DNA from: an uncultured delta proteobacterium
GTDB lineage: Bacteria > Desulfobacterota > Desulfomonilia > UBA1062
Assembly (NCBI GenBank): GCA_963798485.1
Contig: CAWCTR010000007.1
Span: forward strand, 578,043 to 642,042
Direction of reading: 5' to 3'
Length of the DNA: 64,000 nucleotides
Shown: one piece after another, positions 1 to 64,000 of the stretch
Position numbering within the stretch: position 1 is the stretch's first letter
How the letters are laid out: every line of letters begins with the position of its first letter
The notes under the pieces: model-generated
What the model saw: the letters and a program-made list of their open reading frames with translations, nothing else
What the model was told of the DNA's origin: nothing
Databases searched by the model: none
Translations under genes and position numbers: made by a program

Positions 1-2
1 TA

Positions 3-452
3 TCACGGGGTCGGATTATGGATCTTAGAAGGGTTTTCAAGGATTGATTCGGCCCTGATGTATACCGTCCCCTGGAAGAGAGCCAGGATCTCACCCGAAG
101 CGTCTGTTACCTGCACCGAATAGGTGGCGAGTTTCCTGTTTCTGGACACCTCCCTGGCCTCGGCATAGAGGGTGTCGGTCTTGCCGGCCTTAATAAAGGA
201 TATAGTGGTGTTTATCGCTACAGCGGACTTCCCCCTGGTATGCGCAGCGGCTGCAAAGGCCATATCCGCCAGGGTGAATACGATGCCTCCATGGGCTATA
301 CCCAGGCTGTTTAGGTGCTGTTTGTCGACTGCCAGTCTTGTCCTGGCAAAACCTGGACCGGCTTCTACTATCTCTATTCCGCACAGCTCGGCAAAGGCGT
401 CTTTTGTGAAGTATTTTTTAAGCTGTTCAAGGTCAACATGGGTTTCGTTCAT
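3..452 (-). CDS. PaaI-family hotdog-fold thioesterase
   Basis: HLNSLGIAHGGIVFTLAD motif typical of PaaI/PaaD thioesterases. Confidence 0.9.
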   Translation of the reverse strand: MNETHVDLEQLKKYFTKDAFAELCGIEIVEAGPGFARTRLAVDKQHLNSLGIAHGGIVFTLADMAFAAAAHTRGKSAVAINTTISFIKAGKTDTLYAEAREVSRNRKLATYSVQVTDASGEILALFQGTVYIRAESILENPSKIHNPTP

Positions 453-465
453 AGGTCCGATCCTT

Positions 466-1233
466 TCATGTGCTTCTCACTCTGACCACGAGTTCATACA
501 GTGCAATGGTCGCTGCCTGGGATACGTTCAGGGAGTTAAAGTCACCCCTCATGGAGATTTTCACGGCAAGATCCAGTTCCGAGGTCATAACAGGTCTTAT
601 ACCGCTGTCTTCCCCTCCGAGGACAAGTCCCAGTTTATCAAACACAGGCGTGTGACTGATATCTTCGGGTGCGTCGGCCTCCAGCCCGACGAGCCAGAAC
701 CCGTTCTTTTTCAGATCCTGGGCCGCAGTCCTGAGGTTCTTAACGCGGGCGATCTTAACATGCTCCGTCGCACCCGATGAAGCCTTCACAACAGCCGGGG
801 TGATCGGTGCAGATCTATGTTCAGGGATGATGACCCCGGCATCTGCCAGCGCATGTGCGGTGCGGATGATAGAACCGAGATTCTGGGGGTCTTCCACGCT
901 GTCCAGGAGTATGACGCATTTTAAGGGGTAGAGGTCTTTCAGGTCGGCATATCGGTATGCCGAGACCTTGGCTGCGATACCCTGGTGATGATTCGTGGCA
1001 GTGATCTTATCCAGGTCATGTTTCTGGAGAACCCTTACAGGCACACCCCTGGATGCCTCCAGTAAATCATCATAATGCTGCTGCAGCACGAGGATCTCGT
1101 GAAACGTCCTTGTCCCCTTGTGAAGGGATTCCAGGACAGCATTTCTACCATAGATGACCTCTGTGCTGTTGTAACTTTTCGGTGCAACACGTGTAACTTG
1201 TCCATGTTTAAGGAAAGGGGTCTTATTCTTCAT
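466..1233 (-). CDS. rlmB: 23S rRNA (Gm2251) 2'-O-methyltransferase, TrmH/SpoU family
   Basis: YGRNAVLE, DPQNLGSIIRTA, GGEDSG and SLNVSQA motifs; start chosen at ATGA overlap with upstream nitroreductase stop. Confidence 0.88.
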   Translation of the reverse strand: MKNKTPFLKHGQVTRVAPKSYNSTEVIYGRNAVLESLHKGTRTFHEILVLQQHYDDLLEASRGVPVRVLQKHDLDKITATNHHQGIAAKVSAYRYADLKDLYPLKCVILLDSVEDPQNLGSIIRTAHALADAGVIIPEHRSAPITPAVVKASSGATEHVKIARVKNLRTAAQDLKKNGFWLVGLEADAPEDISHTPVFDKLGLVLGGEDSGIRPVMTSELDLAVKISMRGDFNSLNVSQAATIALYELVVRVRST

Positions 1234-2078
1234 AGGACCCAGCTTACCACATATTCGGTCGAAGAGGGCAGGGGAGAGATCCCTGGGTCCTGAATATGCC
1301 ATGAGCCCTTAAGACCCAGTTCAAGGGCGGTGCGTTCGAAATGGAACATGGCGATACCCATGTCGATCCGCTGGAGGTCTACCTCCCTGAACAGGACCCC
1401 GTATCCGAAGGTCCTTGCAAGGTATAAGTGGAAACCCTTCTCATTCATCACGATCCGCCATGGTTGCCGGTTTGAGGCAGAGGGGGCGAGACGGACCATC
1501 TCTAACGGTAGAGCAAAGGGCCCGGATGTTTCTTCACCGAGGGGTGAAGAGAATGAATCCTTGAAGAAGAGGGAAGCCCACGGTTTCCGGGCCCGCGACC
1601 CGGCGGTGAGCACGAACATGGTATCTATAAGGCTGCGATTTTCTGCAATGATACCCACAGGACTTATGGTCGGGATTATCTCTGCCTTTTGGGGTTGGGC
1701 AATATCAGAGAATAATGTCCTGTTAAAGGTCCCCCCCATCCAGCAGGTGCCAAGCCCTAAGGATGTAATGTAGAGGATTGCTGCCTCATAGAGGTAGCCA
1801 TAATCCTCGAACCCCATGCTGGAACGATTCAAGACACCCACAAGGAAGCTTGATGCCCCTGTAACAACCCCGTAGGTGCCCTTGACCCTCCCGAAGCCTT
1901 GCCTGGGTGCATCGGCAAGGATGAATCTCACCTGTGAGCCGAATGGGGGTTTTTCGATCCCGGAAATGAAGGCGCGGATATAATCCTTATCATCTTTTTT
2001 GACAGGCTCTTCCCGGTAGCTCCTCCATGAGCGCCTGATCCTGATGAGGTCGGTAACGGGTTTATTATATGAGATCAT
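1230..2078 (-). CDS. Nitroreductase-family protein (two nitroreductase-like domains)
   Basis: RRSWRSY, LGTCWMGGTF and LAPSASNRQPW motifs; GGAGG RBS before ATG 2078. Confidence 0.85.
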   Translation of the reverse strand: MISYNKPVTDLIRIRRSWRSYREEPVKKDDKDYIRAFISGIEKPPFGSQVRFILADAPRQGFGRVKGTYGVVTGASSFLVGVLNRSSMGFEDYGYLYEAAILYITSLGLGTCWMGGTFNRTLFSDIAQPQKAEIIPTISPVGIIAENRSLIDTMFVLTAGSRARKPWASLFFKDSFSSPLGEETSGPFALPLEMVRLAPSASNRQPWRIVMNEKGFHLYLARTFGYGVLFREVDLQRIDMGIAMFHFERTALELGLKGSWHIQDPGISPLPSSTEYVVSWVL

Positions 2079-2108
2079 GACTCCTCCTTGAACATGCATT
2101 ATGCCATA

Positions 2109-3203
2109 TTAATGAAGAAATGGATAATCCGAATACCCCTTTGGCCCGGGGGTGTAAAATGTTTGCAGATCAGGCTCCGCCAAGGGTGCTCCACGGCGGA
2201 TACGTTCCACCAGGTCAGGATTTGATATGAAGTATTTGCCGAAAGACACGGCATCTGCCAGGCCTTCTTCAATAACCCGGCTGCCGTTCTCCGGGTTGAA
2301 ACCGCAATTGATGATGAGGGTCCCCTTGTAGCGCGGCCGGAAATGTCTTGCGATCTCTTTCACCGCATAGGGCACGTTATCCACAGGCATCATAGGTTCT
2401 ACAAGATGGGCATAGGCGAGGCCAGGGTAGTCATTCAGCCGCTCGATGATATACTCAAAGGTAGGGATGGTGTCTTTATCGATGGTAATGCCGAAAAAGC
2501 CATGTGCTGAAGGGTTCAGCCTGATGCCTGTCTTATCAAAGCCGATGGCCTTCCCAACGGCATCAAGGGTCTCGAAGAAAAAGCGTGCCTTGTTCTCATG
2601 GTTGCCGCCGTATTCGTCGGTGCGGACATTTGAGCAGTTGGTGAAAAACTGGTGGAAGAGATACCCATTGGCAGAGTGGATCTCAACGCCGTCAAAACCG
2701 GCGGCAATGGCATTCTGGGCAGCATTCTTGAAGTCCCTGGTGATGGCATGGATCTCCTGAATTGTTAGTGCATGGGGCGACACGGTTTCTTTGAAGCCCT
2801 GGGGTGTATATGACTTGTCATTGGGGTTTATGGCGGACGGCGCTACGGGCAGCTCGCCGCCGTGGAAATCCGGGTGTGACATGCGGCCCACGTGCCAGAG
2901 CTGGATGAAGATATGTCCGTCTTTGTCATGCACTGCCTTGGTGACGAGCCTCCATCCTTCAATCTGGGCCTTGCTGTAAATGCCAGGGGTATTGATATAA
3001 CCCATAGCCTGCCTGGACACCTGAGACCCTTCGGTAATCAGGAGACCTGCCGAGGCACGTTGTTGGTAGTATTGCGCATGGAGCGCTGTCGGGGTGTTCT
3101 CCGGGTTGTCCGCGCGGCTGCGTGTCATGGGGGCCATGAATATGCGGTTCGCCAGTTCATACGGACCGATTTTAATTGGTTTTAAAAGGGCGTTATCTGA
3201 CAT
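2109..3203 (-). CDS. Alkene reductase / old yellow enzyme (NemA-like)
   Basis: MAPMTRSRA, QLWHVGR, EIHSANGYL and RTDEYGG motifs. Confidence 0.92.
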   Translation of the reverse strand: MSDNALLKPIKIGPYELANRIFMAPMTRSRADNPENTPTALHAQYYQQRASAGLLITEGSQVSRQAMGYINTPGIYSKAQIEGWRLVTKAVHDKDGHIFIQLWHVGRMSHPDFHGGELPVAPSAINPNDKSYTPQGFKETVSPHALTIQEIHAITRDFKNAAQNAIAAGFDGVEIHSANGYLFHQFFTNCSNVRTDEYGGNHENKARFFFETLDAVGKAIGFDKTGIRLNPSAHGFFGITIDKDTIPTFEYIIERLNDYPGLAYAHLVEPMMPVDNVPYAVKEIARHFRPRYKGTLIINCGFNPENGSRVIEEGLADAVSFGKYFISNPDLVERIRRGAPLAEPDLQTFYTPGPKGYSDYPFLH

Positions 3204-3472
3204 TCCTTCCTCCTTTAATTTTAATACACCTCATTACAATAGGTCTAAGAAATTATATTTCAAGCTGTTATGCGCATGAGATATTTCCTTAAAAGACGAT
3301 TAGGTGAGCTTATGCTCAGTTTAATCCAGGCAATCTCCACCAATGACATTTGAAAGTTGAGAACACCCGTATTATGGAATATTATAGCCATAAGTAAGAA
3401 TGATTCAAAAACGTATGAGTTAAACGCACAGGGCTTAAGAGGGATAATGAATATCAATAAAGGAGGCCATCC

Positions 3473-4747
3473 ATGTATGATTTTTTACTTACACCGGAAG
3501 AAAGGGAACTGAGGGACCAGGTCCGCCGGTTTGTTCGGGAAGAGGTGGAGAGCGAGTTCCTGCGGAAGATGGACAGGGATGAGATCGATTACCCCCGTGA
3601 GTTCGTGGAAAGACTTGCCCGGCACAACCTCAGGGGGATAAGGTTCCCTAAGAGGTATGGCGGTCGCGAGATGAGCTGGGTTGCCGATGTAGCGGCTGCG
3701 GAGGAGATCGGTTGTCTTGGCATGGCCCTGGGCTGCGCCTTTGTCATGCCCTCCATTGTGGGAGAGGCCCTCAACAGGTTCGGCACGGAGGATCTCAAAG
3801 AACGCTACCTAAAGCCCTACCTCCAGGGCAAGCTCGTGGCCGCCGAGGCCCTGACCGAGCCCAGGGGCGGGTCCGACTTCTTCGGCGCCACCACCAAGGC
3901 CGTGCTCCAGGGCGACCACTTTATCGTAAACGGCCAGAAGCGGTTCGTGGTAGGGGCTGAAGGGTCTGACTTCTTCCTGGTCTATTGCCGCACCAACTTC
4001 GAGCCCGATGCCCATAAGTACCAGCGCATAAGCCTGCTCATTATCGATAAAGGACCGGGCGTCGAGACCGAATACCATTACGGCCTCATGGGCTGCAGGG
4101 GCGGAGGCACAGGCAGGCTTGTCTTCCGTGACGTATCGGTGCCCAGGGGAAATCTCGTGGGAGAACTGCATGGCGGCGCCTTGTGCTTTAGCCAGATGAT
4201 GATCCCCGAGCGTATGACCTCCGCTTCCGGATGCCTCGGTGTCTGGGGCGCCCTTGATTTGGCGGTGCGCTACTCCAATAAGCGCGCTGCCTTCGGTAAG
4301 CTTATCAAGAAATATCAGGCAGTGAATTTCTTGGTTGCAGACTCGATAACCCAGCTCGATGCCGCCAGGGCCATAACATTCATGGCTGCAAAGGCGGTGG
4401 ACAGCGGTTACCCCAATATGCGCCGTTTAGTGAGCGAGGCCAAGAGATTCTCAACTGAGGCGGCGTGGAACGTTGTAAATAATGCCATGCAGATCATGGG
4501 CGGCATTGGTTACACAGACGTTTATCCCCTGGAAAGGGCGCTCCGCGATATCCGCTTGGCCTTGATCTGGACCGGAACAAGTCAGATCATGAACCTCATG
4601 ATCCAGCACGAGTACTATGATGAAATCCTTAATCAGCCCTATGACCGGCGTCACATGGAAAAGGACGCCATGCACCCGGACGACAGTGAGCGCTGCTTCA
4701 CGGACGATGACATGTGGGCCGTGCACAACCGTAAGGTGACGAGCTGA
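3473..4747 (+). CDS. Acyl-CoA dehydrogenase
   Basis: ALTEPRGGSD, NGQKRF and QIMGGIGY motifs; AGGAGG RBS. Confidence 0.92.
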   Translation: MYDFLLTPEERELRDQVRRFVREEVESEFLRKMDRDEIDYPREFVERLARHNLRGIRFPKRYGGREMSWVADVAAAEEIGCLGMALGCAFVMPSIVGEALNRFGTEDLKERYLKPYLQGKLVAAEALTEPRGGSDFFGATTKAVLQGDHFIVNGQKRFVVGAEGSDFFLVYCRTNFEPDAHKYQRISLLIIDKGPGVETEYHYGLMGCRGGGTGRLVFRDVSVPRGNLVGELHGGALCFSQMMIPERMTSASGCLGVWGALDLAVRYSNKRAAFGKLIKKYQAVNFLVADSITQLDAARAITFMAAKAVDSGYPNMRRLVSEAKRFSTEAAWNVVNNAMQIMGGIGYTDVYPLERALRDIRLALIWTGTSQIMNLMIQHEYYDEILNQPYDRRHMEKDAMHPDDSERCFTDDDMWAVHNRKVTS

Positions 4748-4782
4748 ACCCTATGTCTTTCTGATACGTCTTACCCGATTTG

Positions 4783-4826
4783 CCTTGAAAATCATAGCTT
4801 GACATCGCGATTTTCAAGGATATAAT
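4783..4826 (+). promoter_or_regulatory. Sigma-70 promoter with 11-bp inverted-repeat operator; probably leaderless mRNA
   Basis: TTGACA 4799-4804, 16-bp spacer, TATAAT 4821-4826, ATG at 4834 without SD; CCTTGAAAATC (4783-4793) / GATTTTCAAGG (4809-4819). Confidence 0.7.
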
Positions 4827-4833
4827 CTTATTT

Positions 4834-5982
4834 ATGATCCAGCGCTTGGCAGCCCTTACGCGCATAAGCGATGTCTTTAGGGTCCACCCGATTGCCGCCC
4901 TTCTGGGACCGCGCCAGTGCGGCAAGACCACACTTGCCCGGATGATGGCCGAACAGGAGCCGTGCACCTATTTCGACTTGGAGGACCCTGTCGATGTCCG
5001 CCGGTTATCTGCACCCATGACAGCATTGGAGGGTCTTACCGGCCTGGTGGTCATTGATGAAATTCAGCGCAGGCCCGAGCTGTTCGAGTTACTGAGGGTC
5101 CTGGCGGACAGGCCCGGGAACACTGCCCGCTTCCTGATTTTGGGCTCTGCCTCTCCGTATCTGATCAAAGGGGTTTCGGAATCGCTGGCCGGGCGTTTGG
5201 GATTCATTGATCTCTCCGGGTTTGATCTCCAAGAGGTGGGAAAGGAGCATCGAGAACACTTATGGCTGCGCGGCGGTTTTCCCAGGTCTTTTTTGGCCGA
5301 TGATGACTCAACGAGCATGCTCTGGCGGGGGAGCTTCATTCGTACGTTCCTCGAGCGGGACATCCCCCAGTTCGGCATAAGCATCCCTGCAGAGACCCTA
5401 CGACGATTCTGGACCATGGTCGCTCACTATCACGGCCAGGTCTGGAATGCGGCCCAGTTCGCCAGGTCGCTCGGCACCTCGGAAAACACTGCCCGGAGAT
5501 ATCTCGACATCCTTTCCGGGTCTTACATGGTAAGGATACTGCCTCCCTGGTTCGAGAACACCCGGAAGCGGCAAGTCAAGGCCCCAAAGGTCTACATCCG
5601 CGACAGCGGGATCCTGCACGCCTTGCTTCAGATGAGCACCCTGGACGATCTGCATGCGCACCCTAAGCTCGGTGCATCGTGGGAGGGGTTTGCCCTGGAA
5701 CAGGTCATCACGGCGCTCGACACCCGTGATACATACTTCTGGGCCACCCATGCCGGCGCCGAACTGGATCTGTTGGTCATGGTCTCAGGCAAACATTATG
5801 GGATTGAGTTCAAATATGCCGACGCCCCCGGGGTGACCCGATCCATGCATGTCGCCGTTGAAGATCTGGCCTTGGAGCGCCTATGGGTGATATATCCGGG
5901 CCGCCGGGAATACCCCTTGAGCGACAAGATCTCGGTCATCTCCATAGAATCCGTGCCGGATATGGCGAAAGAACTGCAGTGA
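4834..5982 (+). CDS. AAA_14 ATPase with DUF4143 C-terminus
   Basis: Walker A GPRQCGKT, Walker B VIDEIQ, RGGFP, KAPKVYIRDSG, and ELDLL..GIEFK nuclease-like tail. Confidence 0.88.
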   Translation: MIQRLAALTRISDVFRVHPIAALLGPRQCGKTTLARMMAEQEPCTYFDLEDPVDVRRLSAPMTALEGLTGLVVIDEIQRRPELFELLRVLADRPGNTARFLILGSASPYLIKGVSESLAGRLGFIDLSGFDLQEVGKEHREHLWLRGGFPRSFLADDDSTSMLWRGSFIRTFLERDIPQFGISIPAETLRRFWTMVAHYHGQVWNAAQFARSLGTSENTARRYLDILSGSYMVRILPPWFENTRKRQVKAPKVYIRDSGILHALLQMSTLDDLHAHPKLGASWEGFALEQVITALDTRDTYFWATHAGAELDLLVMVSGKHYGIEFKYADAPGVTRSMHVAVEDLALERLWVIYPGRREYPLSDKISVISIESVPDMAKELQ

Positions 5983-6065
5983 ACCGAATGCGTATCGCTT
6001 CTTGAAAACCAGCCTCAATAGTGCAATACTTCATTGCCGATGCTATAAAAACGAGAGGAATTGCC

Positions 6066-7725
6066 ATGCGAAGCGACCAGACCAAGAAATCCATTGAAAA
6101 GGCGCCCCACAGATCATTGCTCAAGGCATGCGGCCTGACGGATGAAGAGATAGCCCGCCCTATTGTAGGAATAGTGAACTCTGCAAACGAGATCATCCCC
6201 GGCCACATCCATCTGCGCCAGGTCGCAGACGCCGTAAAGGCGGGGGTTCGGATGGCAGGCGGAACGCCCATGGAGTTTTCGGTCATCGGTATCTGTGACG
6301 GCATTGCCATGAACCATGCAGGCATGAAGTACTCTCTACCTTCCCGTGAGATCATCGCCGACTCCATCGAGCTTGTGGTCATGGCCCATGCCTTTGACGC
6401 GTTAGTGTTCATCCCCAACTGCGATAAGGTGGTGCCCGGCATGCTCATGGCGGCCTTAAGGCTTAATGTCCCGTGCGTAGTGGTTTCAGGTGGTCCAATG
6501 TTGGCCGGGATGCATCGCGGCAAGAGCGTTGACCTCATCAGCGTGTTCGAGGGTGTGGGAAAGGTCAAGGCAGGCTCAATGAGCCCCTCCGAGCTCATCG
6601 AGCTCGAAGGGTGCGCCTGTCCGGGCGCCGGGTCATGCGCGGGCATGTTCACGGCCAATTCCATGAACTGCCTCACCGAGGCCCTGGGACTGGGCCTGCC
6701 CGGCAATGGCACCATCCCTGCGGTGTTCTCCGAACGTATCAGGCTGGCCAAGCATGCAGGCATGAAGGTTATGGAGCTGCTGGAAAAGGAGATAAACCCG
6801 AGGGATATCGCAACACCTCCTGCCTTCAGGAACGCCATTGCCGTGGACATGGCGCTCGGGTGCTCCACCAACACCGTGCTCCACGTGCCTGCGGTTGCCT
6901 ATGAGGCGGGCATCGAGCTGAACCTGGATGATTTCAACGTCAATGAGCTCCAAGGTGCCCCACCTGTGCTCGCTCTCTCCTGCAGGGCCCCACCATATTG
7001 AGGACCTGTACCGGGCAGGCGGTATCCAGGCCGTCATGAGGCGTCTTACCGAGATAAAGGCGTTGAACACCAAGGTGATGACCGTAACAGGCAAGACCCT
7101 TGTCAATAATCTTAAGGCAGCGCAGATCCTGGACGATGATGTCATCCGTCCCATTGCAAAGGCCTACCATAAAGAGGGCGGCATCGCCATCATGCGGGGG
7201 ACCCTGGCCCCTGACGGCGCAGTGGTGAAGCAGTCCGGCGTACTGCCCGAGATGATGAAGCGTAAAGGCAAGGCCCGGGTGTTCGACTCGGAAGAAAAGG
7301 CCACCAAGGTGATCCTTTCAGGCGGCATTAAAAAGGGTGATATCGTTATCATCAGGTATGAAGGCCCCAAGGGCGGCCCGGGCATGCGGGAGATGCTCAC
7401 CCCCACCTCGGCCATCGCCGGCATGGGGCTCGATAAGGACGTGGCCCTCATCACCGACGGCAGGTTCTCGGGCGGCACCAGGGGGGCGGCCATCGGCCAC
7501 TGTTCGCCTGAGGCGGCAGAAGGCGGGCCCATAGCATTGGTAAAAGAGGGTGATAGTATCCATATTGATATACCGGGGCGCAGGCTTGACCTGATGGTTG
7601 ATGAGGCCGAACTCGCGCAGAGGAAGAAGGCATGGAAACCGCCCAAGCAGCAGCTCACCGGAGTGCTCAAGCGCTATGCCCGCATGAGCCTGTCCGCTGA
7701 CAAGGGCGCACGGTACGAGGACTGA
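6066..7725 (+). pseudogene. ilvD: Dihydroxy-acid dehydratase split by one apparent extra base near 6939 (real frameshift or sequencing error)
   Basis: N-half [24 protein letters not shown] in ORF 6021-7001; C-half [20 protein letters not shown] in ORF 6928-7725. Confidence 0.9.
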
Positions 7726-8738
7726 TGAAGCAGGCCCGTTTCTGGGTAAAGGCGGATGAGGACAAGGTGCGATGTTTTCTGTGCGCACACCGGTGCCTTA
7801 TAGCCAATGGAAAGACGGGTGTCTGCGGGGTCAGGAAAAACGAGGCAGGGGTGCTTTACAGCCTTGTGTGGGGAAAGAGCATCTCGGCCAATGTTGACCC
7901 CATTGAAAAGAAGCCCCTGTTCCACTTTCTGCCCGGCTCAAAGTCCTTTTCCATTGCAACCGTAGGGTGCAACTTCACATGCGCCTTCTGCCAGAACAGC
8001 GACATCTCCCAGTTACCGCATGAAACGCGCCGCATTACCGGTGAAGACTTTCCGCCTGAGGCTGTGGTTGCATCGGCCGTGAGAAATGGCTGCAGGAGCA
8101 TCTCGTATACCTATACCGAGCCGACGATTTACCTGGAGTATGTACTCGATACGGCTGTACTGGCCAAGGAGCAGGGCCTGTTCAATGTTTTGGTCACCAA
8201 TGGTTATACGGCAACCGAGGTAATTGATAAGGATCTGAAGGACACCATCCATGCCGCCAACATCGATCTCAAGGCCTTCACCGAGGGGTTCTACAAGAGG
8301 CTGTGCTCGGCAAGACTGGCCCCGGTGCTTGATGCCATCCAGGCCTATCATGATGCGGGCATCTGGATCGAGATCACCACGCTTACCATCCCGGGAGAAA
8401 ACGATTCTGATGAAGAGCTCCATGACATCGCCTCTTTCATCAACTCCATAAGCCCTTCAATCCCTTGGCACATCAGCAGATATTATCCCCGTTACAAATA
8501 TGATTCCGCACCACCCACACCGGTTACGACTATCGAGCGGGCGCGGGAAATCGGATTGAGTGAAGGGCTGCATTTCGTGTATAGTGGAAATGTTACGGGC
8601 CATGTTGGAGAAAATACCTACTGCCCGAACTGCAAGAAGCTGATCATTGCACGCAAGGGTTACTTCATCGAACGTATCGATATGAAGGGTCAGGCGTGCG
8701 GATACTGCAATCATACCATACCGGGGAGATTCCATTAA
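7725..8738 (+). CDS. amrS: AmmeMemoRadiSam system radical SAM enzyme
   Basis: CFLCAHRC N-terminus, DPIEKKPLFHF, GCNFTCAFCQN CxxxCxxC motif, YTYTEP. Confidence 0.9.
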   Translation: MKQARFWVKADEDKVRCFLCAHRCLIANGKTGVCGVRKNEAGVLYSLVWGKSISANVDPIEKKPLFHFLPGSKSFSIATVGCNFTCAFCQNSDISQLPHETRRITGEDFPPEAVVASAVRNGCRSISYTYTEPTIYLEYVLDTAVLAKEQGLFNVLVTNGYTATEVIDKDLKDTIHAANIDLKAFTEGFYKRLCSARLAPVLDAIQAYHDAGIWIEITTLTIPGENDSDEELHDIASFINSISPSIPWHISRYYPRYKYDSAPPTPVTTIERAREIGLSEGLHFVYSGNVTGHVGENTYCPNCKKLIIARKGYFIERIDMKGQACGYCNHTIPGRFH

Positions 8739-8753
8739 GACCACGGTAAATAC

Positions 8754-10136
8754 ATGCAACAGGCAAGGAAGAAGATGTCAAGAAAAAATCAAACAGAGAA
8801 GAATATACTGTCCAACAAACTCAGATCCGGATGGGAGATCCTCCAGGGAAAAGAGGCAAGGGTAGAGGCCTACTGCCGCGAGTATCTCTCGTTCCTTTCC
8901 CGGGTGAAAACCGAACGGGAGGCTGTCGGCTACATTAAGGACAAGGCATCAAGGGATAAGGGACTCGTCGTCTTTGAGAACCGCGGAAAGGCCCTTGCCC
9001 TTTGCCGGACCGGCACGAGGCCGTTGGCAGAAGGGGTAAGGATCGTGGTGGCGCATCTCGACAGCTCCCGGATCGATCTGAAGGCCAACCCGCTCTACGA
9101 GGACACCGAACTGGCCATGCTCAAGACACACTACTACGGCGGTATCAAGAAATACCAGTGGCTCGCCAGGCCCCTGGCCCTGCACGGCGTGGTGGTCAAG
9201 GAGGACGGAAAGCTGGTGAATATCGTCATCGGCGAGGACGAGAAAGAGCCGTGTTTCACCATCGAGGATCTCCTGCCCCACCTCGCCGGCAAGGCCCAGT
9301 ACGGCAAGAAACTGGAAGACGCCTTTGTGGGAGAGAAGCTCAACCTCATCTGTGGCTCCAGGCCCGACCTTAAGGCCAAGGAAGAGAAGGTCAAAATGCA
9401 GATCCTTACGTTGCTGCATAGGAAATATGGGATCGTGGAGCAGGACTTTGTCTCTGCCGACCTTGAGATTGTCCCTGCAGGACCTGCCCGGGAGGTGGGC
9501 CTTGACGCCTCAATGATCGGGGCGTATGGCCAGGATGACCGTGTCTGTTCCTGGGCAGCCTTTGCAGCGGTACTCGATGCCGGGAAGGTGCCTGTTACCA
9601 CCATCGTGCTGCTGGTGGACAAGGAAGAGATCGGCAGCGACGGTAATACGGGCGCCAAGAGCATGTTCATCGAGGAGGCCTTGTGGGCGCTCGGTGACAA
9701 GCTCAAACAGGACATCAATCCTGCACGGGTCCTGTTCAGGAGCAAGGCGATCTCGGGCGATGCCAACGGCGCTTTTGACCCGGATTATCCCGAGGTGCAT
9801 GAGAAGTCCAATGCAGCGCGTATGGGCTATGGCATATGCGTGACCAAGTTCACCGGGGCCCGGGGGAAGGTGGGTTCCAGCGAGGCTCACGCGGAGTACA
9901 TCGGCTGGCTCAGGTCAGTCCTGAACCGCAAAGGCGTCCCCTGGCAGACCGGCGAGCTTGGTAAGGTGGATGAGGGCGGCGGGGGGACAGTGGCAAAATT
10001 CTTTGCAGAGTATGGTATGGACATCGTTGATGCAGGGCCGCCGCTGCTTTCCATGCATGCGCCCTTCGAGCTCGCTTCCAAGGTGGATTGTTACTCCACC
10101 TACCTGGCCTACCGGGCATTTATGGAGGAGTCATGA
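8754..10136 (+). CDS. M18-family aminopeptidase
   Basis: AHLDS, YYGGIKKYQW, GQDDR, DKEEIGS, GGGGT and LSMHAPFE motifs. Confidence 0.9.
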   Translation: MQQARKKMSRKNQTEKNILSNKLRSGWEILQGKEARVEAYCREYLSFLSRVKTEREAVGYIKDKASRDKGLVVFENRGKALALCRTGTRPLAEGVRIVVAHLDSSRIDLKANPLYEDTELAMLKTHYYGGIKKYQWLARPLALHGVVVKEDGKLVNIVIGEDEKEPCFTIEDLLPHLAGKAQYGKKLEDAFVGEKLNLICGSRPDLKAKEEKVKMQILTLLHRKYGIVEQDFVSADLEIVPAGPAREVGLDASMIGAYGQDDRVCSWAAFAAVLDAGKVPVTTIVLLVDKEEIGSDGNTGAKSMFIEEALWALGDKLKQDINPARVLFRSKAISGDANGAFDPDYPEVHEKSNAARMGYGICVTKFTGARGKVGSSEAHAEYIGWLRSVLNRKGVPWQTGELGKVDEGGGGTVAKFFAEYGMDIVDAGPPLLSMHAPFELASKVDCYSTYLAYRAFMEES

Positions 10137-10777
10137 AGGAAAAGAATCTTGCCCATATGGGATCGTTGCTGGGCGGGGTCGTCCATAACCTCAATACGCC
10201 CCTGATGTGGGTCATGGGCAGGGCGCAGCTCCTCCAGTCAAGAAATGAACACTTCGATACATTCAAGGACCTTTCGGAAGAGGAACTTGCCAAGACCAAG
10301 CAGAAGAACGACAAGGACATTACCTCCATCCTTGAAGGCGCCGATAAGATCGACTCCATCCTCAAAGGTCTTGGTTATAAGATCCAGATGGTCAATGAGG
10401 GATACACCTCTGTGGAGCTCCGGGAATACCTGGAGATGGAAGTGAACTTCCTCATGGCCGATATGCGGTTCAAGCACGATACCAAGCGTGATATTCAGTA
10501 TGGTCCGCGCTCCTATTATGCCAAGGTGGATTACAATGCCCTTTCCGGCGCCGTGTCGGGCACCATCAACGCCATGATGGATCACACGGAAAAAGGCCGT
10601 TCCATCAAGATATCTCTCGACGGCGGGATCATACATATCAGCTGTGCCGAGCTGAAGCCGGATGATAAGGTGCGTCAAGAGATCGATGAGGCCTGCAGTG
10701 ACCTTTCGCCTGTGGCGGATGTCCTTATGGATGATACGAACGGCCTGAAGGTTACCATTGCCCTGAAGGACCTTTAA
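10133..10777 (+). CDS. HisKA/DHp-domain protein with degenerate ATP-binding domain (possible phosphotransferase)
   Basis: H-box [15 protein letters not shown]; no recognisable N/G1/G2 boxes; ATGA overlap with upstream gene. Confidence 0.6.
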
Positions 10778-11244
10778 TGTCTTCTTCTAAGGACATCACT
10801 TGTCCGAACTGCGGTCATGCCGTACAGACCTTCCGAAACCCTGTCCCTACCGTGGATGTGGTTATTGAGTACGAAGGCGGTGTCGTGCTTATCCTCCGGA
10901 AGAATCCACCCCCCGGCTGGGCCTTGCCTGGCGGGTTTGTGGACTACGGTGAGACCATCGAGGCAGCTGCAATGAGAGAGGCCAAGGAAGAAACAAACCT
11001 TGAACTTAAAGGGCTCACAATGTTTTCCGTATACTCCGACCCCGCACGGGACCCAAGGCAGCATACCATTACTACGGTGTTTATTGCACAGGGCCATGGC
11101 CGGTTGAAAGGCGGGGATGACGCATCGAAAGCCCAGGTGTTTGCTCTGGATCACCTTCCCGAGCTCGCCTTTGACCATAATAAAATCCTAAAGGATTATC
11201 AGGCATGGAAGCATGGAAAGGAGATAGGTCTTATTAGGAAATAG
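10777..11244 (+). CDS. NUDIX hydrolase (ADP-ribose pyrophosphatase-like)
   Basis: Nudix box [22 protein letters not shown]; RDPRQH; LAFDH. Confidence 0.92.
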
Positions 11245-11278
11245 CATTCTGCTGCCTGAAGTATTGTTACGCTTTAAG

Positions 11279-11494
11279 TTCCCTCCCTTTCAAGGGGAGG
11301 GATAGGGAGGGGATGGTGTTTTACCATGCTTGGTCAGACAAATAAAAAGACAAATGAGATGCTTTGTGGATATTGAGGCAGTAAAAGAGAAGATCTGGAT
11401 AGTTGTGCAGGAACGGCTGCTTCTGAAGCAACCTAAACAGAAAAACGGGAACAGACCCATCCCCACCCCAACCCTCCCCTTGAAGGGGAGGGAA
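11279..11494. repeat. 38-bp inverted repeat pair (REP-like) enclosing a probable DUF559 endonuclease remnant
   Basis: TTCCCTCCCTTTCAAGGGGAGGGATAGGGAGGGGATGG (11279-11316) matches the reverse complement of 11457-11494 at 34/38 positions; internal peptide DIEAVKEKIW...PIPTPTLPLKGRE. Confidence 0.7.
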
Positions 11495-11513
11495 TGTATC
11501 GAGGTCAACTTGA

Positions 11514-14081
11514 ATGACAGGTAGGAAAGAAGTCTTTCTCATCGACGGCAGCTCGTACATCTATCGAGCGTTTTACGCCATGAAGAGCCTCTCCACATCC
11601 AAGGGTATGCCCACCAATGCCATCTACATCTTTTCAAGGATGCTCTTGAAGCTCATCAAGGACAAAAAACCCGAGTTCATGTGCTTCGTGCGCGACGCAA
11701 AAGGCCCCACGGAGCGGCACCGCATGTATGAAGCATACAAGGCCACACGGCAGAGGATGCCTGAGGCCCTCCAGGTCCAGATCCCCTATATCCTCCGGAT
11801 CGTCGAGGCCCTTGGCATCCCTATCCTGGTCAAAGAGGGGCAGGAGGCGGACGACATCATTGCCCAGGCGGCGCGGAGGTTCAAGGGAGATGCGCGAATC
11901 ACCATCATATCCGGCGACAAAGACCTCATGCAGCTCGTTGATGAAGCAGTAACGGTGTGGGACACCCTCAAGGAAAAGGTCTATGACTCTGAATCGGTGA
12001 AAGAAAAATACGGGGTCTATCCGGAATATATCGCTGACCTGCTGGCCATCATGGGCGACAGCTCGGACAACATCCCCGGCGTGCCCGGCATCGGCGAAAA
12101 GGGCGCCCTGGATCTCATCAGCAAATACGGGCATGTATCCGATATCATCGAGCGCGCACAGTCAATCGAGAGCAAAAAGGCCAGGGAGGCAATCTTGAAC
12201 CATACCGATAAGGCACTTTTAAGCCTTGAACTCGCGCGGCTTGACAGGGAAGTGGCCATGGACTTCGATTTAAGCAACATGCGCATGAAGGAAATGGACG
12301 TGGAAACGCTCTCCAAACTTTTCATCGAGCTCGAGTTTAGGGCGCTGCAGGCCGGGCTTGCCGGTGATACGCCAAAGGCCAATGCGGTCTTTGAGGGCAC
12401 AATCGAACATGCCTGCAACCCTTCAGTCTCTGGAGAAGCAGGGATGTACGTGATGCAAGGGGCTTGTTCGGCAATCTCCCATGGGGATATAACCTATGTC
12501 TGCAAGGAAAAGGATACCTGCCTCGATCCTTTGAGGCGGCACCATATCAGGCTCGTCATGCACAATGCAAAGGAGGCCCTGGTTCAGGCCAAGCTCCGGG
12601 GCATTGATGCCGACCCTGAGATCTTCGATACCATGCTTGCCGCCTACTGCTGTGATGCTGCAACCGGTGAGACCACCGTAGAGGACCTTGCCAAGTCCTA
12701 CCTCGACAGGGAAATTCCCCGAACCAAGGAGCTGCTGGGTTCAGGCAGGAATACCAGGGTGCTCGGTGATCTGGGGCAAGATGAGCTTGACCACTACCTT
12801 GCAACTCATGCCCACTATCTTATGCCGCTCAAAGAGGTCCTTTCAGGGCGCATGGCAGACCTCGGGGTGGACAGGCTCTTCTACGAGGTAGAAACGCCTT
12901 TGCTCCACGTGCTCTCAACCATGGAGGCCATTGGTGTGCTTGTGGACCCGGATGTCCTCCTTGCCATTTCAAAGGAAATCGATGTCCAGATGAAGGGCAT
13001 GGAGGAACGGATCTATGCCCATGCGGGCAGGTCGTTTAACATAAACTCCCCCAAACAGTTAGGTGAAATCCTTTTCGTGGACCTCAAACTGCCCATGGTG
13101 AAGAAGACCAAGACCGGCTTTTCCACGGACAGCGCCGTGCTGGAGGCCCTTGCGCCCAGGCACGAGCTGCCGGCGATAATCCTTGACTGGCGCATGCTCA
13201 CCAAGCTCAAGAACACCTATGTGGACACCCTGCCTGCCATGATCGACCCCAAGACCGGTCGCGTCCATACACGGTTCAACCAGGCCGTCACGGCCACGGG
13301 CAGGATATCGTCTTCCGAACCCAATCTCCAGAACATCCCCATACGCTCGGACATGGGCAGGCGCATCCGGTCCGCCTTCACGGCCCCCAAGGGTTTTTCC
13401 ATCCTGAGCGCGGACTATTCCCAGATCGAGCTGAGGATACTCGCCCATATAACCAAGGACGCCACCCTCATGGAGTCCTTCGAAAAGGACATAGACATTC
13501 ATACCCGCACCGCCTCCGAGGTCTTCGGCCTGCCGCTGGCCGAGGTCACGGAGAACCTTCGCAGGCAGGCCAAGACCATCAACTTCGGCATCATCTACGG
13601 CATGGGCCCGCACAAGCTCGCCTTAGAGCTCGGCATCAAGCGCGATGTGGCGAAGCGATACATCGACAATTACCTTGCCAAGTACCCCGGCGTGAAGGGG
13701 TATATGGAGGGCATCGCGCGCTCTGCCGAACAGGACGGCTTTGTAACGACCATCATGGGCAGGCGCAGGAGCATCCCCGAGATCGCCTCGAACAATTTTA
13801 ACGAGCGCGAGGCAGCCAGGAGGATCGCCATCAACACCCCGATCCAGGGGAGCGCGGCGGATATCATTAAGATGGCCATGGTGAAGATCCATGAACACAT
13901 GAAGAAAATGGAGAGCAGGATGATCCTCCAGGTGCACGACGAGCTGGTGTTCGAGGTCAAGGACGATGAGATCGAGACAGTCCGGGAGATGGTAAAATCC
14001 GAGATGGAAAACGCCTACCCTTTACTGGTGCCGGTGAGGGTCGATATCGGGGTGGGGGAGAACTGGGCTAAGGCCCACTAG
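11514..14081 (+). CDS. polA: DNA polymerase I
   Basis: 5'-3' exo LIDGSSYIYRAF, GDSSDNIPGV; polymerase motifs ADYSQIELR, KTINFGIIYG, QVHDEL. Confidence 0.97.
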   Translation: MTGRKEVFLIDGSSYIYRAFYAMKSLSTSKGMPTNAIYIFSRMLLKLIKDKKPEFMCFVRDAKGPTERHRMYEAYKATRQRMPEALQVQIPYILRIVEALGIPILVKEGQEADDIIAQAARRFKGDARITIISGDKDLMQLVDEAVTVWDTLKEKVYDSESVKEKYGVYPEYIADLLAIMGDSSDNIPGVPGIGEKGALDLISKYGHVSDIIERAQSIESKKAREAILNHTDKALLSLELARLDREVAMDFDLSNMRMKEMDVETLSKLFIELEFRALQAGLAGDTPKANAVFEGTIEHACNPSVSGEAGMYVMQGACSAISHGDITYVCKEKDTCLDPLRRHHIRLVMHNAKEALVQAKLRGIDADPEIFDTMLAAYCCDAATGETTVEDLAKSYLDREIPRTKELLGSGRNTRVLGDLGQDELDHYLATHAHYLMPLKEVLSGRMADLGVDRLFYEVETPLLHVLSTMEAIGVLVDPDVLLAISKEIDVQMKGMEERIYAHAGRSFNINSPKQLGEILFVDLKLPMVKKTKTGFSTDSAVLEALAPRHELPAIILDWRMLTKLKNTYVDTLPAMIDPKTGRVHTRFNQAVTATGRISSSEPNLQNIPIRSDMGRRIRSAFTAPKGFSILSADYSQIELRILAHITKDATLMESFEKDIDIHTRTASEVFGLPLAEVTENLRRQAKTINFGIIYGMGPHKLALELGIKRDVAKRYIDNYLAKYPGVKGYMEGIARSAEQDGFVTTIMGRRRSIPEIASNNFNEREAARRIAINTPIQGSAADIIKMAMVKIHEHMKKMESRMILQVHDELVFEVKDDEIETVREMVKSEMENAYPLLVPVRVDIGVGENWAKAH

Positions 14082-14098
14082 GGGTGGTTAAAAAGACT

Positions 14099-14124
14099 GT
14101 AGGGGCGGGCCTTGTGCCCGCCCC
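14099..14124. repeat. GTAG-type REP hairpin / likely bidirectional terminator between convergent genes
   Basis: GTAGGGGCGGGC-CTTGT-GCCCGCCCC. Confidence 0.65.
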
Positions 14125-14139
14125 ATGTCTTTGTTGATG

Positions 14140-15288
14140 CTATCTCTTGCCCAGGATGTTCCTGGCAACGACCACCCTCATGATCTCGTTGGTGCCTTCA
14201 TAGATCTGGGTGATCTTGGCGTCGCGCATGAGGCGTTCCATGGGGTATTCGGACACATAGCCATAGCCGCCCAGGATTTGAACGCCCTCGACCGTTGCCC
14301 ACATGGCCACGTCGGACGCATACATCTTTGCCATTGCAGCCTCTTTTTCAAAGTGCATATGGTTGCTTTCGAGGTATGCAGCCCGCAGGATCAGCAGCTC
14401 AGCCGCATCGATGCGTGTAGCCATGTCGGCCATCTTGAACTGGATGGCCTGGAACTCACTGATGGGTTTGCCGAACTGCACGCGTTCCTTGGAGTATTTG
14501 ATCGATTCTTCAAGGCAGCTCTTGGCGATGCCCAATGCCTGCGATGCGATACCGATGCGGCCTGAATCCAGCGTGGTGAGCATCTGCCTGAACCCTGATC
14601 CGGGGTCGCCCAGGATGGCATCCTTGGGGATGCGGGCGTCCTGGAACACAAGCTCGGATGTCCCTGAGCCCCTGATGCCCAGCTTGTCTTCCACCTTGCC
14701 CACCGAGAAGCCCTCGGTCTGCTCGAGGTCCAAAACGAACTGGGTGATGCCCTTGTATCCCTTGGTTTTGTCGGTGATGGCGGCGATGACTGCATACTTG
14801 GCTATGTTGCCGTTGGTGATGAATTTCTTCTCGCCGTTGATGATCCAGTGGTTGCCGTCAAGCACGGCGCTTGTCTTCATGCCTGCCGGGTCCGAGCCCG
14901 CATTGGCCTCGGTGAGACCATAGCACCCATGGGCAACCCCTGAGGCCACGGGGGTGTTGAACTTCTTGCGCTGCTCCTCGGAGCCGAAGGTATAGACCGG
15001 GAAGCCATAGAGCGAGTTGTTCACTGACATGATCACGCCGGTGCTGGCGCAGCCCCGGGATATCTCGGTGAGGATGAGGGCATAGGCCATATAATCCATG
15101 CCCGCTCCGCCATATTCGCTCGGGATGGCGACGCCCATGAAACCGTTTTCCGCCATCTTCTTAAGCACGGCGTCATTATGCTTGTGGGTCTGGTCGATCT
15201 GGGCGGCTATGGGCTTAAGCTCCTGATCTGAGAATCTCCTGGCCATGTCCTGTACCATCTTTTGCTCTTCGCTCAGTGAAAAATCCAT
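14140..15288 (-). CDS. Short-chain (butyryl-CoA-type) acyl-CoA dehydrogenase
   Basis: GLTEANAGSD, NGEKKFITN, GRIGIASQALG, QILGGYGY, IYEGTNEI; AGGAGG RBS before 15288. Confidence 0.92.
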   Translation of the reverse strand: MDFSLSEEQKMVQDMARRFSDQELKPIAAQIDQTHKHNDAVLKKMAENGFMGVAIPSEYGGAGMDYMAYALILTEISRGCASTGVIMSVNNSLYGFPVYTFGSEEQRKKFNTPVASGVAHGCYGLTEANAGSDPAGMKTSAVLDGNHWIINGEKKFITNGNIAKYAVIAAITDKTKGYKGITQFVLDLEQTEGFSVGKVEDKLGIRGSGTSELVFQDARIPKDAILGDPGSGFRQMLTTLDSGRIGIASQALGIAKSCLEESIKYSKERVQFGKPISEFQAIQFKMADMATRIDAAELLILRAAYLESNHMHFEKEAAMAKMYASDVAMWATVEGVQILGGYGYVSEYPMERLMRDAKITQIYEGTNEIMRVVVARNILGKR

Positions 15289-15371
15289 GTGGCTCCTCCT
15301 AGTGTGGGTGTCTCGCTCTTGAGCATCCTTTATGTTCCTGTCAATATTCATGATGGCGATTTTCTATAAAG

Positions 15372-15417
15372 ATGAATGAGCATTCATTTATATACCCCTG
15401 ATAGAATTTTCTGTCAA
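15372..15417 (-). promoter_or_regulatory. Sigma-70 promoter of the acyl-CoA dehydrogenase gene with TetR/FadR-like palindromic operator
   Basis: Minus strand TTGACA (15417-15412), 17 bp, TATATA (15394-15389), then near-palindrome ATGAATGAGCATTCAT (15372-15387) over the +1 region. Confidence 0.7.
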
Positions 15418-15532
15418 TGAGCGCCCGGGATGATCCAACCTGTTTTTTCAGGAGAACAATAGCCTTTACTGAGGGTGTCATTCACTGATATATAGATTCT
15501 CCTATCAAACACGGTAAGGAGGATTTTCTGGT

Positions 15533-16615
15533 ATGAGAAATGTATTCATATTTAACCCAGGACCTTCGGTCCTGCCTGAACCCGTACTCGAGAGTACGAG
15601 CAAGGCAGTCTTGAATTTTGCCGGAACCGGCATGTCAATAATGGAAGTCTCTCACCGATCGAAGCAGTTTGATGCACTGCTCATCGAGACAGTGGGTCTT
15701 CTTAAGAAGGTTATGCAGATCCCGGACAACTACAAGATCCTTTTCCTTCAGGGCGGCGCGAGCATGCAGTTTGCCATGATCCCCATCAATCTGCTCACCC
15801 CGGGCAAGGTTGCCGATTACATAGATACAGGTTATTTCGCCACCCGGGCCATCAAGGAGGCCAAGCTGATCGGGAAGGTGAACATCGCGGCATCCACCAA
15901 GGACCTCAACTACACGAGGCTGCCTGCACCGGACGAGATCAAGCTCACCAAGGATGCCGCCTACTGCCACGTTACGTCCAATAACACCATCTATGGCAGC
16001 CAGTATCAGACATTCCCGGAAACCGGAGATGTGCCCCTTGCGGCAGACATGTCTTCAGACATCCTTTCCAGGAAGGTCGATGTGTCGAAGTTCGGGCTTA
16101 TCTATGCAGGCGCACAGAAGAACATGGGGCCTGCCGGGGTCACATGCGTCATTATCCGGGATGACCTTGTCGGTAAGGCACCCGAGAATACCCCTTCCAT
16201 GCTGAACTACAAGCCGCATGTGGAGAACAATTCCTGTTATAATACCTGTCCCGTTACCGCCATCTTCGTGGTGCACGAGGTGCTGAAGTGGCTTGACGGC
16301 ATGGGCGGAGTAGCAGAGATTGAAAAGATCAACAACAAGAAGGCAGCGCTTATCTATGATATCCTTGATAAGAGCACCTTCTACAAGGGCAGCGTCGAGA
16401 AGGGGTCGCGCTCAAAGATGAACATCCCCTTCAAGCTTCCCACCGAAGAGCTTGATAATGAATTCCTCGCCCAGGCTTCGAAAAAGGCCTTTATCGGTCT
16501 GAAGGGCCACCGGGCCGTGGGAGGCATCAGGGTGTCCATGTACAATGCCATGCCGCTCGACGGCGTGCAGAAACTCGCGGACTTCATGAAGGAGTTCGAA
16601 AAGGGCAAGGCGTAA
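15533..16615 (+). CDS. serC: Phosphoserine aminotransferase
   Basis: FNPGPS, EVSHRS, LQGGAS, DMSSD, YAGAQKN, GHRAVGGIRVSMYNA. Confidence 0.96.
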   Translation: MRNVFIFNPGPSVLPEPVLESTSKAVLNFAGTGMSIMEVSHRSKQFDALLIETVGLLKKVMQIPDNYKILFLQGGASMQFAMIPINLLTPGKVADYIDTGYFATRAIKEAKLIGKVNIAASTKDLNYTRLPAPDEIKLTKDAAYCHVTSNNTIYGSQYQTFPETGDVPLAADMSSDILSRKVDVSKFGLIYAGAQKNMGPAGVTCVIIRDDLVGKAPENTPSMLNYKPHVENNSCYNTCPVTAIFVVHEVLKWLDGMGGVAEIEKINNKKAALIYDILDKSTFYKGSVEKGSRSKMNIPFKLPTEELDNEFLAQASKKAFIGLKGHRAVGGIRVSMYNAMPLDGVQKLADFMKEFEKGKA

Positions 16616-16625
16616 GTCTTATCCG

Positions 16626-16656
16626 AGGGCAGGTCACGGTTGTGTCCTGCCCTTTC
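16626..16656 (+). terminator. Probable intrinsic terminator after serC
   Basis: AGGGCAGG...CCTGCCCT stem followed by pyrimidine-rich tract. Confidence 0.5.
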
Positions 16657-16709
16657 CTTATTTAATATACATACGCATAGGTATTTGATTTGATGGAAGG
16701 GGGGATTCT

Positions 16710-17588
16710 ATGGCGTGGCGTTTTTTGCATACACAAAAGCTGCTCGGCATCCTTGTTTTGATTATGTTACTTTGCGGTTGTAACCCGAAGGCAATCATGC
16801 TGAAAACCATGGACCCTATCATGGATGACATGAATATCGCGGTTAACCGGAACACCGATGTGGACATGCTCCATGACGCCATGCCGGCCTTTCTTGTCCA
16901 GATGGACGGGTTCCTTATTTCAGCCCCCAATGACAAGCGGCTCCTGCAGACGGCTGAAGCCTACTTCGGGTATGCGAACTGCTATGTGGAAGATACGGAC
17001 AAACAGCGTGCAAGCATGCTCTACCTCAAGGCCAGAGGTTATGCGATCAGGGCTCTTCTTGGGAATGCGGACCATAAAAAATTTTTCGACAAAGACCTCG
17101 TTGAATTTAAGGAATTGCTGCAGGGCTATGGCGCCGGCGATGTGCCGGCGCTCTTCTGGACCGCCAACTCCTGGATCGCCTGGGTAGCGCTGAACCTCGA
17201 TAAGCCTGCGGCCATCATGGATGTACCCAAGGCCCAGGCCATGCTGGAGCGAGTCGTCGAGCTCGATGAGACTTTCTACTATGGCAGCGCCCATACAGCC
17301 CTGGGTGCCCTCTATGCATCCCAGCCCAGGATTATGGGCGACACCTCGGCCAAGGCAAAGCAGCACTTTGACAAGGCCTTCGAGATATCGGGCAGGAAGC
17401 TTCTTTTTGTCCACCTGTATTATGCGAAGTTTTATGCATACCAGATCCAGGACCGGGACCTGTTCATCAAGACCCTCGAAGAGGTCCTTGATGCGCCGAG
17501 CGATATCTTCCCGGACAGGGCCTTTGCCAATGAGGTGGCAAAGCGCAAGGCCAAGATCCTTTTAGACAATGTTGATATGTATTTCTAG
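16710..17588 (+). CDS. TRAP-T (TPAT) TatT component lipoprotein
   Basis: Lipobox LCGC; helical TPR-like body, VPALFW, LDETFYYG, ANEVAKRKA; directly upstream of dctPQM. Confidence 0.85.
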   Translation: MAWRFLHTQKLLGILVLIMLLCGCNPKAIMLKTMDPIMDDMNIAVNRNTDVDMLHDAMPAFLVQMDGFLISAPNDKRLLQTAEAYFGYANCYVEDTDKQRASMLYLKARGYAIRALLGNADHKKFFDKDLVEFKELLQGYGAGDVPALFWTANSWIAWVALNLDKPAAIMDVPKAQAMLERVVELDETFYYGSAHTALGALYASQPRIMGDTSAKAKQHFDKAFEISGRKLLFVHLYYAKFYAYQIQDRDLFIKTLEEVLDAPSDIFPDRAFANEVAKRKAKILLDNVDMYF

Positions 17589-17613
17589 CACAACTCACCA
17601 TAAAGGGGGCTCC

Positions 17614-18666
17614 ATGATGAGATTTACCGCGCTTATGAGTACCATTGTGATTCTCTTTGTCTTGCCGCTAGGCTGCCTTGCGTCGGGTCCTGAACCGAAG
17701 GTGCTCATCAAGATGGCATCCATAGCACCTAAGGGGTCGAGTATGGCGAATGCCTTTGACGACATGGCGAAGCAGGTCAAGGACAGGACGAATAATGAAG
17801 TGGCATTCAAGATATACTGGGGCGGTGTCCAGGGCGATGAGAAGGACGTCATCAGGAAGATCAAGCTCGGCCAGCTCCAGGGCGGGGGCTTCATGGGGCC
17901 GGGGCTCGGCCTCATCGTACCGGAAGTGAGGGTTACGGAAGTCCCCTATATGTTCCGGAACTATGAAGAGGTTGCCTATGTCCGTGAACAACTCCAGCCC
18001 ATCATGAACAAGCACTTCGAGGACAAGGGCTTCAAGGTGATCGGGTGGATGAACCTCGGGTTTGTATACACCTTCTCCAAAGAGCCCCTGCTTTCACTGG
18101 ATATTGCAAGGCGGCAGAAGTGGTGGAACCTCGAAGGGGAACCCATCGGGAAGGCCATGTTCGAGGCCCTGGGCATCTCGCCCATCTCCCTTTCGTTCTC
18201 CGATGTGGCCACGGCGCTTTCTACGAACATGATCAACTGTGCGCCTTCAACCCCGTTCGGCGCCGTTGCATTCCAGTGGTATACCAAGTTCAAGTATATG
18301 TCGAGCCACCCAACCAGCAATATTTTAGGCGCCACCATCATTACCAGGGATGTTTGGGACAAGATTTCCCCCTCAGGCCAGAAGATCTTAATGGATGTCT
18401 CGGCCAGGTCGCATGAAAGGATCATGAAGGTCACCAGAGATGAAGACACAAAATCTGTAGAACTCCTGAAAAAAGCGGGGGTCACCATCGTCCCAACCAA
18501 CTTTAAGAACAAGGACCAGCAATTTGTCTTTGAAGTCGGCAGGAAGGTGCGGGAAAACCTTGTGGGCAAGCTCTATCCAAAGGACCTCCTTGACAAGACC
18601 ATGGCCCTCACCGAGGAATACCGGCGAAAGCACCCAAATGACACCACGGTAATCCGCCTTGAATAG
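17614..18666 (+). CDS. dctP: TRAP transporter substrate-binding protein (TatP/DctP)
   Basis: IKMASIAPKGS, YWGGVQGDEKDVIRKIKLGQL. Confidence 0.88.
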   Translation: MMRFTALMSTIVILFVLPLGCLASGPEPKVLIKMASIAPKGSSMANAFDDMAKQVKDRTNNEVAFKIYWGGVQGDEKDVIRKIKLGQLQGGGFMGPGLGLIVPEVRVTEVPYMFRNYEEVAYVREQLQPIMNKHFEDKGFKVIGWMNLGFVYTFSKEPLLSLDIARRQKWWNLEGEPIGKAMFEALGISPISLSFSDVATALSTNMINCAPSTPFGAVAFQWYTKFKYMSSHPTSNILGATIITRDVWDKISPSGQKILMDVSARSHERIMKVTRDEDTKSVELLKKAGVTIVPTNFKNKDQQFVFEVGRKVRENLVGKLYPKDLLDKTMALTEEYRRKHPNDTTVIRLE

Positions 18667-18685
18667 GTTCTGAGGTAAAAGACGT

Positions 18686-19249
18686 ATGCGTTGTCCTTTG
18701 TGCGGATCCACCCAACTAGACAGTAGGATCGCTGTATGCACTGAATGCGGGGGCGTTCTAGGACGGCGGGCCCGTTTCTTCAGGGTCATTGCCTGGATTG
18801 AGGATACGCTCATCGCTGTCATGCTCTGCAGCATGATACTGCTTGTGCTTGTCCAGATAGGGCTTCGGAACTTCTATGCCACAGGCATCACCGGGGGCGG
18901 TGAGATGGTGCGCCATTTGGTGCTGTGGGTGGCCTTCCTCGGGGCCGGGATTGCGGCCCGTGAAGGCAAGAATATCAGGATCGATATAGCCCAACGGATC
19001 TTCCCTGCGGGGGGCAGGGATTTCACAGAGGTCATTACCAGCCTGTTCACCACTGCGGTCTGCGCCATATTGTTCTATGCATCCATCCAGTTCGTGCGGG
19101 CCGATTACAGCCTGGGAACGAGGATCGCCTTCTTCGATCTGCCGGTGTGGATCTTCGAGGTCATCATCCCTGTCGGTTACTGCGCGGTCACGCTGAGGTA
19201 TGCGGCCGCATGCAAGCTCTCACTCTTCAGGCTGGTCAGGGGGAGCTAA
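18686..19249 (+). CDS. dctQ: TRAP small permease with N-terminal zinc-ribbon-like extension
   Basis: 4 TM segments, LVLWVAFLGA, NIRID; N-terminal CPLC...CTEC. Confidence 0.82.
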   Translation: MRCPLCGSTQLDSRIAVCTECGGVLGRRARFFRVIAWIEDTLIAVMLCSMILLVLVQIGLRNFYATGITGGGEMVRHLVLWVAFLGAGIAAREGKNIRIDIAQRIFPAGGRDFTEVITSLFTTAVCAILFYASIQFVRADYSLGTRIAFFDLPVWIFEVIIPVGYCAVTLRYAAACKLSLFRLVRGS

Positions 19250-19253
19250 GGCG

Positions 19254-20531
19254 ATGGTTGCTGCGCTTGTAATCCTCTTTCTCATCATGGCATTCCTGGG
19301 CGCCCCCATGTTCGCAGTCCTGGCCGCCTTTGCGCTCCTGGGGTTTTACATTTCAGACATCCAGTTCGCCGCCTTGATCGTAGATATCTATAGCCAGTTC
19401 TCCAATCAGCCTGTGCTCTATACTATCCCTATCTTTACCTTTGGCGGGTTTATTCTGGCTGAGAGCAAGGCATCCATACGGGTCGTGAACTTTTCACAGT
19501 CCATCCTCGGGTGGCTCCCCGGCGGGCTCGCCATTGTCTCGCTCGTGGCCTGCGCCTTCTTCACCACCTTCACCGGCGCATCAGGGGTCACTATCATTGC
19601 GCTGGGCGGCCTGCTCTACCCGGCACTCATGAAGGAGAAATATTCCGACAACTTCAGCCTGGGCCTCCTGACAACCTCAGGCAGCCTCGGCCTGCTCTTC
19701 TTCCCGAGCCTGCCCATTATCATCTATGGGGTAGTGGCCGAAGCGAGCATTCCCCAGCTCTTTGCCGCAGGCCTCATTCCCGGCATCTTCCTCATCATCG
19801 TGCTATCCCTCTACAGTATCTTTGTGGCCAAGCGCTCCGGGGCAGCCAGGACAAAAACCTCGCTCAAAAAAATTATGCATGCAACGAACGAGGCCAAGTG
19901 GGAGCTGTTCATCCCGGTCATTCTTATGGTAGGTATCTTTGGCGGTATTGTGACGCTCGGCGAGGTGGCCTCCATCATGGTGGCATATGCCTTCATCGTG
20001 GAGGTTTTCATCCACAAGGACATCCGCATCAGAGCGTTCCCGGCCATCATCAGGGAGAGCATGATCCTGGTGGGCGCCATCTTCATTATCTTCGGCTCTG
20101 CGCTGGCGCTCACCACCTATATGATCGACGCCGAGATCCCCAGGCACATCCTGGAGTTCATACAGGCGCATATTGCCTCCAAGGTGGTCTTTCTCATAGC
20201 CTTGAATATCTTCCTGTTGTTTGCAGGCAGTCTCATGGAGATCTACGGGGCGCTTCTGGTGGTGGTTCCGCTCATTGTGCCGATTGCCAAGGAGTATGGC
20301 ATCAACCCCGTACACCTGGGCATCATTTTTCTGACAAACCTGGAAATCGGCTACTCCATGCCGCCTGTGGGCCTGAACCTGATCATCTCCTGCATCAGGT
20401 TCGAAAAGCCGGTGACAAAGCTCTACCAGGCGTGTTTTCCCTTTATCATCATGATGATTATTGCCCTGATGGTGATAACCTACTGCCCATGGATGAGCCT
20501 GGCGCTCATCGAGCGCTTCGGCATCCGCTAA
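19254..20531 (+). CDS. dctM: TRAP large permease
   Basis: Highly hydrophobic; FTGASGVTIIALGG, GINPVHLGIIF, PPVGLNL. Confidence 0.9.
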   Translation: MVAALVILFLIMAFLGAPMFAVLAAFALLGFYISDIQFAALIVDIYSQFSNQPVLYTIPIFTFGGFILAESKASIRVVNFSQSILGWLPGGLAIVSLVACAFFTTFTGASGVTIIALGGLLYPALMKEKYSDNFSLGLLTTSGSLGLLFFPSLPIIIYGVVAEASIPQLFAAGLIPGIFLIIVLSLYSIFVAKRSGAARTKTSLKKIMHATNEAKWELFIPVILMVGIFGGIVTLGEVASIMVAYAFIVEVFIHKDIRIRAFPAIIRESMILVGAIFIIFGSALALTTYMIDAEIPRHILEFIQAHIASKVVFLIALNIFLLFAGSLMEIYGALLVVVPLIVPIAKEYGINPVHLGIIFLTNLEIGYSMPPVGLNLIISCIRFEKPVTKLYQACFPFIIMMIIALMVITYCPWMSLALIERFGIR

Positions 20532-20543
20532 AGTTGACTAACC

Positions 20544-20981
20544 CTAGTTGATATCCAGGACCTCGATATCAAAGGTCAGATCCTTGCCTGCAAGGGGGTG
20601 GTTGGCATCCAGGGTGACTGTTTCTTCTTTCACCTCGACAACAATTACAGGGATCTCGTCTCCGTTTTCATCAACCAGCTTGAGCGTCATTCCCGCCTCC
20701 GGGACAATGTCTTCGGGAAAAGAATCAAAAGGCATGTCCACAACGAGCTCGTCCTTGTATGGGCCGTAGCCCTGCTCAGGTGCTATGGTGAAGGTCTTGA
20801 GCTCGCCCACGGCCATTCCTGTGGCAGCCTCTTCGAACCCCTGGATTACCTCGCCTGAACCGATCATAAACACAAGAGGCTCCCCCCCGACGGAGGTATC
20901 AAACTCAAACCCGTCTTCAAGTCTCCCCCGGTAATGGACCTTGACCGTGTCGCCCTGCTGGGCGGTTTTATTGATTAACAT
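20544..20981 (-). CDS. FKBP-type peptidyl-prolyl isomerase (SlyD/FkpB-like, no His-rich tail)
   Basis: VKVHYRGRLEDG, DANHPLAGKDLTFD. Confidence 0.92.
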   Translation of the reverse strand: MLINKTAQQGDTVKVHYRGRLEDGFEFDTSVGGEPLVFMIGSGEVIQGFEEAATGMAVGELKTFTIAPEQGYGPYKDELVVDMPFDSFPEDIVPEAGMTLKLVDENGDEIPVIVVEVKEETVTLDANHPLAGKDLTFDIEVLDIN

Positions 20982-21274
20982 TGCGAAGACCCCTTTCGTT
21001 TTCAATACAGATCAGGCCAAGCTATCAGATTCCATCTTGTGGAGCAAAATAAATTGTAACTATTCAGCCCTATTCCGCGCCACAGGGAAAAATAGCACGG
21101 AACAGGTTAAGCATCAGTCATGAAAAAAGAAGAATAGAGGCGGGCAGCGGAACTTCATATTGAAATTACCGACCCCTGTATTATACAAACCTACGATAGG
21201 GGATGCGGGTGTAGGACTCGAATAAAGTACAACTGCAAGACAAAGCATGGCATACAGAGAGGAAGGTAACTACT

Positions 21275-22162
21275 ATGATTGAAAGACAGGATATTCAATT
21301 CCCATCGAAAGGGCTGAATTGCGCCGGCTGGTTTTACCGGGCCGGGGTCAAAGACATCGCCCCCTGTATTGTCCTGGCTCACGGCTTTGGAGGTGTCAAG
21401 GAAATGCGCCTTGACGCCTATGCCGAGAAATTCGCCGAGGCCGGATACCACGCCCTGGTATTCGATTACCGGCATTTTGGCGGAAGCGAGGGCGAGCCCA
21501 GACAGATCCTGGACATAAAGAAGCAGCAACAGGATTGGCATGCGGCCATCAGGTTCGCCAGGGGGCTCTCCGGGGTGGACCCCCAAAGGATAATCCTCTG
21601 GGGCACATCATTCAGCGGCGGGCATGTCGTCGCCGTAGCAGTTCAGGAAAAGGACATTGCCGCGGTCATATCCCAGGTACCGCATATGGACGGAATTGCG
21701 ACGGCAGCGGCGGCCGGCCTGGTTCAGAACATCCGGCTTGGGATTGCCGCCTGGCGTGATATGGCGAACAAGCTCCTGCGCCGCCGCCCTTTTTATGTAC
21801 CTGCCGTCGGAGAGCCCGGCGAATTGGCAGCCATGACGGCACCCGGGGTGGTTGAAGGGGTGAAAAGGCTCTATCCGGAAGGGTTTATACCCAATGAGAA
21901 TATTGCTGCGCGGATTTTTCTCTTCGTGGGGCTTTTTTCACCGGGACGGCTGGCCCCGAAGCTTGGTATCCCCTGGCTGGTGCAGGTCGCTGCCAATGAC
22001 CTGACCACCCCCGTGAAACCGGCCATCAAGGCTGCCATGAAGGCGCCGAAAAGCCAGCTCATCGTCTACAAGTGCGGCCACTTCGATGTATATGTCGAGC
22101 CGCGTTTTGAACAGACGGTTCGCGATCAGATAACATTCCTCAACAGCTTGAAGTTATGCTGA
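21275..22162 (+). CDS. Alpha/beta hydrolase
   Basis: LAHGFGG, FDYRHFGGSEGEPR, nucleophile elbow GTSFSGG, GHFDVY. Confidence 0.88.
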   Translation: MIERQDIQFPSKGLNCAGWFYRAGVKDIAPCIVLAHGFGGVKEMRLDAYAEKFAEAGYHALVFDYRHFGGSEGEPRQILDIKKQQQDWHAAIRFARGLSGVDPQRIILWGTSFSGGHVVAVAVQEKDIAAVISQVPHMDGIATAAAAGLVQNIRLGIAAWRDMANKLLRRRPFYVPAVGEPGELAAMTAPGVVEGVKRLYPEGFIPNENIAARIFLFVGLFSPGRLAPKLGIPWLVQVAANDLTTPVKPAIKAAMKAPKSQLIVYKCGHFDVYVEPRFEQTVRDQITFLNSLKLC

Positions 22163-22258
22163 ACGGTTCTTGGTCACAGTATGAAGTCCGTTGAAAGAAA
22201 TCGAGATCTCCGTTCCGTGACAATGGACTTAATGATCCGTCTGTCATTGTCTCCATCC

Positions 22259-23323
22259 CTAGACCGCTGCACGGTTGTATTGAACAGGCCAGCTGATCTG
22301 CTCCTTCAGCTCGGCCGCAGCGTGCAACGGCCAGTAGGGATCTCGCAGGAATTGCCTGGCTATCACCACTACGTCGGCCTGGCCGGTTCTGATGATGGTC
22401 TCTGCCTGCTGGGGCGAGACGATTAAACCCAATGCGCCGGTCATGATCCCGGCTTCCTTACGGATACGCTCGGCAAACCCCACCTGGAAGCCCGGGCCTG
22501 CGGGTATCCGGGCATATGGCACGATATTACCCGATGAACAGTCGATAAGATCGACACCCTCGGGTTTAAGGATACGTGAGAGCTCTACTGACTGATCGAG
22601 ATCCCAGCCTTCAGGTTCGAGCCAGTCAGTGGCGGAGATCCGCACAAATACCGGGAGCCCTTCCGGCCATACCCTGCGCACTGCCCTCACGACCTCCAAT
22701 AACATGCGGACTCGATTTTTAAATGTTCCGCCGTAATCATCCGTACGCTTGTTGGAAATTGGTGAAAGGAATTCATTGATAAGATATCCATGGGCTGCGT
22801 GCACCTCGACCACCTTGAATCCGGCCTGGAACGCCCGCTGAGCGGCCATGGCAAAAGAGTGTACCGCCTCGGCGATTTCTTGGGCCGTTAATTCCTCGGG
22901 AACTGCATGGTTCGGTGAAAAGGCTATGGCGCTGGGCGCGACCACCGGCTTCCATCCGCCATGGGCTTCATCGACAAAGGAGTCCCCTTCCCAGGGTCTG
23001 TAAGTCGATCCCTTACGCCCGGCATGGGCCAGCTGCATTCCGGCAATCCCGCCTTGGGCCTCGATGAATGCGGTTATGCGCTGAAGCTGCGGGATATGCT
23101 CGTCTTTCCAGATACCCAGGTCCTGAGGGCTGATACGGCCCCTCGCCTCCACGGCCGTGGCTTCGGTGATGACGAGTCCGGCCCCGCCGACTGCCCTGCT
23201 GCCCAGGTGCACCAGATGCCAGTCACCGGCAAAACCGTCTTTGCTGGAATATTGGCACATAGGCGAAACGACGATCCGGTTCCGCAGGGTTATGCCGCGG
23301 ATCTTCAATGAATCGAATAGCAT
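22259..23323 (-). CDS. NADH:flavin oxidoreductase (YqjM/NamA-type OYE)
   Basis: VSPMCQYS, QLAHAGRK, EVHAAHGYL, LRDPYWP. Confidence 0.92.
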   Translation of the reverse strand: MLFDSLKIRGITLRNRIVVSPMCQYSSKDGFAGDWHLVHLGSRAVGGAGLVITEATAVEARGRISPQDLGIWKDEHIPQLQRITAFIEAQGGIAGMQLAHAGRKGSTYRPWEGDSFVDEAHGGWKPVVAPSAIAFSPNHAVPEELTAQEIAEAVHSFAMAAQRAFQAGFKVVEVHAAHGYLINEFLSPISNKRTDDYGGTFKNRVRMLLEVVRAVRRVWPEGLPVFVRISATDWLEPEGWDLDQSVELSRILKPEGVDLIDCSSGNIVPYARIPAGPGFQVGFAERIRKEAGIMTGALGLIVSPQQAETIIRTGQADVVVIARQFLRDPYWPLHAAAELKEQISWPVQYNRAAV

Positions 23324-23490
23324 GGAATACCTCCGTGAAGATTTATCACCCGGCTGCTGTTAAAATAAACGTGATATTCAGAGAGTTTAATAATTGTATT
23401 CATAGAGTTGTCAAGGAGAGAGTCCCCCAATCAATGGCTATGCCTTGTCTGTGCGTTTTCCGGCAATGCAGTGTATGGACCAAAAATAAA

Positions 23491-23545
23491 GGGGTCTTGT
23501 TATTTGCTTTTCATAATCCGGTAAGCAAAAGGCAAGACCTGACCC
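23491..23545. repeat. REPIN-like inverted repeat (GGGGTC..TTGC / GCAAGACCTGACCC family)
   Basis: GGGGTCTTGTTATTTGCTT ... AAGCAAAAGGCAAGACCTGACCC; left arm partly deleted. Confidence 0.55.
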
Positions 23546-23583
23546 TATCAGCTCCCAGGGTATTTTTCTCGAATATGGCGGGT

Positions 23584-23904
23584 TCAGGTCTTCAAGTCTG
23601 TCTTGAGATTCTCATACTGCTCTTTTGTAATCTCGCCTCTTGCATAGCGTTTTTTTACGATATCCAGCGGGGTGTCCTGGTCTGCGTGGGCCTCGCGGTG
23701 GTACCGGGCATTTCGTGCAATAAGGTAAACCAGGGCGATAAGGAGTATGAAGAGGGGTATCATCATGAAGTGGCCCGGGTGCCACATATATCCTCCCGGG
23801 CCGCTGCCGCCGAAATAACCATATCCAGGGCATTGTCCGTAAAGGCCGTAAAGGGATGTTCCGTACTGTACTATCCGGGTGTATGCATTTATTATGCTGT
23901 CCAT
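23584..23904 (-). CDS. SHOCT-domain small membrane protein
   Basis: One TM helix then PLDIVKKRYARGEITKEQY. Confidence 0.85.
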   Translation of the reverse strand: MDSIINAYTRIVQYGTSLYGLYGQCPGYGYFGGSGPGGYMWHPGHFMMIPLFILLIALVYLIARNARYHREAHADQDTPLDIVKKRYARGEITKEQYENLKTDLKT

Positions 23905-24085
23905 AGTGTATCACCTCTTTCTTAGGAGTTGTGCCTTTCATATGGTCTGCATTGCATAAAGTCCAGGGGGTGGTATGCCGATGAATTCAGTACAGAAAGA
24001 ATGCAGGCTGTCTTCACAAGCGACTTATCATGATGTATGGTGGCCGCGATTGATCTCTTTATGGTTAAAAAAGGGGATATGCTTC

Positions 24086-24526
24086 ATGAAAGCAGTTACT
24101 TCATCGGATTTATTGCAGGCAGAGAAACAGGTTATGGCCGGGGTCTACGGCAGGCTGAACAACCGTTACAGAAGGCGTTTCCCGGGCGATACCGTATCGG
24201 CCCTCGCACGCGCCGTTACGTGGGTCCTCTTCAATATTGAACCTGAAGATGAGGCTGCCCTTCAATTCACATCGGTTTATCAAGATATTATCGATACCGA
24301 GATGAAAAATCTCAGGGAAGATGAGGAAATCAGGAGGGTTGTGACCGACACAATCGTGCTCAAGGCCGTGTTCCTCCACCGGCAACTGGGCTGTAAAGAC
24401 GATTCCTACATGAAGACAATCGAGCACCTGAAGCTCTCCGGCATCTTCCTGGAGGGAGAGAAACCGCCTACGCCCAAGGGCTATATCGAGATGGCCAAGG
24501 AGTTCTATTCAACAACACCGTGGTAA
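24086..24526 (+). CDS. Hypothetical protein
   Basis: 146-aa ORF with AAGGGGA SD-like sequence; no recognised motif. Confidence 0.6.
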   Translation: MKAVTSSDLLQAEKQVMAGVYGRLNNRYRRRFPGDTVSALARAVTWVLFNIEPEDEAALQFTSVYQDIIDTEMKNLREDEEIRRVVTDTIVLKAVFLHRQLGCKDDSYMKTIEHLKLSGIFLEGEKPPTPKGYIEMAKEFYSTTPW

Positions 24527-24652
24527 TGAAGGTGCGGCAAAAGGATCGAACGTTCTTTAGTTTGTCTTTCATCAAATAGCTTATGAGATTGATTAAAAGG
24601 TCCGGTTTCTATATAGTCTGCGGTTACACCGACAAATAGGGGGAGTTACTCC

Positions 24653-26443
24653 ATGAGTACAGGCATCAAACACGAACGGCTGGGCAAGTGGGTTTCCGAG
24701 GTGGCTGATATGTGCAGGCCCGAATCGGTCATCTGGTGCGACGGCAGCAAAGAGGAATACGGCCGCCTCATGGCGGGCATGGTTGCAAGCGGCATGGCAA
24801 CCCAGCTTAAGAAGCGGCTGGGCAGCTTCCTTTTCCGCTCGGACCCGAGCGATGTCGCCAGGGTGGAAGATCGCACGTACATCAGCACGCCTGATAAGAA
24901 TGAAGCAGGCCCCACCAACAACTGGGTCGATCCGGCAGGGCTTAAACAGACCATGAAGGCGCTTTACAAGGGGTGCATGAAGGGTAGGGCCATGTATGTG
25001 ATCCCGTTTTCCATGGGTCCCATCGGGTCGCCTATCAGCAAGATCGGCATTGAGATCACGGACAGCCCGTATGTCGTGTGCAACATGCACATCATGACCC
25101 GTGTGGGCACAAAGGTAATAGAGGCCCTGGGCAGCCACGGCGAGTTCATCCCCTGCGTCCATTCCGTGGGTGCACCGCTGGAGCCGGGTCAGAAAGACGA
25201 AGTGTGGCCCTGTGCACCTATCGAGAAGAAGTACATCAGCCATTTCCCGGATGAAAACCTCATTTGGTCCTACGGTTCCGGCTACGGCGGCAACGCCCTA
25301 TTAGGCAAGAAGTGTCTGGCGCTGCGCATCGCATCCGCCATGGCACGAAGGGAAGGGTGGATGGCCGAGCATATGCTCATCTTACGCCTGACAAACCCCG
25401 AGGGCGCGCAATACCATATCGCCGCTGCCTTCCCGTCCGCCTGCGGCAAGACGAACCTGGCCATGCTCCAGCCCACCATTAAAGGCTGGAAGTGTGAGAC
25501 CATCGGCGACGATATCTCCTGGATGAAGACCGGCCCTGACGGCAGGCTCTATGCCATCAACCCAGAGGCAGGGTTCTTCGGCGTGGCGCCGGGCACCTCC
25601 TATACTTCAAACCCCATGGCCATGGATACCCTGCACGAAAACTGCATCTACACCAACTGCGCACTCACCGACGATGGCGACATCTGGTGGGAGGGGATGG
25701 ACGGCGAGCCCCCAGCGCACGCCATTGACTGGAAGGGTCGCGACTGGACGCCTGATAAGAAAGAGGTGGCGGCCCATGCCAATGCCCGCTTCACCGCGCC
25801 TGCCAAACAATGCCCGTGTATCTGCGCCGACTGGGAAAAGCCCGAGGGCGTACCCATCGATATCTTCGTCTTCGGCGGCAGGAGGGCAGGGGTAGTGCCG
25901 CTTGTGAATGAGGCATATGGCTGGGACCACGGCGTATTCCTGGGCGCGACGGCCTCTTCGGAGACGACAGCGGCCAATATCGGAGACATCGGGGCCCTCA
26001 GGCGCGACCCGTTTGCCATGAAGCCATTCTGCGGCTATAACATGGGCGACTACTTCCAGCACTGGCTGAATATGGGCGACGCTCTGGGCAAGAACGCCCC
26101 GCGTATCTTCTATGTCAACTGGTTCCGCAAAAGCTCTTCAGGAAAGTTCCTCTGGCCGGGCTTCGGCGAGAACAGCAGGGTATTGAAATGGATGTGCGAC
26201 CGCATCGACGGCAAGGCCGGCGCCCGTGAGACGGCAATCGGCCTGCTGCCAAATGAAGGCGACCTCGACCTGAAGGGTCTGAACATCGCACAGGAAAACC
26301 TGCACGAACTCCTGAAGGTTGACAAGGATGTGTGGAAGGCCGAGATACCAAGCCTGGAGGAGCACTTTGCCCAGTTCAAGGACAGGCTGCCCCAGCGCAT
26401 TATGCAGCAGCTCGATGCCCTGAAAGGACGGCTGAACAAGTAG
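24653..26443 (+). CDS. pckG: Phosphoenolpyruvate carboxykinase (GTP)
   Basis: [40 protein letters not shown]. Confidence 0.97.
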
Positions 26444-26502
26444 AGACAAACACAAGAAAAGACCACCGGCAGGGGTCGTGCATCATTTTCATGCGAACAC
26501 CA

Positions 26503-26607
26503 GTAGGTTGGGTTGAACTTGTGAAACCCAACAACAAGACTTAAAATAGCATCCATTCAAATATTCAGATCTTGATGTGTTGGGTTTCGTTCCTCAACCC
26601 AACCTAC
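26503..26607. repeat. GTAG-type REPIN (inverted REP doublet)
   Basis: GTAGGTTGGGTTGAACTTGTGAAACCCAAC ... GTTGGGTTTCGTTCCTCAACCCAACCTAC. Confidence 0.75.
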
Positions 26608-26621
26608 TGACTTACTAATCG

Positions 26622-26713
26622 GTCATTGCGAGGAGCCGAAGGCGACGTGGCAATCTCGATAAAACCAGAGAAGTGCCAAGATGCAGGGATTGTTTCGCTG
26701 CGCTCGCAATTAC
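26622..26713. repeat. GTCATTGCGAG-type REP doublet
   Basis: GTCATTGCGAGGAGCCGAAGGCGACGTGGCAATCTC ... GGGATTGTTTCGCTGCGCTCGCAATTAC. Confidence 0.7.
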
Positions 26714-26850
26714 TGACATAGGGTTATGCAAAGGTCTCAGGTGTCAAGCGCGGTCCCTGCCGTTTCTTTCTCTGGCTACCTGACTTTTACGAGCCTTATT
26801 GACTCCATATGCCATAGGATTGTATGACAATAAGGCGAATGAGGAGGCTT

Positions 26851-27966
26851 ATGAATCCGCATCCTGAAATAATGCCTTTTGTGGAATCAGTGAAGTTCAA
26901 AGGTTCTCGTCTCAAAGATGCAGCCTCTCAGGGAAGGAAGGTCATCGGCTACTTCTGCACCTACACCCCCATCGAGATCATCCATGCGAGCGGGTTTTTG
27001 CCGGTGCGTATCTGGGGCGGGACCGGCCGGATTGAGAAGGCCTATTCGCTGGTGCCGAACTTTATCTGTCCGTATATGAGGCTTTCCCTGGAAGGGGCCT
27101 TGAACAATGAGTTCTCGTTTCTGTCCGGGATCGTGCAGGGATATACCTGTGATGTGGCCTGTGGGGTTGTAAATATCTGGAAGGATAACTTCAGTATGGA
27201 ACTCTGCCACAGCCTGCCTTTACCCTATAACGACAACCGGGATGCACGCGCATTCCTGCAGGCCGGCATTGAGGAACTCGCTGTAAAGCTGACGCGGATA
27301 GGGGGCAGCCTCACGGATGAATCCCTCACAGACTCGCTTGAGCTTTATGAAGAGATAAGGACGATCCTTGCATGGATATTCAAAAGACGCGCCAAGGGCA
27401 ACCTGCCGCTTACCGCCAATGATGTCCTGAGCGTTGTGCAGGCATACTTTGTCACGCCGCCCCAAGAGTACCTGGGAATGCTCAAAGGTTTGATGGCGTA
27501 CCTGAAGGACGCCCCTGTAGCAATAACCAAAGGAACAGCGGTCCTCGTATCGGGTAGCGTCATCGAGGATGTACAAGCCTTTGCGATCATCGAGCGCCTT
27601 GGCTTCAAGGTTGTTGCCGATGATCTCTGTACGGGCCGGCGTGGCTTCATGCCCATTGCCGGGCAAGGGGAGACACCCATGGAGCGGCTAATAGACAGGA
27701 TCATGAACAGGTTTCCCTGCCCCTCGCGATCGCACGCAAAAGTCAGGGTGCCGCTCCTCATGGAACTCATCAGGGCATCTCAAGCAAAGGGGGTCATCTT
27801 CGTATTTCAGAAGTTCTGCACGCCGCACCTGGCAGATCACCCCATGGTTGCACAAGGATTAAAAGATGCAGGTATCCCCAGCATAGCAATCGAGATGGAT
27901 GAGTCCGGGCTCATGGAGGCACAGGCGGCGACAAGGCTGGAGACCTTTTGGGGCATGCTGGGGTAA
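26851..27966 (+). CDS. 2-hydroxyacyl-CoA dehydratase / benzoyl-CoA reductase subunit family (HgdB/FldC-like)
   Basis: IGYFCTYTPIEIIHA, FICPY, TCD, DDLCTG, KFCTPH. Confidence 0.88.
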   Translation: MNPHPEIMPFVESVKFKGSRLKDAASQGRKVIGYFCTYTPIEIIHASGFLPVRIWGGTGRIEKAYSLVPNFICPYMRLSLEGALNNEFSFLSGIVQGYTCDVACGVVNIWKDNFSMELCHSLPLPYNDNRDARAFLQAGIEELAVKLTRIGGSLTDESLTDSLELYEEIRTILAWIFKRRAKGNLPLTANDVLSVVQAYFVTPPQEYLGMLKGLMAYLKDAPVAITKGTAVLVSGSVIEDVQAFAIIERLGFKVVADDLCTGRRGFMPIAGQGETPMERLIDRIMNRFPCPSRSHAKVRVPLLMELIRASQAKGVIFVFQKFCTPHLADHPMVAQGLKDAGIPSIAIEMDESGLMEAQAATRLETFWGMLG

Positions 27967-27982
27967 TAAATGGGGCAATAAG

Positions 27983-29230
27983 ATGGAAACGAACCGGAAG
28001 TCCACGAAACGCTTAAACACGGCCAAAGACCTCGCAAAAGTGGTGGCGGAATATTACCTCGAGTGCCACCAGGCCAAGGCCTCGGGTAAGCCCGTCGGCT
28101 GGATGCCCCCCATGAACGGGGCCATAGAGGTATTTTATGCCATGGACCTGCAACCGGTCTTCCCGGAGAACTGGTCGCCCGTGTGCGCGGCCTTCGGGCT
28201 GACGCCCGCCAACTTCGAGGTCTCCGAGCGCCTGGGCTATTCGGGCGATCTGTGCGGATATCTGCGCAATATCGTAGGCTATGTGCATGGCGACATGAAC
28301 GGCCCTGCTGTCCCGCTTGGCGGCCTGCCCGAGCCGGACATGGTCCTGTCCTTCGGCGGCGGGTGCATACCGGCCATGAAGATCTTCCAGATCATGGAAG
28401 AACGTTTTCCCAAGGCAAAGGTCTTTAGGGCGGACGGTCCCCAGGTGGCGGTGGAGGACATCCGTGACCACCATGTGGCCTATGCGGTGAGCGAGATACA
28501 CCGGCTCATAGATTTCCTCGAAGAGACAACCGGCAGAAGGCTCGACATGGCAAGGCTTGCCGACGTGGTAGAGCTCTCGGACAGGGCATGCCTGCTCTGG
28601 GACGAGATCATGTCTTACCGGCGGTTCATACCCACCCCTATCTCGGCAGCCGAGATCGGCATCATGTTCGTCATGGTCACCAGGCAGGGCACGCAAATCG
28701 CCGTGGACTTCCTCAAAGGGGTGCGTGACGAGGTCAAACAAAGGGCAGAGGCGGGAATCGGCGTCATCGAGAACGAGAAGATCAGGCTCTTCTGGGATAA
28801 TATCCCGCTGTGGTACAACATGGGCCTGTTCAACTACTTCGAGAAGATGGGCGGCGTGATGGTTGCCGAGACCTATTCTGCAGCCTGGTCGCTCAGGCTT
28901 GACACGAAAGACCCCATCGAGGCCCTTGCAAGGAAGGGCCTCATGTCGTATTCGCTGGTCTCGTGTTTATCCGTGGATCGCCGCAAGGAGATGGTGCTTA
29001 AGGCCTGCCGCGACTACAAGATCGACGGCGCCGTGTTCCACCAGAACAAGTCGTGCGCACCCATCACGTTGGGCCAGGCGGATATCCGTAAGGCCTTATC
29101 CCATGAACTCGGCATCCCTTCCATCACCATCGATGCAGACCATATGGACAGCCGTAACTTCTCCTTTGCCCAGTTCCAGACCAGGGCCGACGCGTTCATG
29201 GAGATGCTGCTCCAGAAGAAGCAAGGCTGA
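27983..29230 (+). CDS. 2-hydroxyacyl-CoA dehydratase subunit family (HgdA/FldB-like)
   Basis: FPENW, GYSGDLCGY, HQNKSC, IDADHMD, QTRADAF. Confidence 0.88.
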   Translation: METNRKSTKRLNTAKDLAKVVAEYYLECHQAKASGKPVGWMPPMNGAIEVFYAMDLQPVFPENWSPVCAAFGLTPANFEVSERLGYSGDLCGYLRNIVGYVHGDMNGPAVPLGGLPEPDMVLSFGGGCIPAMKIFQIMEERFPKAKVFRADGPQVAVEDIRDHHVAYAVSEIHRLIDFLEETTGRRLDMARLADVVELSDRACLLWDEIMSYRRFIPTPISAAEIGIMFVMVTRQGTQIAVDFLKGVRDEVKQRAEAGIGVIENEKIRLFWDNIPLWYNMGLFNYFEKMGGVMVAETYSAAWSLRLDTKDPIEALARKGLMSYSLVSCLSVDRRKEMVLKACRDYKIDGAVFHQNKSCAPITLGQADIRKALSHELGIPSITIDADHMDSRNFSFAQFQTRADAFMEMLLQKKQG

Positions 29231-29343
29231 AAACCACTCTTTATTATAAAATAATTCATCTTTATTATAGTGAATAGTGAGAGTATTAATTAATTTACCA
29301 TTAAGTATTGAAACAGTCCTATATTTCTTAAGGGGAGGTTTCT

Positions 29344-30360
29344 ATGGCAGAGTCTAAGAAAAAGAAACTCGGGGTCAATCAGGTTCTTGCAGTCCAGGTA
29401 GTGGTGAGCTTCGTCGTCATCGCCGTTTTGATCGTGGTAGGGGGATTACTTGTCTTCCGTGTCATGGGGACCGAATACACCCAGTTCACCGTGGCAGGGT
29501 TCATTGCGACGGTATACATGGCATTCATTACGTTCCAGCCCGCAGGCACCCTGTTTGCGGCACGCAAGGAGCTCATCGAGGGAAAGGTGGAGCTTCCAAC
29601 AGGGGGAGATGCAGGGGCGGATAGGCCTGTGGGGAACCCCTGGCTCATGACTCTTCCTGTATCGTTTCCCATCGCCTTGTTCTGCACGGCGATCATCGTG
29701 GGTATCATCTATGGAACCGGGTGGACGCCGCGCCCACGCATAACCTTAGCGCTCTCGTTGCTCTATGTCATACCGCACTACCTCATTACCAGCCGATTCA
29801 TCGGCCATGACCTTACTATCTTCGCAGCCAAAGGACTAGGTGCCTATGCCGGGGTCATATCGAAGAAGGAGTATTTCTGGAAAACATACATGCTGCCCAA
29901 TGTCATATTTCAACTCATCATAAACTGTCCGATCGCAAACAGAGGGTTCCATCAGGAAATGCTCAAACAATCGCAAGGCCTTATTCCGGTAAAGGCGGTT
30001 ATGTTAGACCATATCATCACCTTTATGTTCGTGTGCAACTTCACTTTTCTTGCTGCCATCATGTACACAATCTCGGGCTTTTATATGGGCATCATTACAC
30101 TTGAAGGTCTCCGCAAGGGCAAGGGTATTCACGGGTTCTTCTACTTCCTGATCATGCTCCTCATGGGGATCGTTTTAGGTGTCATCTACGTGGCAGCCTT
30201 TGGTGCAGTCGGAGTGGAAAACATTTCATTTGCAGCTGCCATGATATCCAAGGTCGTGTGTGTTCTCATCGCAGTGTATCTTGGCTCTTACATGGCCATG
30301 GGATGGACGGCCAAAAAGATTAGGGCGCATATGGATGCGCAGGCAGCCTCTGCCGGGTAA
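29344..30360 (+). CDS. Hypothetical integral membrane protein (~8 TM)
   Basis: Multiple hydrophobic segments; GGGGAGG RBS; no recognised motif. Confidence 0.7.
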   Translation: MAESKKKKLGVNQVLAVQVVVSFVVIAVLIVVGGLLVFRVMGTEYTQFTVAGFIATVYMAFITFQPAGTLFAARKELIEGKVELPTGGDAGADRPVGNPWLMTLPVSFPIALFCTAIIVGIIYGTGWTPRPRITLALSLLYVIPHYLITSRFIGHDLTIFAAKGLGAYAGVISKKEYFWKTYMLPNVIFQLIINCPIANRGFHQEMLKQSQGLIPVKAVMLDHIITFMFVCNFTFLAAIMYTISGFYMGIITLEGLRKGKGIHGFFYFLIMLLMGIVLGVIYVAAFGAVGVENISFAAAMISKVVCVLIAVYLGSYMAMGWTAKKIRAHMDAQAASAG

Positions 30361-30468
30361 TATCCGCTCCGTCACCAGAGCAGGCATATCTTTAAGGTAT
30401 CGGGCCAAGACCATAGATATGGCCTGCTAAGATTTGACATATCAACCATACATGAGAGGACCCTAACA

Positions 30469-31254
30469 TTACGCCGAAGTCCCGGTATAATGCCGCAATC
30501 CCAGGCGCCAGAAAACCCGTGAGATCACTAGCAGGACCACGGCCATGACAATTGCGCCTGCCAGGGTGACCCCGTTCATACGGCCGGTCAGGGCCTCGGC
30601 GGGCACTGTCGTGGCAAAGGCGACCGGCACGATGAAGGTAAGCGCGAAGCGCAGCCACCCCGGATACAGGCTCACCGGCCAGCGTCCTGCCTCGTACATG
30701 CTCTGGAAGATCATCAGGATATTCTCCACCCGCACAAACCAGAATGAGAGCGTGGCCAGGATCAGCCAGAAGCCGTAGATGATGACCGTGCCTGCGAGCA
30801 GCATCACGGTGAATTCCGCTACTTGCTGCATCCCCATCTTTTCCCCCAGCCGCAGAAGCGCGGTTACCAGAACAGCGAATCCCAGGATGATATCTATAAG
30901 CTTCCAGATTTCCACCTGCTGAATGCTGACGAGGAGTTGGGCGTCTTCCGGCTTGGTGAGAGTGAAATCGAGCGTCCCGTTCCTGACGGATGCAATAAGC
31001 TGCTCCATGCCCGGCTGAATCACAAAACCGATTATACCTCCGACAAGGATGTAAATCCCCACCAGTGCCAGCACCTCGTCGGGTCGCCAACCACCAAGGG
31101 TGCTGGTATGTGAGAAGATCACGGCCAGTCCGGCCACTGCCGTAGCCAATTCCAGGACGGACTGGAACAGCTGCACGAAAAAGTTTACGCGGTAGGCCAG
31201 TTCGCCCATGACGCTGACCCTAAAAAAGACAACCAGGAGGCGAGGGTAGCTCAT
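30469..31254 (-). CDS. ABC-2 family permease
   Basis: ELAYRVNFF, VRNGTLDFTLTKP; ATGA overlap with upstream permease. Confidence 0.85.
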   Translation of the reverse strand: MSYPRLLVVFFRVSVMGELAYRVNFFVQLFQSVLELATAVAGLAVIFSHTSTLGGWRPDEVLALVGIYILVGGIIGFVIQPGMEQLIASVRNGTLDFTLTKPEDAQLLVSIQQVEIWKLIDIILGFAVLVTALLRLGEKMGMQQVAEFTVMLLAGTVIIYGFWLILATLSFWFVRVENILMIFQSMYEAGRWPVSLYPGWLRFALTFIVPVAFATTVPAEALTGRMNGVTLAGAIVMAVVLLVISRVFWRLGLRHYTGTSA

Positions 31255-32054
31255 GCGCCTACCGCCGAGTATACACGCACGCCCGCATGCCACACGATCC
31301 GGAGCAGCACCAGGCTTACTCCCAGCCATAGAGCCTGTGCCATGAAGCCTGTCAGTGCATCGCTTAAAGTAAGACGGCCGAGAAGGAGCTCCACCGGAAA
31401 GCCGATCATCCAGCGAAACGGCAGGACAGTTGCCGCCACCCGGATAGGATAGGGGAAAAGCGCAATCGGGGCGATCTGCCCGGAGAGAAACAGCACCAGG
31501 ACAAAATAGATCTGGTTGATGGCGTTGGTGCGCGTGGTCCAGAAGGCGGCCAGGGCCAGTGTCCACTCCAGGAGGAACCGCAGGATGAAGGCAAACAACA
31601 GCGCAGGGACAAATGCTACGACGGCCCAGGGAACTGGTGCGGCGGCTGGTTTGAAGATTGCCGCCAGCCCGGCCGCAATGAGCAGCATGAAGGGAAGGGT
31701 GACCAGCTTTGCCGAGACGTTGTCGGCTATGTCTGAGTGGATAGGAAACACGGGCTTCAGCAGCGCGAACGACAGCACCCCTTCCCGGATGCGATATTCA
31801 TATTCGTACATGATCCAGGTGTAGGTGAGGTGATTGACCAGCATCAGCACTATGAAATAGGCCGCGAAACCCTGTGCGGTGTAATCGCCCACGCTGCCGC
31901 CCGCCCCATTCGAGACCACGGACCAGACAATGAGATAGACGAGCGGCTCCAGCACGTGCCCCATCATCCAGATGACCAGAGCGGCGCGGTACTGGAGCAT
32001 CATGATAAAGGTGGTCTTAAACTGCTGCACATAGAGCTCCTTAAGCGCCTTCAT
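31251..32054 (-). CDS. ABC-2 family permease
   Basis: LQYRAA, IREGVLSFALLKP, FLSGQIAPI. Confidence 0.85.
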   Translation of the reverse strand: MKALKELYVQQFKTTFIMMLQYRAALVIWMMGHVLEPLVYLIVWSVVSNGAGGSVGDYTAQGFAAYFIVLMLVNHLTYTWIMYEYEYRIREGVLSFALLKPVFPIHSDIADNVSAKLVTLPFMLLIAAGLAAIFKPAAAPVPWAVVAFVPALLFAFILRFLLEWTLALAAFWTTRTNAINQIYFVLVLFLSGQIAPIALFPYPIRVAATVLPFRWMIGFPVELLLGRLTLSDALTGFMAQALWLGVSLVLLRIVWHAGVRVYSAVGA

Positions 32055-33037
32055 GGGGGCTCCTGTGCAAAGATCCGTTCGATCACTTCCTCGATGGGCG
32101 GGTCCTCTACCAGCAGGTCGATCACGGGCAGATCGGCCAGCAGACGCTCGGTGACATGGGCGGCCTCGGCCTTCGGGACGCGCAGCGTAACGAGGCCGTC
32201 GGAACAGGAGACCACCTCACCGTAGGAATTCAAATCGTTATTACAATTTCCCAATTGCACCACAATGGTTTTATGGGCGGTGAATTGCTGCACCAGATTC
32301 GACAGGTCGCCGTCGAAGAGGAGACGGCCTTGGTGGATGATGACGACGCGGCGGCACAGCGCCTCGACGTCGGCCATGTAGTGGCTGGTCAACAGGACGG
32401 TCGCCCCGAAGCGGCGGTTGTACTCTGCAATAAAGGTGCGGATGCGCCGCTGCATGGTCACATCAAGGCCTATGGTAGGCTCGTCGAGGAAGACCACCTG
32501 GGGCTGGTGCAGAAGGGCGGACGCAATCTCGCACTTCATCCGTTCACCTAAAGAGAGGTTGCGCACAGGCTTCCGGAGAAGCGGACCCAGTTCGAGGAGA
32601 CAGGTCAATTCGTCAAGCATTCGGTGGTAGTCTTCGAAGGGAATGCGGTATATGGCCCGGTTCAATTCGAACGAATCCAAGGCCGGGATATCCCAGATAA
32701 GCTGGTTGCGCTGACCCATTACCAGAGTAATCCGGCGGAGGTATTCCCTGTCGCGCTTCCACGGCACATGGCCAAGCACGCTGACCTCACCCGCAGTGGG
32801 GTGGAGCAATCCGGAAAGCATCTTGAGCGTGGTCGTCTTGCCGGCGCCGTTGGGGCCTAAGAAACCCACGATCTCGCCGGGGGCAAGGTCGAACGTGATG
32901 CCATCCACAGCGTGAATATCTCTGGTACGCCGGTGTATGAGGCTTTTGATCGCAGCCTTCACCCCGACTTCCCTCTCGCTCACCACATAGATTTTGGAGA
33001 GGTTACGAATGTGGATAGCTGGAGTTGTCATACTCAT
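32051..33037 (-). CDS. ABC transporter ATP-binding protein
   Basis: GPNGAGKTT, LSLGERMK, FLDEPTIGLD. Confidence 0.93.
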   Translation of the reverse strand: MSMTTPAIHIRNLSKIYVVSEREVGVKAAIKSLIHRRTRDIHAVDGITFDLAPGEIVGFLGPNGAGKTTTLKMLSGLLHPTAGEVSVLGHVPWKRDREYLRRITLVMGQRNQLIWDIPALDSFELNRAIYRIPFEDYHRMLDELTCLLELGPLLRKPVRNLSLGERMKCEIASALLHQPQVVFLDEPTIGLDVTMQRRIRTFIAEYNRRFGATVLLTSHYMADVEALCRRVVIIHQGRLLFDGDLSNLVQQFTAHKTIVVQLGNCNNDLNSYGEVVSCSDGLVTLRVPKAEAAHVTERLLADLPVIDLLVEDPPIEEVIERIFAQEPP

Positions 33038-33204
33038 GTCCCTTTTTACTTCAATGTTAGTTGTCTTCTGCCAATAATCAATGGGATATCTTATCCTGAT
33101 ACCCTGTTGCTTTTTATACCCATGGCATTATTAATAAAGAATCCCAAAACATAATCCATAGAGACCGCTCCTGAGACCAAGAACAAACTGAGGAGGGGAA
33201 AAAA

Positions 33205-33720
33205 ATGAAAATACTTTGCCTATTCCTTGCTTTGGCAGTACTCATGATGACCCAGACCCAGATCGCTTATTCCAGATCCTCTATGAAGACATCCAGCACG
33301 GCAGAACTGATAATATACCTGGAGCCGCACCTTGACCCTGAAATTGCCGCCATCCATGCAAAGTACATTGATGAATATGCAAGCAAATGGAAGGTGGACC
33401 GGCTGAAGGTGATCAGCATAGCCCACCAGGAATCGAATTTCAGGGCCGATGCCCAGAGTTCCGTAGGCTGTATCGGCGCAATGCAGGTTAATCCGAGGAC
33501 TCACCAGGACAAACTGAAGAGGAGGGGGATCACCTGGCGTGACCTGTATTTCTTAAGGAACAACTATGATATCGGCTCGGAAATATTGCATGACTGCCTG
33601 AAGACATCACGAAACTTTGATGAGGCCCTGAACAAGTACAGCGGGGGGAGCAGGAAATACACGAGAGAGGTAAAAAAGATCTACGGAATGCTCTATAGAT
33701 GCGGGCTCATGACAAGCTGA
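33205..33720 (+). CDS. Secreted lytic transglycosylase (SLT domain)
   Basis: Signal peptide; QESNF, GAMQV, ALNKYSGG. Confidence 0.85.
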   Translation: MKILCLFLALAVLMMTQTQIAYSRSSMKTSSTAELIIYLEPHLDPEIAAIHAKYIDEYASKWKVDRLKVISIAHQESNFRADAQSSVGCIGAMQVNPRTHQDKLKRRGITWRDLYFLRNNYDIGSEILHDCLKTSRNFDEALNKYSGGSRKYTREVKKIYGMLYRCGLMTS

Positions 33721-33734
33721 TTTCCTGGACAAGG

Positions 33735-33776
33735 TGGAGACGGATTTTTTTGAGTAGTAAAAAAAATCCGTCTCCA
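33735..33776. terminator. Bidirectional terminator between convergent genes
   Basis: TGGAGACGGATTTTTTT...AAAAAAAATCCGTCTCCA long perfect stem. Confidence 0.75.
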
Positions 33777-33793
33777 TTTTCTCCTGCCGATGC

Positions 33794-36253
33794 TCACCTC
33801 TTCCTTATGCCTGCCGGTTTTTCCCTTCTTTTCTTGTCTTTCCTATGGTCGCCCTTCATCGACTTGTTCTCAGCAAAGCCGGCCCAGGTTTCGGTCAGCT
33901 TGCAAAGTTCTCTGTCAACGAGATCATGTATGGTCCCCCTCTCGAAGCTGCCGTCCTTGCGCCTCGACCCGGCCTTTACACCCGTGAGGATCTCAATGCC
34001 TTCATCGATGCTCGTAACGCTCCAGATAGTGAACTTTTTTGCCTTCACCGCTTCGATGACCTCATCCTTGAGCATGAGGTTCCTGACATTGCTTTCAGGG
34101 ATTATCACCCCCTGTCTCCCGGTGATGCCCATGACCTTGCACACCTCGAAGAATCCTTCGATCTTCTCGTTCACGCCTCCGATGGCCTGCACCTCGCCCC
34201 TCTGGTTCACCGATCCGGTCACTGCGATGCCCTGTCTGATGGGTTTACCCGATAGTGCGGATAATATGGCATAGAGTTCGGTGGAGGAGGCGGAATCACC
34301 GTCGACCCCTGAGTAGCTCTGCTCGAACACGAGCCTGGCCGAAAGGCTGATGGGTTTTTCTTTGGCATAGGCATAGGCAAGATAACCTGAAAGGATCATG
34401 ACCCCCTTGGTATGGATGGGCCCCCCGAGCTTGGCCTCGCGCTCGATGTCTATGACCCCGTCGTGGCCCGGCTCTATGCTTGCCGTGATCCTGCTGGGTC
34501 TGCCGAACATGATATCGCCGAGGTCGATTACGGACAGACCGTTCACCTGCCCCGTTTTTTCGCCATCCACATCGATCTTTATCATGCCCTGAGAGATCAT
34601 CTCTTTGGCCTTTTCCATGAGCAGGTTCGAACGGAGAAAGCGTTCTTCCACCGCCTGTTTTACATGCCTTTCCTGTACCAGCGGCAAATTCTCCTGGGAT
34701 GCATAGAAACTCGCCTCGCGGATCACATTGGCGATCTCGCCGAAGCGGGTCGAGAGTTTATCCTGGTCGGATGCCAGCCTGCAGCTGTGTTCCACCACCT
34801 TTACGATGGCGTCCTTGTCGAAATGGAGCAGGTTCTCTTCCTGGCAGATGCTGCACAGGAACGAGGCATAGCTCTTCATGTTCTCATCGGTGCGTTCCAT
34901 GACAGTATCGAAATCGGCCTTTACCTTGAAGAGGTCCTGGAAATCTTGGTCGAGCTCATAGAGCCGGTAGTAAAGGTTCGGCGTCCCGATAAGAATGACC
35001 TTGATATCCCAGGGTATGGGCTCGGGCATGATGCTCCTCGTGGTCATGAATCCCATGCGCTCTCCTGCCTCCTCGATGCGGATCTCCCGGTTGCGTATGG
35101 CGCGCTTGAGCCCGTCCCAGGAGAAGTAGTTGATGAGGACGTCCTCCACCGGCAGTATGAGGTAACCGCCGTTTGCCTGGTGCAGCGAGCCTGAGCGGAT
35201 CATGGTAAAGTCGGTCAGGAGCGCACCGAACTGCGCCTCTTTCTCGATCCGTCCGAAAAGGTTGTTATAGCTGGGGTTCAGTTCTGTTATGATGGGGGCG
35301 CCTTTGAGCTTGGAGTTGTCTACAAGCACGTTGACCTTGTACTTCCTAAACCTCAGTTCTCCATCCATCATAAAAGGCGTCTCCGGCTGTGGCTGGCTTT
35401 TCTGGTCATCGCCTCTAAACAGGGGTAGGTTCTCGACCATGTCTTCACGAACGGCCTTTAAATGCGATATGATCCCTGTCTGATCGCGGTATTTCTCCAT
35501 CAGGTCGTCCAGCAGGTTGTCAAGGGTGTAGGAGGCGATATCCCGGTCAAGCTTTGCAATCATCTCGTTCACCTTCTTCTCGAGGACAGCCACCTGGCGA
35601 CCCGCCTTTTTGATCAGTTCCTGAAGCTTCCCCTGCTTGCGGGTGAATGCATCCTGTGTCTTCTTGTCCAGCGCGCGGAACTCCTCCTCGGTCATGGGCC
35701 TGTTTTCAACAACGGGAAACGCGAAGAGCCCCATGGGGGTAGCCTGGATGAGGAGGCCCTTCTTGCGTGCGTCCTCATTAACCTTGCTGAAGAGTTCATC
35801 CCGCTGTTCCTGGAACTTCTTGGCCGCCTGGTTCCTCCGAGTCGCGTATTCCTCGCTCTCAAAGGCCTTGACGATCCCCTTGCGGGATGCCTTTACGAAT
35901 TCCTCCACGTCACGGCTGAACTCGTGTGCCGTGCCTGCGGGTATGGATATGGTATTCGGGCGGTAGGGGTCCTTGAAGTTGTTTACATAGCACCAGTCAG
36001 GGGGAGTGGGCTGACCCTTTGCAAGCTCCCGCAGGTAGGCTCTCAAAGCCGTTTTTCTGCCGGACCCTGCGTAACCCGATACATAGATGTTGAACCCTTT
36101 GTTTCTGATCCGAAGCCCGAAGTTGAGCGCCTTCAGTGCCCTTTTCTGGCCGAGGATCGTCTGCAGGGGCTCGGCATCCCTGCTGTCCGTACATCCGAAA
36201 ACACTTGGCTCACAGATACATTGCAATCTCTCCGGGGGTACCTTGCCTGACAT
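33794..36253 (-). CDS. Lon-like protease (LonC/AAA_32 type)
   Basis: GSLHQANGGYL, GQVNGLSV, FEQSYSGVDGDSASS, QAIGGVNEKIEGFF. Confidence 0.92.
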   Translation of the reverse strand: MSGKVPPERLQCICEPSVFGCTDSRDAEPLQTILGQKRALKALNFGLRIRNKGFNIYVSGYAGSGRKTALRAYLRELAKGQPTPPDWCYVNNFKDPYRPNTISIPAGTAHEFSRDVEEFVKASRKGIVKAFESEEYATRRNQAAKKFQEQRDELFSKVNEDARKKGLLIQATPMGLFAFPVVENRPMTEEEFRALDKKTQDAFTRKQGKLQELIKKAGRQVAVLEKKVNEMIAKLDRDIASYTLDNLLDDLMEKYRDQTGIISHLKAVREDMVENLPLFRGDDQKSQPQPETPFMMDGELRFRKYKVNVLVDNSKLKGAPIITELNPSYNNLFGRIEKEAQFGALLTDFTMIRSGSLHQANGGYLILPVEDVLINYFSWDGLKRAIRNREIRIEEAGERMGFMTTRSIMPEPIPWDIKVILIGTPNLYYRLYELDQDFQDLFKVKADFDTVMERTDENMKSYASFLCSICQEENLLHFDKDAIVKVVEHSCRLASDQDKLSTRFGEIANVIREASFYASQENLPLVQERHVKQAVEERFLRSNLLMEKAKEMISQGMIKIDVDGEKTGQVNGLSVIDLGDIMFGRPSRITASIEPGHDGVIDIEREAKLGGPIHTKGVMILSGYLAYAYAKEKPISLSARLVFEQSYSGVDGDSASSTELYAILSALSGKPIRQGIAVTGSVNQRGEVQAIGGVNEKIEGFFEVCKVMGITGRQGVIIPESNVRNLMLKDEVIEAVKAKKFTIWSVTSIDEGIEILTGVKAGSRRKDGSFERGTIHDLVDRELCKLTETWAGFAENKSMKGDHRKDKKRREKPAGIRKR

Positions 36254-36540
36254 CTCTGCTCCTCTGTAGCCTAGCCGGCCTTGTTTGTCTTGGGGTTGCG
36301 TATGAACGCCCAATGTCTATGTGCATGGAACTCCATCAAAATAAACATCATCCCGGAATGGGATGCATGCAACCGTTATCTTTCAGATGCCTGGTAACAT
36401 AATATGATCATGATAATACTCAGCATAACAAATTGCAAGAAAGGGAGGCACACAATACAACCGAATCTTTTCCTCCTATCGTCATGGCAAAGACTGAGAT
36501 GGTATATTTATCTGGAGGATTTAGATCCTTATCAAATAAA

Positions 36541-36578
36541 TAAAAAGGCACGGAACATTTTTTTGATTTCCGTGCCTT
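36541..36578 (-). terminator. Intrinsic terminator downstream of comEA-like gene
   Basis: AAGGCACGGAA...TTCCGTGCCTT stem with minus-strand T tract. Confidence 0.6.
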
Positions 36579-36690
36579 CTCATTCTTCGTAAATCTATCT
36601 TAAATATCATTATCCTCCTTTTTCGATCCTATATCCGCCCAAGTTCATATGCTGACTCTCCTTTTAGCAAACCCGTAATGCAAATTCATA

Positions 36691-37017
36691 TTAGATGGCT
36701 CCATAAGGATTGTAGTCGGATGACCCATCCAGCTTCAGGTGTGATCTCAGCACATCCAAAAAGGTACGGGTAATCCCCTTTATGTTCTTCAGCTCGTCGA
36801 TTGAATCGAAGGGGCCATGTGAATCCCTGAAGTCAACGATGTTCTGGGCAGTTTGCATGTCAACAAACGGTAACATGCTCAGCTCCTGGACGGTCGCAGT
36901 GTTGATATTTAATGCACCGCTGCTGATATCGGTGATGTTGTCATCGCTTGCATATACACTGAACCCTACGCCTATGAGAAAAACCGCCATTGCCATTATG
37001 TATTTTATGTTCTTCAT
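36691..37017 (-). CDS. ComEA-family helix-hairpin-helix DNA-binding protein
   Basis: Signal peptide; LNINTATVQEL, AQNIVDFR..HGPF.SIDELKNIKGI. Confidence 0.88.
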   Translation of the reverse strand: MKNIKYIMAMAVFLIGVGFSVYASDDNITDISSGALNINTATVQELSMLPFVDMQTAQNIVDFRDSHGPFDSIDELKNIKGITRTFLDVLRSHLKLDGSSDYNPYGAI

Positions 37018-37177
37018 GACTTTCTCTCCTTTTTAGCTTTATCAGCTGCCGTGCTAGTAGGGAATGCCGGATACGGAGTCAAGGCCTTCTCTTTATTAAC
37101 CGATACTTGTCTATTTTTATTATAATTATTAAGCCCTCTCTTTACTTTTTAACCACTTGCCGATATATAAGGATAAG

Positions 37178-37957
37178 ATGTTAGCGGATCAGAGAATACG
37201 CACCTTATCTTTGTTTGTATGTATTGCCTTCATCTTCTGTATGGGTGTCAAGCTACGCCCGACATTACATGAATTGGCATCGAAAAACGGGAAGAGTCCT
37301 GCCTTATACCTTGCGGAAAAGGTTGCTTCACACAGGCTTATCCTGCTCGGTACCAGGCATGATAACAACCAGATCCATGAACTGATCTTCGATATCCTGC
37401 CCGGCCTTGTCAAAGAAGCGGGGATAACTACCCTTTTTGTTGAAATACCATCGAGCCAACAAGGTGTTATCGAGCGTTTCAGGAAGGGGTTTTGCCCGGC
37501 AAGCGATATTAAGATCCATGAGATCATAGCGTCGCACGCCTACCTGAAGATCATTGCACGGGCAAAGGACCTCGGCATGGACATCATAGCCATTGACAAT
37601 GATGAAAATGGGCAGGTCACGAGGGACCAGTGGATGGCCTCTCATATCTCCGATTACATCGCGCACCATCCCGGCTCCAAGGGGCTGGTTATCGTGGGCA
37701 ATTGCCATGTTTATAAAAATATCGAGTGGGCATATGATGGATACCCGTCTATGGCTGATTACCTTCAGCCACTAAGTCCATTTTCCGTGGTCATGTGGCC
37801 CGGTGCCATTGAAAAGGGCCTGCCGTTGGCCCTTGATATCGATCACCACACCTTTCATGAGTTGAAAGACCCAACGCTTGCGTGCATGAATATACTTCCC
37901 CAAACCTGCCTCGCCACATCTGCTGACGGGGTCATCCTCCTCGCTGATCAATTGTGA
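37178..37957 (+). CDS. Membrane-anchored protein, possible ChaN/EreA-like fold
   Basis: N-terminal TM; LLGTRH, LFVE, RDQWMA, IVGNCH pattern. Confidence 0.5.
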   Translation: MLADQRIRTLSLFVCIAFIFCMGVKLRPTLHELASKNGKSPALYLAEKVASHRLILLGTRHDNNQIHELIFDILPGLVKEAGITTLFVEIPSSQQGVIERFRKGFCPASDIKIHEIIASHAYLKIIARAKDLGMDIIAIDNDENGQVTRDQWMASHISDYIAHHPGSKGLVIVGNCHVYKNIEWAYDGYPSMADYLQPLSPFSVVMWPGAIEKGLPLALDIDHHTFHELKDPTLACMNILPQTCLATSADGVILLADQL

Positions 37958-38155
37958 CGTAGTCAGGCTCAAACAAGAACGGGGTCATATCCTAGTAAAA
38001 AGGGCTACAAAATATTCAGTCTCGTCCCATGCCCCCCTAGCTTAACAAAGATACCTTATTATTTAAAGATAAGCAGTAAAAGGTGTCAATCTGATCAGCC
38101 TCCTTTCAAAGGAGATATCAGATCTATCAGATCAGATTGATACAACTAAACATTC

Positions 38156-38650
38156 ATGGAGGTAAAAAAAATGGATAGACGAATGTTTCTGAAAACTGTT
38201 GTCGCCAGCTCCGTCGTCGCCGGTTTTGCCAAAACGGTTGCAGCAGCCGAGCGTTATTTCCCTGTGCAGGTAAACCAGTCACTCTTCGGTGGTATCAACC
38301 GGGTAAAAGACCCTGCCATGAAAACGGGGCTTGAAAAAAGTCATGCCCCAGTACTTACTGCCCCATCATCGGTAAAGGCTGGCCAGCCATTCACCGTTGA
38401 AGTGTCCGTCGGTGAGAACCTTCACCCTATGGGTCCCACCCATTGGATTGAATTCATCGAACTTCGTCTCGGTAACGAACCGGCTGGGAGGGTTGATCTC
38501 CAGCCAATAGGGTACCTGATGCCCAAGGTAAGCTTTACCATGGTCATCCCAAAGGAAGCGGCACCTGCAGGGAAGGTAACCTTGCTTGCGAGACAGCATT
38601 GCAACCTCCATGGCCTTTGGGAGGGAAACCTCGACATCACCGTGAGTTAA
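38156..38650 (+). CDS. Class II (neelaredoxin-like) superoxide reductase with Tat signal
   Basis: DRRMFLK twin-arginine; EKSHAP, HPMGPTHWI, CNLHGLW iron ligands. Confidence 0.88.
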   Translation: MEVKKMDRRMFLKTVVASSVVAGFAKTVAAAERYFPVQVNQSLFGGINRVKDPAMKTGLEKSHAPVLTAPSSVKAGQPFTVEVSVGENLHPMGPTHWIEFIELRLGNEPAGRVDLQPIGYLMPKVSFTMVIPKEAAPAGKVTLLARQHCNLHGLWEGNLDITVS

Positions 38651-38685
38651 GCCAAGGAGGACCAAAAGGAAATGAAGACTTAATG

Positions 38686-39182
38686 TAGCCAAGACAGGCT
38701 CTGTGCTCACGGAATCCCAGATGAAGGCCTTGGAACGAGCCAAAGAAGAGAAAATCTCCCTTGGAGAGATAGAGACTGAGCATGTGGGGTACCTGGGAGC
38801 GCAGGACACTTACTATGTTGGCAACATCAAGGGAGTGGGCCGTATTTATCAGCAGACCTTCATAGACACGTATTCTTCAGTGGCCATGGCGAAGGTCTAT
38901 ACCAGCAAGCATCCCATCAATTCCGCTGATTTTCTCAATGATCGGGTTATTCCATTCTTCGATGAAAAGGGTGTGCATCTACTGAGGATCTTGACCGACC
39001 GTGGAACTGAATACTGCGGTAATCCCACTACCCATGAATACCAACTGTTCCTTGCCCTTAATGATATCGAACATACCAGGACAAGGGCAATGCGACCTCA
39101 ATCGAACGGGATCTGTGAGAGATTTCACAAGACAGTCGGGGATGAGTTCTACAGCATTGCTTTCCGGAGAAAGATCTATCTC
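38686..39182 (+). mobile_element. IS481-family transposase internal fragment (DDE core only)
   Basis: QDTYYVG, GRIYQQTFIDTYS, ILTDRGTEYCG, PQSNGICERF; no HTH, C-terminus or IRs seen. Confidence 0.85.
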
Positions 39183-39978
39183 ACAACTTAAATATCTCAG
39201 AGAAAAACACCTTCATATGCTCCCATGAACGTTTATCAGCCTTCTCGTTGTATGCAATGCCGCGAGAAGGCTCCGAGCCTGAGTCGGGGTTGGTGAAGCT
39301 GTGGACAGCCCCTCCGTAGCTGACCATCTGCCAGTCTACCTTTGCCTTGCGCATCTCATCCTGAAATGCGTTTACCTGCATAACAGGAACATTCGGATCA
39401 TCAGCGCCGTGGAGTACGAGCACCTTGGCCTTGATATTCCTGGCATCATCAGGGTTAGGGGTGTCGAGTCCCCCGTGGAAGCTTACTACGCCTGCAATAT
39501 CAGCACCGCTCCTGGCAAGCTCAAGTACTGTCGTACCTCCAAAACAATAACCGATTGCAGCAATCTTTCTCTTATCGGTAAGGCCATGATCCCTTAAAAC
39601 CTGTAACCCCGCATTAACGCGTTCGCGCAGAAGCTTGCGGTCGCCGCCTCTGAACTTTCCTGCACGTGCTCCAGCCTCGGCAGGATCTTTTGTGGAAAAA
39701 CCATTCCCGTAGATGTCCGCAGCAAAAGCAATGTAACCTAAAGACGCCACCTGTACTGTCCGCCTTTTGATATAATCGTTGAGTCCCCACCATTCATGGA
39801 CAAGGAGAACCGCCGGCCTCCTGCCCTTCAATGAATCATCATATGCCAGGTAGCCTACGAGTCGGACGTCGCCGTGTTTGTATGTGATCGCTTCCGTTCG
39901 TATGGCAGCAGAAGATGCAGAAGCCAGCGCTACTATTGATATGGCGCAACAAAAACCGGTTATCGACATACCCCTCAT
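39181..39978 (-). CDS. Dienelactone hydrolase family protein (secreted)
   Basis: Signal peptide; HEWWGLN, GYCFGG, SFHG, HSFT. Confidence 0.92.
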   Translation of the reverse strand: MRGMSITGFCCAISIVALASASSAAIRTEAITYKHGDVRLVGYLAYDDSLKGRRPAVLLVHEWWGLNDYIKRRTVQVASLGYIAFAADIYGNGFSTKDPAEAGARAGKFRGGDRKLLRERVNAGLQVLRDHGLTDKRKIAAIGYCFGGTTVLELARSGADIAGVVSFHGGLDTPNPDDARNIKAKVLVLHGADDPNVPVMQVNAFQDEMRKAKVDWQMVSYGGAVHSFTNPDSGSEPSRGIAYNEKADKRSWEHMKVFFSEIFKL

Positions 39979-40022
39979 GGAAGACCTTCTTTGAAAAACG
40001 CGTCCAAATCCTGCTGAGATTG

Positions 40023-40229
40023 TTAACGTTCTTTCTGATCCTGAGCAGTTATCCGCTTTTTACAGGTATCACAGAAGTATCGCCCATCTTCATTTTCAAC
40101 CTCACCTCTCGTTATGAGGGAATCCAGGGTCACCTCTCTGAAGAGATCATCCGGTACACACTCCAGACAGTAATGCTCTCCGTTCTTGCCATGGATTCCT
40201 ATGATGTCTTTATCCATCGCCTTTGCCAT
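40023..40229 (-). CDS. Small CxxC...CxxC (zinc-binding) hypothetical protein
   Basis: GGAGG RBS; CLEC and CDTC motifs. Confidence 0.6.
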   Translation of the reverse strand: MAKAMDKDIIGIHGKNGEHYCLECVPDDLFREVTLDSLITRGEVENEDGRYFCDTCKKRITAQDQKER

Positions 40230-40601
40230 GTCCTTGAATCCTCCAATGATGCGTCATCTGCACCCCCTTGACTGATCTGTTTAACTCCATTTCAAAAAAA
40301 GAAGTACAATAGAACCTGAAATAGTAAGAGCCCCTTTTCAATGATCCGTGTATGCTTCTTATAAAATCATGATGAAGTCCGCATTTTTAATAATCAAAAA
40401 AAATTACAAGACAAGGATCATGAGGTAATTATTTTTCAATGAATTAATATCATTATTTAATTTGTTACATGTTCTCAAATGAAGTCTCATGCCGTAGAGC
40501 CTTGGCATGCCTATGATGGCACGATTACTGATTATCCCTTAGATGTCATTATATCTCTCATCGGGGGTTGACTGCGGATTTCTTATTGTTAACTACCCTT
40601 T

Positions 40602-40730
40602 ATGAACCTCACAGGAAGAGTAGCAATTGTCACCGGAGCCGGCAGGGGTCTTGGAAAGGCCATATCGCTTGCATTCGAACTCTCAGGTGCAAATGTGGCC
40701 TTGTTCAGCCTTCTGAAGGATGAGCTAGAT
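40602..40730 (+). pseudogene. SDR oxidoreductase 5' fragment
   Basis: AIVTGAGRGLG Rossmann motif, similarity lost after ~43 aa. Confidence 0.75.
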
Positions 40731-40753
40731 GTTAGGACTGAATGCCAGTCAAA

Positions 40754-41904
40754 TTATAGCGAGTTAGAGAAATCCGCATATACTATCTCAATGGGAATTG
40801 CAAACCCTATCCCTTCGGCATGGGTTAGAACCATGGTATTAACGCCCAAGACATTCCCATGATTGTCGATAAGGGGGCCACCACTGTTGCCAGGATTGAT
40901 CGCCGCATCAGTCTGTAAATATTTTTCGTCATTGTTGGCCATCTTTCTGTATCCGGAAAAGATCCCGGAAGTCACGGTATTGCTCAACCCCATTGGGCTC
41001 CCGATGGTATAAACAACTTGGCCCTGTTCAAGGTGTTGCTCTTCTGCACTCCGTTTCAAAATCTGGCCAGAAATCGAATAGACTTTCAAAAGGGCCAGAT
41101 CGTGGGTATCGCTGGGTATAATGTTATCAACCAAATACTCCTTGTTGTCCTCCATGACTATTCTGATATTCTGAAACGCCCTCTCTTCCTCTATCTTTGC
41201 AATCCTTTCTTCGTCATTCCGCTGTCCAGAAAAGTATCTATTTAATTCCTTCTCCCGGCTCTGGATGATAAGCTCCAGCTGACTCCTGCCAGGCCCATCT
41301 GGCATTTGCATCATCCTTCTCTTCCAATCGTTGATTTTTTCAACTTCAAGATCGATTATCTTCCGATTTTGCTCTACTCTGCTTTTATATGCCTGTAAAT
41401 TAGCTTCATTGAACACGACAACATGCTTATTGGTGATAACGTCATGCTCACCAATAAAAAATCCCGACCCAATGCTACCCCATGGGGTGTGAACCGTTAC
41501 CGTCGCGTTCAGCGCTCTCTGAATGAATTCTTTATCTATCGACTTCTTATCTAAGGTCTCGGATTTTATGACCGACACTGATTGTGCCGATTGTGCCTCA
41601 ACCTTCTGGTTTTTTTGGCAATCACGGGGTTATCAACCCTAACTCGGTCCATCGGAAAATGTGATCGCCCCCCAAAAAAATATATTGCAACCACAAAGGT
41701 TGAGACGAGAACCAGACTGACCAATATTACAACACGACGACTCCCTGATCTGGTCGCCTTTACCATCTCCTGTTCAGTCGCGGCTTTCTTCCGAGCCTCG
41801 GCTTGAAAATATTTTTCAAAAACAATCCCGCAATTTTCACACTCAACTTCGTTGATGTTTTTACTTAAGCATTTAGGGCATTGATCCAATACCTTCTCTG
41901 TCAT
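40754..41904 (-). pseudogene. Trypsin-like (S1C, PDZ-less) serine protease with N-terminal Zn-ribbon + TM anchor, split at an A7 tract
   Basis: Triad ITNKH, DLALL, GNSGGP in 40754-41578; CPKC..CENC and TM in 41566-41904; one extra A in the tract at 41610-41616 fuses the two ORFs. Confidence 0.8.
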
Positions 41905-42094
41905 TACCTTGTTTCTCCTCCTGTGATTTCATGAAAAAACCACCCAGTTTTGGCGATGCTAAGCACTCTACAGGTAAGAAGAAAATAATAAAGAATGATC
42001 AAAAATTTTTTAGATTTTTTCATGGAATTCATTTTAATGATTATCGGCATAATACCAGTGAAGCTGTAACAAAAGACCAAGCAGGAGGTTGCTG

Positions 42095-42979
42095 CTACCT
42101 TCTGCGCTTAACAATGGCGATCTGCGCGGAGACATAGCCCCAGATAATGCCAGTGGCCAGCCCGATACCATGCACGATATTGGCGACACTTCCGAGCAGG
42201 CCGGTCAGGCACAGAAAAAACCAGATGATCATCATGGTTACTGTCTGGGGATGTACGTACAGGTTGGAAGAAGGATCATTCTTCCCTCGTATCCAGATAT
42301 ACCCGAGCAGGCCATACACAACACCGGACATGCCTCCGAACATGGGGCCGCTTATAAAGAACTGACCTATATTGGAGATGGCGGCGATTACCAGTACGAG
42401 TGCTGTAAGTATCCAGGGACTCTGACGTTGCTCGATCATGCTGCCTAAATCCCTGAGCCAGAGCATATTGAAGAAGATATGAAAAAACCCGAAATGGATG
42501 AAGACCGGAGTAATCAGACGCCAGACCTGGCCACGACTGATCTCAATCAATCCCCCACCCATGGATTCGGAGATCATCAGATAGCGGGCCAAGTTGTAAT
42601 CGGCCCCAAGTCTGGTGAAAACCGCCACCACGACACAGATCCCGATCAGCGTCATCGTCAGGACACCCATGTGATCATACTTGGGAAAGATCTGCTGCCC
42701 GTTGAACATCCGTTTTCTAAAGGCCTTCAGGTCCTCATGCTCCTGCTGTCTTTTCTGGTGGGCTCGTGAAACGGCGGCGCGAAATTTCGGTGCTTCAGGG
42801 TCGCTGAGGAATTCGCTGAGCATCGCCTTGGCCTGATCGAGCTGGTCTTCGGCATGCACCCAGATATGCCAGAGTGGTTGTTGATCTGTCTGGATGTCAT
42901 TGGCAATCCCCATTGCATAGAGGTAATCACTGAAGATCCGTGCCTGGGTTCCATCTGCGATGGTTCCAATTTCTCTCAT
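42095..42979 (-). CDS. glpG: Rhomboid intramembrane serine protease (GlpG-like)
   Basis: WRLITP, HIFFNMLW, GMSGVVY, NIVHGIG; GlpG-type N-terminal domain. Confidence 0.85.
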   Translation of the reverse strand: MREIGTIADGTQARIFSDYLYAMGIANDIQTDQQPLWHIWVHAEDQLDQAKAMLSEFLSDPEAPKFRAAVSRAHQKRQQEHEDLKAFRKRMFNGQQIFPKYDHMGVLTMTLIGICVVVAVFTRLGADYNLARYLMISESMGGGLIEISRGQVWRLITPVFIHFGFFHIFFNMLWLRDLGSMIEQRQSPWILTALVLVIAAISNIGQFFISGPMFGGMSGVVYGLLGYIWIRGKNDPSSNLYVHPQTVTMMIIWFFLCLTGLLGSVANIVHGIGLATGIIWGYVSAQIAIVKRRR

Positions 42980-43384
42980 AATGACACACTACAATCAGAT
43001 TATATGGATACCCAGCGAGCATCACGCTGTCAATGCCATAGACAAGGATTCGCTGGGAAATGGGCTATATCCTTGATTGATCTGTTAATTAATTTTGTAA
43101 GTTATGTCATAGATATGAATATAAAAGATCATGAAAGCATGTCTTAGATATGATCTCCTGATGAGAGTCATAATTTTCCAGTGCCGAACTCAGAGTATAA
43201 CGATATCTTCACTTTCGTAAAACTTGTAGAACCGATAATTATATTGCATAATCATCACGTTAGCCAATATGAATAGTTTGGACATGATCTACGGTTTTTT
43301 AGGTTTTTTTGAACCAATCATTTATCGAAGAAATTAAAGCTTTTGTCTGAGTGAAAAGTACTTATAGATATTATTGCTATCTCG

Positions 43385-43400
43385 AACTGGTTAACCAGTT
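43385..43400. promoter_or_regulatory. Perfect 16-bp palindrome, GntR/FadR-like operator
   Basis: AACTGGTTAACCAGTT in divergent intergenic region. Confidence 0.55.
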
Positions 43401-43556
43401 TTGAATATCAAAGGGTATAATCACTAACCGGTCCCCGAATTTCCTTAAAAAATCCTGCTCACTCCTTGATTTCTTAACATATCGTTTTAGATAATTTAGT
43501 TGCATATGAATGAGGTGGTGGTTTTTTCAGTGCCTTCTGTAAAGGAGGTTCATATT

Positions 43557-44291
43557 ATGATCAGTCGTATTCTCATAATAATCCTTGTCAACATCCCTAT
43601 TACTGTCAGTTCTTTTGCTGGTCCCCCTTTTCGAACCGATGATCCTGAACCTGTGGAATATGAACATTTGGAGGCGTATGTCGCTTCACAGGGCAGTTTC
43701 GATAGGGATGGGGCTTCTATCACAACTCCTCATTTCGAGATCAACTATGGTATTCTTCCCAATGTGCAAGTCCACTTGATTACACCATTTGAGTATGTGA
43801 AACCGAAAGGGCAACCATCACATCTTGGCTATAGCGACACCGAGTTCGGGATCAAATATCGCTTCCTTCAGGAAACTGACTCACGTCCCCAGGTGGGAAC
43901 TTTTCCAATTCTCTTACTCCCGACCGGCGACAAGGACAGGGAATTAGGAAGCGGTCATGTTCAATTTTTCCTTCCTCTGTGGCTTCAAAAGATCTGGGGG
44001 CCTTGGAAAACATACGGGGGTGGAGGTTATTGGATTAATCCCGGAACCGGCAACAAGGATTATTGGTTTTTTGGATGGGAAGCGGAACATGAAATGTCAA
44101 AGAACCTGAGTCTTGGTGCTGAGATCTTTTACCAGACTGCCAGTGAAGCAGGCGGTGACAATGACCTTGGCTTCAATCTAGGGGCAATTTTTAATTTCAG
44201 TGAGTTGCATCATTTGTTACTTTCTGCAGGCAGGGATCTCTCCGGTCCCAACAATGCCTCATTTTACGCAGGTTATCAATTGACCTTCTGA
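43557..44291 (+). CDS. Secreted/outer-membrane beta-barrel-like protein
   Basis: Signal peptide then GPPFRTDDPEPV; alternating beta pattern; C-terminal aromatic (YQLTF). Confidence 0.65.
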   Translation: MISRILIIILVNIPITVSSFAGPPFRTDDPEPVEYEHLEAYVASQGSFDRDGASITTPHFEINYGILPNVQVHLITPFEYVKPKGQPSHLGYSDTEFGIKYRFLQETDSRPQVGTFPILLLPTGDKDRELGSGHVQFFLPLWLQKIWGPWKTYGGGGYWINPGTGNKDYWFFGWEAEHEMSKNLSLGAEIFYQTASEAGGDNDLGFNLGAIFNFSELHHLLLSAGRDLSGPNNASFYAGYQLTF

Positions 44292-44313
44292 CCATAGCCA
44301 AAAGATACATAGG

Positions 44314-45471
44314 ATGATGAACCCACCATTGTCGAAGAAATTGACCGAAGTAGCAGTATTTTTTCTTAAGCTGGGCACCATTGCCTTTGGCGGACCGGCA
44401 GCCCATATCGCCATGATGTATGATGAAACGGTGAAAAGACGCAAATGGCTGAGTGACCAGGAATTCCTCGATTTAGTCGGGGCTACGAATCTGATCCCCG
44501 GTCCGAACTCCACCGAGATGGCGATTCATATTGGGTATCTGCGGGCAGGGTGGCCGGGGCTGATCACTGGCGGCATATGTTTCATTCTACCTGCAATGAT
44601 CATCGTGATGTTGCTGGCCTGGGTATATGTGCGATTCGGGTCTACGCCTCAAGCAGGGTTGTTATTGTATGGCGTCAAGCCAGTAGTCATTTCAATTATC
44701 GTGCTGGCAATATGGGATCTGGGGCGGAAGGCTGTCAAAAGCCGGTTTATTGCCATTGTCGGGCTGGCCGTGCTCATTTTGTATTTCATGGGTATCAATG
44801 AGATTGCACTGCTCTTCACAGGAGGATTAGCAGTTATGCTAGGTACCAACCTGAGGCGGTTGAGAAAGCTGACGCTAGGGGGCTTTGTCATGCCTTCATT
44901 GACCGGTCTGAACATGCTTGCACCATCGGCTCTGGCTGTCACGCCTTTCGGCCTTCCGCTGTTATTTATCACTTTTTTGAAGATTGGGGCAGTCCTCTAT
45001 GGCAGTGGTTACGTCCTGCTCGCCTTCCTCCGGGCCGATCTCGTTGTGCGTTTCGGCTGGCTCACCGACCATCAGTTGATTGACGCTGTTGCCATGGGCC
45101 AGGTGACACCGGGTCCCGTATTCACAACAGCCACATTCATTGGTTTTATTCTGGCTGGTATTCCTGGTGCACTTCTGGCGACCCTCGGCATTTTCCTCCC
45201 GTCCTTCATTTTTGTTGCCATATCCAATCCCCTGGTTCCTCGGATACGCAACTCGGCATGGTTCAGCGGTCTGCTCGATGGTGTAAATGTGGCCTCACTC
45301 GGCTTAATGGCTGCTGTTACCTGGCAATTAGGTAAGGCATCACTAACCGATACCTTTACTGTCCTCATCGGCCTCATCTCTTGCGGAATGCAGGTCCTTT
45401 TCAAAGTGAATTCGACATGGTTGATCCTGAGTGGGGCGATGATAGGTCTCTTGAGTTCTTTGTACCGATGA
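44314..45471 (+). CDS. chrA: Chromate efflux transporter (bi-domain CHR)
   Basis: FLKLGTIAFGGPAAHIA, IPGPNSTE, LYGSGY, GQVTPGP. Confidence 0.93.
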   Translation: MMNPPLSKKLTEVAVFFLKLGTIAFGGPAAHIAMMYDETVKRRKWLSDQEFLDLVGATNLIPGPNSTEMAIHIGYLRAGWPGLITGGICFILPAMIIVMLLAWVYVRFGSTPQAGLLLYGVKPVVISIIVLAIWDLGRKAVKSRFIAIVGLAVLILYFMGINEIALLFTGGLAVMLGTNLRRLRKLTLGGFVMPSLTGLNMLAPSALAVTPFGLPLLFITFLKIGAVLYGSGYVLLAFLRADLVVRFGWLTDHQLIDAVAMGQVTPGPVFTTATFIGFILAGIPGALLATLGIFLPSFIFVAISNPLVPRIRNSAWFSGLLDGVNVASLGLMAAVTWQLGKASLTDTFTVLIGLISCGMQVLFKVNSTWLILSGAMIGLLSSLYR

Positions 45472-45797
45472 AGAAACTGAAGGCATCAAGGCCCGGGAAT
45501 ATCTCGATAAGGTTAAAATTCATGTTCGAAGGCATGGACCTGCAATGGGATCTGGATCAGTTGGAGAAACTTAGGATTCATATTGTGACCTGGTTAGATT
45601 GGTTTATGGTTTATTATGTAGGTGAAAGTGAAGATAATATGCCATTTGTTATGATTTCTACGATAGGGATTACTTGCACATCAATATAAACTATAATATA
45701 CTACCACAGTACCATTTTAGTGGTAATTATTTGCCGCTTTAAGATTTAAACTGCAACTTAAAATAATATAACGCAATGATTATAATGATAATAAAAA

Positions 45798-45813
45798 TGG
45801 CTCACTTATTGCT
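45798..45813 (+). promoter_or_regulatory. Sigma-54 (-24/-12) promoter
   Basis: TGGCTCACTTATTGCT vs consensus TGGCAC-N5-TTGCW; upstream IR TACCAC...GTGGTA (45702-45725). Confidence 0.65.
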
Positions 45814-45921
45814 TGAGCTAATACCGAATAATATAATTAATATTTTTTTCATAGTTTTAAGGGAGTTTCCCCGGGGAAAATATCTTGAACAACTCAAAAA
45901 TCACAAGGGAGGCATCAATCT

Positions 45922-47232
45922 ATGAAAAGAGTATTGACTGTTCTAGCTATTCTTCTCCTGCCCCTTTCAGTATGGGCAATGACCCCGGTTGCAGATAATG
46001 ATCTATCTAATGTAACCGGTCAGGCTGGCGTGAACATCAACGCCAATGTATCAATGAACGTCTACATCGGAACCATGGCCTGGGGCGACTCAGATGGTAT
46101 CACCAGTATTTTCAACCCATGGACCGTACCTGCTGGCTCAAGCGGTGGTTATATCGGAATCAACAACTTCAACCTCACCAACCTGACAATAGAAGCTCGT
46201 ATGGAGACTAGTGACACCTACGGCGGCTATAACACCATGATGCTGAAGCCGATCACCATCGACGTGGCGACCGTCAATGCCCCGTTGTCAGTAACCACCA
46301 CTCCTTCTTGGGGTGTGTCTGGTGTAACTGAGAGTTTGGCCTCTGGCACGACATTTGTCCGTATTGGCCTTGGCGCTCTTGAGATTTCAGTGGCATCGAT
46401 GAATTTTGATATCAATCTGTACAAACGCAACGCAGATGTAGCAACAAATGATATCAATATAGCTTCTGCCCAGAACCTCGGCGATGTCGAATTGGGTGGT
46501 TTCTCCATGTACGTCAACCCCTGGAGCTATGTTGACATTTACTCTCCTGCTTCGGCTGGGGGAGGCAACACCTCGGGCGTACAGTTTGCTGTGAATGTAA
46601 CCATTGACAAACTCGACCTGACCTATTTGGGATGGAGTGACGAAGATGGTATAACCAACGGCGTAGGCGGCCCATCAGGACAGGGGGTTACAAAGTTTAC
46701 TGGCACCGACTGGATGAATGATAAGGCACCTGGTTATATCGGTCTCACCCAGTTGAATATTGGGTCGATCGCCATCAACGGGACAGTTGGCATTGATATT
46801 AACACCTCCGCAAAGGGTATCTATGCACAGCTCCCGGCGATTATATCCTTCTTGGATGGGAATACGGTTCTGAGTGTTCCTGCAGGATACTATAAGAGTG
46901 AAACAGTTGTACAGGCAGTGCTCGGAGAGTTAGGCTTTGCGCAATTCAGTACTGCTGGCACAATACCGAATGGCACGGGCCTGGACACCATACAGGGTGC
47001 TCTCGGTGCTTACGGTATGCCTTCTACAGTTAATCCTGTCACCGTGGTCCACATCTCCTTCCCGACCGAGTTCATGGTTGATGTCGGCGGACCTGTCACA
47101 GCAGCAGTTCAGCTGTCTAATGCTTCTAACTTTGCAGCCGGTCCTTCAACGACAACCCTTGGTGACATCTATCTGTCACACTTCGGGTTTGATATCCATG
47201 CTGGCAGCTGGGTAGACATCTGGGCCCACTAA
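45922..47232 (+). CDS. DUF6160-family (FilA-like) secreted protein
   Basis: Signal peptide then MTPVADNDLSNVTGQAGV; WGDSDG; Gly/Thr/Asn-rich beta sequence. Confidence 0.75.
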   Translation: MKRVLTVLAILLLPLSVWAMTPVADNDLSNVTGQAGVNINANVSMNVYIGTMAWGDSDGITSIFNPWTVPAGSSGGYIGINNFNLTNLTIEARMETSDTYGGYNTMMLKPITIDVATVNAPLSVTTTPSWGVSGVTESLASGTTFVRIGLGALEISVASMNFDINLYKRNADVATNDINIASAQNLGDVELGGFSMYVNPWSYVDIYSPASAGGGNTSGVQFAVNVTIDKLDLTYLGWSDEDGITNGVGGPSGQGVTKFTGTDWMNDKAPGYIGLTQLNIGSIAINGTVGIDINTSAKGIYAQLPAIISFLDGNTVLSVPAGYYKSETVVQAVLGELGFAQFSTAGTIPNGTGLDTIQGALGAYGMPSTVNPVTVVHISFPTEFMVDVGGPVTAAVQLSNASNFAAGPSTTTLGDIYLSHFGFDIHAGSWVDIWAH

Positions 47233-47250
47233 TTTAGTCAGTATTCAGAA

Positions 47251-47282
47251 AGGAGACCCGGGGTTTCCCTGGTCTCCTTTCT
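47251..47282 (+). terminator. Intrinsic terminator
   Basis: AGGAGACC...GGTCTCCT followed by T-rich tract. Confidence 0.7.
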
Positions 47283-47343
47283 TTATATATAAATATCTTT
47301 AAGGATATGAAGCATCAGTTAGACTGAATATAACTGCGATAAA

Positions 47344-48018
47344 GTGCGCCACGAAGGCGCGAAGAGGTAGTCTTTAAAGGCTACATTTGAGCAGCCATGC
47401 TGCATGGAAGATGAGGGGAGGCCCCTCGGGATCGGGTTACAGGATCAGATCCCAAACCGCCTGACGCTGCGTGGGGATAAGATCCCAGGTGGTGAGCGGT
47501 CCAGGAAAAGTCGAGGCAAGACCTCGGCAGGTGAGGACCAGGAAGGCGAACGAGAGTGAACCACTGATGAGCTGTCGAAAAGTTAAAGACGTCATCGAAA
47601 CCGGGCTCCTTTATCGGGTCCGGGACAGAGTCTGGGGGAAACCTGTTTACTGCCCAGATGGTGGCCGGCAGAAAGGTGGCGCGAGCCTGGTTTGGGCTTT
47701 CATGCGGAACGTGGGAACCTGGCGCTCTGATGCTAAGGGACAAGTCGAAGTGGAGGACCCATGAAGACGAGAGTACCGATGCAGAGCGCAGGGGCGGATC
47801 AGTCCGTAGTAGTGATGAAGTCCGGTAATGCGGATGGAGCGAAGGGGCTGAGCTGTCCGACCTTGTTCGTGAGTCAACCAGCAATGGGAGGAGCTTATGG
47901 ATAAGGTAAAGTCGTTATGTTCTTTACAGACGACTGGACGGCAGGAGCCGGATGAGGTGAGAGTCTCACGTCCGGTTCTGTGAGGGCCTGGGGGTGAGAT
48001 TCCCCCGGGCTACTCGAC
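47344..48018 (+). mobile_element. ORF-less group II intron (bacterial class D-like), 675 nt
   Basis: 5' GTGCG; DV GAGCCGGATGAGGTGAGAGTCTCACGTCCGGTTC; DVI ending CTACTCGAC; only the SD and first codons (MDKVKS) of an IEP remain. Confidence 0.88.
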
Positions 48019-48312
48019 TCGGTGGTTTCAAACGGACAAGGAAGAGTAGATGTTTTGTTTAGAAATCTCCGGTATGGGCAAAGTGTAACTCTTGAGTAGA
48101 TAGCTGTACTTTTAAGGCCCCATGCTTTGAGTAGCGATAGTGGCATGGTATGTATAAAAAATCATATTGAGTGATGATTTCATACCATAACCCCTCCTAT
48201 GGGCATGGCATCTGCCAGTACAGGGTTTTCATAATATGAAACATGCAAGCACACGACCTCCACCCTATTTGACTTTCAGAAGGATGAAGGCCGCGTCTTG
48301 AAACGATTTTTC

Positions 48313-48987
48313 TTAATGTAATGTTGTGGTAACAACCGATTTGACGTTCTTATATTTGTCTTTCTTTACCATCTCCCGCATGCCGGCGATGGTTTGGATA
48401 CTCAGGTTCTTAGTGAGGAGGTTTACGAGAAAAGACGGGAGGTTACCACCCGGATCCGCCAGGGCTATATAAGTGACCTCGGTCTTGTCGGGTCCTTTGG
48501 GCACCAGGATATAATCCGCAATCAAAATAGGCATCCTGACCTTTTTCTTATCCATTTTATAATCTGACTTGATGCCTTCTGCATGAAGATAGACTGTCCC
48601 GGTTGCCTTGTCGATGGACCAGTCGGCCTTGCCAACAACATCCCGATCGCTCACCGGATACGTCATGGAGGTGACATTATAGAAATACTTGGTATCTTTG
48701 GTGTTTTTGAGCTCCGGAGTACTGACCTCTGAGGCCTCCTTGCACTTGTACATGTATTCAGTTCCCGCCGGCGTGTCGCGGAGGAGCGCCTCGACGACGG
48801 CCACAGGTGCTTCAATAATACCGACTCCCTTCATCTCATCGATACTACTCTTGGGTGATGGCCTGGTGTAACCCACGATGCCATTTGACTCTCCGATCTT
48901 TTTCCAGCCGGTGTCGGCGGCCCATATACCGGAAAAACACACACCGACGATGAACATAACGACCATATTGACCTTGAAAAATTTCAT
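48313..48987 (-). CDS. Secreted START-domain (lipid-binding) protein
   Basis: Signal peptide; YPVSDRD, DPGGNLPSFLVN. Confidence 0.85.
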   Translation of the reverse strand: MKFFKVNMVVMFIVGVCFSGIWAADTGWKKIGESNGIVGYTRPSPKSSIDEMKGVGIIEAPVAVVEALLRDTPAGTEYMYKCKEASEVSTPELKNTKDTKYFYNVTSMTYPVSDRDVVGKADWSIDKATGTVYLHAEGIKSDYKMDKKKVRMPILIADYILVPKGPDKTEVTYIALADPGGNLPSFLVNLLTKNLSIQTIAGMREMVKKDKYKNVKSVVTTTLH

Positions 48988-49514
48988 TTGTTACCTCCTA
49001 TAGAGAATTGATTTGCCTTATCAGCGAGATTCAATTTGCTCGTTTTATAATCTCCTTATTCCATTATTATATAGTTCTTTAAAAATATCCAGAAGAGTAA
49101 CAGCAGGGTCAACAATATTTCCACTCTTTGATTTGGGTCTCTGTCATCAGGAGTAGTGCCTCCTGTATCATCCAATATCCATTTGCTTAAGGTCAGTATA
49201 GACTATCCCTTCGCCGTCGGCTTGGTACATAACCAGCGTGAGCAAAGAGAAAGAGTTAATTCTGGATAAAACCGTAGATCTTTGTGCCGAGGCCAATGGT
49301 TATTCCAGAGTATAGATTCCTTTTGATAATCATCGAAAAAGAGGGGCATGGAAAACCATAGATAACATGCCACATGTCACACTCTGACCTGGCTGATTTC
49401 ATCATAGATTATATTTCGATTTTTAAAAAATCAGTACGCCTTAAATAATGAGTACTCCATAAAACCAAGTCAGAAGCTAATTTACAACGAAAGTACCCCA
49501 TAAATTTCACCCAT

Positions 49515-49547
49515 AAAAAATAGAGAGGGTCTGTAAACCCTCTCTAT
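49515..49547 (-). terminator. Terminator of tRNA operon
   Basis: ATAGAGAGGGT...ACCCTCTCTAT stem with minus-strand T tract. Confidence 0.75.
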
Positions 49548-49550
49548 TGA

Positions 49551-49623
49551 TGGGCCATCCGGGGCTCGAACCTGGAACCTACTGATTAAGAGTCAGTTGC
49601 TCTACCAGTTGAGCTAATGGCCC
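49551..49623 (-). tRNA. tRNA-Lys (CTT)
   Basis: GGGCCATTAGCTCAACTGGTAGAGCAACTGACTCTTAATCAGTAGGTTCCAGGTTCGAGCCCCGGATGGCCCA cloverleaf. Confidence 0.95.
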
Positions 49624-49634
49624 ATATCCATCTT

Positions 49635-49683
49635 TGGTACGCCCGGGGCGACTCGAACGCCCGACCTGCGGATTCGAAGTCCG
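49635..49683 (-). repeat. 3' fragment of tRNA-Arg(TCG) = att core bounding an integrated element
   Basis: CGGACTTCGAATCCG...GTTCGAGTCGCCCCGGGCGTACCA: anticodon arm to CCA present, 5' acceptor strand and D arm absent. Confidence 0.88.
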
Positions 49684-50049
49684 AAAAATCAAAAAAACAA
49701 ACCCCTCTATCTTATGTCTGATTTCCCGTAAGATCTTAATTTAAAATTAATTTATGCATTCCATCTATTCCCTTACGTTCTATCTGTTTCCTTGCGTTCC
49801 CTTGGATTCTATCACAATATTATCACAGCTAAAGCGTAGGTTTTTGAACCGCGAACCCTTACGCTATTTTATGCACCACCCACATGTGCACTCCCACATT
49901 TAGCACTGAGTACCAGTCTGGTTGGCACTGAAAATACACTGCTGGACCTTCCCGGTCCAGAATCTGTCTTGCTTGAAGATCGTATTCCTCACAGTATTTT
50001 TAAAGAAAATACCGGGGCGAAGCCCCGGCGACTCAGGGGGGTAGGGGGG

Positions 50050-50916
50050 TTACCCCTGCCCATCCTTATCGTCTTGCTGACCGATTATGTGATTGACTGC
50101 CTTCTGTGCCTGAGCTGCGGCCAGGACAACAAGTCTTGAATCCTTTCTGATCGTGTCCCTCCATCCCTGGATATATGCCGCTGAGTTCTCAAGGGTGGCA
50201 TGAGCAATGCCGGTGATCGCGCACAGGTAGGCAGCTCCCATCTCCGCTATAAGCTCTTCACGGGCGTAGTTCTTCGATCCGAAAGAAGCCGGTGCTGAAA
50301 GGGTTTCACGATTGAGCCGAGAGGCTGAGCCTGTGGCGTGGGTCAACTCATGATAAAGGGTGCTATAATACTCTTCCGGGTTTACAAATGCGGCCTTACT
50401 CGGCATCTTCACCAGGTCTTCAATCGGGTTGTAGCAGGCCTTGATAAATCCATGCTTTATCTCAGGCCTTCCCTGGAAACCGTTCACAATGGCCTCGGCC
50501 TCTTCTATGGGGTTGGAATGGGCTTCTTCCGGCTGGTCAGGGTAGGTTATCCCTTCGCACTGGAGAACATTGAATACCCGGTAGTACTTCAGGAAGGGTA
50601 TATTTTTCTTTTCCAGCGCACCCGTGCCCTCGTTGAGTTCCTCCACTTCCTTGAAGTTCCAGAAAACCACGATAGAGCTTTTTTCTCCCTTCTTGATGGT
50701 CCCTCCGAGGGTCTTGGTCTGGTTGAAGGTGAGCCAGTAAGGAGAGGCATAGCTGGAAGCAAGGAGCAACCATACATTGATCCCTCTATACTTCTTGCCT
50801 GTCATCAGGTTACGGGGAAGCAGGATCTTGCTGTTCCAGGGTTTTCTCCAGGGGATGACACCATTGCCCAGGTGCGTCAGGATTTGTTCGGTCACGATCT
50901 CGAATACGTTTGCCAT
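50050..50916 (-). CDS. ardC: ArdC-family anti-restriction ssDNA-binding / zincin-like protein
   Basis: IPWRKPW, YRGIN, WLTFNQ, VFNVLQ, HELTHATG, YAREELIAE. Confidence 0.92.
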   Translation of the reverse strand: MANVFEIVTEQILTHLGNGVIPWRKPWNSKILLPRNLMTGKKYRGINVWLLLASSYASPYWLTFNQTKTLGGTIKKGEKSSIVVFWNFKEVEELNEGTGALEKKNIPFLKYYRVFNVLQCEGITYPDQPEEAHSNPIEEAEAIVNGFQGRPEIKHGFIKACYNPIEDLVKMPSKAAFVNPEEYYSTLYHELTHATGSASRLNRETLSAPASFGSKNYAREELIAEMGAAYLCAITGIAHATLENSAAYIQGWRDTIRKDSRLVVLAAAQAQKAVNHIIGQQDDKDGQG

Positions 50917-51162
50917 TAGTCTTTCCCTCCTCTAAAAATCAATTTTTTTTCAACCCGTTCACTCCTGACTCATGGGTTGAGAAAAAATCGGAGATAAAAG
51001 ACCGCGAAGCATCCTTATAGGGAGCCCCTGGAACGTTGCAAGCAGCGTGACAACATGTTTTTGTTGGCACGATGCTTATAAAGCGAGAGGAAGGGGCCTC
51101 TGCGCTTTGATTAGATCCTTGATTGGAAAACACTTGCTTTTTATAAATCAATGGTCAATAAC

Positions 51163-51188
51163 ACCTATAGATATTACTAAGTATAGGT
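51163..51188. promoter_or_regulatory. Inverted repeat, probable AbiEi operator
   Basis: ACCTATA-N12-TATAGGT just upstream of abiEi. Confidence 0.55.
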
Positions 51189-51198
51189 AATTTTAATC

Positions 51199-51819
51199 AT
51201 GCAAAAACATAAAATGAATGAACCCGCATCCGATAAATCTAAACGGCTCATTAAAGAAAAAGGCGGTATAATTCGCACAACAGAAGCCCTGAAACTAGGA
51301 ATCCATTCCCGTACCCTTTATACTCTCAGGGACACCGGTGTTCTTGAAAAAATTTCACGTGGTGTATACCGTCTGGCAGAACAGAAACCGATATCAAATC
51401 CTGATCTCGTTACTATAGCAATAAGATTCCCAAAGGCGGTCATTTGTCTTGTATCCGCACTGGCATACCATGAAATAACTACTCAAGTACCGCATACAAT
51501 TTCTATTGCCATAGAAAAAGGTGCTGAATCACCCAGAATAGACTACCCCCCTGTATCTGTTCACCGCTTTTCGCGCGAAAGTCTTACCGCAGGCATAGAG
51601 GAGCATGAAATAGATGGCGTAATAGTCCGTATTTACAACCCTGAGAAAACTCTGGCTGACAGCTTCAAGTTCAGAAATAAAATTGGGATGGAGACTGTTC
51701 TTGAGGCACTGAAGCTCTATAAAACACGGAAGAAATTCAACCTTGAAGAACTGATCAAATACGCCCGAATCTGCCGAGTTGATAAAGTTATGAGGCCCTA
51801 TCTTGAGGTGACTGTATGA
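51199..51819 (+). CDS. abiEi: Type IV TA antitoxin, AbiEi family
   Basis: wHTH LEKISRGVY, ICLVSALAYH, YNPEKTLAD. Confidence 0.88.
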   Translation: MQKHKMNEPASDKSKRLIKEKGGIIRTTEALKLGIHSRTLYTLRDTGVLEKISRGVYRLAEQKPISNPDLVTIAIRFPKAVICLVSALAYHEITTQVPHTISIAIEKGAESPRIDYPPVSVHRFSRESLTAGIEEHEIDGVIVRIYNPEKTLADSFKFRNKIGMETVLEALKLYKTRKKFNLEELIKYARICRVDKVMRPYLEVTV

Positions 51820-52724
51820 GTCAGAAAGAAGTTAAGAATATAGCTCAATCTGTCAGACAACGCCTCCTGAACAGGGCAAAGGCAGAAATGCGACCATTCA
51901 GTGAGATGCTCCAATATTTTGCCATGGAGCGATTCCTTTACAGGCTGTCAAAGTCCCAACATGCTGACAGATTCATTCTCAAAGGCGCAATGATGCTCAA
52001 GGCTTGGGGTTCATCAGAATTCAGGCCGACAATGGATATAGATATGCTTGGGAAAACAAACAACGAAGAAACCAACCTCGCTACTCAGATAGAAGATATC
52101 CTTTCGTCTGATGTTGAACCGGATGGACTTATCTTCGACAAAACAAGCATCCAGACAGAACGAATTAATGAAGATGCAGATTATAAGGGTATTCGTATTC
52201 GATTCCTTGGAAAACTGGATTCCGCAAAGATAAGCATGCAGATAGATATCGGCTTTGGCGATATTGTATATCCCATGCCGGAAAGATCAGATCTGCCGAC
52301 CATGCTTGATTTCCCTGCTCCATGTCTTCTTTGTTATAGCCGCGAGAGTGCTATTGCTGAAAAGTTTGAAACGATGCTGAAACTCCGTGAACTGAATAGT
52401 CGAATGAAGGATTTTTATGACATCTGGCTACTTTCCCGCCAGTTCAGATTTGAAGGGAATGTGCTCACTGAAGCCATCAGGCTAACCCTTGAAAAAAGGG
52501 GAACTGACCTGCCTGATGAAATTTCTGCTTTTTCAGAAGAATTTGCCAAAATCAAGCAAGTGCAATGGATAGCCTTCCTGAAAAAACTCAAGCAGGAGCA
52601 CGTACCTGAGGATTTTTCAGAGATCGCAACAACTATAAAAAGCTTCCTTCTTCCTATTGCTATTACACTGAAATCTGTTTCAAAAGCTCCTACCCAATGG
52701 ACCCCACCTGGTCCATGGGAGTAA
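51816..52724 (+). CDS. abiEii: Type IV TA toxin, AbiEii nucleotidyltransferase
   Basis: ERFLYRLS, FILKGA, RPTMDID, AEKFE, SRMKDFYDI; ATGA-coupled to abiEi. Confidence 0.9.
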   Translation: MSQKEVKNIAQSVRQRLLNRAKAEMRPFSEMLQYFAMERFLYRLSKSQHADRFILKGAMMLKAWGSSEFRPTMDIDMLGKTNNEETNLATQIEDILSSDVEPDGLIFDKTSIQTERINEDADYKGIRIRFLGKLDSAKISMQIDIGFGDIVYPMPERSDLPTMLDFPAPCLLCYSRESAIAEKFETMLKLRELNSRMKDFYDIWLLSRQFRFEGNVLTEAIRLTLEKRGTDLPDEISAFSEEFAKIKQVQWIAFLKKLKQEHVPEDFSEIATTIKSFLLPIAITLKSVSKAPTQWTPPGPWE

Positions 52725-52734
52725 TTACTGAGAT

Positions 52735-55734
52735 CTATCTCTCAAAACCTGGACCTCTACTCTTCCCAATATCCTGGGTTAGGTTCTGTGCAATACTCTT
52801 ATTTTGAGCAAGTGTTATCTTATGGCCGTCAAAGGCTACATACCTTCCGGTCTGCATCTGATCGTATTGCTTATTATAGGGGACCATGTACTGAACCCCT
52901 TTTGACTCGATCTTGGCATACTTATTCTCGCCAACCGCCTCTATTCCCGTAAAATATCCTTCAACTGCTCTTTCTCTGGCAAATTCCACGTGGAGACCAT
53001 GGGCTTCCATACGCTCACAGTAATTAAATTCCGACTTATTAAGCTGCTGGTCATATTTTGAAACTCTTTTCTGTTCTTGTCCTTCCTGAGAAATCTGATT
53101 CTGCTTCTCTTTCTCGATGGTTTTACTCCTCACGTCTTCCATCTTCTGGCCGTCATACTCAACCTGACGGAATTTACTCATCTGATCGTATTCCTTGTCA
53201 TAGGGCACCAGGTAACGCACTCCCTTTGTTGGTTCGGCATGGGTATCGATCACGGCATACTTTCTGCCATCGACTTCCTTCACTCCCATATAGTTTCCTT
53301 CCACTGACTTATCCTTGGGGAACTCTACCTGGATTCCCTTCTGTTGCTGCTGTTGACGATACTCTTCCTGTACTCTCAGGTGGAGCTTCTCCTCGATTCT
53401 GCTGTACTTATCCTGGTATTTCTGAGGAAGCCCTTTATCTCTCTCTTCAAGACGCTTCACTGCATCCCGCTTTATTTCCTCATACCCTCTTATCTTCTCC
53501 ATCTTGATGAATCGGTCATCTATCTCAACGCCCCTTGGTAAGCCATAGTCTACGATAAGACCCTTGGGCTGCTCTCTGCCCATGACCTTTTGCAGATCTT
53601 GAAAGTCCTTGAACTCTTCTTTGGCGTAATACATGGTTACATCTTCTCTATGCCTGCTCATGGCAACGTAGGCGGTGTGTTTATCAAAGTGCCTTGAGCC
53701 CAAAACAAAGGTACGGTCGATTGTCGATCCTTGTGTCTTATGGACCGTGGCTGCATATCCGTGGTCGAAGTCCCGGTACATGGTGGTATCAATAGCTACC
53801 CTGTCGCCCTTGTCGAGCTTGACTGCCATGACCCCCCTGCTGATACTCTCCACCGTCCCAAGGGAACCATTCCTCACACCCAAAGAATGCTCGTTCCGCA
53901 GGAAGATGATCCGGTCACCGGTGCTGAAAGTCCTCTCCCCTTTCTCGGTCATGAAGGTATATCCGGCTCCCCTTAGTTCTCCATGTAACTTTCTGTACTG
54001 CCTAGCCCCCTGGTTCAGTTCCGCTACATCTCTGTTTGTGTAGGCCATCATGAGGCTCGTCCCATGGTAGTGTTTATGTTCTGCCTGGTGATCAGCCCAC
54101 TCTTTCAATAACTGCTCCTTGGCCTCTTCCCTGGTCGGGAGTTCCTTGATGTGTCCGTGGTCGTGGTACATTTCAAGGGCCTTCTCCGTCTGTTCCCTTT
54201 TTCCTGAGAACTCTATTGTGGCCTCCTTCTGCCAATCAACCTTCTGCCTTCGTACTTCGGCAAGCTCAACATAGCCGGTCTTCTGGATTATCCCCCGGAA
54301 AGAACCTCCCGCCTCAATGGACTGGAGCTGTTCATTGTCTCCGACCAGGATCACCTTTGTTCTTGACTCATGGGCATACTCAAGGACCTGGTGCATCTGC
54401 CTAGTGCCCACCATACCGGCCTCGTCGATCACCAGGATCTCATCTCGATGGAGCTGGTTACGGTCATTGCTCCAGTCTTCGAGTTGCTTGTAGATGGTCG
54501 TGCTTTCTATCCCGCTTTCGTTCTGAAGACCTTCTGCTGCTATCCCTGAGAGGGCAAGGCCTCTGACCTTGTACCCTTCCGCCTCGTATGCTTCCCGTAC
54601 AGCACCAAGGGTATAACTCTTGCCTGTTCCAGCACGTCCGATCATGACGGCGATATCGCCGTTCTCTATAATTGTCTGGAAGGCCTTCTGCTGTTCATCA
54701 CTCATGGTGTAATTTGCGGCTGTCTGATCGATGATCTCATTCTTTACCTGGTGTCCATGGGAAGTCTTCATCGCTTGTGCGGCATCGAGCATGGCCTTTT
54801 CGTTCATCATCATGGTGCGGGTAGAGAAGAGGTCTTCGCCTTTCTCATTCTTGCCGATCTTCATAAGCTCGGGACTGTTCTCAAGAGCACTGAATACCCG
54901 GTTGAACTGATCCGCGTCCGCACTATACCGGAATGCAAAATCCATGATGTCTTCCCGCTTGAACACGGCATCATAATGCCCTACATGCTTCAACGCTTTC
55001 TCAGGATCGTTGATAATCCGATCTCCATTCTCGCGGCATATCCTCTGGTACTCTTCAAGTTTATCGAGGCCTCTTGTATCCTGGAGGTGGAGATATCCCT
55101 TTGGCAGGTATTTATAGATTCCTTGACCGAGGGTAAGCTTAGGCTCTAGATCAATACCTCTGTCTGCATAGCTCCTATGGTCAACCTGGATATCATGACC
55201 GGCTTCCAGCAAATGCCGGTTTTGTACAACCGCCCACTCCTCACGCCACTTAAGCAGATGAGCTTTATCGTTCCATGATCTTTCCTTTTGTCCGAATCCA
55301 TCTGAGGTAACTTCACGCATGGTAAGCATGATATGGACGTGCGGGTTTTTCTCGCTTTTGTGGATGCAGATATCGGCTATCATCCCCTTATCCACGAACT
55401 GCGTCTGTGCGTATTCCCGCACGAGCGCAATCTGTTGATTGAGGTTCAGCTCTTTAGGGAGAGAGAGTTCAACTTCACGTGCAAGCTGGGCGTCCTTTCG
55501 CTTCTCTTTTCTCTCGGCCTCGTTCCAGAGGGTTTGACGATCTTTCAATATCTCGGGAGCATTTTCCGGGAGAAGGATTTCTGCATGGGCAAGGTCTTTC
55601 TTCTTTGAATAGTCGAACTCCATTCCCTGACGCTCATCATAGAGCTTATCGCGTGAACGGTATGCAGCCGCAGCTACCGAGCTACGCCCGGAGCCTCTGC
55701 TGATAACCTTAACATCGATGTGATAGCACGCCAT
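52735..55734 (-). CDS. traA: Ti-type TraA: MOBQ relaxase fused to RecD-like SF1 helicase
   Basis: AAAAYRS (catalytic Tyr25), CIH...PHVH His triad; GRAGTGKS, IDEAGM, YAATVHKTQG, YVAMSRH. Confidence 0.93.
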   Translation of the reverse strand: MACYHIDVKVISRGSGRSSVAAAAYRSRDKLYDERQGMEFDYSKKKDLAHAEILLPENAPEILKDRQTLWNEAERKEKRKDAQLAREVELSLPKELNLNQQIALVREYAQTQFVDKGMIADICIHKSEKNPHVHIMLTMREVTSDGFGQKERSWNDKAHLLKWREEWAVVQNRHLLEAGHDIQVDHRSYADRGIDLEPKLTLGQGIYKYLPKGYLHLQDTRGLDKLEEYQRICRENGDRIINDPEKALKHVGHYDAVFKREDIMDFAFRYSADADQFNRVFSALENSPELMKIGKNEKGEDLFSTRTMMMNEKAMLDAAQAMKTSHGHQVKNEIIDQTAANYTMSDEQQKAFQTIIENGDIAVMIGRAGTGKSYTLGAVREAYEAEGYKVRGLALSGIAAEGLQNESGIESTTIYKQLEDWSNDRNQLHRDEILVIDEAGMVGTRQMHQVLEYAHESRTKVILVGDNEQLQSIEAGGSFRGIIQKTGYVELAEVRRQKVDWQKEATIEFSGKREQTEKALEMYHDHGHIKELPTREEAKEQLLKEWADHQAEHKHYHGTSLMMAYTNRDVAELNQGARQYRKLHGELRGAGYTFMTEKGERTFSTGDRIIFLRNEHSLGVRNGSLGTVESISRGVMAVKLDKGDRVAIDTTMYRDFDHGYAATVHKTQGSTIDRTFVLGSRHFDKHTAYVAMSRHREDVTMYYAKEEFKDFQDLQKVMGREQPKGLIVDYGLPRGVEIDDRFIKMEKIRGYEEIKRDAVKRLEERDKGLPQKYQDKYSRIEEKLHLRVQEEYRQQQQQKGIQVEFPKDKSVEGNYMGVKEVDGRKYAVIDTHAEPTKGVRYLVPYDKEYDQMSKFRQVEYDGQKMEDVRSKTIEKEKQNQISQEGQEQKRVSKYDQQLNKSEFNYCERMEAHGLHVEFARERAVEGYFTGIEAVGENKYAKIESKGVQYMVPYNKQYDQMQTGRYVAFDGHKITLAQNKSIAQNLTQDIGKSRGPGFER

Positions 55735-55737
55735 AAG

Positions 55738-56676
55738 CTAGTTGTTTTCCTCTTCAACTTTTTGAATGGAGTACAGATCCTCGCCCTTTTTACTTTTCCC
55801 GGTGAGAATGAGATCCTGGCAGTTCGAGAGAGCTTGCACGACTTGCTTATATTGTTCCGTATCGGCACTATGATATTTGGCAAACTTATCGATATCTCTT
55901 CTTTTGAAAACCTCTGCTCGATGCCTGAGAAGTTTTAAGGCCCTTCCAGGTTCTTCGATAATCCTTTCCCCATTTTCTCTTCGTATTCTCTGGTGGTCTT
56001 CAAGCCGGTCAAGTCCTCTGGTGCTTTTAAGAAAATCTCCATCCCTGGTAATATATTTTGACGCATATCCAAGCTTGACTTGAGGTTCAAGATCGATTCC
56101 TCTCTCAACATAACTCCGGTGGTCTACCCTGACATCATAGCCTGCTTCTTCCAACTTCATGTTCTGGATATTCGCCCATTCCTCCCGCCACTTAAATATA
56201 TAGGTTCTGTCGCTCCAGGATCTCTCCTTTTGTCCGAATCCTTCCCCGGTGAATTTCCGCATGGTAAGCATGATTGTAGCGTGAGGATTCGACTCTTTTG
56301 ATATGATGCCTATGTCAGCAATCATTCCCCTATCAACGAAGCTTGCCTGTACGAATTCCCGTACAAGCTCAATCTGCTGCTTAAGGGTCAGTTCCATAGG
56401 AATTGAAACCTCAATAAGCCGGGCAAGCTGAGAATCTTTTCGCTTTTCTCCTCTCTCGACCTCATTCCAGAGGGTTTGCCGATCGAGAAATCTCTCAGGG
56501 ACATTTTCTGGAATTAATATCTCTGAATACGCCAGGTCGGTAAATTGGGAATACCTGTGCGTCTTCCCCAATCTTTCATCGTAGAGTGTTTCTCTTGCAC
56601 GCCATGCTGCTGAAGCGACTGCGCTTTTGCCATCTGATCTTCCAATTTTGCTGATATTTAAATGATAAATAGCCAT
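55738..56676 (-). CDS. MobA/MobL-family relaxase paralog lacking catalytic residues
   Basis: Colinear with TraA aa ~1-305 but ASAAWRA (Y25W) and GIISKESNPHATIML (two of three His lost). Confidence 0.85.
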   Translation of the reverse strand: MAIYHLNISKIGRSDGKSAVASAAWRARETLYDERLGKTHRYSQFTDLAYSEILIPENVPERFLDRQTLWNEVERGEKRKDSQLARLIEVSIPMELTLKQQIELVREFVQASFVDRGMIADIGIISKESNPHATIMLTMRKFTGEGFGQKERSWSDRTYIFKWREEWANIQNMKLEEAGYDVRVDHRSYVERGIDLEPQVKLGYASKYITRDGDFLKSTRGLDRLEDHQRIRRENGERIIEEPGRALKLLRHRAEVFKRRDIDKFAKYHSADTEQYKQVVQALSNCQDLILTGKSKKGEDLYSIQKVEEENN

Positions 56677-56710
56677 TCTCTAGTCCTTACGATGGGTTAG
56701 ATGGATCACG

Positions 56711-56740
56711 CACGTCGCTGGCGACGTATAAGCGTGCCTT
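56711..56740. promoter_or_regulatory. MOBQ-type oriT
   Basis: Hairpin ACGTCGC-TG-GCGACGT followed by ATAAGCGTGCCTT, resembling Ti/RSF1010 nic regions (TAAGTGCGCCCT); lies between divergent mobA and mobC. Confidence 0.75.
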
Positions 56741-56922
56741 TATTACATAAAGTATTGGTTTCTCGCTTTGCTCGGTCATTGGGGTTTAACCTCTTCGTAA
56801 TGTCTTGCAACACGCCCATGCATGGTACAAAGAATAGCATTGAAATATTGTTTCTTGATTTGTTGCTTAATAATATCTATCATTAAAGAGTTCAATAATC
56901 AATACTTTTTAGAGGAGGTACA

Positions 56923-57186
56923 ATGCAATCTAATAAAAAGGCAACACTTGATAAACTTCTGGAGAAGAAGCAAAGGATCGAGCAACAGATTTCCAGTGCT
57001 AAAGCCCGTTTGAAGAAGAAAGATCGAGCCGCAGATACCCGGAAAAAGATCCTTGTGGGCGCATACTTCCTTGAAGTCAAATACAAGGACAAAGAAGATG
57101 AACTGGTGAAGCTTCTGGACGGTTTCCTTGTCCGCGATAATGACCGGGCGCTCTTCGACCTACCCCTAAAGGGTGATGCATCATGA
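56923..57186 (+). CDS. MobC/TraD-like relaxosome accessory protein
   Basis: Coiled-coil then RAADTRKKILVGA; divergent from relaxase across oriT. Confidence 0.75.
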   Translation: MQSNKKATLDKLLEKKQRIEQQISSAKARLKKKDRAADTRKKILVGAYFLEVKYKDKEDELVKLLDGFLVRDNDRALFDLPLKGDAS

Positions 57187-57638
57187 ATGAGCAAGAATTA
57201 ACCGAGGTCAGAGAGAGCATAAGGCGGGAGGTAAGATACGCCCTTACTACTGACATGCAAGAGATCCGTCTTATCAAAGAAAGTCTCGATGCCATTCTTG
57301 CTCAACAGAAACAGAAGATCGATGAGATGGATGAGTTCTTTATCGAGTACTCTCACGAGCAGAAAAAGAGCCAGCAAAACTATCAGGACTCCTTGAAGAT
57401 AATTCTGGGCGAACATAAGAAAATTGCGGATGAAGCTAAATCTCTTTATAAGGACATTAATAACAACACTCAGGAGATTAGGTTAATCTCTACTCAACAT
57501 CAGGAAAAACTCTCATCGTATTATGATTACCTCTTCCTGAAGGTGTTCGGGATTGCTGCCATGGGCGGGTTATTTGCCTTGTTTCTGTATCAACTGTTCT
57601 TTAGATTCATCTACCCTTTTATAAACAGGTTGCTTTAA
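57183..57638 (+). CDS. Coiled-coil protein with C-terminal TM helix
   Basis: ATGA-coupled to mobC-like gene. Confidence 0.6.
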   Translation: MNEQELTEVRESIRREVRYALTTDMQEIRLIKESLDAILAQQKQKIDEMDEFFIEYSHEQKKSQQNYQDSLKIILGEHKKIADEAKSLYKDINNNTQEIRLISTQHQEKLSSYYDYLFLKVFGIAAMGGLFALFLYQLFFRFIYPFINRLL

Positions 57639-57703
57639 GTACTCAGGCATGAATAATGTGTAATACAAATGTGAACATCTAGGAATGAGATTTATGTTGA
57701 GTA

Positions 57704-59975
57704 ACCGGGTAGGTCGGGGGCGTTACCGCCCCGTTCCCCCCTCAGAACCGTACGTGATAGTTTCCCATCATACGGCTCAAGCATCTTTGAAGGCAGCTCC
57801 TGTGGAGCGGCCCGACTGTGATACCTCCTAAGCGGCCTTCATCGCTCGAATCTGTCGAGCAGAGAGGGCCGCAAGCAGTTTGCTTTCCTTTTCATGCCTG
57901 CGCTGCCAGTAGTAAGCAGCGTATTCCGGCAAGTAAGGGTTCGCGTCTGCTTTGATCTTCCTATGCCTTCGAATGCCTATGGTGCATACTCTGAGAACCT
58001 GATATACTTTTACTCGACCTTTGGCATCTTTCGAGCGTACTGCAAATATATGTTTTAGACCCGAGGCTGTCCAGTATTCCTTGATCAGCCATTTCACGGG
58101 CTTGCTCTGATGACGCCTGTGCACCATACGCCACAACTGTTCGAAGACATAGGTGTCGATGCGACAGAAGGCATCCGACGCTGCCACGTGGCGGTGGTAA
58201 TTGGCCCAGCCTCGGAGTGTCTGATTCAACTCCTTGATCAGGACCGGCATCGGCGCGCTGACGTGTTTGCGGATAATCGTTCCCAACTTCCGTACGAGGG
58301 CGAGGACTCCCTCTTTTGCCGGAGTGATGTGCAGCACCCGTCCATGCTTTCGGAAGGTTTGCCCGAGGAACGTAAACCCGTTCTTGATGTAGGTGATCGC
58401 AGTCTTGGCTGGTGATAAGGATAGACCGCGTTCCGCAAGAAACATCTCCACCGCAGGCTTGATGTCTTCTTCCAACAGACGTTTTGATTTGCCTGTTATG
58501 ATGAAGTCATCGGCATAGCGGATGAAGTTGACTCGGCTTCGACGGGGGACTGCACGTTGGATGACCTCCTCCAGACCGTCGAGCGTCATGTTTGCAATGG
58601 TCGGGCTGATTATCCCTCCTTGCGGTGTTCCTCTGCGGGTCGGATACGTTTTGTTGTCTTCCACGTACCCTGCCTTCAGCCACTTGTACAGCACGGTTTT
58701 ATCCATCGGAAGGTTTCTGAGAATCCAGTCATGGGAGATGTTGTCGTAACATCCTTCGATGTCTCCCTCCATCACCCAGGTTGCCGAGTTCGGCTTGGAC
58801 AGGGCATTGAATGCTGCTGCTACTGCATCAGCACACGACCGGCCTTCACGGAAGCCGTAGGAATTCCTGTCGGCGGAAGTTTCCGCTACCGGGGAGAGCG
58901 CCAGCTTGTACAGTGCCTGCATTGCCCGATCCTGCATGGTTGGGATCGATAGAGGTCTTTTCTTTCCATTCTTCTTCGGGATGTAAATCCGCCTGAGCGG
59001 CTGAGGCTTGTAGCCACGTCTGCGCAGGCTGAACGCAGCCCGCCATTTGGCTCGGGCGCTTCGCCACAAGACGCCGTCAACGCCAGGAGTATTCTTCCCC
59101 TTGTTGGAGGTCGCCCGTTTCACAGCCATCAGCTTGGCGTATAACGAGCGGGTTAACAGATAGTGAAGCACCCTTACCTTGTTCCACCTGTTTCCCTTCA
59201 CAGCCTGTGCGATACGTACCTGCAGCCTTCTGACCTGACGCATTAGGACTTTCCAGTCAATGGATTTCCATCTCTTAGCGTCAGCGATGAGTGCACCAGC
59301 TTTATCGGCCGTCTTTTGCCTTCCCATCTCCAAAGGTTCTCCAAGCTCTCTCGCACCAAGACACCGGTCGGACGTCTGCACGCTCTCGTCGGGGCTGCTG
59401 CCACCGGCTTTCGCGTCGGGCCATGTCTCATGCCCTATCCGTAGTATTACCTACGGCCTTTGCTTCTTCCGACTTCTCTTCCCCGCCGCTCCGACAGCAC
59501 GCCTTGCGGTAATGCCTGCCCGGTATTGCACCGGGCGAAATAGCGGGGTTACTGCGTTCTACATAATCGACCATCACGGACAACGTAGGCGGGACTTGGA
59601 CGCCGGTGGCTTATTAGCGGCCCCGTGCAGGCACGTTAACAACCTGCAACCTCACACCACACGTGCAAACACATAAGAAGCACGTCTTAGACCTATTAAT
59701 CCCTGTAGGTCCGTTGCTCGTCTGACGGCGCGTGAAATCCTTTGCCTGTTCTCGCCCTATTGCCCTGACCCTAGCCCTTAACCGAGCGGGATTCTCGGAT
59801 GGGATTCCACCTCACGGCTTCCTCCCGGTTCGGTACATTGTCGGACGGGCTTCACACCCGCTGCACAACGCACAGCACGCATGCCGTCCTAGGGTACTGG
59901 CGGAGACACACCAGGTGATTTCCAGTTTCTCTATCCTCCTATAATCACATTCGATTATGCAACTTCGCATCGCGA
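57704..59975 (-). mobile_element. Group II intron (CL/chloroplast-like class)
   Basis: DV GAGCCGTATGATGGGAAACTATCACGTACGGTTC; DVI ending CCTACCCGGT; 5' end TCGCGATGCGAAG (boundaries +/- 1-2 nt). Confidence 0.85.
57828..59327 (-). CDS. ltrA: Group II intron reverse transcriptase/maturase without HNH endonuclease
   Basis: RVT_N WKSIDW..VRRLQVRI, TPGVDG, GTPQGGIISP, RYADD, X domain LRGWANY; ends after ANPY. Confidence 0.92.
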   Translation of the reverse strand: MGRQKTADKAGALIADAKRWKSIDWKVLMRQVRRLQVRIAQAVKGNRWNKVRVLHYLLTRSLYAKLMAVKRATSNKGKNTPGVDGVLWRSARAKWRAAFSLRRRGYKPQPLRRIYIPKKNGKKRPLSIPTMQDRAMQALYKLALSPVAETSADRNSYGFREGRSCADAVAAAFNALSKPNSATWVMEGDIEGCYDNISHDWILRNLPMDKTVLYKWLKAGYVEDNKTYPTRRGTPQGGIISPTIANMTLDGLEEVIQRAVPRRSRVNFIRYADDFIITGKSKRLLEEDIKPAVEMFLAERGLSLSPAKTAITYIKNGFTFLGQTFRKHGRVLHITPAKEGVLALVRKLGTIIRKHVSAPMPVLIKELNQTLRGWANYHRHVAASDAFCRIDTYVFEQLWRMVHRRHQSKPVKWLIKEYWTASGLKHIFAVRSKDAKGRVKVYQVLRVCTIGIRRHRKIKADANPYLPEYAAYYWQRRHEKESKLLAALSARQIRAMKAA

Positions 59976-60045
59976 TTAACGTTAAAGCTCACTGGCTGCA
60001 ATGGAGCAAAGGGGAAATATCGACCGGTGCAGCGCCTTGTTAGCT
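59974..60045 (-). repeat. attC site 1 (72 bp)
   Basis: R'' AGCTAAC (contains stop codon), L'' GCTGCAC with extrahelical G, L' GTGAGC, R' GTTAATC. Confidence 0.85.
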
Positions 60046-61047
60046 TGTCACTTCAATTTCAAACCCAATCTTCTTGGATTGTTCAATGAACTTCTCGATA
60101 TTCCCTTTACCCCACTGGTTTGAAATTGCATATTGCGTGGAGTCTGGAAACTCAATTATTTCATTTTCCCTAAGAAAATGGCGATAAATACCCTGCCTGC
60201 CGTAAATCCCATGAGCATCACTTACAGGAATAAACATTCCTCCACTTCTAATTTCTTGAGGGAAAGCAATTAATAGCTCAGTTAGATTGTTTGGCTTGTT
60301 CTCTGCTATCCAGTGTTGAATGACAGCCAACACCAACTTTCTTTTATTGTAAGCATTGCCTTGAAAAAAATAGCGCGTGTAATCTTTTGATGATTTCCTA
60401 GCCTCTCTCCTTTCTTCTGACTGTTGCTTAATCTTTACCTGGTAACTTTCCGCTTCTGGTAAAGGAATTATCTGTTGAACATCTATAAGTATTTGACTTT
60501 GGTATTTGTAGGGTATGAATCGAACGCATCGAATATCAATATTTCTTTCATTAAGCCACATCACTGATGTCGTTAGCTCTTTGGAAAAATCAGATGAAAC
60601 CAAAACGATGCGAACATCCAATGCAAAATCGTCCTCTTGTGGTTCCTCCCAGCCCAGAAATTCTAGCAAACTATTTTCTGCATTTAGCTCAACACCTATT
60701 GAATTTAGATATTTTTGATAAATTTCAACTGCACGGCTGAAAGTGAGAGTAGATACCATTGCTGCATACCGCAGTGCTTGCAGCTCCATATTCTCTCCGG
60801 TTTCAGTTCGTTTTAACTCAATGACAACCAGATTCCCCTCTTTATCGACTGCCAGTAAATCAATTCGGCGCTGAGAACCCGACCACTCTGCGAACTCTTC
60901 TGATATTACGAGGCAGTTGGGAGCTACGACAGCAATTTGGTGCTTGAGTGCTAACTGCAAATGATGACGTTCAAGTATTCCTTCACTGTTAAAAGTTGTG
61001 GTATCAACTTTCTGCAACGAATTGTCATTAAAACTATAAATTGCCAT
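60040..61047 (-). CDS. Cassette: NucS/DUF91-like PD-(D/E)XK endonuclease with distinct C-terminal domain
   Basis: RIDLLAVDKEGNLVVIELKR...QALRYA. Confidence 0.78.
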   Translation of the reverse strand: MAIYSFNDNSLQKVDTTTFNSEGILERHHLQLALKHQIAVVAPNCLVISEEFAEWSGSQRRIDLLAVDKEGNLVVIELKRTETGENMELQALRYAAMVSTLTFSRAVEIYQKYLNSIGVELNAENSLLEFLGWEEPQEDDFALDVRIVLVSSDFSKELTTSVMWLNERNIDIRCVRFIPYKYQSQILIDVQQIIPLPEAESYQVKIKQQSEERREARKSSKDYTRYFFQGNAYNKRKLVLAVIQHWIAENKPNNLTELLIAFPQEIRSGGMFIPVSDAHGIYGRQGIYRHFLRENEIIEFPDSTQYAISNQWGKGNIEKFIEQSKKIGFEIEVTS

Positions 61048-61068
61048 GTTCCCCCCGCTTCTTCGTCG

Positions 61069-61100
61069 ACCTAACGTCCGCCTGGATGCCTTTGTTCGAC
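61069..61100 (-). repeat. Truncated attC site 2 (32 bp)
   Basis: GTCGAAC-AAAGGCATCCAGGCGGAC-GTTAGGT: R'' and L'' present, L' and terminal loop missing. Confidence 0.72.
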
Positions 61101-61104
61101 CCTA

Positions 61105-61950
61105 CTACTTACTCGTCCAGTTTCGGTTCAACCCCATTTCCCGGCTTTGTAGTTTGGACTGCCATCGACCTTCCATCCTTAGTATGTCCTTTGTTGTCGC
61201 AGACGTTCCTGCAACTTCCAGAATCGAAATCTGATAATCACTTGGATCGCGACTCTTGAGACCAAGGTTGCCGCCATGACCTGTGTGGACGTAGTCTTGC
61301 CAGCGGCCCCAAAATCCTTCCTCACCAGTCGCAGATCCAACATACTGCTCCTTTGTCTTAGGACATGTAAGCAAGTAGATTCCACGAGAAGATTGGAGGG
61401 CTGTAATCCAGTTCTTTGGGACATTGTTGAGCTTTGATAGCGCTTGGATGAAGTTCAAAAAGCCCGGGAAAGTGGGTTCCTGAAATGCCATGCGCAACTC
61501 AGTGATGGGCTTATCGTTCCGTTCAGCATATTGGACCCACGCGAGTGCTCCCGGTCCCCAATTGATAAATAACCTCCCAATGAGATCACTTAGCGTATTC
61601 TGTATCTTGAGGTCATAGACGTCACAGCTTCCGGCTTCGTCAATACCTTCCATATGAGGTCTGGGGGTGTCTTTTTTTAAAAGTCCTTGATACTGCACAG
61701 CATAAAGTCCAGCAAACATCGTATCATCGTTGAGATTGACAATGAACACTGCCCAGTACGGTGCAGTGAATTTCTTTCGATTCGGGATGCTTTGGTTGGA
61801 TTGGTAAAGCTCAAACTGTGGGCGGTTGTCACGCCACAATTCGTAAGGTGTATGGCCCCTCGTTGCTTTTTTGTCTTTGTGTCGGATAAGGCGAACATCA
61901 GCCAGTGGTAACCCAGCTTCACGCAGGATTGTATTAAACATAATAGACAT
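61105..61950 (-). CDS. Cassette: GIY-YIG nuclease-family protein
   Basis: GIYLL...QYVGSA, GRWQDY, MEGRWQ..L, GLNRN; extended N-terminal domain. Confidence 0.85.
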   Translation of the reverse strand: MSIMFNTILREAGLPLADVRLIRHKDKKATRGHTPYELWRDNRPQFELYQSNQSIPNRKKFTAPYWAVFIVNLNDDTMFAGLYAVQYQGLLKKDTPRPHMEGIDEAGSCDVYDLKIQNTLSDLIGRLFINWGPGALAWVQYAERNDKPITELRMAFQEPTFPGFLNFIQALSKLNNVPKNWITALQSSRGIYLLTCPKTKEQYVGSATGEEGFWGRWQDYVHTGHGGNLGLKSRDPSDYQISILEVAGTSATTKDILRMEGRWQSKLQSREMGLNRNWTSK

Positions 61951-61972
61951 TACACTAACCTCACGTTAATTG

Positions 61973-62033
61973 GTCGAACAGCAGGCATCAGCGCCGCGGC
62001 TCTACAGCGTCCACCTGGATGCCTTTATTGACC
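61973..62033 (-). repeat. attC site 3 (61 bp)
   Basis: R'' GGTCAAT (variant), L'' GCATCCAG, L' CTGATGC, R' GTTCGAC. Confidence 0.8.
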
Positions 62034-63066
62034 TGTAGATCATCTGGTGCTTCCCCTGCCGTTTCTTCAAGAACCTGTTGAATTAAGCCTCGGTACTCAG
62101 AAACAACGTGGTAGTTGTCTTTGGTCTCTCCATGGGCTCCACCTGTCTCGAATTCGATTGCCTGCCGCAGGTGAGGGTTAGACTTCTTAGTTAAAAACTG
62201 AGAAATGTTGCTGAGGTAACGCCCGGCTTGACCTATATCATTGCCTATACCCGCTTCAACAAGGCCTTGCTTCACATTTTCGCGACTATAGGTGCGATCC
62301 TCCTGTATAACAATTTCAAGGAAAGCGCGAAACCGTGGTGTCAAATCGCTTGGTCGAATGAGGGACTGGATGATTCGCTCCTTGAGCTGATCTGCAGGAA
62401 GATTGGAAGCCTCTAGTGAGAAGGAACTTTTTCCAGGAAGTTTCTGTTCTTTCACTTTAACTTCTTTCTTCTGGATGTAGTCCCTTGCTTCGGGTAGGGG
62501 GATAATGATGTCAGCATTTATGAAAATATTTCCCTGTTGGTCAACATGAGGTGTCACGCGGATGCACTCGATGTCGATTATCGCGTCACGCAACCAGAGT
62601 ACCGCCGAAATTACTTCAGAATTGAACTCTTTCGAAACCAATACAATTCTTTGTTTCTCGTTAAGGTCTTCAGGTTCGCAGTCTATGAACTCCTCAATCT
62701 TAACCTGAGCATCATCAACATCCGTGCCAAGGTACTCGGCAAAATACTTGTAGATTTCGTCTTGAGAAAAACTCGAACAGTATGAAGCGTACTTGATTGC
62801 CTGCCACTCAACGTCTGAGCCAGAATCATCCCTCTTGAGCTCAATGATCACAAGTGCGCCCTCCTTGTCCACCGCCAACAAATCAAGACGCCTTCCTGAT
62901 GGAAGTATTAGTTCTTTAGCGATGACCAGTAAGTCCTCACCAAGGATTTCTGGTGTCCCATTGATCCATTCCTGAATATCAAACCGTTCTTTCAGGTTCA
63001 GAAGCACCTAATGATGTCACGGGGATCTTCTACGAGCTTCTCGTTTTCAATGTCCACCTTATACAT
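61988..63066 (-). CDS. Cassette: second NucS/DUF91-like endonuclease; 5' end frame-broken
   Basis: RLDLLAVDKEGALVIIELKR..QAIKYA; AGGAGG RBS + ATG at 63066 (MYKVDIEN) is out of frame with ORF 61988-63007. Confidence 0.75.
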
Positions 63067-63093
63067 TCATTCCCTCCTGTATCAGTGTTGGCA

Positions 63094-63155
63094 GGCCAAT
63101 CCAAAGTCACCGTGAGCCGGATTTATCGGCGATCCGGTGCAGCGACTCGCCGGCA
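63094..63155 (-). repeat. Degenerate attC site 4
   Basis: GCTGCACCGGATCGCCGATAAATCCGGCTCACGGTGA core; R boxes damaged (TGCCGGC / ATTGGCC). Confidence 0.6.
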
Positions 63156-63159
63156 TTTT

Positions 63160-63720
63160 CTCTTTCTATTATTCTGACCCCCTTGCATCGTCTTCCGCTA
63201 TTCCGGGAGAATAGTCACTCCCCTTCTGGTGAAGCCCCCTGTATTTACAAGGTCCTGCTATTATTTCTTGTTCGACCGCCTCGTCTTTTGCCTCATCTGG
63301 ATTTCTTCGCGCCCAATAGATTGTCTCTTAGCCAGCAGTCCAAACTGTTTGGCTTAGGATGGTCTATTCTTCTGCATTCTTTCAGAATCCTTGTATCATG
63401 TAATTCCTTGATCTGTTGTTCTTATATGTTCTTTGAGGTGTTAAATCGAATGAATTGTTCCCATATGGTAGATTGATAGATGGCATGTTTGTCCTTTCTA
63501 TTTGATTCATTTACCTTGGTTTGCAGAAGAAACAGTTCTCTCAATTCTGGCAAGACGCGTTGTTCGGCGAATGTCAATGCAGCGGCATAGGTCTCGTGGT
63601 ATTCATAGTTCCCTGACGGTACTGGTGTTGCCCTCGTGCTTTTTAATTTGATTGCATCCATCACAATTGAATGGTCATATGCGGATTGGCTGAACGTTTT
63701 TATACTGTGGCTAACTCCAT
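63160..63720 (-). pseudogene. Cassette: hypothetical gene with multiple frame breaks
   Basis: AAGGAG RBS and ATG after attC5 R'; open fragments incl. 63422-63760; no recognised motif. Confidence 0.4.
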
Positions 63721-63742
63721 CTCCACATCTCCTTAATAGCAT

Positions 63743-63799
63743 GCCTAACGTACAGATCACCTGCGGCTATAAGCCGTCCAGTGGATTAGCGGGTTAAGC
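63743..63799 (-). repeat. attC site 5 (57 bp)
   Basis: R'' GCTTAAC, L'' ATCCAC, loop CGGCTTATAGCCG, L' GTGAT, R' GTTAGGC. Confidence 0.8.
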
Positions 63800-63811
63800 T
63801 TTTTCCATACC

Positions 63812-64000
63812 TCAAGCAAGCTTTCTATTATCAAGTTGGTCTAGAAAGGCCTCTTTGGTACTTATGGTAAGCTAGTTGCAGGTATTATAGCGGTAATTGC
63901 TCGCCAAGCATGCCACATAAATCTTCCTAATATGTCAAAGTCATCGATTGTTGCACCATGATGAACAAAGGAGGATCGGATTCTGTATAAGCATCTCTAA
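63812..64000 (-). CDS. Cassette (partial, frame-broken): C-terminus of Apea-like HEPN protein
   Basis: YRIRSSFVHHG carries the HEPN RxxxxH motif; ends ..LDQLDNRKLA* just before attC5. Confidence 0.6.

Follow-up and report, generated by a model that had tools for sequence, protein, structure and literature searches.

What does a relaxase domain stripped of catalytic residues do between an oriT and an intact relaxase gene? This question is raised by a 312-residue protein, referred to as the pseudo-relaxase in the following, which is encoded in a window of 64,000 nucleotides (the whole stretch of DNA that was analysed) from an uncultured delta proteobacterium. An earlier note on this DNA, made from the sequence alone, had proposed that the loss of nicking was selected while oriT binding was retained. 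The relevant features are:

50050..50916 (-): ArdC-type anti-restriction/zincin protein
52735..55734 (-): TraA, the active partner, a Ti-type relaxase-helicase of 999 aa with MobA_MobL, AAA_30 and other helicase domains
55738..56676 (-): pseudo-relaxase, a MOBQ relaxase-domain paralogue of 312 aa recognised by BLASTP, profile and structure matches; relaxase fold in residues 1 to about 190, then a linker and a small C-terminal domain to residue 312
56707..56741 (no strand given): oriT core, recognised by inverted-repeat architecture and covariation, 31 nt upstream of the pseudo-relaxase start
56712-56718 / 56721-56727: inner inverted repeat of oriT
56707-56711 / 56732-56736: outer arms of oriT, which pair across a 4-nt bulge and flank the presumed nic region
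56923..57186 (+): basic protein of 87 aa, divergently transcribed, with a strong Shine-Dalgarno sequence
57183..57638 (+): coiled-coil protein of 151 aa with a hydrophobic C-terminal segment; its gene overlaps the 87-aa gene by 4 nt

The pseudo-relaxase reading frame has a stop-free interior and ends in TAG; the ATG of the 999-aa traA frame begins 3 nt past this stop, as the earlier note had stated. BLASTP aligned the protein to TraA colinearly from residue 1 with 176 of 304 residues identical (58%), a single gap and an E-value of 5e-122, which bears out the description of a diverged, unbroken copy of the TraA relaxase domain; the scaffold motifs that had been listed as retained are present in this alignment. 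The matched span, TraA residues 1-304, ends where the helicase part of TraA begins. The protein matched Pfam MobA_MobL (PF03389, E 1.4e-65) and scored above the cut-off of NCBIfam MobQ (NF041496; 238.6 bits, cut-off 200). Its score of 283.8 bits against TIGR02768, the Ti-type TraA family, lies below the cut-off of 590.45 and does not make it a member, while the TraA of the window reached 858.6 bits with the TraA_Ti profile (cut-off 590). The profile search matched no AAA_30 or helicase domain in the pseudo-relaxase. The best Foldseek match of the structure model (pLDDT 69) was NES (4ht4_A; E 3e-18, TM 0.90 on the target, rmsd 1.8), and MobA (2ns6; E 8e-11) was also among the best matches. By sequence and fold homology, the protein thus belongs to the MobA/MobL (MOBQ) relaxases.

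Residues Y25, E74, E76, H112, H120 and H122 of MobA are named as catalytic in PMC6856555. All equivalents (Y25, E87, E89, H125, H132, H134) are kept by the TraA of the window, together with Walker A (GRAGTGKS) and Walker B (VIDEAGM) motifs. In the place of the catalytic residues, the pseudo-relaxase has W25, L87, I125, H132 and T134. The strings previously reported, Trp for Tyr25 and GII..PHAT against CIH..PHVH in TraA, were found exactly so in both proteins. In a phmmer alignment to the solved MOBQ relaxases, W25 pairs with residue 25 of NES (4HT4) and with Y25 of MobA (2NS6), and I125, H132 and T134 pair with the three histidines of both. The motif I position is Trp in the window protein and in 13/13 clade members. 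At the motif III triad, position 125 is other than His in 13/13 members and position 134 is Thr in 13/13, and His132 is found in 6/13. In the motif II pair, Leu stands for the E74 equivalent in the window protein, one of the 13 members has Glu there, and the E76 equivalent (E89) is retained in all 13; the loss at position 87 is additional to those listed in the earlier note. These losses predict that site-specific nicking at oriT with a covalent 5' adduct is absent. The NES chain in 4HT4, whose crystal presumably contains oriT DNA, carries Phe at position 25, indicating that a MOBQ domain lacking the Tyr is stable.

The clade comprises 13 relatives at 59-71% identity. As the same Tyr and His losses occur in 13/13 of them over this range, they are more than a chance event. 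All ten full-length relatives are 312 aa long and free of stops. In the tree, the 14 rows form a single monophyletic pseudo-relaxase clade (support 100/99), sister (90/83) to a clade of 17 active TraAs (98/98). pN was 0.19-0.25 in 6/6 pseudo-relaxase pairs against a saturated pS of 0.72-0.82, and dN/dS was 0.08-0.10 where computable; pN of the partner TraA relaxase domains was 0.07-0.17. The earlier note had named recurrent Tyr/His loss and dN/dS below 1 as the check on its proposal, and both were found. Neither of the outcomes that it had listed as refuting, a lack of homologous pairs and a dN/dS close to 1, occurred. Homologous pairs, the losses in 13/13 members and a pN far below pS support a selected loss of the nicking chemistry.

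It is most improbable that the gene is either a non-functional remnant of a partial traA tandem duplication or an enzyme that still nicks via another residue. A remnant would fit in that the gene is colinear with the 5' part of traA and stops where the helicase part begins. It is contradicted by 13 homologues that are intact although identity falls to 59%, by the uniform length of the full-length ones and by pN being much lower than pS; the gene is not a decaying copy. For residual nicking, Y4 and Y42 are conserved in the clade, but they are equally so in active relaxases, whose nucleophile is Y25, and the metal site is gone in 13/13 members.

At 105 of the 312 positions, many of them Arg or Lys, the dead and active clades share one and the same conserved residue. 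D41, E52, E87, C123 and H132 are conserved in all active relaxases and relaxed in the dead clade; since some of these may touch DNA, specificity or affinity could have changed. Net charge of the relaxase core is about 0 in both clades and therefore uninformative. At residues 201-312, the dead clade has a basic stretch (mean pI 9.0, net +3.3) and the active TraAs a near-neutral or acidic one (pI 6.7, net -1); conservation of residues 242-312 is 0.69 in the dead clade and 0.86 in the active TraAs.

Gene order was counted over four loci with genomic context, i.e., the window and three metagenome loci. In 3/3 metagenome loci carrying the gene, a full TraA is encoded 1-3 nt downstream, so that the adjacent dead/active MobA_MobL pairs for which the earlier note had suggested a search do exist. 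Co-expression of pseudo-relaxase and traA is predicted from the 3-nt spacing. Upstream, the oriT core lies 20-31 nt from the gene in the three loci complete at that end, and both metagenome loci among these have the gene just downstream of the covarying hairpin. The pseudo-relaxase is thus encoded beside oriT and with a relaxase, as is expected of an accessory protein, in the window and in the other loci (3/3 for the spacer, 2/2 for oriT).

The oriT previously placed at 56711-56740 overlaps the inverted repeat at 56707-56741. In the hairpin alignment, 94.6% of cells pair and 6/12 pairs show a compensatory change; its covariation score is reached by 0/500 shuffles. A conserved CCTTT tail follows the outer arms, and nic is presumed to lie within these arms by analogy to the oriT of RSF1010 and Ti. 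At 13 related loci and on the Sphingobium plasmid pTK6, the same architecture lies ahead of the first relaxase gene. At 11 loci with related TraAs, this oriT lies directly upstream of traA and there is no pseudo-relaxase gene; the same-genus genome G104 encodes five full TraAs and no short form. The pseudo-relaxase is dispensable across the wider TraA clade. These solo loci and G104 count for a modulator rather than a core part, and the 11 loci that do without the gene weaken the idea of an essential scaffold.

These loci also speak against a positive relaxosome subunit, which we consider unlikely. Here, the pseudo-relaxase would hold or melt the oriT hairpin or act as the non-catalytic second protomer required by a single-Tyr MOBQ relaxase. 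One copy would retain the 3' side, or nic once it is regenerated, for as long as TraA is covalently bound, and transfer would become more efficient. Such a role is suggested by a position like that of classical accessory genes (first after oriT and coupled to traA by 1-3 nt spacers in 4/4 loci) and by the retained fold and shared conserved positions. According to PMC6856555, accessory proteins favouring a single-stranded nic are the norm in MOBQ systems. However, a protein that shares its DNA-binding surface with TraA would be expected to compete with it, and the gene of the 87-aa putative accessory protein is already present at these loci.

The latter protein was found by tblastn in 14/19 related loci searched, paired and solo alike, and copies with 79% and 78-79% identity occupy the equivalent position in the metagenome loci L085 and L087. 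It matched no Pfam or NCBIfam family and showed no similarity to the two TraD proteins annotated on pTK6; it is likely a relaxosome accessory protein. The 151-aa protein has 57-62% identical copies in 4/19 loci, all of them solo, and only a sub-threshold match to TcpC-like_C (E 0.0015); it may be a membrane-anchored transfer accessory.

On balance, we consider it somewhat probable that the pseudo-relaxase is a selected, non-nicking modulator of TraA that binds oriT or the relaxosome. The cutting residues are lost in a conserved copy, which is why a non-cutting partner or brake of gene transfer is the probable role, and from the fold and its conservation we infer that oriT binding is retained. 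The protein is best explained as an ancient copy of the relaxase domain and linker at the N-terminus of a Ti-type (MOBQ2) TraA; it kept the relaxase fold and lost the nucleophilic Tyr, two of three metal-binding His and one motif II Glu. Selection maintains it at the head of a putative operon next to oriT, with predicted translational coupling to traA. It would still recognise the hairpin and nic region of oriT, or the relaxosome assembled there, without cutting, and an occupied oriT would limit or time nicking by TraA, forming a built-in competitive brake or cap. In addition, the pseudo-relaxase may repress the operon, whose promoter region contains oriT. As to the direction of its effect on transfer, we infer that a brake is more likely than a helper. 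The basic shift of residues 201-312 counts for the modulator reading; the positions relaxed in the dead clade and the lower conservation of residues 242-312 count against it.

The elements carrying the pseudo-relaxase look like small integrative mobilizable elements. L085 holds an integrase, an excisionase-like HTH protein, DUF2958, ArdC, the 87-aa protein, oriT, pseudo-relaxase and TraA. No mating-pore genes were seen in the window or in the flanks of L085 and L087, and in genome G000, VirB4-like and coupling-protein-like genes were found solely on another contig (C4). Several sibling elements occur per genome, with three intact and two broken TraA copies in G000 and five intact copies in G104. 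This setting would suit an interference factor that binds sibling oriTs or docks on the coupling protein of a shared helper and so blocks the transfer of rivals, while its own oriT would be an escape variant. In line with this, column 37 in the nic-proximal arm is C in 3/3 paired loci with oriT and T in 9/10 related solo loci, and the opposite arm carries a compensating change. However, the C variant also occurs in the solo locus L080 and in the unrelated plasmid pTK6, and as the loci are related, the association amounts to some two independent contrasts. Action in cis is suggested by the location next to its own oriT and by the tight translational coupling with its own traA, and we regard interference as quite unlikely.

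ArdC, a known transferred type of anti-restriction protein, is encoded beside the pseudo-relaxase/TraA module in L085 and L087 as well as in the window, i.e., in 3/3 complete loci. Together with the retained relaxase domain and linker region, this could point to a secretion substrate that passes the helper type IV system and, in the recipient, guards or positions the incoming oriT end or counters defence. Relaxases carry translocation signals, but none is defined for the pseudo-relaxase family, and the whole C-terminal half of TraA is missing; such a role appears very unlikely.

No description of a dead/active relaxase pair turned up in literature searches, in agreement with the earlier note, which knew of none. 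Compared to NES of pLW1043 (4HT4) and MobA of R1162/RSF1010 (2NS6), the pseudo-relaxase shares fold and motif order and retains the N-terminal MAIYH, motif II Glu89 and the NP.H core, whereas Tyr is replaced by Trp, two of three His by Ile and Thr, and the E74 equivalent is hydrophobic; moreover, it is a separate gene ahead of an intact relaxase. With the Ti-type TraAs (TIGR02768; MOBQ2) it has 58% identity over residues 1-304 and a similar upstream oriT in common, the local TraAs being its sister clade, but it lacks the helicase part and the catalytic residues. Laboratory Tyr-to-Phe mutants such as the NES variant in 4HT4 are likewise nucleophile-less and still folded; these are engineered, single changes with an intact metal site, whereas the loss described here is natural, multiple and conserved. 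In F-plasmid TraI, a vestigial, inactive RecD-like helicase domain is a dead duplicate kept for binding; in that case it is a fused helicase domain, here a separate dead trans-esterase gene. Relaxosome accessory proteins such as MobC, TraJ/TraK, TrwA and NikA share with the pseudo-relaxase the position beside oriT. Their folds are unrelated (ribbon-helix-helix and others); the pseudo-relaxase derives from the relaxase itself and would therefore be expected to share its binding site. In PMC6856555, accessory proteins are described as small, non-catalytic, encoded beside oriT and modulating nicking.

TraA-like proteins of about 487 aa, in which the metal and ATPase sites are degenerate, form a separate family, whose query is matched by at least 668 proteins at E <= 1e-80. 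Other TraA lineages show independent losses of catalytic residues. Together, these suggest that the phenomenon is wider than the pseudo-relaxase clade. In its boldest form, which we hold to be improbable, dead relaxases would be a recurrent unrecognised class, including the 487-aa family, and act as natural dominant-negative weapons clamping sibling oriTs; siblings would compete for the same helper secretion system, and two base changes that compensate each other in the stem near nic would let the element itself escape.

The relaxase is regarded as the one enzyme that conjugative DNA processing cannot do without, and genome surveys score any MobA/MobL match as a relaxase and the element as mobilizable. 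The pseudo-relaxase passes family thresholds although it is predicted not to nick, and selection has retained it in a fixed position between oriT and the real relaxase. Current annotation mis-scores such genes: NCBIfam MobQ accepts the pseudo-relaxase with a score over its threshold, and the sources of some clade members label them exoDNase V or TraA. Should the pseudo-relaxase prove to be a competitor or a brake built into the element, this would represent a new means by which mobile elements control or contest transfer, and it would offer a natural model for relaxase inhibitors.

The two genes lie in tandem on the minus strand, with the oriT core and two further genes beyond them:

52735-55734, minus strand: traA, encoding P0002 (999 aa), beginning 3 nt past the stop of P0001
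55738-56676, minus strand: the 'dead' gene, encoding P0001 (312 aa), stop codon TAG
56707-56741: oriT core, consisting of an inverted repeat, outer arms and a tail
56923-57186: gene for an 87-aa basic protein, divergent from oriT, with a strong ribosome-binding site
57183-57638: gene for a 151-aa coiled-coil protein with a hydrophobic tail, next after the 87-aa gene

P0002 is a complete Ti-type TraA relaxase-helicase with MobA_MobL, AAA_30 and related helicase domains, scoring 858.6 bits on TIGR02768 (cut-off 590). Over residues 1-304 of P0002, P0001 aligns colinearly with 176/304 identities and a single gap (E 5e-122). It matches MobA_MobL (1.4e-65) as well as NCBIfam MobQ above its cut-off, lies far under the TraA_Ti cut-off, and has no helicase part. 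In translation, the C-terminal extension of P0002 (52735-53400, minus strand; residues ~800-975) contains two copies of a ~50-residue repeat with the pattern VEG..G...V....KYA.I......Y.VPY.K.YDQM, and the partner TraAs of other loci are shorter (about 862-885 aa vs 999 aa).

The catalytic positions of P0001 were determined by phmmer alignment to two solved MOBQ relaxases, NES (4HT4) and MobA (2NS6). W25 aligns with position 25 of NES and Y25 of MobA, I125, H132 and T134 align with the three histidines of both enzymes, and L87 and E89 align with E74 and E76 of MobA, respectively. PMC6856555 gives Y25, E74, E76, H112, H120 and H122 as the catalytic residues of MobA; measured against that set, four of the six positions are replaced in P0001, whereas the neighbouring P0002 keeps all six (Y25, E87, E89, H125, H132, H134). 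The residue strings that the earlier note had quoted for both proteins match the translations exactly. As none of the three defining catalytic features of MOBQ relaxases that were tested is complete in P0001, the protein is, judged by its sequence, filed as a MOBQ-relaxase homologue and not classed as a relaxase. An AlphaFold model based on a 12-sequence alignment (mean pLDDT 69; confident for residues 1-185, low for 189-241 and moderate for 242-312) gave NES 4ht4_A (E 3e-18, rmsd 1.8, TM 0.90 on the target) and MobA 2ns6 as the best Foldseek matches.

A search of a collection of 5.8 billion proteins with P0001 returned 2,817 proteins at E <= 0.001. Among the best 120 of these, eleven (P0003-P0006, P0008-P0014) were 61-71% identical to P0001, ten of them 312 aa and one 307 aa long, and a partial twelfth relative, P0027, showed 59% identity; every closer full-length relative of P0001 among the matches listed has the same short form. 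The combination of W25 and T134 occurred in exactly 13 of the 267 proteins collected, namely P0001, the eleven relatives and P0027. The loss of tyrosine and histidine that the earlier note had described for the window thus recurs beyond it, with W25, a residue other than His at position 125, and T134 in 13/13 members; position 132 is His in six, Tyr in six and Phe in one, and Glu87 is present in a single member. A profile search of 1.84 billion representatives at 50% identity identified one representative of the dead clade (583.9 bits), followed by an ordinary TraA of 873 aa (409.2 bits), and no fused form with W25 occurred among the best 150 matches.

In an IQ-TREE phylogeny of the first ~310 residues (40 rows), all 14 dead rows formed a single clade (support 100/99), sister (90/83) to a clade of 17 active TraAs (98/98) of the same lineage, and both were set apart from eight alphaproteobacterial-type TraAs. 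The four TraAs partnered by a dead gene were scattered among partnerless ones, the partner label requiring three changes on the tree; the 13 rows labelled as solo, that is, TraA without a dead gene, include two proteins without genomic context (P0015, P0016). The tree is most simply explained by a single old duplication of the 5' portion of traA, after which the copy would have been lost repeatedly or moved as a cassette. Relative to the active clade and the outgroup, Y25W, H125I and H134T are derived in the dead clade, and D41, E52, E87 and H132 are also relaxed; C123 is relaxed as well, a residue conserved only within the local active clade (Asn in the outgroup). At H40, F108 and R183 the dead clade kept the outgroup residue, which was changed in the active clade. 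An identical residue is at least 90% conserved in both clades at 105 of the 312 positions. Residues 201-312 have turned basic in the dead clade, with a mean pI of 9.0 and a net charge of +3.3, compared to 6.7 and -1 in the active clade.

Selection was estimated according to Nei-Gojobori for the four dead genes with available DNA. Synonymous differences were saturated in all six pairs (pS 0.72-0.82), far above the nonsynonymous ones (pN 0.19-0.245), and the two pairs with finite dS yielded a dN/dS of 0.08-0.10, well below the value near 1 that would have spoken against the reading of the earlier note. As pN was 0.07-0.17 for the partner relaxase domains of the matching locus pairs, the dead copy evolves ~1.3 to 3 times faster yet is clearly constrained. 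We conclude that these genes represent a conserved family of dead relaxases; a decaying duplicate is effectively excluded.

Adjacent MobA_MobL pairs, which the earlier note had known from the window alone, were also found elsewhere. Among the best 80 of 540 confirmed metagenome loci, three carried the dead gene, in each case with a full TraA directly after it.

Loci carrying the dead/active pair
Window: dead gene 55738-56676 (minus), 312 aa; TraA 999 aa; spacer 3 nt
L085: dead gene 312 aa; TraA start at 6097, ~862 aa; spacer 1 nt
L086: dead gene cut by the contig end; TraA 885 aa; spacer 1 nt
L087: dead gene 312 aa; TraA 863 aa; spacer 3 nt

A scan of genome_contigs for the dead gene returned only full-length TraAs among its best matches, nothing close was found in viral_contigs, and near-identical DNA to the locus was not found in the plasmid collection.

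The oriT core comprises a 7-bp inverted repeat (56712-56718/56721-56727) and outer arms of 5 nt each (56707-56711/56732-56736), which pair over a 4-nt bulge and are followed by a conserved CCTTT tail. The same architecture was present upstream of the first relaxase-type gene in 14/14 related loci examined, this gene being the dead gene in the window, L085 and L087 and traA in 11 solo loci; it also occurs ~25 nt upstream of the annotated traA of the Sphingobium plasmid pTK6. In an alignment of 14 cores, 94.6% of the cells held standard pairs compared to 82.4% in shuffles, and compensatory changes were observed in 6 of 12 pairs, two of them in the outer helix. The covariation score was reached by none of 500 shuffles, and pairing dropped to 7-57% in slid controls. 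Column 37 reads C in all three paired loci, in the solo locus L080 and in pTK6; the nine remaining solo loci have T together with a compensating change on the opposite side. We placed the putative nic site within the core by analogy with RSF1010 and Ti oriT; the nic site of the pRetCFN42d TraA has reportedly been covered in a published study. Pairing and compensatory changes indicate that an extended stem under selection includes the presumed nic region, which may be sequestered in the hairpin form, with the presumed nic-proximal bases pairing 5' of the inverted repeat. A promoter scan yielded 8 sites vs 6.8 expected, none of them on the minus strand between oriT and the divergent gene. The long spacer between oriT and traA in L080 was considered as a place where a deleted dead gene might have left a remnant; this was rejected, as only the 37-nt oriT core matched.

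The most economical mechanism is that of a non-cutting modulator of TraA acting at oriT or the relaxosome. The dead protein would still recognise either the hairpin of oriT with its nic region or the relaxosome, without cutting, and so bound would modulate TraA. We infer this binding, as did the earlier note, and the reading is based on a relaxase fold without nicking chemistry, clade-wide losses, purifying selection, and a fixed slot between oriT and traA with spacers of 1-3 nt, in a gene that is dispensable across the wider TraA clade. A role as helper or second protomer is conceivable and rather doubtful. Prediction of a complex between TraA residues 1-310 and the dead protein gave no support (score 0.00, mark 0.32), a result that speaks neither for nor against binding.

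Besides its single dead gene, the genome of the window (G000) contains five TraA copies, three of them intact and two broken. Interference between sibling elements by the dead protein is an unlikely explanation. The short form was absent from the other genomes among 122 of the class searched, and a genome of the same genus (G104) holds five full TraAs and no short form. The best named relatives of the TraAs stem from a Desulfomonilia metagenome-assembled genome. The broken copies (G000:C4:158505-159411 and G000:C8:196-1055) carry frameshifts or stop codons, bringing the related transfer modules of this genome to five.

With respect to the carrier, ArdC accompanies the module in the window, L085 and L087. 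In L085 the whole element is visible and consists of a tyrosine integrase, an HTH_17 excisionase-like gene, DUF2958, ArdC, the 87-aa gene, oriT, the dead gene and TraA, past which apparent host metabolic genes follow. As no mating-pore genes were found in it, the L085 element resembles an integrative mobilizable element; the only VirB4-like and coupling-protein-like genes found in the genome of the window sit on a different contig. That the dead protein is itself transferred and acts in the recipient appears highly improbable, and modulation of TraA at oriT remains our preferred reading. The 87-aa protein has copies of 78-79% identity in L085 and L087 and was identified by tblastn in 14 of 19 related loci, both paired and solo; of the five loci missing it, L086 and L089 are too short upstream to judge. 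A relationship to TraD is not supported, as the protein matched no Pfam or NCBIfam family and showed no similarity to the TraD proteins of pTK6.

Several other genes flank the module. An AbiEi/AbiEii type IV toxin-antitoxin pair (51199-52724, plus strand) separates the 3' end of traA from ArdC. The two divergent accessory genes are immediately followed by a group II intron reverse transcriptase/maturase (RVT_N, RVT_1, GIIM; 57828-59381, minus strand), which may indicate that an intron has inserted into the transfer module. At 60040-63007 (minus strand), two ~335-aa proteins with weak matches to NucS/MmcB-like nuclease domains enclose a 281-aa protein without assignment. At ~36000 the G+C content falls from ~0.55 into the range 0.43-0.50, and up to the window end it remains lower except in two 2-kb segments (0.52 and 0.55); together with a transposase fragment at 38703-39191, this drop may represent the edge of a mosaic island.

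Loss of catalytic residues was also observed in other TraA-like proteins. In a scattered set (P0136, P0176, P0017, P0162, P0190, P0209), the nucleophile (L, H, F or S at position 25) or the His triad is lost: P0136 (310 aa) has L25, R125 and D134, P0176 has H25, P0017 has F25, and P0162, P0190 and P0209 lack two of the three histidines. A quick tree placed them on separate branches, P0136 beside an ordinary TraA representative (support 99), and no close family was found for this stand-alone protein. These singletons, which lack genomic context, may be either dead forms that arose independently or genes in decay. The family of P0236, which at least 668 proteins match at E <= 1e-80, may represent a second kind of pseudo-relaxase, independent of the first. 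Of 121 members examined (P0236, P0241, P0220, P0271-P0388), 117 are short (median 488 aa across all 121), built from the relaxase domain and the first half of the helicase. Y25 is retained, and the equivalent of MobA E74 (position 87) is replaced by Ala, Val or Leu. At position 125, the site of the first His, most have Arg or a gap, and the residues at 132 and 134 are variable. The Walker A motif has degenerated, and Walker B mostly reads DGAEM instead of DEAGM. Four full-length relatives (810-844 aa) have all canonical residues. The source databases name these proteins TraA or MobQ relaxase, and the ~487-aa form was absent from the collected loci, the 2 plus 400 genomes searched, and viral_contigs. 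The plasmid collection held no protein match of at least 60% identity to P0001, P0136 or P0236.

According to a published survey, two relaxases on a single plasmid are rare, and point inactivation could not be assessed in it (PMC9185392). Full-text searches of the literature found neither a catalytically dead relaxase paralogue nor a dead/active pair in tandem described, although the supplementary lists of that survey could contain tandem cases. For the modulator of TraA, a role as brake or cap is favoured, since a protein that shares the binding surface of the relaxase would be expected to compete with it, since the dead protein is translated first in the operon, and since relatives manage without the dead gene.

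Follow-up and report, generated by a model that had tools for sequence, protein, structure and literature searches.

An integron-type gene-cassette array that encodes predicted anti-phage nucleases and is carried by a mobilizable island had been proposed for the final 4 kb of the window (the whole stretch of 64,000 nucleotides analyzed here), and our analysis partly confirms this proposal. The region probably represents (we estimate a probability of about 0.7) the promoter-distal part of an integron-type array of cassettes, which lies on the minus strand and is partly decayed. The minus-strand ORFs are located where they had originally been placed, at 60040–61047 (ORF1), 61105–61950 (UzuA-like), 61988–63007 (ORF3) and 63422–63760 (ORF4), together with an open stretch at 63862–63996; the ORFs share one orientation and are separated by short spacers. 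The coding strand carries three attC sites (E, C and A) with the canonical architecture, each directly 3′ of an ORF. The element type is already known and the present array is one more example; accounts of integron-borne defense cassettes appeared in 2024 (bioRxiv 10.1101/2024.07.02.601719; bioRxiv 10.1101/2024.07.02.601686).

Recombination sites

Recombination sites were located with a covariance model (R2) consisting of six attC sites of related loci and three class-1 attC sites of plasmid R46, and no sequence from the window. A scan of the whole 64 kb on both strands, with filters off, gave five matches at E≤10, all on the minus strand. The three best, at 63743–63799 (E), 59974–60045 (A) and 61973–62033 (C), each lie R″-first after a minus-strand ORF; their E-values are marginal (0.07–0.5) and the calibration is rough, according to the tool's own statement. 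The other two matches are at 26526–26585 (E = 2.6) and 59075–59109 (E = 8.7). These attC calls are those of a home-made model and not of IntegronFinder. The scan thus bears out an array of co-oriented cassettes that includes attC sites, and of the five attC-like sites originally proposed it recovers E, C and A, but not B (61069–61100) or D (within 63008–63421).

Site E (57 nt) is the best match in the window (18.1 bits, E = 0.069) and was also picked up by a relaxed geometry scan. It consists of R″ GCTTAAC, the L box ATC[C]AC/GTGAT and R′ GTTAGGC. Site A (72 nt, 15.0 bits, E = 0.4) is the second-best match and ends the series of attC sites in the array; its R″ box AGCTAAC overlaps the stop codon of the preceding ORF, its L box GCT[G]CAC/GTGAGC has one bulged base and its R′ box is GTTAATC. 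Site C (61 nt, 14.7 bits, E = 0.47) has R″ GGTCAAT, with AAT in place of the expected AAC, the L box CATC[C]AG/CTGATG and R′ GTTCGAC, and its first 46 nt overlap the 3′ end of ORF3 (the final 15 codons with the stop codon).

Site B was rejected as an attC site: it scores 8.7 bits with R2, is not among the five matches at E≤10 listed above and, with its core deleted, retains only the outer boxes. Only the beginning of the L″ arm separates R″ GTCGAAC from R′ GTTAGGT, and the 3′ arm is absent. The left half of this remnant copies that of attC C (20/22 positions) and forms part of a direct repeat (61075–61096 and 62008–62029, 91%). An attC between 63008 and 63421 was likewise rejected, as R2 gives nothing above 7.8 bits at 63000–63430, where the best match is a 15-nt mini-palindrome. 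The junction here (site D, 63094–63139) comprises a hairpin (63108–63139) followed by ATTGGCC (63094–63100), which by eye seems to correspond in position to GTTGGCC upstream of the gene copy in a related locus (L001), and the junction has no recognizable R″ box. The array may originally have held at least five cassettes, of which two junctions would have decayed, B by loss of the 3′ arm and D by loss of the R″ box. The R′/R″ 8-mers quoted in the original prediction are real: GTTCGACC is present on the plus strand at 61094–61101 and its reverse complement GGTCGAAC at 61972–61979, with a further copy of GTTCGACC at 63270–63277. The UzuA unit starts with TTCGACC, the exact complement of its end, GGTCGAA.

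Predicted products of the cassettes

Three ORFs of the array match PADLOC models of known or candidate defense nucleases, and each cassette would encode a predicted single-gene nuclease defense. The earlier claim that four of five cassettes are nuclease-type holds for the two NucS-like proteins (ORF1 and ORF3, by Pfam and PADLOC) and the GIY-YIG protein, but not for a HEPN cassette.

ORF1 (335 residues) is a full-length PDC-S11 protein, matching PDLC04909 over residues 1–331 (E = 2.7e-121). Its N-terminal NucS-like PD-(D/E)xK nuclease domain is matched by Pfam NucS_C below the curated cut-off (E = 8e-4) and contains the motif IDLLAVD...IELK, in which the first Asp is residue 63, counted in the translation. 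PDC-S11 is described as the modification-dependent nuclease “Madara” of E. coli ECOR34, in which the D63A substitution abolishes defense (bioRxiv 10.64898/2026.09.05.749240). By analogy, ORF1 may act as a Type IV-restriction-like enzyme, whose C-terminal sensor would recognize modified phage DNA that is then cut by the NucS-like domain. A homologue of ORF1 is located near brxL on Vibrio tubiashii p123, and the two loci with ORF1 homologues that were scanned (L010 and L011) have no attC match adjoining the gene.

The UzuA-like protein (281 residues) matches PDLC03973 (profile length 278) over residues 1–277 with E = 1.1e-83. Uzume (UzuA) was reportedly described from experiments as a single-gene defense system by Millman et al. 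in 2022. The C-terminal GIY-YIG nuclease domain (GIY...YVG) is matched by Pfam GIY-YIG at only E = 0.023 (residues 190–269), so that the GIY-YIG cassette of the original prediction is borne out through the PADLOC match. Homologues on plasmids bear the annotation “GIY-YIG nuclease family protein”, and the GIY-YIG assignment of UzuA is also stated in bioRxiv 10.1101/2024.10.26.620412. UzuA would be a GIY-YIG nuclease effector.

ORF3 (339 residues) combines a PDC-S11-type nuclease domain with a different C-terminal half. The match to PDC-S11 (E = 2.5e-65) covers residues 3–189 only, the Pfam matches are MmcB-like and NucS_C, and the C-terminal half has no usable match in the protein atlas; ORF3 could represent a Madara-type nuclease with another sensor. 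Its first ∼22 codons (MYKVDIENEKL...) are found in another frame, at 62998–63066, so that either a frameshift or an assembly error affects the start region of the gene. Its relatives (76–79% identical) begin with MYRVDI.

ORF4 (up to 112 residues) is a doubtful gene, with no match in Pfam or PADLOC, no homologue at near lengths in a search of 5.8 billion clusters and no usable match in the protein atlas. The 44-residue open stretch at 63862–63996, which ends ...YRIRSSFVHHG..., possibly represents the C-terminus of a HEPN-like protein. A HEPN cassette is not borne out by this fragment, which follows directly after a TAG stop at the window edge and has no Pfam match at E≤10.

The ORF3 family, the island and the state of the array

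Relatives of ORF3 on five MAG contigs (L002, L004, L005, L006 and L007) carry a conserved attC of 55–58 nt. These sites are pairwise identical at 42–52 of 49–52 nt up to the G of R′, while the next 40 nt agree at just 9–17 positions; for L006 and L005, 200/200 and then 52/52 identical positions are followed by 16/40. Judging from these sequences, the ORF3 gene family travels as a true cassette, because the attC is conserved and the similarity among the loci ends exactly at the G/TT crossover. attC C has the same architecture as these sites: its box spacing and bulged C are unchanged, and two L-box pairs differ on both sides.

The array adjoins genes for ArdC (50050–50916), AbiEi (51199–51819), AbiEii (51816–52724) and a TraA/MOBQ relaxase-helicase (52735–55734), as originally predicted, as well as a second N-terminal relaxase domain (55738–56676) that is 58% identical to the first. 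Since the array is carried on such an island, the defense genes could travel along with it. A tRNA island had also been proposed. The only tRNA of the window, tRNA-Lys(CTT), is present at 49549–49624, but integration at this tRNA is not supported, because the window contains neither an integrase nor a repeat of the tRNA end. None of the 61 ORFs of the window matches an integrase model (NCBIfam, E≤1e-6), a tblastn search of the window with R46 IntI1 gave a best E-value of 4.2, and attI was not seen within the 64 kb.

These results bear on a second reading, in which intI, attI and the Pc promoter lie just past 64 kb, upstream, and the array belongs to a complete and active integron with cassettes still being shuffled. 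The array extends to the edge of the window and E, its best attC, is the site closest to that edge, the orientation fits an intI at higher coordinates, and a location on a mobilizable island would suit a mobile integron. We nevertheless consider this unlikely: two of the five junctions are decayed, the R″ box of attC C has AAT and ORF3 is frameshifted, all signs of disuse, and an integrase was found in none of the eight related loci with the same cassette. The description of the array as a shufflable library was overstated, because of the two decayed junctions and the AAT of attC C. In the partly decayed array end that we favor, the present mobilizable units would approximately correspond to ORF4 with ORF3 and to UzuA with ORF1. 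If an IntI acts in cis (from beyond 64 kb) or in trans, recombination of attC with attC, or of attC with attI, at G/TT could still excise and reorder both remaining units.

Specificity of the attC matches

Control sequences for R2 were R46 (50 kb), the related loci L001–L008 (67.9 kb), L010–L011 (15 kb) and the remainder of the window. Nothing in these controls reaches 14.7 bits apart from true attC sites on their own strand; the top scores are 14.5 bits, for a true attC read on its reverse strand, and then 14.1 and 14.0 bits, and one 14.0-bit chance match falls within a coding region of L010. As chance matches reach 14.0–14.5 bits, attC A and attC C taken singly are marginal, and the case depends on position and co-orientation. 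Site C is not a fully independent test, since some of the attC sites used to train R2 are homologous to it. As attC sites are oriented, no match is expected on the reverse strand; true sites score 68.2 versus 14.5 and 55.4 versus 11.7 bits in forward and reverse direction, and the reverse strands of E, A and C have no match at E≤10. Site A is also recovered by a strict geometry scan, which finds three of the four R46 sites and one extra match in 50 kb, and gives one match besides A in the window.

Could the region be an ordinary defense islet of a mobilizable island, in which the hairpins are incidental and the genes do not derive from an integron? Besides the marginal R2 scores, homologues of ORF1 and UzuA are found outside integrons (no integron context was seen for the plasmid homologues of either), and a narrower model, R1, finds none of the five proposed sites at E≤10, although it recovers just two of the four R46 attC sites. 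Single-strand folding energies of six stretches covering the five sites are unremarkable and no better than those of shuffled sequences (z +0.21 to −1.50). Such an islet is nonetheless improbable, as the three best R2 matches over both strands (128 kb searched) cluster within 4.1 kb, share one strand and each lie at the end of an ORF. The controls contain 1–3 matches of ≥14 bits per ∼386 kb of strand, a rate from which we estimate ∼0.01–0.03 matches in 4.1 kb, and the ORF3 family has a textbook cassette boundary elsewhere.

The group II intron

A group II intron occupies 57701–59973 (approximate outer limits) in the same orientation as the cassettes. It is matched by the Rfam models RF02012 at 59774–59915 and RF00029 at 57704–57780, and encodes an RT/maturase at 57828–59381 (Pfam RVT_N, RVT_1 and GIIM). 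The 5′ end lies between 59916 and 59973, ≤58 nt after the R′ box of attC A, suggesting that the intron may have inserted directly 3′ of the last attC. The hairpins are most improbably mere intron target or terminator structures: class IIC introns do insert after stem-loops (PMC7923331), yet there is one intron copy only, three sites have R″/R′ boxes, which are dispensable for an intron target, the same hairpin type accompanies the gene in intron-free loci, and the sites are without a T-run. Sites resembling an intrinsic terminator are absent from the minus strand (0 of 5 found), so the hairpins are not ordinary terminators.

Comparison with known systems

The array resembles cassette arrays and CALINs, reportedly defined by Cury et al. 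in 2016, in its co-oriented short ORFs, each followed by an imperfect palindrome of 57–72 nt with R″/R′ boxes and a bulged L box, and in having three attC sites within 4 kb. It differs in the two decayed junctions, the R″ box with AAT and the attC calls by a home-made model. A definition of these arrays is also given in bioRxiv 10.1101/2024.07.02.601686, which describes defense cassettes in sedentary chromosomal integrons, and BRiCs are phage-defense cassettes in mobile integrons (bioRxiv 10.1101/2024.07.02.601719). The main texts of both preprints contain no occurrence of Uzume, and that of the former none of PDC-S. As in those accounts, the cassettes are small, mostly single-gene defense cassettes with many nucleases, and the systems have homologues in places other than integrons as well. 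In contrast, the present host is apparently an environmental anaerobe rather than a Vibrio or a clinical enterobacterium, and the defense function here is predicted from sequence.

ORF1 matches the full PDC-S11 profile and has the same NucS-like PD-(D/E)xK motif with Asp63 as published for Madara, and ORF3 has the nuclease half in common. However, ORF1 is just ∼45% identical to its homologue from the E. coli collection and its gene is a cassette here rather than a BREX neighbor, while the C-terminal half of ORF3 is unrelated. Likewise, the UzuA-like protein covers the UzuA profile at full length, but is found in a cassette context, and its closest plasmid homologues (48–58% identity) are annotated as GIY-YIG nucleases only. 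The intron resembles published attC-associated introns as an RT/maturase-bearing intron at the last attC of an array, and UHB.I2, as described, in lying directly 3′ of an attC in cassette orientation, whereas IIC-attC introns are reported to enter the bottom strand, against the orientation of the cassettes.

SGI1-type elements are integrative mobilizable elements carrying an integron. Although the island integrase and the integron integrase are both unseen in the window, the present array is similarly carried by a mobilizable genomic island, with defense genes as cargo instead of the resistance genes of SGI1-type elements.

Candidate attC sites of the array

Four consecutive minus-strand ORFs with short spacers between them occupy the 59.9–64 kb region: ORF1 (60040–61047, 335 aa), an ORF for UzuA, the protein of the single-gene defence system Uzume (61105–61950, 281 aa), ORF3 (61988–63007, 339 aa) and ORF4 (63422–63760, 112 aa). 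An open stretch of 44 aa on the same strand (63862–63996) reaches the window edge. An attC site reads, on the coding strand, from an R'' box (RYYYAAC) to an R' box (GTTRRRY), one at each end, and measures about 57–141 nt in total; its L box, a short stem separated from the R boxes by 4–7 nt, carries a single extrahelical base in the L'' arm. Three minus-strand sites have this architecture: A (59974–60045), C (61973–62033) and E (63743–63799). Their boxes are AGCTAAC...GTTAATC in A, GCTTAAC...GTTAGGC in E and, with one core mismatch, GGTCAAT...GTTCGAC in C; AAC...GTT is present in all attC sites of R46, a plasmid with a class-1 integron that served as control, and of the inspected loci with ORF3 relatives. 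The L box consists of 3 bp, a bulge and 3 bp in A (spacers 5/6, 72 nt), 5+2 in C (spacers 4/5, 61 nt) and 3+3, including one G-T pair, in E (spacers 6/6, 57 nt). The bulged base on the top strand is a G in A and a C in sites C and E and in all control sites.

A covariance model (R2) was built from six sites of related loci and the aadA1, orfD and oxa2 attC sites of R46, with the R-box/L-box structure set by hand; its scores are those of a home-made model and not of the attC model of IntegronFinder. A scan of the entire window on both strands, with filters off, gave five matches at E≤10. The top three were E (18.1 bits, E=0.069), A (15.0 bits, E=0.4) and C (14.7 bits, E=0.47); every one is a minus-strand match that starts at or just past the end of a minus-strand ORF. 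Thus, three of the five attC-like sites of the original prediction were recovered, and sites B (8.7 bits, core deleted) and D (at best 7.8 bits) were not. Controls comprised R46, the related loci, two plasmid loci and the remainder of the window. True sites on their own strand excepted, the best control score was 14.5 bits, for the reverse strand of a true attC, with 14.1 bits beside a cassette remnant in L007, one of the ORF3-relative loci, and 14.0 bits within a gene of the plasmid locus L010. As control matches reach 14.0–14.5 bits, A and C are marginal taken singly; the weight lies in three co-oriented matches in 3.8 kb at ORF ends, where about 0.01–0.03 chance matches are expected in the array stretch, as estimated from the control rate. 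An earlier model (R1), made from five attC sites of the single family of ORF3 relatives, recovered none of the window candidates at E≤10. It was judged too specific, since it found only two of the four attC sites of R46. Two MAFFT alignments (A1 and A2) were left out of the models, as some sites were mis-aligned in them.

A strict geometry scan, which demanded exact AAC/GTT, 4–7-nt spacers and a stem with a single L''-arm bulge, found three of the four attC sites of R46 with one extra match in 50 kb. In the window it returned site A and one other match, and it accepted sites C and E after one relaxation each. The loosest setting gave 382 window matches and thus lost specificity, so only the strict and intermediate settings were kept. 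A geometry match on the same strand, from −50 to +110 nt of the stop codon, was present for 4 of 61 ORFs (2/5 in the array region, 2/56 outside); site E, which ends 119 nt from the stop, is missed by this count. Single-strand DNA folding of six intergenic stretches was not discriminating (z from +0.21 to −1.50, no better than shuffles), and a first motif-plus-energy scan was dropped because most of its matches were intragenic palindromes and true attC sites escaped it. T-runs are absent from the array hairpins, and the minus strand has none of the five terminator-like sites detected. The fourth R2 match (26526–26585, minus strand, 11.6 bits, E=2.6), which also passed the strict geometry scan, is a palindrome (ACCCAAC...GTTGGGT) in the intergenic region following the PEP carboxykinase gene. 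Given its isolation, we regard it as a chance resemblance or a terminator.

Probably decayed junctions

The remaining two spacers have a different organization. Site B (61069–61100, minus strand) contains both boxes and no core: R'' GTCGAAC and the start of an L'' arm are directly followed by R' GTTAGGT. Its left half duplicates that of attC C at 20 of 22 positions. We read site B as an attC that has probably lost its 3' arm, thereby fusing the UzuA and ORF1 cassettes. The R'/R'' complementarity claimed for the GIY-YIG cassette is present, with TTCGACC at the start and GGTCGAA at the end of the UzuA unit.

No attC was found in the 414-nt ORF4–ORF3 spacer, where the best R2 score is 7.8 bits and neither R box is in register at site D (63094–63139, minus strand). 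The spacer ends in ATTGGCC (63094–63100), and L001, a locus with an ORF3 relative, has GTTGGCC upstream of the same gene. Site D therefore looks like a decayed junction, a reading drawn from these sequence remnants. A 14-nt similarity between A and D (repeat D10) was discounted, as about one such match is expected by chance in 4.1 kb (an estimate). The same spacer contains a third copy of GTTCGACC (63270–63277) and a 15-nt palindrome (63339–63353), GCCAAACAGTTTGGA on the minus strand, in which R2 aligns R'' abutting R' without a gap; both may be remnants of further collapsed attC sites.

Proteins encoded by the cassettes

ORF1 matches the PADLOC candidate defence family PDC-S11 over its full length (E=2.7e-121, profile positions 1–342 of 347). 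This family, recently renamed "Madara", is reported to restrict T4 with modified cytosine and not unmodified T4, and the substitution D63A in its NucS-like PD-(D/E)xK motif to abolish defence; its C-terminal domain is described as similar to the EVE fold (10.64898/2026.09.05.749240). ORF1 has the features of the family, namely the N-terminal NucS-like PD-(D/E)xK nuclease, the catalytic Asp (Asp63, within IDLLAVD...IELK) and the family C-terminal sensor. ORF3 matches PDC-S11 only over residues 3–189 (profile positions 22–216, E=2.5e-65), and its C-terminal domain does not match the Madara sensor; the best protein-atlas score for this half, 0.85, amounts to no more than a lead. Both proteins match NucS_C and MmcB-like in Pfam, and the prediction of two NucS-like nucleases is borne out by these and the PDC-S11 matches. 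ORF1 and ORF3 share 36% identity over about 230 residues. As paralogues with unlike C-terminal halves, they are well suited to tests of how specificity is set by the sensor domain.

The reading frame of ORF3 appears broken at its start. Relatives begin with MYRVDI..., and the corresponding MYKVDIENEKL... is here in another frame (62998–63066, about the first 22 codons). A single-base indel between the TAG at 63008–63010 and the TGA at 62998–63000 would explain the shift. A housekeeping gene in the same window, ilvD (dihydroxy-acid dehydratase), is also split by a frameshift, into overlapping ORFs at 6021–7001 and 6928–7725, and is either affected by assembly indels or a pseudogene. This bears on the reading of ORF3, for which real decay and assembly indels are thus indistinguishable.

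The UzuA ORF matches the PADLOC profile PDLC03973 over its full length (residues 1–277 of 278, E=1.1e-83) and contains an intact motif, GIY...YVG. The GIY-YIG assignment of this cassette is thus upheld, though the Pfam GIY-YIG match is weak (E=0.023). The literature describes Uzume as a GIY-YIG system made of a single gene (10.1101/2024.10.26.620412). For ORF4, Pfam and PADLOC gave no family match, and neither a homologue nor a protein-atlas match was found. The 44-aa stretch at the window edge contains RSSFVH, has a TAG directly upstream and gave no Pfam match at E≤10; the "HEPN" call for a putative fifth cassette was based only on RSSFVH in this fragment. A HEPN nuclease would show R-x(4-6)-H within a HEPN domain of an intact ORF.

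The ORF3-type gene as a mobile cassette

One scan of genome contigs with ORF3 gave eight loci, mostly on MAG contigs labelled Desulfobacterota or similar. In five of them, an ORF3 relative (66–79% identity, best segment) is followed by a 55–58-nt imperfect palindrome with AAC...GTT boxes and a bulged stem. These attC sites are identical pairwise at 42–52 of 49–52 nt up to the G of R', and only 9–17 of the next 40 nt are identical. Such a stop at the G of R' (G|TT) is the signature of a cassette boundary, and the neighbouring genes vary among the loci; the ORF3 family thus behaves as gene plus attC in varied contexts. None of the eight loci contains an integrase.

Between two of these loci, L006 and L005, identity is complete over 200 + 52 nt and then gives way to unrelated sequence. 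The identical ORF3-type gene and attC (L006:7672–8760 and L005:1–654) lie on contigs labelled Smithellaceae and Bacteroidetes, respectively, and near-identical copies are found in contigs labelled Oscillospiraceae, Desulfocicer and Desulfatiglandales (also L004, L002 and L007). This distribution suggests either recent exchange of the putative cassette across distant lineages or mis-binned MAG contigs. The Smithellaceae contig carries a small attC cluster (L006:5054–8760), with R2 sites at 7181–7243 and 8703–8760 and a third, at 7615–7661, recognized by eye only. The cluster comes after genes for an EcoRI-type methylase, a GmrSD-HNH protein, a 113-aa ORF and a PDC-S11 protein, and lies between GGDEF genes with no integrase nearby.

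Group II introns and genomic surroundings

Directly downstream of the array, on the same strand, is a group II intron (RF02012 at 59774–59915 and RF00029 at 57704–57780, Rfam) with its RT/maturase gene (57828–59381, minus strand). Introns of the IIC-attC type insert in the bottom strand of attC, opposite to cassette transcription (PMC3001079). The present intron does not fit this type: its RNA domains and RT gene occupy the cassette strand, and the intron starts after R' of attC A rather than inside the attC. In cassette orientation and in the start after R', the intron resembles the IIB intron UHB.I2, as described in PMC7923331. Blastn with the intron region gave only similarity to RT genes (64–67%), which does not fix the intron ends. 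A second group II intron signature of about 600 nt, with D1–D4 (RF01999) and D5–D6 (RF00029) and no RT gene inside, is located at 47413–48018 on the plus strand and looks like an ORF-less or degenerate intron.

Past the intron lie two MobA/MobL relaxase genes, AbiEii, AbiEi, ArdC and tRNA-Lys(CTT), the sole tRNA in the 64-kb window; a search of the window for a repeat of the tRNA-Lys end gave none. The tandem relaxase genes (52735–56676, minus strand) code for two products that share 58% identity: a complete TraA-type relaxase-helicase of 999 aa and a 312-aa protein, its gene 3 nt upstream, that consists of the relaxase domain alone. The first 36 kb is ordinary chromosome with a G+C content of 52–57%, including polA, serC, the gene for GTP-dependent PEP carboxykinase, ilvD and CoA-dehydratase/benzoyl-CoA-reductase-like genes. 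From about 36 kb onward, the G+C content falls to 44–50%. The low-G+C stretch at 36000–49500 carries an IS481-family transposase fragment (38703–39191), chrA and genes for a FilA-like pilus protein and a START-domain protein, so that the accessory region may begin well before the tRNA.

Integron or CALIN

A complete integron has intI, which encodes a tyrosine recombinase with an IntI-specific insertion, beside the array, together with attI and Pc; a CALIN has at least two attC sites close together and no integrase nearby. Three attC sites lie within 3.8 kb here, and an integrase is absent on the low-coordinate side of the array. Integrase models matched none of the 61 window ORFs, and tblastn of IntI1 of R46 against the window gave a best E of 4.2. 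Given the minus-strand orientation of the cassettes, intI would be expected beyond 64 kb. We lean towards the array being a CALIN or an inactive distal end, because two junctions are decayed, the R'' box of attC C has AAT and ORF3 is broken.

The alternative, which we consider unlikely, is that the array marks the visible end of a functional mobile integron carried by an integrative mobilizable element in an environmental anaerobe. In that case the cassettes, namely Uzume, full-length Madara and the nuclease of Madara fused to a new sensor domain, would derive from a defence-cassette pool moving between distant lineages, and a group II intron other than IIC-attC would have homed to the top strand by the terminal attC. 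The pool is proposed on account of the ORF3-type gene and attC identical over 252 nt between the Smithellaceae and Bacteroidetes contigs. If true, this would connect integron defence cassettes, studied to date in Vibrio and clinical integrons, with the anaerobic communities of sediments or digesters, and it would offer a natural series of sensor-swapped Type IV-like nucleases.

Comparison with known defence cassettes

Defence systems have been reported in cassettes of sedentary chromosomal integrons (10.1101/2024.07.02.601686) and of mobile integrons (10.1101/2024.07.02.601719). Hence, the principle that integron cassettes store phage-defence genes was already shown by these two 2024 preprints and is not new here. 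The main text of neither mentions Uzume, and that of the former does not mention PDC-S; their supplementary tables might list Uzume or PDC-S11 cassettes. The mobile-integron preprint remarks that such systems also occur outside integrons (10.1101/2024.07.02.601719). In agreement with this remark, as given there, homologues of ORF1 and UzuA on plasmids have no integron context. Blastn against plasmids with 59900–64000 gave, at best, 13% coverage at only 65% identity. On Vibrio tubiashii plasmid p123 (L010, 72802–81794), an ORF1 homologue is found in a BREX-linked cluster, three genes from brxL, which also encodes an SMEK-domain protein, a RecB-like nuclease and a TrlF-like ATPase; the cluster resembles the BREX–Madara pairing reported for E. 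coli ECOR34.

Compared with these systems, the present locus adds an example beyond Vibrio and clinical integrons and, judged from sequence, probably adds Uzume and Madara/PDC-S11 in cassette form. It also gives a snapshot of probable array decay, in which loss of an attC arm fuses neighbouring cassettes. The ORF3-type cassette, in turn, looks like a recently exchanged unit among contigs of very different assigned lineages.
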